This document shows positions 1-26,431 of a stretch of 26,431 nt of DNA, one piece after another; position 1 is the first letter of the stretch; the number at the start of each line of letters is the position of its first letter. The notes under the pieces were generated by a model. The model saw nothing but the letters and a program-made list of their open reading frames with translations, was not told where the DNA came from and made no database searches. This stretch comes from an uncultured Gammaproteobacteria bacterium (lineage in GTDB: Bacteria > Pseudomonadota > Gammaproteobacteria > UBA9214): the NCBI GenBank assembly GCA_963827755.1, contig CAWHCQ010000006.1, positions 1 to 26,431 on the forward strand. Direction: 5' to 3'. Position numbers and translations under genes: made by a program.

Positions 1-357
1 TCCCAGTGGAACAGGGTCAGCCAGGGTGTGATGCCGTGTTCCAGCAATTCATCAACCAGCCGGCTGTAGAAATCCAGCCCCTTCGCGTTGACGGCGCCGA
101 CACCGTCGGGAAGCACGCGCGGCCAGCTGACCGAGAACCGGTAGGCCTGCAGGCCGATGTCAGCCATCAGGCCGACATCTTCGCGGTAGCGGTGGTAATG
201 GTCACAGGCCACTTCACCGCGTGTCGCCATTCGTGATCTTGCCCGGCTGGCGGCCGAGCATGTCCCAGACGGAGTCGCCGCCCCCGTCCCGAAAGGCGGC
301 CCCCTCGACCTGGTAACTGGACGCGGCAGCGCCCCAGACAAAATCTTTTGGGAACAT
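1..357 (-). CDS. GH1 beta-glucosidase, 5' part (runs off the left edge; one frameshift near 220)
   Basis: ATG at 357 gives [20 protein letters not shown]...GDSVWD. After a 1-nt shift it continues [39 protein letters not shown]...TLFHW, the classic GH1 N-terminal signature. No signal peptide. Confidence 0.93.
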
Positions 358-1015
358 TCTGATTAGCCCTGGCTGGAAGAAGCCTGGATGATATAAAAGC
401 CTGGGCTCATACACCACGCGCTGACGGTGTCTGAGCCACCGGACGCGGCCTGGCTGCGGGGTTTCCCCGACCGGCTACCCTGCAGCCCGGGAAACAACCA
501 TGCGCGCGAGGCCCCACGATGACCCTGCTGCCCTGACACGCACTGGCAATGATGCCAGTGAAACGACCGACCGCGCCGGTCACTCTGCTCAAGCCCGCCT
601 CTTCCGTGCCTGGACTTGCAGCGCCCCGGGTACCGCGTCGGTGCGCTGCTGCCAAATCTTTCCGGACAGGAACCGACGACCCGGCCGGGGCTAGCCCCAT
701 GCTGAGAAGCTGGAACCCATCAATCCACTTGTCCGTCTTCAGCCACGACGACGGGAACGTACGTGTAATACGGCGGGGTCGGGGATGGCGGTGAGTCGAT
801 CTCCGTATAGTTGCACACAAACGGGGGCTTGGTTCCAATAATAGGCAAGTCAGGGTTGGGCATGAGTCCCGGTCCCGGATTTAACAGGGGGACGGGCGTT
901 TTCGCGCGTACCGATCAAGTAGGGCGCAGGTACGAAGGGAGGGTCGCCATCCGGACCGACAGGGGGAGGGTCTGACGCCAGTAGCGTTATTGTAGTGTTG
1001 GGAGGAGTGCCAGTA

Positions 1016-1819
1016 TTATCCACTATATAGTAGAGTCTTGGTTAATCTGAACGCTTCAGGTGGAACATACGTATACCCCCAATCGGCGAGCAGGCCTTCC
1101 ACTACAAAACTTCTCCCGGCCTGCCGGACTTGCGGAGGACTGGCTGGATCCGGGTCTTCAAAAAGATCGTTAAGCGTCGTTGTTGGACATAACAGGTCGT
1201 TTGCTGCCAATTTCCTCACCAGGACAGAGATCGGGTCGCCCAGCGGAAAATCAAAAAAGGTTGTCTCAGAGAAATAATTATCAAAAATTGACCGATAGGC
1301 TTTCAGGACCTGCGCGCGCAAGAGCGGATCCCTGGAACCTGGAGGCTGCGTGGTCCATAGCTCGTGCAATGCATTCGCAGCGTACCACTGGTTTTCTCCA
1401 CTGGACCGTTTCGCCAATGCCGTCGCCCAGAGATAAACACGCGACTTGGCACCGCCACCGGCAGCCGAGGGACGCAGCACCGCAATATCGTCCAGAAATT
1501 CGAACTTGTTTCCGTCTTCTCCCGTGTTGACGTCGAACTCGGTGATGATGGCCCTGCGATAGGGGTTTCGCGGGTCATTCAGGATGCAGGAATTATCTGT
1601 AAATTCTGGATCATCTGGATCTAAATATACTCCGGCATCCGGACAGTCCACCAGGCTAAGCTCATTATCAGTCGGCAGCGACAAGATGGCGGCAAGAATC
1701 TCTCCATCGCTATCGTCCGGCTCGCAACCCGTAGTGAGCGCTACGACCAGCCCAAGCAACAGTGCGAATGACCACCTGGAGGCCACTGGACTGGTCTGTT
1801 TCCTGTTTAGATTTTTCAT
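1016..1819 (-). CDS. Uncharacterised acidic lipoprotein (probably extends to a stop at 720 across two frameshifts)
   Basis: Basic N-terminus, hydrophobic stretch and lipobox LTTG-C, then an acidic tail EPDDSDGE. Starts 30 nt after the stop of the GH-barrel gene. No family recognised. Confidence 0.8.
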   Translation of the reverse strand: MKNLNRKQTSPVASRWSFALLLGLVVALTTGCEPDDSDGEILAAILSLPTDNELSLVDCPDAGVYLDPDDPEFTDNSCILNDPRNPYRRAIITEFDVNTGEDGNKFEFLDDIAVLRPSAAGGGAKSRVYLWATALAKRSSGENQWYAANALHELWTTQPPGSRDPLLRAQVLKAYRSIFDNYFSETTFFDFPLGDPISVLVRKLAANDLLCPTTTLNDLFEDPDPASPPQVRQAGRSFVVEGLLADWGYTYVPPEAFRLTKTLLYSG

Positions 1820-1849
1820 AAGTAGTAAACCTCGGCAATGCCTGTCCTG

Positions 1850-4800
1850 TTACTTGAAATTGTAGTCGAAGTAGAAAATCGTCATAAATCTATAGTCACC
1901 GAATGTTCCGAAATCGTCATCATTGTCAACCTTGTCATACGTCCTGTACAGCGCCCTGACACCGATTCTGCTGGAATCATCCTCTTCCTTGCGTTGATCA
2001 AGCAGGTACGCATAATCCAGTTTGTACTGACGCGGAAAGGTGATATTGAACTGGCGTTGGAAATCATACGGCCCCCAGGCATCCTTTTTTACGTAGCCTG
2101 AAAGTATATGCTTTTTATTAATGATGAACTTGGCATCCGCTTCATAGAATTTACGCGTACCACCCGTCGGGTCGCCCGTCGATTGCTGGTACCCGGCGAG
2201 AAGATTTGTGATCATTTTCAGATTGCGACTCGGATTGATCACTATCTTGCTACTGACATGCCATACATCCTCTGCCGGAAGTGGGGCAAAAAATGCATTT
2301 ACATCGAAGTCCTGATTAAAGTACGAGGTAGCATCTGTCGCAGTGGGGTACTCGGTATAACTGGCAACGACATTGAAGGCCAGGCCGGCATCTTCCTTTT
2401 CGTCGTTGTTCCAGTCATAGAAATAAGTGCCGCCCGTCTGGTCGTAGGTATAGACGATTTCGGCTGCCCTGGTCTCCCGGTTACCCCCCACCGCAAAGGG
2501 GTCAATCTCATCCCAACGGGGGGCTAGGCCGGCAAAGCCGCCCCCCGCGGGAATCAGCGGGTTGGCATCGACGAGATTATCCCGATACAGGAAGCGGGGA
2601 TAGATCATGTGGTTACCGAAATTGAATTTAAAGGCCGCTTCATATTCATACTTGTTGCCCTGGCCTGAATGTGCGCCAAATACCGGACCGGTAATGCCGA
2701 ATTCTTCGAGAGGTGCACCGCCGTCTGCCACGAGACCCGCATAGGTGGCAGCCAGTTCAACATTAACCAAATCAAATAATTTAAAGGTCGTTCTGCCTTT
2801 AATACCAAGCGTATCCTCAAAATCAATCTCGTCGACAATTACATTGCCATTATCATAACGACTGTATTCGTCATCCACTTTTTCGGTAGCGGACATGATG
2901 CCACCCAGTTCATATGTTGCGCCTCCAAGTTCTTTTTTTACATAAAGGGTGGTCGCGCGGGATTGCCTGACAGTTGCCTCGGTAAATGAAGCCGAATCAC
3001 CTGACCTTGCGACATCTTCAGAATGCAGAAATGTATAGTCGAGGCCGGCAAACCTGGAACTGTACTTGAGCATGACCTTTGGATTGGCGCCCCAGTAGAC
3101 TTCCGGGCCAAACAGCAGCGTTAAGCCTTCCAGGGATTTCTTGCCTTCGAATTCCACGCCGAATGGTGCCTTGGCGTTCCAGATATCCATACCATCCAAA
3201 TCCGTTGCTTCTCTCAGCAGGCCAAAAAAGTCGCCCTTGTTTTTCCAGTGATACCGCGGCACATGATAAAAGGCGGTAAAATCATATTTATCGCCCTCGT
3301 ACTTTCCATTGAAGTCATAAAGTTCAATTCTTTCACGATCATCGAGCTCCTCGATACCCGTACCAGGAGGACCACCCGGCGTAGGGGGGTGTAACCACGG
3401 GATAGGGGCAGACCGCGCCGGCCGTAGGTTATTTCAAAGTCATCCTTGTCGGCCACATTAGCGAGAATATTCACCGTGAATTGTCCATTGATTTTGTCAG
3501 TCGGCTGAAATGCAAAATCCAGGAAAGCCATTTGACCGTCGGTATAGTCGATCCCGTTCTCGCCATCTTCATCGATTGATTTTTCCGATCCCTTTAATAC
3601 GAATTCCCCCTCAAGGCTCCCGCCGGTGAAGCTCAGCATTTTCTTCTTTTCCTTGCTTTCACTTTTCAGCATACGGATATCACTCTTCAGGGCATAAAAT
3701 TCCATGTTGATATCCCTGAATGCCTGGTTGATCGCGTCTTTTTTGAACTTGTACGGATCGATGCGCCAGATCACTGAAAGCACATCGTAGGCCATTCTCG
3801 GTATGGCTTCATAGACGCCATCGGAATTTTGCGTACCAAGCCGGGTGATACCAAACCACTCCTCGTTCATGTTGTTCTTGCCTTCGACGAAATCAAAGGG
3901 ATAACCGCCGTTGGCCCAGGAGGCGTTGTTATCCTGTATATCCATGTTTTTCTGTTCTACGATGCCGAATTTCCACCATTCATCACGCCACTCGAAGACG
4001 AACCCCCCGATCGCGTTGCCTTCCTCACCGTTGCCGTAGCTCTTGTTATACATTTCCTGCCACTGTTCTTTCAGGATATAGGCCTGGGCTGCCTGGTCCT
4101 CAGCAAATTCCCTTGCATTAAAGGCGTCGCTGCCGAACTCAAAAAACACAACCGGCAGGTCCAGTTTTTCATCGACATCTTTCCACAGGTCGCTAAAGCC
4201 CTTGCCCCGGTAGACATTGGTTCCCAGTATGTCCAGACTCGGGACATACTCCTTGATCAGATCAATATACTGAAGATCGCCATTGACAATGGAAAACGGA
4301 TGATTGCTGTCTACACTTTTACCGGCCTCTATAACCTCGTTGTACAAGGAGTACAAATATTTGGCTTTTGCCTTATGTTGTTCACCGCTCGGGAGGTTTT
4401 CGATTTCACCGCTTGACCATTCGAGCGCATAGTTGCTTTCGTTACCAAAGGCAAACATCAGTACGCCCGGTGTGTCTTTATACTTTATTACCAGATCCTG
4501 CATATCTTTCTTGAGGGTCGCACGGGTGAGCTCATCGGCATAGTTGGTCCTGGGCACCCAGGTACCGCCGACGTTGTATCCATAGCGCCCCATGAGCGGA
4601 TTGATGACCGACATGATGCCGTGCTCTTTGTAGATATACGTCACCCACTTGGGCGGTATAAAACCAAAACTGCGGTTTGCATTCGCGCCTGCGGCTTTCA
4701 TCAAGCCGAATTCGTAGTCGAGAACCTTTTTGATGAACTCATCAGAATTTTCCCAGAGGTTGTACGAATAGTTCTCACCTCTCGGCGTATAGCCCCATAC

Positions 4801-4953
4801 AATGCCATTGACATAGAAGTCCTTGCCATTGACCTTCAGCTTCCAGCCGTTTTCATCCTTGTATGTCGTTACCTTGTCAGTTGCCTGTGCCTGGCTGACA
4901 AACGGGAGATAGCAAGCCAGTAGAATCGTTAAAACGCTGCAGACTTTCTTCAT
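1850..4953 (-). CDS. Clan GH-A (GH2/GH158-like) TIM-barrel glycoside hydrolase fused to a C-terminal probable outer-membrane beta-barrel; about 1030 aa once rejoined across indels at about 3380-3400
   Basis: Signal peptide MKKVCSVLTILLACYLPFVSQAQA; upstream in-frame ATGs reach 5094. Acid/base motif FAFGNESNY, nucleophile region PVVFFEFGSD and GGFVFEWRDEWWK. The shifted frame reads TPGGPPGTGIEELDDRERIELYDFNGKYEGDKYDFTAFYHVPRYHW into ORF 1850..3262. That half is rich in alternating amphipathic strands and ends FMTIFYFDYNFK. Confidence 0.8.
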
Positions 4954-5115
4954 ACATCCGATCAAATTTAAACCTGCCATAGTGCACACCCCGTATTTCC
5001 AGAGATAGTATTGTGAAGAATTTTCAGGATTCGCATTGTTTGAAGTCATTTTCGTTGTGTGTTTCATAGTCATTCCTGTGTGTATGTGGTTCATGCGAAG
5101 CCTGTCCTGATCCGG

Positions 5116-6832
5116 TTATAGTTGAACGCGAAGCGTCTGCAGGGCGTTTGCGGCTATGGTGACATCTGCGTATTGCGCCCCGATTTGCAGTACATAGCTA
5201 ACCGGCTGCCTGGTTGTATTCAGAACCTGGATAGTCAGAAGCCTGTCGTCGTTGATTGTGGCACTTGCGTGTATTGCATCGTCATCGAGGCCGTCCAGGT
5301 ACTTGTAGGCCTGAACGGCTTTATCACCCGGCCTTATCGTCCTGCTGAACTGGGCAAGTACATAGTAAATCGGCGTGTAGTATACCTGCTGCGTCGCCAC
5401 ATCGATCATGATCGGTGCGCCGCAAAAATTACCGACGTGGTTCGGGACCGCCATCCCGGTCGAGCACGATATTCCAGTCGATCCAGCCTGTCATCCAGTG
5501 ATTCAGGCTGACGATGATATTTCTTGCATAACGATGAACCGGTGTATAGATGGGGTGGTCCTCCATCTTCACCCAATCCCCCCAGGTGGCCGTGTAGGCC
5601 CAATCCGTCGCATTATCGTTCCACCAGAACGCATCATTGTCGAACCAACCGCTCTCCTGGAAACGCTCCGGATCGAGTATGCCGTCCGGCGCTTTCTTGC
5701 CCAGGTCATCGATCGTTCCTTCTGTATGGATGACCGCGAATTCCGGGTACTTTTCGTGCACCCGTCGAGCGTGTCCTCGTATACCTTGTAGGTGCTCGAA
5801 TACCAGTGCACCGCCATGCCGTAGACGTACCTTGCTGTTTCAGGATCTCCTAATATGGCATCCGCCCATGCTTCGAGGTGGTCCCGGTTCTGGTCATAAA
5901 CCAGCAGCTTGATATTACTGTTTTTGCCTGCATGCAACTTCGGCCCGAGGTGGTTTTTTACAAAATCGTTTTGTGATTCGGCCGAGAAATGCATGCTTTC
6001 CCAGTTCCCGCCATTGCCGAGAGGCTCGTTTACCGGGGTGATCCCCCAGATATCGACACCCTCTCCCCGATAGGCGTCGAGGTACCTGGTCAAGTAATCG
6101 GCGTATACGGGTACGTACTCTTTTTTCAGCGCTCCCCCGGTCCCTTGCCAGTTGTTTTCAGGAGACCCGGGGATGAACCACGTTTCAATATCTTTCATCC
6201 ATGGCGGAGCCGTCCAGGCCGAGGCGATGATTTTTAAATCCTTGTCCTGCTGCCTTGCCTTGATCGCCAACGCCTCCTTGATCATGGGCAGCAGGTCATA
6301 GGACGGGTCGCGCACCCCGGGGTATTTTTCCACCGGAAAACCCATGCTGTCCGGCGCGATGCTGAAATGTTTCAGCTGCGAATCACCCTCGACGTCCGCA
6401 TAGGAATATTTTCCCTCGACAGCAAAATCACTGGCCCCGATCATGGTCCGGGTCAGCGAGAAATTAGCACCGCTTTCACCGTAAATTTTCGTTCATTACC
6501 TCCTGTCTTTTGCGCTTGTCCAGATGCGCCAGTACAAAAGCGGACGACTCCGTAAAGGATGTCCCGATGCCGTCAATGGTTTGCTTGACCATGTCAGGCC
6601 TTATGACGACCAGGTTGCCGTGCGCGTAGCCTTTTTTAAACGCTATATTGTCCTGCCTGGACAACTTCTCACCGCTTTCTGCAGTGAGCAGGACTTCCAT
6701 TGTTTCGGTTATTTTGTAGTCTGTATCAGTAACTTTATACATGTTGGCTGCATTCTCGATATTCACTTTCTGACACGAGGTCAATATCAGGAAAAAACCT
6801 GCGATTGCCAGGGTGTTGATTGTCTTTTTCAT
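5116..6832 (-). CDS. GH30 (glucosylceramidase-like, probable beta-1,6-glucanase/debranching) lipoprotein; frameshifts near 6493, 5762 and 5450
   Basis: Lipoprotein signal MKKTINTLAIAGFFLILTS-C. Motifs QTIDGIGTSFTESSA, SLTRTMIGASDF, IIASAWTAPPWMK, catalytic PVNEP, YDQNR, AVHWY, catalytic HTEG, WIDWNIVLD..GGPNHVGNFCGAP, YYVLAQFSRTIRPG. Four ORF fragments join into one gene. Confidence 0.9.
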
Positions 6833-6907
6833 GTCATTTCCCGCATCCTGCTGTAAACAGGGCAAATACGGCACCTCATGGTGGTCGTGTTTTTCATAAT
6901 GCACATA

Positions 6908-7439
6908 TCAGCCTTTCAGCGATACAACCTTGCTGTCGCCCTGCTTCTCTTTGTTCAGTTTCTTATCATCGCAGGGCGGCACGACCAGCACCGGTACCTT
7001 TGCGTTGTGAAGCACGTGCCTTGCGGTGTCTCCCATCAGCGCCTCATTCAGCGTCCTTCCCCTGCCTCTCATTCCTATGACGATAAAATCGCTGTTTTTC
7101 TCCTTGGCAATCAGCAGAATCAGTTTGTCTGGAATGCCGATCTCCACGATGGTTTCATCAGCATCGGGATACTTGCTTTTATATTCGTCTTTTATATTGT
7201 CAATATAATTGTCCCTGGCACTCTGTAAATATTCCCTTCTGGCTTCCACCCATTTCTTTTCACTGGAGGACCTTCCCATGTTGATGTCGAATATCGACAG
7301 GTCAGGGACATCCTGGACAACACTGAGAACTGTCAGTTTTGCACCAAGCACCCTGGCCAAACCGAGCGCGTATTCATAGGCCTCCAGTGCACACGGTGAA
7401 TTGTCGGTTGCAAAAAGAATGTTGTTTAATCTTGTCCAT
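6908..7439 (-). CDS. Universal stress protein (UspA family); 1-nt frameshift near 7425
   Basis: The rejoined N-terminus reads MDKINNILFATDNSPCALEAYEYALGLARVLGAKLTVLSV. The C-terminal Usp motif is IVIGMRGRG...LMGDTARHVLHNAKVPVLVVP. Confidence 0.92.
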
Positions 7440-7453
7440 ATCAGGTTCTCAAT

Positions 7454-8523
7454 TCACTTGTCAGCGACATAGGTAATGTATTTCAGCGGCACGCCTTCGT
7501 AACCCCACGCCTTGATCTGTCTCGCCCAGCCGCCCAGGTTGGCTCTCGATACACGGATAAGATGCAGCTTGTTTATTTCTTCAACATCCTTCTCGAAATG
7601 TATCTTGTCGACGATTTTCTCAACGGACTCGCGGCCCCATTTGAAAGTCGGCTGCCCGAGCAACACCGGGACAATTCCTTTTTCCACGTAGGGGAGCTGC
7701 GCCGGCAAGGCATCAACCGCAACAATCTTCAATTTTTGAGGATCAATTTTGTCCATCAATGCTTCACTGAAGAAGGCCCATCCCCCGACCATTGCCCAAC
7801 CGCCGAGGTCAGGATAGGCCTTGTTGACCAGCAACACCTCGTCTGCAGCCTGCTGTGCTGTTTCTTCATGATTGAATACACCCACGATCTCCATCTCCGG
7901 GTACTTCAACGCCGCACTTTTAACGCCCTCAACCCGTTTTTGCAGGTTTGGAGCATTACTGCTTCCGGCCAGGATGGCGATTCGGCCCTTGTTGCCCATG
8001 AGTTGTGCCAGTTCATCCATGACACTCTCACCGAGCTCGACATCATCCGCCCCGTAGAATGCAAATCTTTTCGGATGCCGGTGCATCACTGTCAAAGGTC
8101 ATCACCGGCACACCGCGATCCACGGCCTTGTTGATTGCCGCTTCAAGCAGTTGCTCATTCGAACATGAAACCAGGATGGCATCCGTGCCTTCATCGACGG
8201 CGGCAAGGATCCGTTCCGCCTGGCCCCTGGCATCCTCCAGTAACGGGGTACGCCAGTCGATCTTGACGTCTATCTTGCTGTATTTATCCGACAATTTCTT
8301 TGCGGCCGCCTCCGCACCCAGTTTTGCCGACATGAAAACAGGATTGGTCTCGCTCTTGGCCACCATGGTAATGGTGATCGTCCTGACATCCTCGATTGCC
8401 GGTGTCATCAAAGTACTGGCAGCCGGCGACCATGAACAGTGCTACTGTATATCCTGCCATCCGGCAGAGTGTCGATGATTCTGTTCCTGTCATCGAAATC
8501 ATTTTCAGGAAGCCGCGCATCAC
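7454..8523 (-). CDS. Periplasmic sugar-binding protein (RbsB-like, PBP type 1), probable lipoprotein; frameshifts near 8405 and 8070; start uncertain (8460-8523)
   Basis: Signal-like VALFMVAG-C. Then ITMVAKSETNPVF...AINKAVDRGVPVMTFDSDAP, continuing RFAFYGADDVELG...IAILAG..NAPNLQKRVEG...IVAVDALP, typical of ribose/monosaccharide-binding proteins. Confidence 0.85.
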
Positions 8524-10008
8524 TCAGGCAATCTCCGTTGCGGCATGCGGCGGCATATCATCGTCGGCCACGGCAATTTTACCGCGCCGCTGCTCCAGTG
8601 CCCGGCGTATTTCATACGATCTTTCTTCGGTGATCTTGAATGACGCGACCGAGTAGATTGCTATCAGTGCGGCAGCCGCCGGAATCAGGGTGTCGCACAA
8701 TCTCATAAGGATGAAGGTATCATGATGTTTGTGCACCAACCATGGCGACATCAAAACCGGTCGAGTTAAGCAGGAATCCCGACATTCCAAATGCCAGGGC
8801 CATGCCAAGCTTGACCACCCACCAGTAGATCGATCCGAACATGCCCTCGCGCCGGTGACCGGTTTCAAGCTCGTCCAGGTCGCAGACATCGGCAATCATC
8901 GAACCCATCAGCGTAAACAGCCCTCCCATGCCGACGGCAATAAAGGGCGCCGGAATGAGCAGCTTCCAGATGACCAGCGGGTCGTAGCACCACCATTTCA
9001 GCAAACAGCCGAACAGGGTTACCGACGTTGCAATGATGAAGGTCCTGCGCTTGCCGATCCTGGTCAGACACCCAGGAAACCGCGGCGATGGAAATCAAGG
9101 TGGCGATTGTAGTGACGGTTCCATACAAGCCCATGTATTTGGCACCCAGGTCCGTGTCACCACCGGAGACGTAATAGATGGTTATGTATGAACCAAAAGA
9201 ACTGACAAGCATGATCCCGTTAAACAAAAAGAAGGTACCCGCACAGAGCTTGAGAAACTCCCGGACGTTTGATGGTAATCATGAAACCCCTGCCAAATTC
9301 TACAAGATTCTGGCGAAAACCCCTGGGTTTGTCAGCAGCATCCGTTGTTTCAGGAAGGGGCCGTTCACGGCAAAAAATCGCACTGCTTACACCGAGTACA
9401 GCAACGAAAACACCAATGATGATTGCCAGGGTGCGGGCGCCTTCGACCGAGTCGGAAAAAAACCGGTCATTTTCCATGATCGCATAAAACCAGGGGAGCG
9501 AGATCCATGAAAATTGCCCCATAAAATTCTGCGACGCCATGAGCCGTGTCCGCTCATGGTAATCGGGCGTCATTTCATAGCCGAGTGCAACCCAGGGTGT
9601 GGCAAACACGGTATAGGCGAGATAAAACAGGAAGGAACCCGCCAGGAAAAACCAGAAATAAAACATTTCACTGTAGCCGGCAGGCAGCTGCCACATCAGG
9701 GCGAAGATCAGCCCGACGAGGATCGAACCGATAAATATGTACGGCCGGCGCCGGCCGAATCGGGAGCGGGTGTTATCCGAAACATAACCCATCACCGGGT
9801 CGGTCAGGGCATCGGTGAAACGCGGAATCGCCTGCAGGGTTCCGACCAGCGCCGGGTTCATACCGAGGCCGACGTTGAGCACGATCGACATGTAGCCGAT
9901 GGCACCGCCGAGCATGTTGTTTGCAATCGCACCCAGACCATAGGCAAACTTTTGACCGAAGGAGAGGTGATCTTCCGGTGCCGTAACATGGTCTACATGC
10001 AAACTCAC
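8524..10008 (-). CDS. GPH family (MelB-like, MFS_2) sugar:cation symporter; frameshifts near 9265, 9065 and 8725
   Basis: GTG start after a GGGGGGAG RBS. Motifs KFAYGLG, DALTDPVMGYVSDNTRSRFGRRRPYI, ALGYEMTPDYHERTRL, MIADVCDLDELETGHRREGMFGSIYWWVVK, with multiple TM helices. Confidence 0.92.
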
Positions 10009-10277
10009 ACTCCCCCCTTGCCCGAATTGTTTCTAATAAACGCATCAACCGGGCCGATTTATTCTTTTCGCGCTAACTCCGATGCCGGCAACCCCGCACT
10101 GGCGCGCCCGGGCTGCCCTGTTGGTCTGCCGCCTGCAAGCGGCATGACCTGCACCCGTCGACGTCGATGTTCAGGCGCAAAAAACCATGCGCGACACCAA
10201 CTCCATGGGGCTTCTCAAGGCCGCCGCACAACCGGTCCGCTATCACGCTCCCCCGCCCGGCGAGACGGAGTGCGGGC

Positions 10278-13089
10278 TTATAGTTTCGGGGCTATCTCGG
10301 AAACACGAACCCAGTCAACCTCCAGGGTCTGGGGAAATTCCGAGTTGGCTGGCGTCGGATTCTGTTCACCGCTGCCCAGTGTCCCGCCCATTGCCAGGTT
10401 GAGAATCATGTAGAACGGCTTGTTGAACTCTTCCATGGTGTCATCGATTTCACGCTCAAATACCACGACGCCATCATCAAGCTCATTGATCCTGATCTTG
10501 AACAGGAATCGTCTTGGGTTCCACTCCACGGAGTAGATGTAAAAGCCTGTGTCCAGATTAGGACTGCCTGGCAGCGAGGCTAAACCACCTTCCGAAGCGT
10601 GCCCTCCCTGCAGAAAATTCGTGTAACAGGTATCCAGGGCTGGGTCGTATTGCGGATTGGATTCATCGCACCAGTGCAGGGTGGCATGGGTGTTGAACTT
10701 GGTAGCACCGTTATTGTTGGCGGAGGGTGGCGTCCACACCTCCATGATGTCGATTTCACCAACAATCGGCCAATTAACTCCATCAAGAATACTGGATCCC
10801 AGCATCCAGAAGGCCGGCCAGGCGCCTAACCCCGTGGGTACTTTCATGCTTGCCTCGATTTTCCCGTACTTGATGTCGTTGAGCGATTCGGCTGTATTGA
10901 TCCTCGCGGAAAAGATCGTGTCGCCGCGGTTGGTCAGCACGCATTCCACGGGAGTATCCCCGAGTTTGGCGCTGTCCCAGTAAATCCCACCGGACGCCCC
11001 GTCATGCTCGAGTTGGAGGCGGGCGGTAACGGCACCCGCGGGGGCGATCTCGGTAATTTCGACCAGGGTCCAGTCTTCGGGGTTACCAGGAGTAGGCGCG
11101 AGCTCGATGTCGCCGACCCCAGCCGGTGGTGGCACGATCACACGCTCATGCGTGACGAGCACGCTGCTGGCGCCATCCAGGAACAGCAGCTTGACACGCG
11201 CTGTACCAGTGAATGTGTTTGCAAGAGCCCAGTTCTGAGCGTACACCGAGGCGGCTACCTCTTCGCCCGCGACCACGGAGATGTCCTGGTAGGCCTGCGC
11301 GCCAATACCGGACTGCAGTAGCTCAAAGTCGCCATCCTCTGCGCCGGGACCCGTAAAAGAAAATATGGTGGCTAAGGGTATTGGTGCCGACACTGTCCCA
11401 GCCGATAGTCAGGGGCAGGCCATTCACCGCACCTTCCTCGAAACTGGGATTCATGAATAACTGCGCTGCCGCCAGGGCTTTCCGGGAGGACCTCATCGCC
11501 GTCCAGTTCCCCGCAGACCGCGGTGATCTTCAGGATGCCGTCTTCGACCTTGAGCACGTCCGGGTCATCCGAGTAGTACTGCCACTCGTTGTTGCCCCAG
11601 CCTATTTGATCGGGGCCGGTTCCAGGGGGCTGGTAGGCGAATTCCGGCTTCCAGTTATTGGGATTTCCGGCAAGATTATCGCGCCAATCGTAGCTTCCAT
11701 CAAAATCATCGAACCATCTCTCTACGTAGTCATCCGGGGGAAATTCCACCTTCGGCCCGATCAAACTCGCGCTATCGATGATAAACGCTGCTTACATCAG
11801 CTAATCTGCCTGGATCACCTAACGGGAATGGTTCAACGCTATCTGCAGGAAATTTGGGAAACTGAAGATGCAAGCACCTGGAAACGGGCCGTGACAGTAT
11901 CCGGGGTGGTAGTGGCCGTGACTTCCATCTTGGTCCATTCGCCCGGCGGCAGGTAGAGCCTGCCCGATTCGGGGTCGTCCTCACCGCTAGCCTGCAACTC
12001 AACGGCGTATTCTCCAAAACCGTCTTCAAAGTCGCCATCGGTCGAAAAGATCAGTGACAGCAGCAAGAAGTTTGGCGAAAACAGACTGCCGTCGAGGTTT
12101 TGCGCCATGATGGAGGCGGTGTATGTCTCGCCACCGACGACGTCAACATCCTGGTAGGCACCCGTTACCTCCGGTTCAGGAAAAAACTTGATGAAGTAAG
12201 TCGGGCCGAACAACCGCATGTGAATTGTCGCCCGCGTGAGCACGATAGTCTTCGATGGCTTGACCGCCAGCAGCACAACGGGTGTTGTCGATATTGTCGA
12301 CACAATCCAGGGCGAAATTAAGTACCTGGTCCCAGCCCTGTGGAATGAACCCCTGATTAGGATCACCCAATCCGGATCATCAAAGAAAGCGAAAGACCCT
12401 TCGAAATCGCCGTTTTGCAACAGCTCCTGATCCTCGGGAGACGTCTGCGTCTCGTTACAATCATCAAAGGGGAATCCGAAAGTCCCGCTGCCACCGCCCG
12501 GCAGATAGGTATCAAAGCAAAAGGCATCCAGCGCGGTACCCGTGCCGACTCTGGCCAGGCTGATGTCAGGGTCCATATTCAGGAATGTAATCAGGTCATC
12601 GAGATCAGTATCAAAAGTCCCACTGTCTAAATCCAGGGGCAAGCCATACAAGCTGATCCGCTCGCGTACTTCCTCTGTTATCACGACCCCGTTCCCGTGG
12701 TCCTGGTCCTCATCGAGGCTGTAGATGAAACTTAACAGTCTGGCGACCCTGGTATCCGCGGGAGAGCTGCTACCGGTAAGTTGAACCGCCGTAATGATCG
12801 CTGCGCAACGCGCGCTGCCTATGTCATACAAGCCGCCAATATCACCGATGGCAAATGTGATTGTTTCACCGGGTAAGCAGGAGAATTCACTGCGAGAATT
12901 TGTGAAACCTTCCTGGGTTGCGGTTTTGAAGGTAACGCCCTCTACATCCGAGAACACCAGCTTACCCGAGCTTTTACCGACAGGTCCCGAAGGCGTGCCG
13001 TCGCCTGTGCCGAAACAACCCGTCAGGACAATGGACAGGACACTGATGGTCAAAAAGTGTGACAGGCGTATGAAAGATTTTGAATTCAT
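10278..13089 (-). CDS. Multidomain surface lipoprotein: N-terminal domain, CBM4-like module, and GH16 endo-beta-1,3-glucanase containing a second inserted CBM4-like module (about 935 aa rejoined; several frameshifts)
   Basis: Lipobox VLTG-C. CBM4-like start LLQNGDFE and AYQDVDVVGGETYTAS. GH16 motifs WFDDFDG, GWGNNEWQYY, DGILKITA, SARINT, YGKIEA, WPAFWMLG, catalytic GEIDIME, FNKPFYMILNLAMGG, FPQTLEVDWVRV. Confidence 0.85.
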
Positions 13090-13311
13090 GAGTAAATCTC
13101 TATGTTATTTGCTGAATGACCGACAATGAATTTCACAACCCCGGCATAGCGAATGTGCCTGGCGGGCGGGTGGATTTGTAGTTGGCATCGTGGAATATTT
13201 GAATTTCTGCAGGTGTCTGAGCTAACCGACATCAGACAATTCGATTCAGATAATCGTGGCAAAAATATTTATTTAGTTTCATTGTGATGGTATTTTGTTG
13301 TCATTAAGAGC

Positions 13312-13338
13312 GCATAAATGCTATATAGCACTCTATGC
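13312..13338. promoter_or_regulatory. Candidate operator: palindrome TGCTATATAGCA with GCATA/TATGC outer arms, in an AT-rich divergent promoter region
   Basis: A perfect 12-bp palindrome at 13319-13330, flanked by GCATA (13312-13316) and TATGC (13334-13338), lies between the divergent GH16 gene and the regulator. Function is inferred. Confidence 0.5.
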
Positions 13339-13449
13339 TTGAATGATCGGGCCTGTCAAGCTCATTGACTTTCAATCATTAAAACATAAACAATAAGATG
13401 CATATACTTGGAATTAATATGAAAAAATCAAATATTATAATATTAAAAT

Positions 13450-14601
13450 GTGCTTTCAAGACTGACTCACGCGCGGCACAAGTACGCGCCGGGGATTATC
13501 AATTCGGAATATGACAACTTGGATATACCTCAACACAAATATCTGATTGCGGAAGATAAAATCAGGGAAGTCATCAGCCGTCTTGAAATCGATGACAAGC
13601 TTTCGGGTGAACGGGTATTAGCTAAAGAACTCGGCATCTCGTACATGACGGTGCGAAAAGCTATTGAGAAGCTGGTCACATGTGGCGCCCTTTACAAGAT
13701 TCCAAAAAAAGGCACCTATGTTGCTGACCCGCGGGTAGTAATAACTAAAACAAAAAATATCGGCTACTTCCTCGACGCCAGCATCAAAGACGGATTATCC
13801 AGCCCCTATTACTCCCTGGTTTTCGATGCACTTGAAAAAGAAGCAACAAAATTCGGCTATGCATTGATGTACTGTTCGGATTTCGATGAATCCATCGCGA
13901 AAATGGAAAAAATCGATGGGGCGATTATCAGTTGCTTTCCACGTATAGAAAATATTGTTCAGCACGTGAATACGATGGTGCCTGTCGTTTGTATTGATAA
14001 CTGTTCAGCAGATAAATCCATACCTTCAGTAACCATTGATAACTTCAACTCTGTGGTTGAATCAACCGGTTATCTTTTCTCTCTGGGTCACAGGCGGGTG
14101 GGTTTCATAACCGGCCTGGATGATTCGGATATCGGCAACAACAGGCTTGCCGGATATCAAAATGCCCTGAAAACCCATGGCATTGGCGAAGATCCGGATC
14201 TTGTATACAGAGGCGACTATACATTTGAGACCGGAATAAAAGCTGCCGACTATTTCCTCTCACTGGACGAACGACCAACGGCGATTATGTGTGCAAACGA
14301 TATAATGGCCATCGGCGCAATAAAGGAAACTTTACTGAAAGGACTCAAGGTACCCGAGGATATCAGCATCATAGGGTTTGATGATATTACTATTGCTTCC
14401 CAGATGACTCCATCTTTAACAACGGTATCAGCACCCATCAAGGAAATTGCGAAACATTCCCTGGCGATGCTCAACTCGATAATGTATGGCACCAGGCTGG
14501 AAAATACGCACATTGCCCTGCCTGCAAGATTGGTGCTCAGGAACACATGCGCAACAAACAGAAACAGCATAATCACCGCGAGGATGCGGAAGTCACACTG
14601 A
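13450..14601 (+). CDS. Transcriptional regulator with a GntR-type wHTH and a LacI-type sugar-binding domain (AraR-like architecture); the true start may be TTG 13519
   Basis: DKLSGERVLAKELGISYMTVRKAIEKLV...KGTYV is a GntR HTH. LGHRRVGFI, PTAIMCANDIMAIG and VPEDISIIGFDD...PSLTTV are LacI effector-domain motifs. Confidence 0.93.
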   Translation: MLSRLTHARHKYAPGIINSEYDNLDIPQHKYLIAEDKIREVISRLEIDDKLSGERVLAKELGISYMTVRKAIEKLVTCGALYKIPKKGTYVADPRVVITKTKNIGYFLDASIKDGLSSPYYSLVFDALEKEATKFGYALMYCSDFDESIAKMEKIDGAIISCFPRIENIVQHVNTMVPVVCIDNCSADKSIPSVTIDNFNSVVESTGYLFSLGHRRVGFITGLDDSDIGNNRLAGYQNALKTHGIGEDPDLVYRGDYTFETGIKAADYFLSLDERPTAIMCANDIMAIGAIKETLLKGLKVPEDISIIGFDDITIASQMTPSLTTVSAPIKEIAKHSLAMLNSIMYGTRLENTHIALPARLVLRNTCATNRNSIITARMRKSH

Positions 14602-14612
14602 CGTAGAAATAT

Positions 14613-15557
14613 TTAACCCTGCATGACCAGTTTCGGCTTGCGATCCACGGTGAAGAGTCCCCAGTGCTTCTCCGGGTCAAGCGGATCAGCAGAGCCTTTC
14701 CAGGGTTCATCAAAGGCCTCGAAGACAAAGGTGAGAATCTTCTCCTCCGTGGTCCATTCGAGCAGTTGCTCATAGTAGATCGCCTGCAGTTCCTCGGAGG
14801 CATTCCAGGACTCGAGCCCGCGCCCGTTGGACGCGGTCGTCCAGCCGGCCTCGGTAATCACCACCGGCTTTCCGGGGTAGTGGTTCACTACATCATGATA
14901 ATTCTGCTTGGTGTATTCCAGCGCATCCTCGATGGTGCGGTATTCCCAGGCGGGATAGGTGTGCACGGAGATAAAATCCAGTTCGGCCGCCAGCGGCTCC
15001 AGCTTGTAGGTCCAGGGAACGTAGTTTTCGCAAAAGGTTACCGGCTGACTGATCTCGCGCTTGATTTTGTGCACATAGGCTATCAGGCTGTCCACCGGCA
15101 CCATGTGATCCGTCCACTCGACGCTGGCCTCGTTGCCCACGGACACCGAGGACACGATATCCGGGCAGCGGCTCGCCAACTCGATCAGTTTTTCGGCCTG
15201 GCTGTAGTTTGCCTGCTGATTCGCAGTGAGGGTCTCATCACTGAATTCCGCCCCCCAGGGACAGTGCGGGTTGCTTATTTCAGCGGCCAGATCCATCCCC
15301 AGCATGATCTTGAAATCGAGGCCTTCCTTGCCGATCACCTCGAGGACCGTTTCGGCATGGGGGCTGCAGTCATACAGCCTGAGAAATTTCCAGTTGTTCG
15401 CCAGGATATTGAGATCCTCGCTGACCTCTGCATAACTCGGGAAGACGCCTGCTTGCGGAGATTGCCCTTCCCGGTAACCGGAATAACATATCGCGTTGCC
15501 GTGTCCTGCCTGCATGGCAATCCGGCTTACCGCCTGTTTTACGGGTTTACTAGACAT
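14613..15557 (-). CDS. GH17 family beta-1,3-glucanase/transglycosylase, no signal peptide
   Basis: ICYSGYR, LRLYDC, acid/base SVGNEA, FISVHTYPAWE, nucleophile VITEAGW, FEAFDEPWK, EKHWGLF. The start overlaps the upstream GH17 stop by 8 nt. Confidence 0.9.
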   Translation of the reverse strand: MSSKPVKQAVSRIAMQAGHGNAICYSGYREGQSPQAGVFPSYAEVSEDLNILANNWKFLRLYDCSPHAETVLEVIGKEGLDFKIMLGMDLAAEISNPHCPWGAEFSDETLTANQQANYSQAEKLIELASRCPDIVSSVSVGNEASVEWTDHMVPVDSLIAYVHKIKREISQPVTFCENYVPWTYKLEPLAAELDFISVHTYPAWEYRTIEDALEYTKQNYHDVVNHYPGKPVVITEAGWTTASNGRGLESWNASEELQAIYYEQLLEWTTEEKILTFVFEAFDEPWKGSADPLDPEKHWGLFTVDRKPKLVMQG

Positions 15558-16452
15558 ACTTGAGTTTTCCGTCTTTGTCCCAGAGGCCCCAATAGGCCCC
15601 GACGTCGCCTTCCGCGTCTACCTTCCAGGTCTCGTCGAACGCCGAGAAATAGAAGATTTCGATACCCTCCTCTTCGGCCCACTGGCAGGTATCGATAAAA
15701 TATTTTATGGCGTTTTCAAAAGACGGTACGGCGCCCCCCTCGGGCGTGCCCACATTCGGCCAGCCGGTTTCACTGATAATGACCTTCTTGCCATTCGCTG
15801 CCTGGACGGCACGATGATACATATCTTTCATGTAGAGCAGGGAGTACTCGGCCGGGCAACTCTCCCAGAAAGGGTAGCAGTTGGCGAGGATGACATCACA
15901 GGCCTCTGTCACCCGCGGGTGATCGACAAACTTGAAATAGGCATCGACATAGCCGACATCAATATCCGGAACGGCCTGCTTCGCACGACTGATATAGTCG
16001 ATCAGTTCATCCTCGGACAGGTCACCGCGAAGCAGCACCTCGTTGCCCACCGCCAGAATGCCCGCATGGCCGGCCCTGGCGACTTCGATGGCGTTGGCCA
16101 GTTCCTTCTCGTTATTGTCCCGGTCGTCGTTCAACCAGACACCGACCATGGTCTTGAGCCCGTTTTCAGCGGCAATCCCGGGGATCAGTTCATTGCCTTC
16201 CGTGCAGGAAAAGGTACGTATCCAGTTGACACAGGGCTGGATGAACTTCAAGCGCTCACGGATCTGTGCTGCACCGATTTGCGTGCCCGGGCCCTGACCC
16301 TCTATATAGGGACTGAAGCATATTCCATGAATCTTCTGCTCGAGAATCTTGCGAACGATTGCAGCCAGTTCCTTGCCGGATAGCCTGGAAACATCGATTC
16401 CGGCCAAGGCCATTTTTTTGGCCAAAGCCTCTTTTTTACTGTATCTGCCCAC
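15550..16452 (-). CDS. GH17 family beta-1,3-glucanase/glucosidase, no signal peptide
   Basis: GTG at 16452 follows a purine-rich RBS; the ORF track extends it to 16545. Motifs GICFSPY, WIRTFS, LAVGNEVL, LANCYPFWE, IISETGWP, YFSAFDETWK..EGDVGAYWGLWD. Confidence 0.92.
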   Translation of the reverse strand: MGRYSKKEALAKKMALAGIDVSRLSGKELAAIVRKILEQKIHGICFSPYIEGQGPGTQIGAAQIRERLKFIQPCVNWIRTFSCTEGNELIPGIAAENGLKTMVGVWLNDDRDNNEKELANAIEVARAGHAGILAVGNEVLLRGDLSEDELIDYISRAKQAVPDIDVGYVDAYFKFVDHPRVTEACDVILANCYPFWESCPAEYSLLYMKDMYHRAVQAANGKKVIISETGWPNVGTPEGGAVPSFENAIKYFIDTCQWAEEEGIEIFYFSAFDETWKVDAEGDVGAYWGLWDKDGKLKYV

Positions 16453-16509
16453 TGCGCCCCCCTTTTCCTGGCATCGCTTTACGGCCGGAATTGCCCCCAA
16501 CCCGACCCT

Positions 16510-16540
16510 GTGTGAACCGCTCGATATAGCACGGTCACAC
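16510..16540. promoter_or_regulatory. Imperfect palindrome containing a 9/12 match to the candidate operator, upstream of the GH17 pair
   Basis: GTGTGAACCG...CGGTCACAC arms enclose CTCGATATAGCA (16520-16531). It lies in the divergent GH17/glgC intergenic region. Confidence 0.35.
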
Positions 16541-16999
16541 CGCAATCTATACCAGGCTTGTTTCCTTTACCAGTGCTGGTTTGCCGACAAGCACTGGCAT
16601 TCCCCCGGTTATAGCAGAAAAAAATGATGACATGCTCCACTTACAACGGCTGTAACCCGCGGCGCCGGGTACCAACCATGAATCATGAGAACATGAATGT
16701 CAGAAAGCGATTCTTCAACGCTCCCTGCAGTGAAAACGATCATGAACCGGTGGGCGGGTGGATACTTCCCGGGCGGAAAACACAACTCACGGGGTGTTCT
16801 CCGGCACAACTGCTATACCCTGGATTAACAGGAAAACTCAATCGGAGTCTGCTAAGCTGGCCGGGGTGTTTTCACAGTCATGGTTTCGCTATTGCCTTGC
16901 CGCCAGGTGAAAGGGGCGGGGAAAAATTGATGCTGCCATGTAAAGAAAACAGGAGAGCACGATCAAAACGGCAATCAACAAGCAGGTAGCGGACGCCAG

Positions 17000-18250
17000 A
17001 TGCCCACAAGCAAATCCCGACATATTTCACTGCTGACCCGCGAAACCCTGGCCCTGGTACTGGCTGGCGGACGAGGATCGCGTTTACATGAACTGACAAG
17101 CCGGCGTGCGAAGCCTGCCGTTTATTTCGGAGGCAAGTTTCGCATTATCGATTTTCCGTTGTCCAACTGCGTCAATTCCGGCATTCGGCGAATCTGCGTA
17201 CTCACCCAGTACAAGGCGCATTCGCTGATCCGTCATCTGGTGAGAGGCTGGAGTTCCTTCCAAAGTGAGTTGGGTGAATTTGTCGAAGTACTGCCGGCCT
17301 CCCAACGCACCGACTCCGGCTGGTATGCCGGAACTGCCGATGCTGTCTACCAGAACCTGGATATCATCCAGTCATTGCGGCCCAAATACATCCTGATTCT
17401 GGGCGGCGATCATGTCTATAAAATGGACTATGGCCCGATGTTGGCACATCACGAAGAAAAGAACGCCGACATGACGATCTCGTGCATAGAGGTTCCGCTG
17501 GAAGAAGCCACGGAATTTGGTGTCATCGGTGTTGATACAGATAACCGGGTCGTGTCTTTCGATGAAAAGCCGTCTGCACCTCGTCCACTGCCCGGATCTG
17601 AAGACAGGGCACTGGTATCAATGGGCAATTATGTCTTCAATACCGAATTTCTTTACAAGCATTTGCAGCTGGATGCCATCAATCACCAGTCAAGCCATGA
17701 TTTCAGCAAGGACATCATTCCATCCATCATGCATGACTCGCAGGTTTTTGCCTGCCGGTTTCAGGATGTAGAGGCGAGCGTAGAACCCTACTGGCAGGAT
17801 GTAGGAACGCTGGATGCATTCTGGTCAGCCAACATAGGCCTCGCGGATGTCACCCCGAAACTCAACCTGTATGACCAGCAGTGGCCGATTCTCACCCATC
17901 AGAGCCAGTTGCCGTCTGCCAAGTTTGTCCTGCAAGTCAGTATGCAGGACTCGATCGTCTCCGGAGACTGCATCATTTCCGGCGCATCGATCGAGCGCTC
18001 TGTATTGTTCTCCAGTGTCCGGGTTCATTCCAATGCAGATGTGAAAGAGTCTGTCGTCTTGCCGGAAGTTGTTATCGGAAGTAATTGCCGAATAAAGCGT
18101 GCCATCATCGATCGCGGCTGCCGGCTGCCAGATGGCATGGTTATAGGAGAAGACCGTGATGAAGATGCCAAACGTTTTCGAGTGACCTCAACCGGCGTAG
18201 TACTGGTGACGCCGGAGATGCTGGGCCAGGAACCGACAACGCTTCGATAG
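17000..18250 (+). CDS. glgC: Glucose-1-phosphate adenylyltransferase (ADP-glucose pyrophosphorylase)
   Basis: [65 protein letters not shown] and a C-terminal beta-helix. Intact 416-aa ORF. Confidence 0.96.
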
Positions 18251-18355
18251 AATACCCGGTGGATTTCGTTCTGACTAAAATGTCCCGATAACAAGACAGT
18301 CATTCGGGTGAGCCCCGATTCTGTTGCTTTAACTAAAGTGGAGTAGATCACAAAA

Positions 18356-21300
18356 ATGTCTATTGCAAACACCACTGCCGTGTCCGGCGAGTTTATGACT
18401 CTGGCGGGAGAACGTTATTACCTGATACGCAACGTTGACAAGATGACTCCATTTTTCATCAGCATCATTTCAAATGACGATCACTGGCTATTTATTTCTT
18501 CAACCGGAGGGCTTACGGCCGGCCGGGTGTCACCCGATACGGCGCTGTTCCCTTACATAACGGTCGACAAGATCCATGAGAGTATCGCCGCATACGGGCA
18601 GCAAGACGCTGATCAGTACCACGATAGACAGCCACAGGTATGAGTGGGAACCCTTCAACAAAGGGCATGTCGGTCGCTATGCGACCAACCGCAACCTGTA
18701 TAAAAACATTCTCGGCAACAAGCTGTGCTTTGAAGAAATCAACCATGATCTGGAGCTGGCATTCCGCTACTGCTGGGTGAGCAGTGACACCTACGGCTTT
18801 GCGCGCCAGTGCGAACTGGAGAACATTGGCCAGGAGAGCCGCAGCGTGGAACTGGTCGACGGATTGCAGAATATTCTCCCGGCCGGTACGCCGCGCTTTG
18901 CCCAGACAAACGTCAGCAACCTGGTGGACGCGTACAAGTGGAGCGAACTGGATGAGCAGACAGGGCTGGGCCTGTTTACGCTCTATTCCGGTATCACGGA
19001 CCGGGCCGAGCCCTGCGAGTCCCTCAAGGCCACGACTGTATTTTGTCTTGGCCTGGAGGGGCAGAAGGTGCTGCTCTCATCGAGGCAGCTCGACAACTTC
19101 CGCCGCGATGAGCCGTTGACACAGGAAGTCCGCACGCGCGGTATCCGCGGGGCGTACCTTGTCAACGTGTCACTGGACCTGGCGCCGCAGACATCCCGGC
19201 GCTGGCAGCTGGTTGCCAACATCGAACAGAGCCAGACGCAGGCAGTCAGCCTGCGCCATCAGCTCGGCGACCCGGCTGCGCTGGCCACGGCGATCACCCG
19301 CTCCGTTGACAAGGGCTCGGAAGAACTGGCTCGCATCATGGCACGCGGAGATGCACTCCAGGACACCGCCGAGGAAAACGTGTCCGCACACCATTATGCA
19401 AACGTGCTGTTCAACATCCTGCGCGGTGGTATCTTCGATAACCAGTACCAGGTGTCATCACGGGATTTCAGCAACACCATCAAGATGTTCAACCGCAACG
19501 TGTATCAGCGCAACCAGGCACTGCTCGATGCGTTGCCCGAACAGCTGGACTACATCAAGCTGCATTCCACCATCAAGCAACAGGGCGACCCGCAGCTGGA
19601 ACGCCTGACTTGCGAGTACCTGCCCATCACCTTTGGCCGCCGGCACGGCGACCCCAGCCGGCCCTGGAACCAGTTTGTCATCAAGCTGAAAGACAAACGC
19701 GGCAACCACCTGCTCTCCTATGAGGGCAACTGGCGTGATATTTTCCAGAACTGGGAGGCCCTGGCCTTCAGCTATCCCGAGTTTATCGAAAACGTGATTG
19801 CCAAGTTCGTCAACGCCTCGACTGTGGATGGCTACAACCCTTACCGGATTACCAAGCAAGGCATCGACTGGGAAGTCGAGGAACCCGATGACCCGTGGAG
19901 CTACATCGGCTACTGGGGTGATCACCAGATCATTTATCTCCAGAAACTGCTGGAACTTTCCAGCCAGTTCCACCCGCAGCGCCTCGCTACCCTGTTGCAC
20001 CAGCCTGTCTTCAGCTATGCCAACGTGCCCTACAGGATCAAGCCGTTTGAAAGCCTGCTTGAGGACGCCAAGAGCACCGTGGTGTATGACCATGAACTGG
20101 CGGAGCGTGATCGAGCAGCGGGTCGCTGACAAGGGCGCCGATGGCAAGCTGGTGCTGGATACCGATGGCGAGGTGTACCAGGTCAACCTGCTCGAGAAGC
20201 TGCTGGTGTCACTGCTGGCCAAGCTGGGCAACCTCGTCATCGATGCCGGCATCTGGCTCAACACCCAGCGCCCGGAATGGAACGATGCCAACAACGCGCT
20301 GGTTGGCCAGGGGTTGTCCATGGTGACCCTGTACTACATGCGCCGCTATGTGAGTTTCCTGCTGCATTTACTGACAGAGGAATCAGGTACCGTCAACCTG
20401 TCCCGGGAAGTGGCGCAATGGCTGACTGAAACCGCTGCGGCATTGAGCGAGATCCGGCCGCAACTGCAAGGCGGACCGGTTACTGCCAGGCGGCGATACC
20501 AGTTACTGGTCGAGCTCGGACAGGCGGCATCCCGATACCGGCAGACCGTCTACCGGCAAGATTCATTCGCCGGCCAGGTGCCCCAGCCGCTGGATCAGGT
20601 CACAGCCATGCTGGACGATGCCCTGGCGGCGATCGACCACAGCATCGAGTGCAACGTGCGCGAGGATGGTCTCTACCACGCCTATAACCTGCTGCATATC
20701 AAGTCGAAGGAAGTCGAAATCGATCGCCTCTATACCATGCTGGAGGGTCAGGTGGCCGCACTCAGTTCCGGCGCTATAACCCCGACCCGTGCGGTAGAGA
20801 TGCTTCAAACCCTCTTCGAGAGTGATATTTTCCGCGCCGATCAACATACATTCATGCTCTATCCGGATCGTGAGCTGCCGAGTTTCCTGGAGAAGAACCG
20901 CATACCGGCTGAACAGGTCAAATCGATTCCTGTGCTCATGCGGATGCTGGAACAGGGGGAAGACCGCATCGTCGTGCGCGACGCGGACGGCTACTATCGC
21001 TTCAGTGCGGAATTCCAGAATGTCGGCGATCTGAATATACAGCTGGATGCCCTGGAGCCGCAGTATGGTGATGAGCTCAAGCAGGCTCGCAAACCCTTGC
21101 AGGAACTCTTTGAAGAGGTATTCAATCAAAAGTCTTTCACCGGGCGCTCCGGCGGCATGTTCGGCTTCGAGGGACTGGGCTGCATCTATTGGCACATGGT
21201 TTCCAAGCTGCTGCTGGCAGTGCAGGAGAACTTCTTTGCTGCCCGGGCACAGGGGGCGGATGAAGAAACCTGCCAGCAGCTGGGGCATCTCTACTACTGC

Positions 21301-21801
21301 GTTCGCATGGGAATTGGATTCAACAAGACCCCGGAGGAATACGGTGCCTTCCCGACAGACCCCTATTCCCACACACCCAAACACGGTGGCGCCAAGCAGC
21401 CGGGTATGACAGGCCAGGTCAAGGAAGAGGTGCTGACCCGCTTTGGCGAGCTGGGTGTACGCGTGCGTGAGGGCGCTGTTCGATTCGAACCGGGACTGCT
21501 GCGCGCCCGCGAGTTTGTCACGAAGCCGCGGTCCTTTCGCTTCCTCGACGTCGATGAGCAGTGGCAGGAACTGGGCGTGCCGGAATCAGGGCTGGCATTT
21601 ACCTGGTGCCAGGTACCCTTCGTTTATCGCCTGGATGATTCCGCCGCACCAAAGGTGACACTTGTCCTCGATGATGACAGTCAGCAGACCCTGACGGAGC
21701 TGGCGCTGCCAACCGGGTTGAGTGCCGAACTGTTTCGGCGCAGCGGCCGTATCCGCCGGGTTGAGCTGCTGCTGGGAACAAGCCAGTTGCTTTCTGAATA
21801 A
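18356..21801 (+). CDS. GH149 beta-1,3-glucan (laminarin) phosphorylase, about 1147 aa rejoined; frameshifts near 18585 and 20105
   Basis: WLFISSTGGLTAGR, FNILRGG, YLPITFGRRHGDPSRPWN, YEGNWRDIFQNWEAL, DGYNPYR, GYWGDHQIIY, RPEWNDANNAL, FTGRSG..FGFEGLGCIYWHMVSKL, YGAFPTDPYSHTP, QPGMTGQVKE. Size and motifs fit GH149. No signal peptide. Confidence 0.88.
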
Positions 21802-21923
21802 GTACGTGCGGCCAGACCGCTTCAACACGGGGAGCGTGAATACCAGCCTTGTACAGCTGATTAAACAACTCGTGGTTGAAGCGGGATTTGCCGTGGCACA
21901 AAAAACAATCACATGAAATTCAA

Positions 21924-22066
21924 AATGAATTCGGGCCTATTGAAACACTGCTGGTCGAATGAATTCGGGCCTACTGAAACATTGCTGGTCGAATGAATTC
22001 GACCCTACTGAAACATTGCTGGTCGAATGAATTCGGGCCTACAGTAGGGCCGAATTCATTCGGCCA
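21924..22066. repeat. GTAG-type REP cluster: four tandem copies at 34-bp period plus one inverted copy
   Basis: AATGAATTCG starts at 21924, 21958, 21992 and 22026. On the minus strand the unit reads GTAGG(C/G)(C/T)CGAATTCATTCGACCA (first copy degenerate). The inverted copy GTAGGGCCGAATTCATTCGGCCA is at 22044-22066. The cluster lies between convergent genes. Confidence 0.85.
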
Positions 22067-22155
22067 ATAACCTTGCCATCAGTCATGGCGGTCGAAACGC
22101 GGCAATCCCGTTCTTCCATGCAGTCGTCTCAATGAAGAATAAACCGGCGTTTTCA

Positions 22156-23596
22156 CTAACTGACCGCTCTCGCCCCCCTTCGGGCCTCCAGTTCGCAGAC
22201 GGATTTCGTGGGCCTTTTGTTCTGAAAGATCGTAGCGCTTCATAACGGCCATGGCGATTAGCGTTCCGGTTGCGGGGACAAGGATATAGGCAAGCCTGAG
22301 ACCGTCCAGGGCTTCAGGGGTTTGTACGGCGATATCCTGGTCGAATCCAACGAGTTTGAGTATCAGGCCACTCATCAGTCCTGCAATTGCAAAGCCGAAT
22401 TTCACCATCCACCAGTAGATCGCAGCAAATGTACCTTCGCGGCGCGACCCGTTTGTGAGTTCATCCAGGTCGCAAACATCCGCGGTCATGGACATCATCA
22501 GCGTGAATAAGCCGCCGATGCCAAAGGCAAACAACGGCAGTGGAAGAAACATCATCAGCGGGTTGGCCGGTTGAAAGCACCACCAGAACAGGGAATAACC
22601 GACAATGGAAATCGACTGGGACACAAGAAAAGTATTTTTCTTGCCGATTTTCTGCGACATGAACGTGATAATGGGAATGACCAGAAAGCAGGTTGACAGT
22701 GCGCTGAGCGTGCCGAACCAGGCAGGCCATGTCCCTGCAATACCCGGATCACCCTGGAACATATAATAAACAATAATAAACCATGAAAACCCGGCGACGG
22801 TATTGAAGGCATTGAAAACAAGAAAGGTCGCAATGCAGAGCTTCGTGAAGGGTTTGCACCTGAATGTGTCGACAAACCCCTTGAAGAGACTACGTGTGTT
22901 TTCACCGATTTTTTTAAACGACAACTCCACCATATTTTCGGGCCTGACAGGCTGGGTTTTGCAAAACAGGGCGGGCACAATGGCCAGGCACAGGCAAAAA
23001 ATTCCCACCCATATGGAAAGTTCGCGGGCACCGGCATCGGACGTAGCGAAAACTTCGGGATCGTAAATCACAACCCAGAACCAGGGCACGATCACCCAGG
23101 CCCATTGCCCGATCCACTGCGCCACCGCCATCAGCCTGGTGCGCTCGTGAAAGTCGTTGCTCATCTCATAACCCATTGCCACATAGGGCGTCGAAAATAT
23201 GGTCATTCCCAGGTAAAACACCAGTGAGACAAGGAGAAAATAGGTGAAATTATAGGTTTGGGAGTTTTCGGGATAAATCTGCCACATGACGATGAAACTA
23301 ACGCCGGCGATAATCGCCCCCACAAAAATGTAAGGCCGCCGGCGTCCCCAACGGGATTTGGTGTTGTCGGTAATAAAACCCATTATCGGGTCGGTGAGTG
23401 CATCGAAAAGCCGGGGAAGGAAAAACAGGATTCCCCACAGCATCGGATCCATCCCCAGCCCCTTCACCAGAACAACCATAAAAATGGCCAGGGAAGCGGG
23501 GAACATCTGGTTGCCCAGCATACCGATCCCGAACGCAACTTTCTGTCCCAGCGGAATTCTGTCTTCAGGTGCAGTGGGATAGTGTTTTTCCTTCAT
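22156..23596 (-). CDS. Second GPH family (MelB-like, MFS_2) sugar:cation symporter; probable 1-nt frameshift near 22195 (ORF track runs on to 22079)
   Basis: TAPEDRIPLGQKVAFG, DALTDPIMGFITDNTKSRWGRRRPYI, MGYEMSNDFHERTRL, MTADVCDLDEL..GSRREG.F..IYWWMVK. Removing one base gives the ending EIRLELEARRGARAVS*, which matches the paralogue's EIRRALEQRRG. Confidence 0.93.
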
Positions 23597-23753
23597 AAAG
23601 ACTCCACATCAAGGTTTGTTATCAGAATACAGGCTGCAAGAATAACCGGATTCACTGCATGCGTCAGCTTCTTCTAAAAAGCAAAAGCTAACAAGTAGAG
23701 ATTTCCGGCAGTATCAACCGAGCGGGAGGCACTGATGGATAAATCACGATTTA

Positions 23754-24047
23754 GAGTGACACAGGGTCGGACCTATACAACATGCTGAAATTACTTATTA
23801 CTCGCCCCTGATTCGGGCTGATTTAAGGGCTTAAAATATCCTTTTCGGCTCCCAAATGACGCGCCTAAGAAATTCGGAATTTCAATACACAGTACATTAC
23901 CTATACGACAACATTGCATATGGATATTTCCTTAAACAGACTATTTTGGCATCGAAAAAGCGCCTTTAAGACAAGAATGTGAACCGAAATTACAGCTTAC
24001 TCATTCTGCTTCAACTGATTATAGAGGTCCGACCCCGGTGGCCACTC
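23754..24047. repeat. Decayed inverted-repeat pair enclosing an AT-rich segment (possible MITE/IS or REP-bounded relic)
   Basis: GGGTCGGACCT (23764-23774) and AGGTCCGACCC (24025-24035) are exact inverted copies. The next 15 nt inward match at 9 positions, and GAGTG/CACTC match further out. No target-site duplication was seen. Confidence 0.4.
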
Positions 24048-24124
24048 GGACAAGTATCCTGGTTTGTAGAACTTAACAAGTCAGGTGCATGCATGATGAG
24101 TGATCAACCCGGATGCAGCCTTCC

Positions 24125-25540
24125 CTAGCCAGCCTCCCGCCATTCGATGCTCCGGTCATCAGTGTTACGTGCAATATCTGTCACGTCAGCAGCCTTCATG
24201 GTGACCAGTTCCTCGGCGCTGCTGGGATGGATAGCAATCGTGCTGTCGAAATCGGCCTTGGTCGCACCCATCTTCACCGCTACGGCGAAGCCCTGCAGCA
24301 TCTCGTCGGCGCTGTCACCGATGATGTGGATGCCGACCACGCGCTGCTCTTGCCCGGCGCATACCAGTTTCATGGCAGTGACCGAATCATGCGCCGTCAA
24401 TGCATACCGCATGGGGGTGAATTCGCTGGCATAGACTGTTACTTCATCAGCAAAGCATTCACGCGCCTCGGTCTCTGTCATACCCACGGTGCCAATAGGC
24501 GGGTGAGAGAACACCACGCTGGGAATATTGGTGTAATCGACTTTGCTGTCGGACTGATTGTTGAACAGGCGCTCGGCCAGCCTGCGACCGGCAGCAATAG
24601 CCACCGGCGTCAATGCTGCCCTGCCGGTGATGTCACCGATGGCATAGACCCCGTGGACATTGGTGTTCTGATAGTCATCCACCGGAATAATCCCATTGGG
24701 CATTGCTTCAATCCCTGCTGCTTCAAGATTGAGCTTGCGCGTGTTGGGGCTGCGGCCGACGGCCCAGATGACACTGTCAAACCCGCCCAGGGCGCTGTCG
24801 TCTGCCGACTTCACCACGATACCATCGGCATGACCTGACAGTGCGACCGCCTGGAATCCGGTATGCACACGGATACCCTGGCGCTGCATTTCGTTTTTCA
24901 GGACAGCACTGATCATGGGGTCGAACTGCTCCATAAGGCGATCTTCCATCGCCATGACGGTGACGCTTGAGCCAAGGGCATTGAGCACACCGCCCAGTTC
25001 CACAGCAATATAGCCGCCTCCAACAATGGCCACCCGCTGCGGCTGCTCCCTCAACTCAAAGAAGCCATCGGAAGTGATACCCAGTTCGGCGCCAGGTACC
25101 GAAGGCACAATGGGTTGGCCGCCGGTGGCAATCACAATGTGATCTGCCGTGTAATGAATTCCATTGACTTCTATGGTTTTGGCGTCGACAAACCTGGCAT
25201 GACCGGACAGGTAGTCAATGCCGTTTTCATTGACATGCCTGTTCCAGAACGCATTGATATTGTTTATATATTCATCACGTCCCGTGACAAGTTTTCGCCA
25301 GTCCGTATTGCCGCGCCTTGCGTGAATACCGAAGTCGCCGGCAATGTCCACGGCATGGGCCAGGTGCGCGGCATACCACATCACTTTTTTCGGTACGCAG
25401 CCATTGTTTACACAGGTGCCGCCGATGCGGCCAGCTTCAATAATGGCCACTTTCCTGCCGTGGAAAGCAGCCTTCTCGGCGACGGCCAGACCACCGCTCC
25501 CGCCTCCGATAGCAATGAGATCGTAATGTTTTCTGCGCAT
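24125..25540 (-). CDS. garB: Glutathione-disulfide reductase family (GorA-like) flavoprotein, NADH-type glutathione amide reductase-like
   Basis: IGGGSGG, redox motif [13 protein letters not shown], and C-terminal [17 protein letters not shown] and [10 protein letters not shown] carry acidic residues where NADPH-type Gor has Arg, as in Marichromatium gracile GAR. ATG at 25540. Confidence 0.88.
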
Positions 25541-25658
25541 GTCCGGATTCTCCTGGTCATTTTGCAGGGCGGATCTACCCGCCCTGCAGTTTCTTTTCAA
25601 AAATGATGGCCACTACAACTCCAGCAAACGATTTCCTGGTTGCTGAAACACGACATAC

Positions 25659-26402
25659 CTAGGCGGCTTCAGCTTTGTTCAAATACTGCTCCAGGGCTTC
25701 GGAACCACCAATGTAGTCACCGTTGATAAACACCTGCGGCACCGTGGATCGTCCCGAGACGGCACGCAGTGTAGCCTCGGTATAGTCCCGGTTTAGGACC
25801 AGCTCCTCAAAGCGAATACCAGCATCGTGCAACATGCCCTTGGTGCGCACGCACCAGGGACATCCCTCTCGGCTGAACACCGTGATATCCAGCGGCTTGG
25901 ACACTGCGGGGGCTATCCACGCAATCATGGTGTCTGCATCGGAGACCTCGAAGGGATCACCCGGAACATCCGGCTCGATGAACATCTTTTCGATAACACC
26001 ATCCCTCACCAGCATGGAATAGCGCCAGGAACGCTCGCCGAAGCCGAGGTCGTTCTTCGTCACCAGCATGCCCATGCCGCGACTGAAGTCGCCGTTGCCA
26101 TCCGGCAGGAAAGTGACCTCGAAGGCCTTCTGCTCGTTGCGCCATTCATTCATGACAAACGCATCGTTGACCGAGATACAGATGACTTCGTCGACGCCGG
26201 CTTGTCTAAAAGCCGGTGCCAGCTGGTTGTAGCGTGGCACATGTGTCGACGAACAGGTCGGGGTGAAAGCGCCCGGCAGTGAAAACACCACCACGGTTTT
26301 TCCCTTGAAGACATCATCACTTGTCCTGTCGACCCATTCGTGGTTATGACGGGTACGAAAAGTAACTTGTGGTACCTGTTGACCTTCCCGATTTTCTAAC
26401 AT
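25659..26402 (-). CDS. garA: Hybrid peroxiredoxin (Prx5)-glutaredoxin, glutathione(-amide)-dependent peroxidase
   Basis: [27 protein letters not shown] and RSWRYSMLV form the Prx5 part. CPWC and [14 protein letters not shown] form the Grx part. GGAG RBS; 247 aa; directly upstream of the reductase. Confidence 0.92.
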
Positions 26403-26431
26403 GGTTTTACTCCTTTGGGTTTCATGAAAAG

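Follow-up and report, generated by a model that had tools for sequence, protein, structure and literature searches.

Phosphorylases of family GH149 yield alpha-glucose-1-phosphate (Glc-1-P), reversibly in vitro, and in Gammaproteobacteria they occur in Type II gene clusters, described by Kuhaudomlarp et al (2018; PMC5827456) as combining an extracellular GH16, a cytoplasmic GH17, an inner-membrane MFS transporter (PF13347), a TonB-dependent receptor and a histidine kinase with its response regulator, with a role in the catabolism of external beta-1,3-glucan. The hypothesis that GH149 provides the Glc-1-P for storing alpha-glucan has already been published (Nat Commun 2024): Beidler et al (2024; PMC11093988) regard the Glc-1-P released by GH149 as the precursor from which bacteria make storage alpha-glucan, and glycogen formation from spring glycans by benthic bacteria is assumed by Miksch et al (2024; PMC10811738). 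The metabolic logic is the same as the one proposed here, but the argument is made from Bacteroidota PULs and community transcripts, and the passages of these two papers that present it describe no glgC physically linked to GH149 (the term "glgC" occurs 0 times in PMC11093988); we found no paper combining GH149 and glgC. The window analyzed here, a 26,431-nucleotide stretch of contig CAWHCQ010000006.1 from an uncultured marine gammaproteobacterium, carries a glgC directly upstream of GH149, while the word "adenylyltransferase" appears 0 times in the main text of PMC5827456.

A laminarin cluster and its described counterparts

Pfam scanning of 35 ORFs revealed GH16, cytoplasmic GH17s and an MFS importer alongside GH149, i.e. 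the combination (GH149, GH16, cytoplasmic GH17 and PF13347 MFS) by which Type II clusters are recognized. We read the window as a laminarin (beta-1,3-glucan) utilization cluster of this known type, in which glgC and GH149 would form a lineage-specific transcription unit and the frame breaks of GH149 would be artefacts; to this explanation as a whole we assign a probability of about 0.5. The genes surrounding the glgC–GH149 pair are as follows (L numbers are other loci used for comparison):

3–354, minus strand: N-terminal fragment of a GH1 beta-glucosidase running off the contig end, one frame break at ~219 (Pfam Glyco_hydro_1, E 5e-35; L036 and L048 HSPs in two frames)
1856–5094, minus strand: secreted ~1060-aa protein with a weak GH158-like domain (PDB 9oro, GH158, E 5e-5; signal peptide by eye), one frame break between 3346 and 3385; 58–68% identical, in two frames, to L002 17401–20580
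5131–6904, minus strand: GH30 (beta-1,6-glucanase-like) lipoprotein gene, three frame breaks at ~6488, 5767 and 5444 (Pfam GH30 pieces; NF053856 endo-1,6-beta-glucanase, partial; L061 and L072 HSPs in frames -1, -2, -1, -2)
8575–10020, minus strand: MFSa, second GPH/MFS_2 symporter, three frame breaks at ~9265, 9062 and 8725 (Pfam MFS_2 on the N-terminal half; L018 and other-locus HSPs in frames -2, -3, -1, -2)
10278–13089, minus strand: GH16 laminarinase region in three frames, with a lipoprotein N-terminal part (11839–13089, N-terminus ending LTGC) and a GH16 domain (10278–11764; Pfam GH16), matching L002 ORFs 13677–16301 and 16398–17369 in frames -2, -1, -3
13450–14601, plus strand: transcription regulator with GntR-type HTH and LacI-type sugar-binding domain (Pfam GntR, Peripla_BP_3, Peripla_BP_1; partial NCBIfam matches to CytR, PurR and CcpA; relatives in 18/80 loci)
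14613–15557, minus strand: GH17a, second cytoplasmic GH17 family protein (Pfam Glyco_hydro_17, E 1.4e-6; homologs in 39/80 GH149 loci), overlapping GH17b by 8 nt
15550–16413, minus strand: GH17b, cytoplasmic GH17 family protein (Pfam Glyco_hydro_17, E 3e-14; homologs in 37/80 GH149 loci), its start placed at 16413, as homologs begin to align at residue 43–45 of a longer ORF
22079–23596, minus strand: MFSb, intact GPH/MFS_2 sugar:cation symporter, convergent with GH149 (Pfam MFS_2, E 8e-72; TIGR00792 gph; homologs in 34/80 loci)

By eye, lipoprotein or signal-peptide N-termini are found only on GH16, GH30, the GH158-like protein and the ORF at 1016–1819, and none is seen on GH17a, GH17b, GH149 or GlgC. 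The layout, with secreted or lipoprotein endo-glucanases, signal-less GH17a, GH17b, GH149 and GlgC, and two GPH/MFS importers (Pfam, NCBIfam), fits uptake followed by cytoplasmic phosphorolysis, in line with the role attributed to Type II clusters (PMC5827456). Two differences from these clusters, as described in the same source, are that no TonB receptor or plug domain was detected by Pfam in the 35 ORFs scanned (it may sit beyond the contig ends), and that the regulator is a GntR-HTH/LacI-type hybrid instead of a histidine kinase and response regulator.

glgC and GH149 as neighbors

The pair and its flanks comprise three features upstream of the GH149 start codon:

16414–16999, no strand assigned: divergent intergenic region between GH17b and glgC, 586 nt when GH17b starts at 16413, presumed promoter region of both units; it contains exact 12-mers common to two other promoter regions
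17000–18250, plus strand: glgC, glucose-1-phosphate adenylyltransferase, 416 aa, intact ORF (PDB, NCBIfam, Pfam)
18251–18355, plus strand: glgC/GH149 spacer, 105 nt, genes co-oriented (from ORF coordinates and sequence)

The GlgC protein matches the E. coli and Agrobacterium structures with E 3e-143 (PDB search), shares 52% identity with E. coli GlgC across 417 residues, exceeds the curated cut-offs of NF001947 (633.8 bits; cut-off 470) and TIGR02091 (495 bits; cut-off 424.9), and displays the NTP_transferase domain PF00483 (residues 18–280) and the C-terminal beta-helix PF24894 and PF25247 (residues 304–403). Its glycine-rich loop LAGGRGSRL aligns with E. coli LAGGRGTRL. In the alignment to 5l6s, all six E. 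coli positions that we take to be catalytic or substrate residues (R32, K42, Y114, D142, E194, K195) are identical, and E. coli K39, presumably the fructose-1,6-bisphosphate site, is replaced by R, so the allosteric effector may differ. The window GlgC thus keeps the catalytic and substrate residues and is predicted to synthesize ADP-glucose. In a tree of 120 GlgC rows it lies within gammaproteobacterial GlgC on an ordinary branch (length 0.069) with no sign of specialization.

The first-pass annotation had identified both genes, placed them co-oriented about 105 nt apart and reported the window to lack glgA, glgB, glgX and glgP, all of which is borne out. Using E. coli proteins as tblastn queries (E ≤ 1e-5), we detected none of glgA, glgB, glgX, glgP, pgm or galU in the window and thus no classical glg arrangement (glgBXCAP or glgCA), unlike the E. 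coli glgBXCAP operon; no glycogen enzyme other than GlgC was identified by Pfam among the 35 ORFs. A GGAG lies 11–14 nt before the GH149 ATG, and no sigma-70-like site was found in 16400–18500. The spacer contains one weak terminator-like hairpin (plus strand, 18304–18318, 5-bp stem) and does not fold more stably than its shuffles (z = 0.54). The hairpin tail ends ~28 nt before the GH149 ATG, which would leave little room for a separate GH149 promoter. The lack of a promoter-like site, the ordinary fold and the narrow room before the ATG suggest that glgC and GH149 form one transcription unit; the weak hairpin speaks against it.

How general is this linkage? Among 80 further GH149 loci, taken from representative genomes, not one carries a glgC within up to 10 kb (best tblastn E = 0.13), and the same loci contain no glgA, glgB, glgX, glgP, pgm or galU (0/80), indicating that GH149 genes are not generally linked to an enzyme that consumes Glc-1-P. 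Recurrence was judged indirectly, from "longest_contig" values common to two match lists with the same source label, for contigs ≥ 7 kb. GH149 and GlgC share three values, 10623 (P0005/P0134), 10327 (P0006/P0146) and 7101 (P0044/P0171), with 0.10 expected by chance, and GH17b and GlgC share two, 7345 (P0259/P0151) and 28441 (P0294/P0136), with 0.05 expected; for GH17b and GH149, paired as positive control, no more than two values are shared (8119 and 29508). Note that the approach has an unexplained error rate, since three further shared values (4561, 3383 and 3344) are too short to physically hold both genes. All five linked GlgCs, which are 72–77% identical to the window GlgC, fall together with it in one clade of 26 among the 120 rows (SH-aLRT 100). 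The count of the adjacency across genomes that the first-pass annotation had proposed is therefore zero in the 80 representative-genome loci, and the shared values suggest that linkage of glgC with GH149 or GH17 recurs in the window's own lineage, not beyond.

The gene order of related loci bears on the same question. The syntenic locus L002 carries MFS, GH17b, GH17a, GH149, GH16, GH16, a GH158-like gene and a lipoprotein gene on a single strand; relative to it, the window has GH149 and glgC flipped together, as one block lying between MFSb and GH17b (synteny also extends to L005, L009 and L010). A doubtful though serious alternative is that a housekeeping glgC was placed here by rearrangement, that the Glc-1-P from GH149 mostly passes through phosphoglucomutase into glycolysis, and that the adjacency is meaningless for regulation or metabolism. 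The absence of glgC from the 80 other loci agrees with it, as do the unspecialized GlgC, which passes the GlgC equivalog cut-off, the unlinked glgA and glgB, and the weak hairpin after glgC. However, co-orientation across a short spacer without promoter-like site, the apparent movement of both genes as one inverted block, and the linkage of GlgC with GH149 or GH17b suggested on five other contigs speak against it, the distance of the linked GlgCs from the window GlgC arguing that the arrangement has been retained over considerable divergence.

Frame breaks in GH149 and elsewhere in the window

The homolog of GH149 beta-1,3-glucan phosphorylase spans 18356–21801 on the plus strand. The first-pass annotation treated it as one ORF and missed two +1 shifts, which distribute it over three frames:

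18356–18586, plus strand: GH149 piece 1, N-terminal 77 codons, frame 2 (tblastn with P0002 residues 1–83, 83% identity)
18587, plus strand: first +1 frame break, one extra base, ATC-g-CCG (P0002 ...DKIHESI|PHTGSK... continuous across the break)
18588–20108, plus strand: GH149 piece 2, 507 codons, frame 0 (tblastn frame 3), RD motif at 19734–19739 (6hq6, E 1.5e-154; NF058639 positions 75–579, 803 bits; P0002, 89% identity)
20109, plus strand: second +1 frame break, one extra base, CGT-g-ATC (P0002 ...ELAER|IEQ... continuous across the break)
20110–21801, plus strand: GH149 piece 3, 563 codons and stop, frame 1, WND motif at 20278–20286 (6hq6, E 3.3e-144; NF058639 positions 581–1132, 783 bits; P0002, 91% identity)

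With the full-length, 91%-identical P0002 (1147 aa) as tblastn query, residues 1–83 align to 18356–18604 (frame 2), 78–584 to 18588–20108 (frame 3) and 585–1147 to 20110–21798 (frame 1), so that each shift (~18587 and ~20109) corresponds to one extra base with zero residues lost. A single uninterrupted frame of about 1150 codons is not present in the contig sequence, and the gene as it stands is not translatable as one protein. Each piece scores below the 1150-bit cut-off of NF058639 (1134 positions), and their sum exceeds it only with the breaks read through. The structure of the GH149 beta-1,3-oligoglucan phosphorylase Pro_7066 (PDB 6hq6/6hq8; PMC6771811, where the RD motif and the catalytic WND motif are defined) aligns to the window GH149 over nearly its full length (chain residues 109–610 and 597–1171), but the window gene is split in three frames. 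NWRDIF and EWNDAN align to Pro_7066 R470/D471 and W651/N652/D653, respectively; both motifs are conserved, one on each side of the second break, and phosphorylase activity is putative.

In total, the window contains 12–13 frame breaks in 7 genes (GH1, GH158-like, GH30, a binding-protein gene, MFSa, GH16 and GH149), all single-frame indels (nine +1, four -1), whereas no break affects the regulator, GH17a, GH17b, glgC, MFSb or the redox genes. If the breaks were real, GH149 and the six other laminarin-cluster genes would be recent pseudogenes and the shunt would be dead here, a reading that is compatible with either view of the adjacency and that we regard as unlikely. It draws on the restriction of the breaks to these genes, on the source gene call for GH149, which is a 571-aa fragment (P0001), and on the position of both GH149 insertions outside homopolymer runs. 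Nevertheless, the breaks are all indels, with homology running on directly at either side, zero nonsense codons at the breaks and no deletions; the GH149 pieces are 83–91% identical to an intact homolog, keep their catalytic motifs and stay open for 507 and 563 codons. Break-free stretches of 6.8 kb (11.8–18.6 kb) and 6.3 kb (20.1–26.4 kb) occur, and the spacing of the breaks, by a rough estimate and not a computation, does not differ significantly from a random spread. As all 12–13 breaks, spread over 7 genes, are indels, we favor assembly error over genuine decay, and the two indels in GH149 most probably arose during sequencing or assembly, as the other 10–11 probably did.

A proposed route from laminarin to ADP-glucose

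High cellular phosphate favors phosphorolysis. The first-pass annotation had offered an alternative in which GH149 works in the synthetic direction, polymerizing Glc-1-P into an intracellular beta-1,3-glucan pool that the cytoplasmic GH17s remodel; the reversibility of GH149 in vitro (PMC5827456) and the absence of signal peptides on GH17a, GH17b and GH149 are consistent with it, but we consider it very improbable because of that phosphate, the secreted endo-glucanases and two importers, the match to the catabolic GH149 cluster type of PMC5827456, the drain that GlgC would impose on the donor Glc-1-P, and the absence from the window of any glycosyltransferase or export gene detectable by Pfam. 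Least probable of all is a chimera, in which misassembly of an error-rich contig joined a glgC and a GH149 of different genomic or strain origin: the adjacency is missing in 80/80 reference loci, yet there is no jump in GC content at the junction (0.53 before, 0.52 after), laminarin genes flank glgC on both sides (Pfam), and the same linkage is suggested on five independent contigs.

In the preferred reading, a laminarin cluster with a glgC–GH149 unit, GH16, GH30 and the GH158-like protein, as secreted or lipoprotein endo-glucanases, would cut the glucan, GPH/MFS symporters would import the oligosaccharides, and the two GH17 proteins, GH1 and the GH149 phosphorylase would break them down in the cytoplasm, GH149 freeing Glc-1-P. 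A canonical glgC would have become, in the window's lineage, the first gene of a two-gene unit inverted with respect to the GH17 pair. If the two genes form one unit, induction of the phosphorylase would therefore co-induce the enzyme making ADP-glucose for glycogen from its product, and this route would spare the glucokinase ATP and skip phosphoglucomutase. The flux itself would not require the two genes to be neighbors, since GlgC is normally under allosteric control and phosphoglucomutase equilibrates Glc-1-P.

The beta-glucan-to-ADP-glucose shunt put forward by the first-pass annotation stands as to its enzymology, GH149 yielding the substrate of a GlgC that retains its catalytic residues (PMC5827456 for the product), and as to the cluster layout; it is weakened by the twice-broken GH149 frame and the absence of the adjacency from the 80 reference loci, and the idea is already published. 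The missing linked glgA and the weak spacer hairpin also speak against it. A bolder reading, which we consider less likely than not, is that glgC was captured as lead gene of a laminarin-inducible glgC–GH149 operon in one uncultured marine or benthic gammaproteobacterial clade, forming a dedicated beta-glucan-to-alpha-glucan converter. If so, transcriptional control would commit the Glc-1-P that phosphorolysis releases from imported laminarin to ADP-glucose, direct hand-over between GH149 and GlgC would be possible, and the carbon of algal blooms could be banked more cheaply as glycogen, which would represent the first genomic hard-wiring of a laminarin-to-glycogen loop.

glgC and the GH149 gene

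The first-pass annotation had placed glgC and a GH149 gene in the same orientation about 105 nt apart, an arrangement borne out by the ORF listing, the sequence and homology. glgC is an intact 416-codon ORF (17000–18250, plus strand; ORF listing and sequence), and 105 nt past it starts a homolog of the β-1,3-oligoglucan phosphorylase Pro_7066 (start 18356, stop 21801). In a PDB search, the glgC product matches the E. coli and Agrobacterium GlgC structures with E about 3e-143; it scores 633.8 bits with NCBIfam NF001947 (cut-off 470) and 495 bits with TIGR02091 (cut-off 424.9), carries the Pfam NTP_transferase domain with β-helix domains C-terminal, and shares 52% identity with E. coli GlgC. Aligned to 5l6s, it keeps the glycine-rich loop and R32, K42, Y114, D142, E194 and K195 (E. 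coli numbering). In the same alignment its residue 35 (window 17102–17104) is an arginine where E. coli GlgC has K39, the fructose-1,6-bisphosphate activator site; with this substitution, another effector may act on the enzyme. Judged from its sequence, the protein is a canonical GlgC, and nothing suggests an inactive enzyme. A 121-aa ORF upstream of glgC (16624–16989) looks non-coding in composition.

The pieces of the GH149 product match PDB 6hq6 (E 1.5e-154 and 3.3e-144) and cover positions 75–579 and 581–1132 of the 1134 in NCBIfam NF058639. The RD motif, which recognizes the sugar phosphate, and the catalytic WND motif (PMC6771811) were located at 19734–19739 and 20278–20286, respectively.

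Co-transcription of the two genes appears plausible. No sigma-70-like site was found in 16400–18500, spacer included (0 vs 2.1 expected), and GGAG lies 11–14 nt before the GH149 ATG. The same region contains two terminator-like matches, both inside the spacer, of which the plus-strand one has a 5-bp stem (18304–18318); the spacer folds no better than its shuffles (z = 0.54). A shared-word and palindrome search of eight intergenic regions found no palindromic operator common to promoters. Two exact, non-palindromic 12-mers each occur in two promoter regions (by a rough estimate, chance would give about 0.24): GGGCGGGTGGAT, upstream of the regulator/GH16 pair (13164–13175) and of glgC (16752–16763), and CCGACCCTGTGT, upstream of GH17b/glgC (16502–16513) and, reversed, of the importer gene MFSb (23759–23770).

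The laminarin cluster and its counterparts elsewhere

By its gene content, the window is a laminarin-utilisation cluster, with the following layout.

Features of the window, in order
GH1 fragment, then a conserved lipoprotein (1016–1819, minus strand)
1856–5094, minus strand: secreted protein (~1060 aa) whose GH158-like domain gives a weak match (PDB 9oro, E 5e-5)
GH30, universal stress protein and binding-protein gene
MFSa (importer) and the GH16 region
13450–14601, plus strand: regulator with a GntR-type HTH and a LacI-type sugar-binding domain
Two GH17 genes, minus strand
glgC–GH149, plus strand
MFSb (importer), minus strand, with unrelated redox genes next

Read by eye, lipoprotein or signal N-termini are present on GH16, GH30, the GH158-like protein and ORF 1016, and none was seen on GH17a, GH17b, GH149 or GlgC. 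In cluster make-up and N-terminus topology the window matches the type II GH149 clusters described by Kuhaudomlarp et al, 2018 (PMC5827456), and differs from them in having no TonB-dependent receptor, another regulator and an added glgC.

Several other features of the window were noted. Neither the ~1060-aa secreted protein, apart from its GH158-like match, nor the ~267-aa lipoprotein encoded downstream of it belongs to a Pfam or NCBIfam family; both are conserved beside the GH149 clusters of L002 and L009, two loci from representative genomes, and they may form an undescribed β-glucan-active pair. ORF 407–838 (minus strand) also had no Pfam or NCBIfam match. The GC content is 0.63 in the first kilobase vs 0.49–0.52 in the next four, and falls to its minimum of 0.41 at 13001–14000, around the regulator start, vs about 0.53 elsewhere. 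In the convergent gap from the GH149 stop to the MFSb stop, a 34-nt unit, AATGAATTCGGGCCTAYTGAAACAYTGCTGGTCG, is repeated in tandem (21924–22066; 3–4 copies, 92–100% identity, the last one inverted), and this array looks like a REP-type element. The redox genes (24125–26402, minus strand) encode a pyridine-nucleotide-disulfide oxidoreductase (491 aa) and a peroxiredoxin-glutaredoxin fusion (247 aa) and appear unrelated to glucan use. Scans of the window gave no Rfam match at the gathering threshold and no tRNA.

To compare loci, genome contigs were searched with a 16-sequence GH149 alignment, which confirmed 587 relatives; the best 80 loci (45–69% identical to P0002, the full-length homolog used as reference) were compared over up to 10 kb per side. 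The window GlgC had no match in these 80 loci (tblastn, E ≤ 1e-10; best match at E ≤ 10, 0.13), nor did E. coli GlgC, GlgA, GlgB, GlgX, GlgP, Pgm or GalU (queries from NC_000913). In the window itself only GlgC among these queries matched, in line with the earlier statement that glgA, glgB, glgX and glgP are missing there. The other cluster partners recur among the same loci: GH17a in 39/80, GH17b in 37/80 and an MFS transporter in 34/80. In four of the closest loci (L005, L008, L009 and L010) GH149 and the GH17b-GH17a pair are immediate neighbours sharing one strand, and compared with the order in L002 (MFS, GH17b, GH17a, GH149, GH16, GH16, GH158-like, lipoprotein), GH149 and glgC of the window are inverted as one block, flanked by MFSb and GH17b.

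The closest relatives among the matches listed are metagenome proteins with 71–91% identity, including the GH149 homolog P0002 (91%) and P0122 (90%). As a proxy for co-location, which does not report gene order, equal 'longest_contig' values were sought across the top-120 lists for GH149, GlgC and GH17b, counting a match only if both entries carried the same source label and the contig measured 7 kb or more, and leaving out a near miss (21563 vs 21564). GH149 and GlgC share three values (10623, P0005/P0134; 10327, P0006/P0146; 7101, P0044/P0171; 0.10 expected by chance), GH17b and GlgC two (7345, P0259/P0151; 28441, P0294/P0136; 0.05 expected), and the positive control GH17b/GH149 two (8119, P0244/P0007; 29508, P0277/P0012; 0.10 expected). 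Three short coincidences were rejected, the contig being too small for both proteins or the sources differing (4561, P0031/P0139; 3383, P0056/P0237; 3344, P0058/P0130); since these cannot fit both genes, the proxy has some error rate. The GlgCs P0139 and P0130 from these impossible pairs still fall inside the clade of the window GlgC. In a quick maximum-likelihood tree of the 120 GlgC hits and E. coli GlgC, the window protein and all five linked GlgCs lie in one 26-row clade (SH-aLRT 100), scattered over its sub-branches. From this, a whole lineage with GlgCs 72–90% identical to that of the window seems to carry glgC inside its laminarin cluster. The adjacency is absent from the best 80 of at least 587 loci and suggested, by the proxy, in the window's own lineage. 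A housekeeping glgC that came to lie beside GH149 by neutral adjacency is a somewhat unlikely explanation, and the foremost of the alternatives.

Frame breaks in GH149 and across the window

The first-pass annotation overlooked that GH149 is not a single open frame on this contig, where the region consists of three overlapping ORFs in three frames (ORF listing). With P0002 (1147 aa) as tblastn reference, residues 1–83 map to frame 2 (18356–18604), 78–584 to frame 3 (18588–20108) and 585–1147 to frame 1 (20110–21798), and no residue of P0002 is missing across either break. Each break is a +1 shift by a single extra base, at 18587 (ATC-g-CCG) and at 20109 (CGT-g-ATC). The gene call of the source is a 571-aa fragment (P0001). 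As RD and WND lie on separate pieces, no piece would be an enzyme should the shifts prove real.

Further breaks came to light when the other genes were set against Pfam profile coordinates and the ORFs of related loci; the total, with those of GH149, is 12–13 frame breaks in 7 genes, nine of them +1 and four −1.

Frame breaks by gene
GH1: one, ~219
GH158-like gene: one, ~3346–3385
GH30: three, ~6488, 5767 and 5444
Periplasmic-binding-protein gene: one, ~8043–8095
MFSa: three, ~9265, 9062 and 8725
GH16 region: one or two, ~11380 and possibly 11800
GH149: two, ~18587 and 20109

The affected stretches are 3–13089 and 18356–21801; genes at 13450–18250 and 22079–26402 have intact frames. Every break is an indel across which homology runs on, and no nonsense codon was seen at the breaks. 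Programmed frameshifting for the two GH149 shifts was dropped because similar breaks, in both directions, occur in six unrelated genes. Errors in the assembly appear to explain this pattern better than decay of the genes would. GH149 might nonetheless be a recent pseudogene; real decay of the locus, which is compatible with the other readings, is unlikely.

A possible route from laminarin to ADP-glucose

Laminarin ranks among the greatest carbon fluxes of the ocean, and GlgC converts Glc-1-P and ATP to ADP-glucose. In the mechanism proposed from the gene pair, imported laminari-oligosaccharides would be phosphorolysed by GH149 to α-Glc-1-P, which GlgC would turn with ATP into ADP-glucose, probably saving the ATP of hexokinase and the mutase step; if both genes form a single unit that glgC leads, glycogen-synthesis capacity would be tied to laminarin availability. 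We give this mechanism a probability of about 0.5. The first-pass observation holds in part, and its interpretation has partial support. The gene layout and the enzymology of that proposal stand, and the finding is weakened because the GH149 frame is broken on the contig and the evidence for conservation, with no adjacency in the best 80 loci, is indirect. Use of GH149 in reverse, for biosynthesis, is very improbable, and an assembly chimera even more so.

That phosphorolysis by family GH149 yields α-Glc-1-P is established (PMC5827456). The metabolic idea of laminarin-to-glycogen conversion is already known: in recent work, bacteria are proposed to turn part of laminarin into glycogen, feeding a second carbon loop (PMC11093988, PMC10811738), and benthic bacteria are assumed to convert spring glycans into glycogen (PMC10811738). 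A full-text literature search found no work joining GH149 with glgC, figures and supplements (PMC5827456 Fig. 7; PMC12175321 Fig. S15, Table S11) being outside its scope. Searches for 'laminarin' with 'glgC', and for 'glucose-1-phosphate adenylyltransferase' with laminarin, phosphorylase and polysaccharide utilization, returned unrelated work only, and titles and abstracts of the listed GH149 and glycogen matches mention no linked glgC. The physical linkage, of which no report was found, seems to be a lineage-specific variation on a cluster type already described.

Should the adjacency be neutral, or GH149 dead, the window is merely another laminarin cluster on an error-rich contig. If glgC is truly wired into the GH149 unit, it would be direct genomic evidence for a laminarin-to-glycogen route in Gammaproteobacteria, and the pair would form a simple two-gene system converting laminari-oligosaccharide, Pi and ATP to ADP-glucose.
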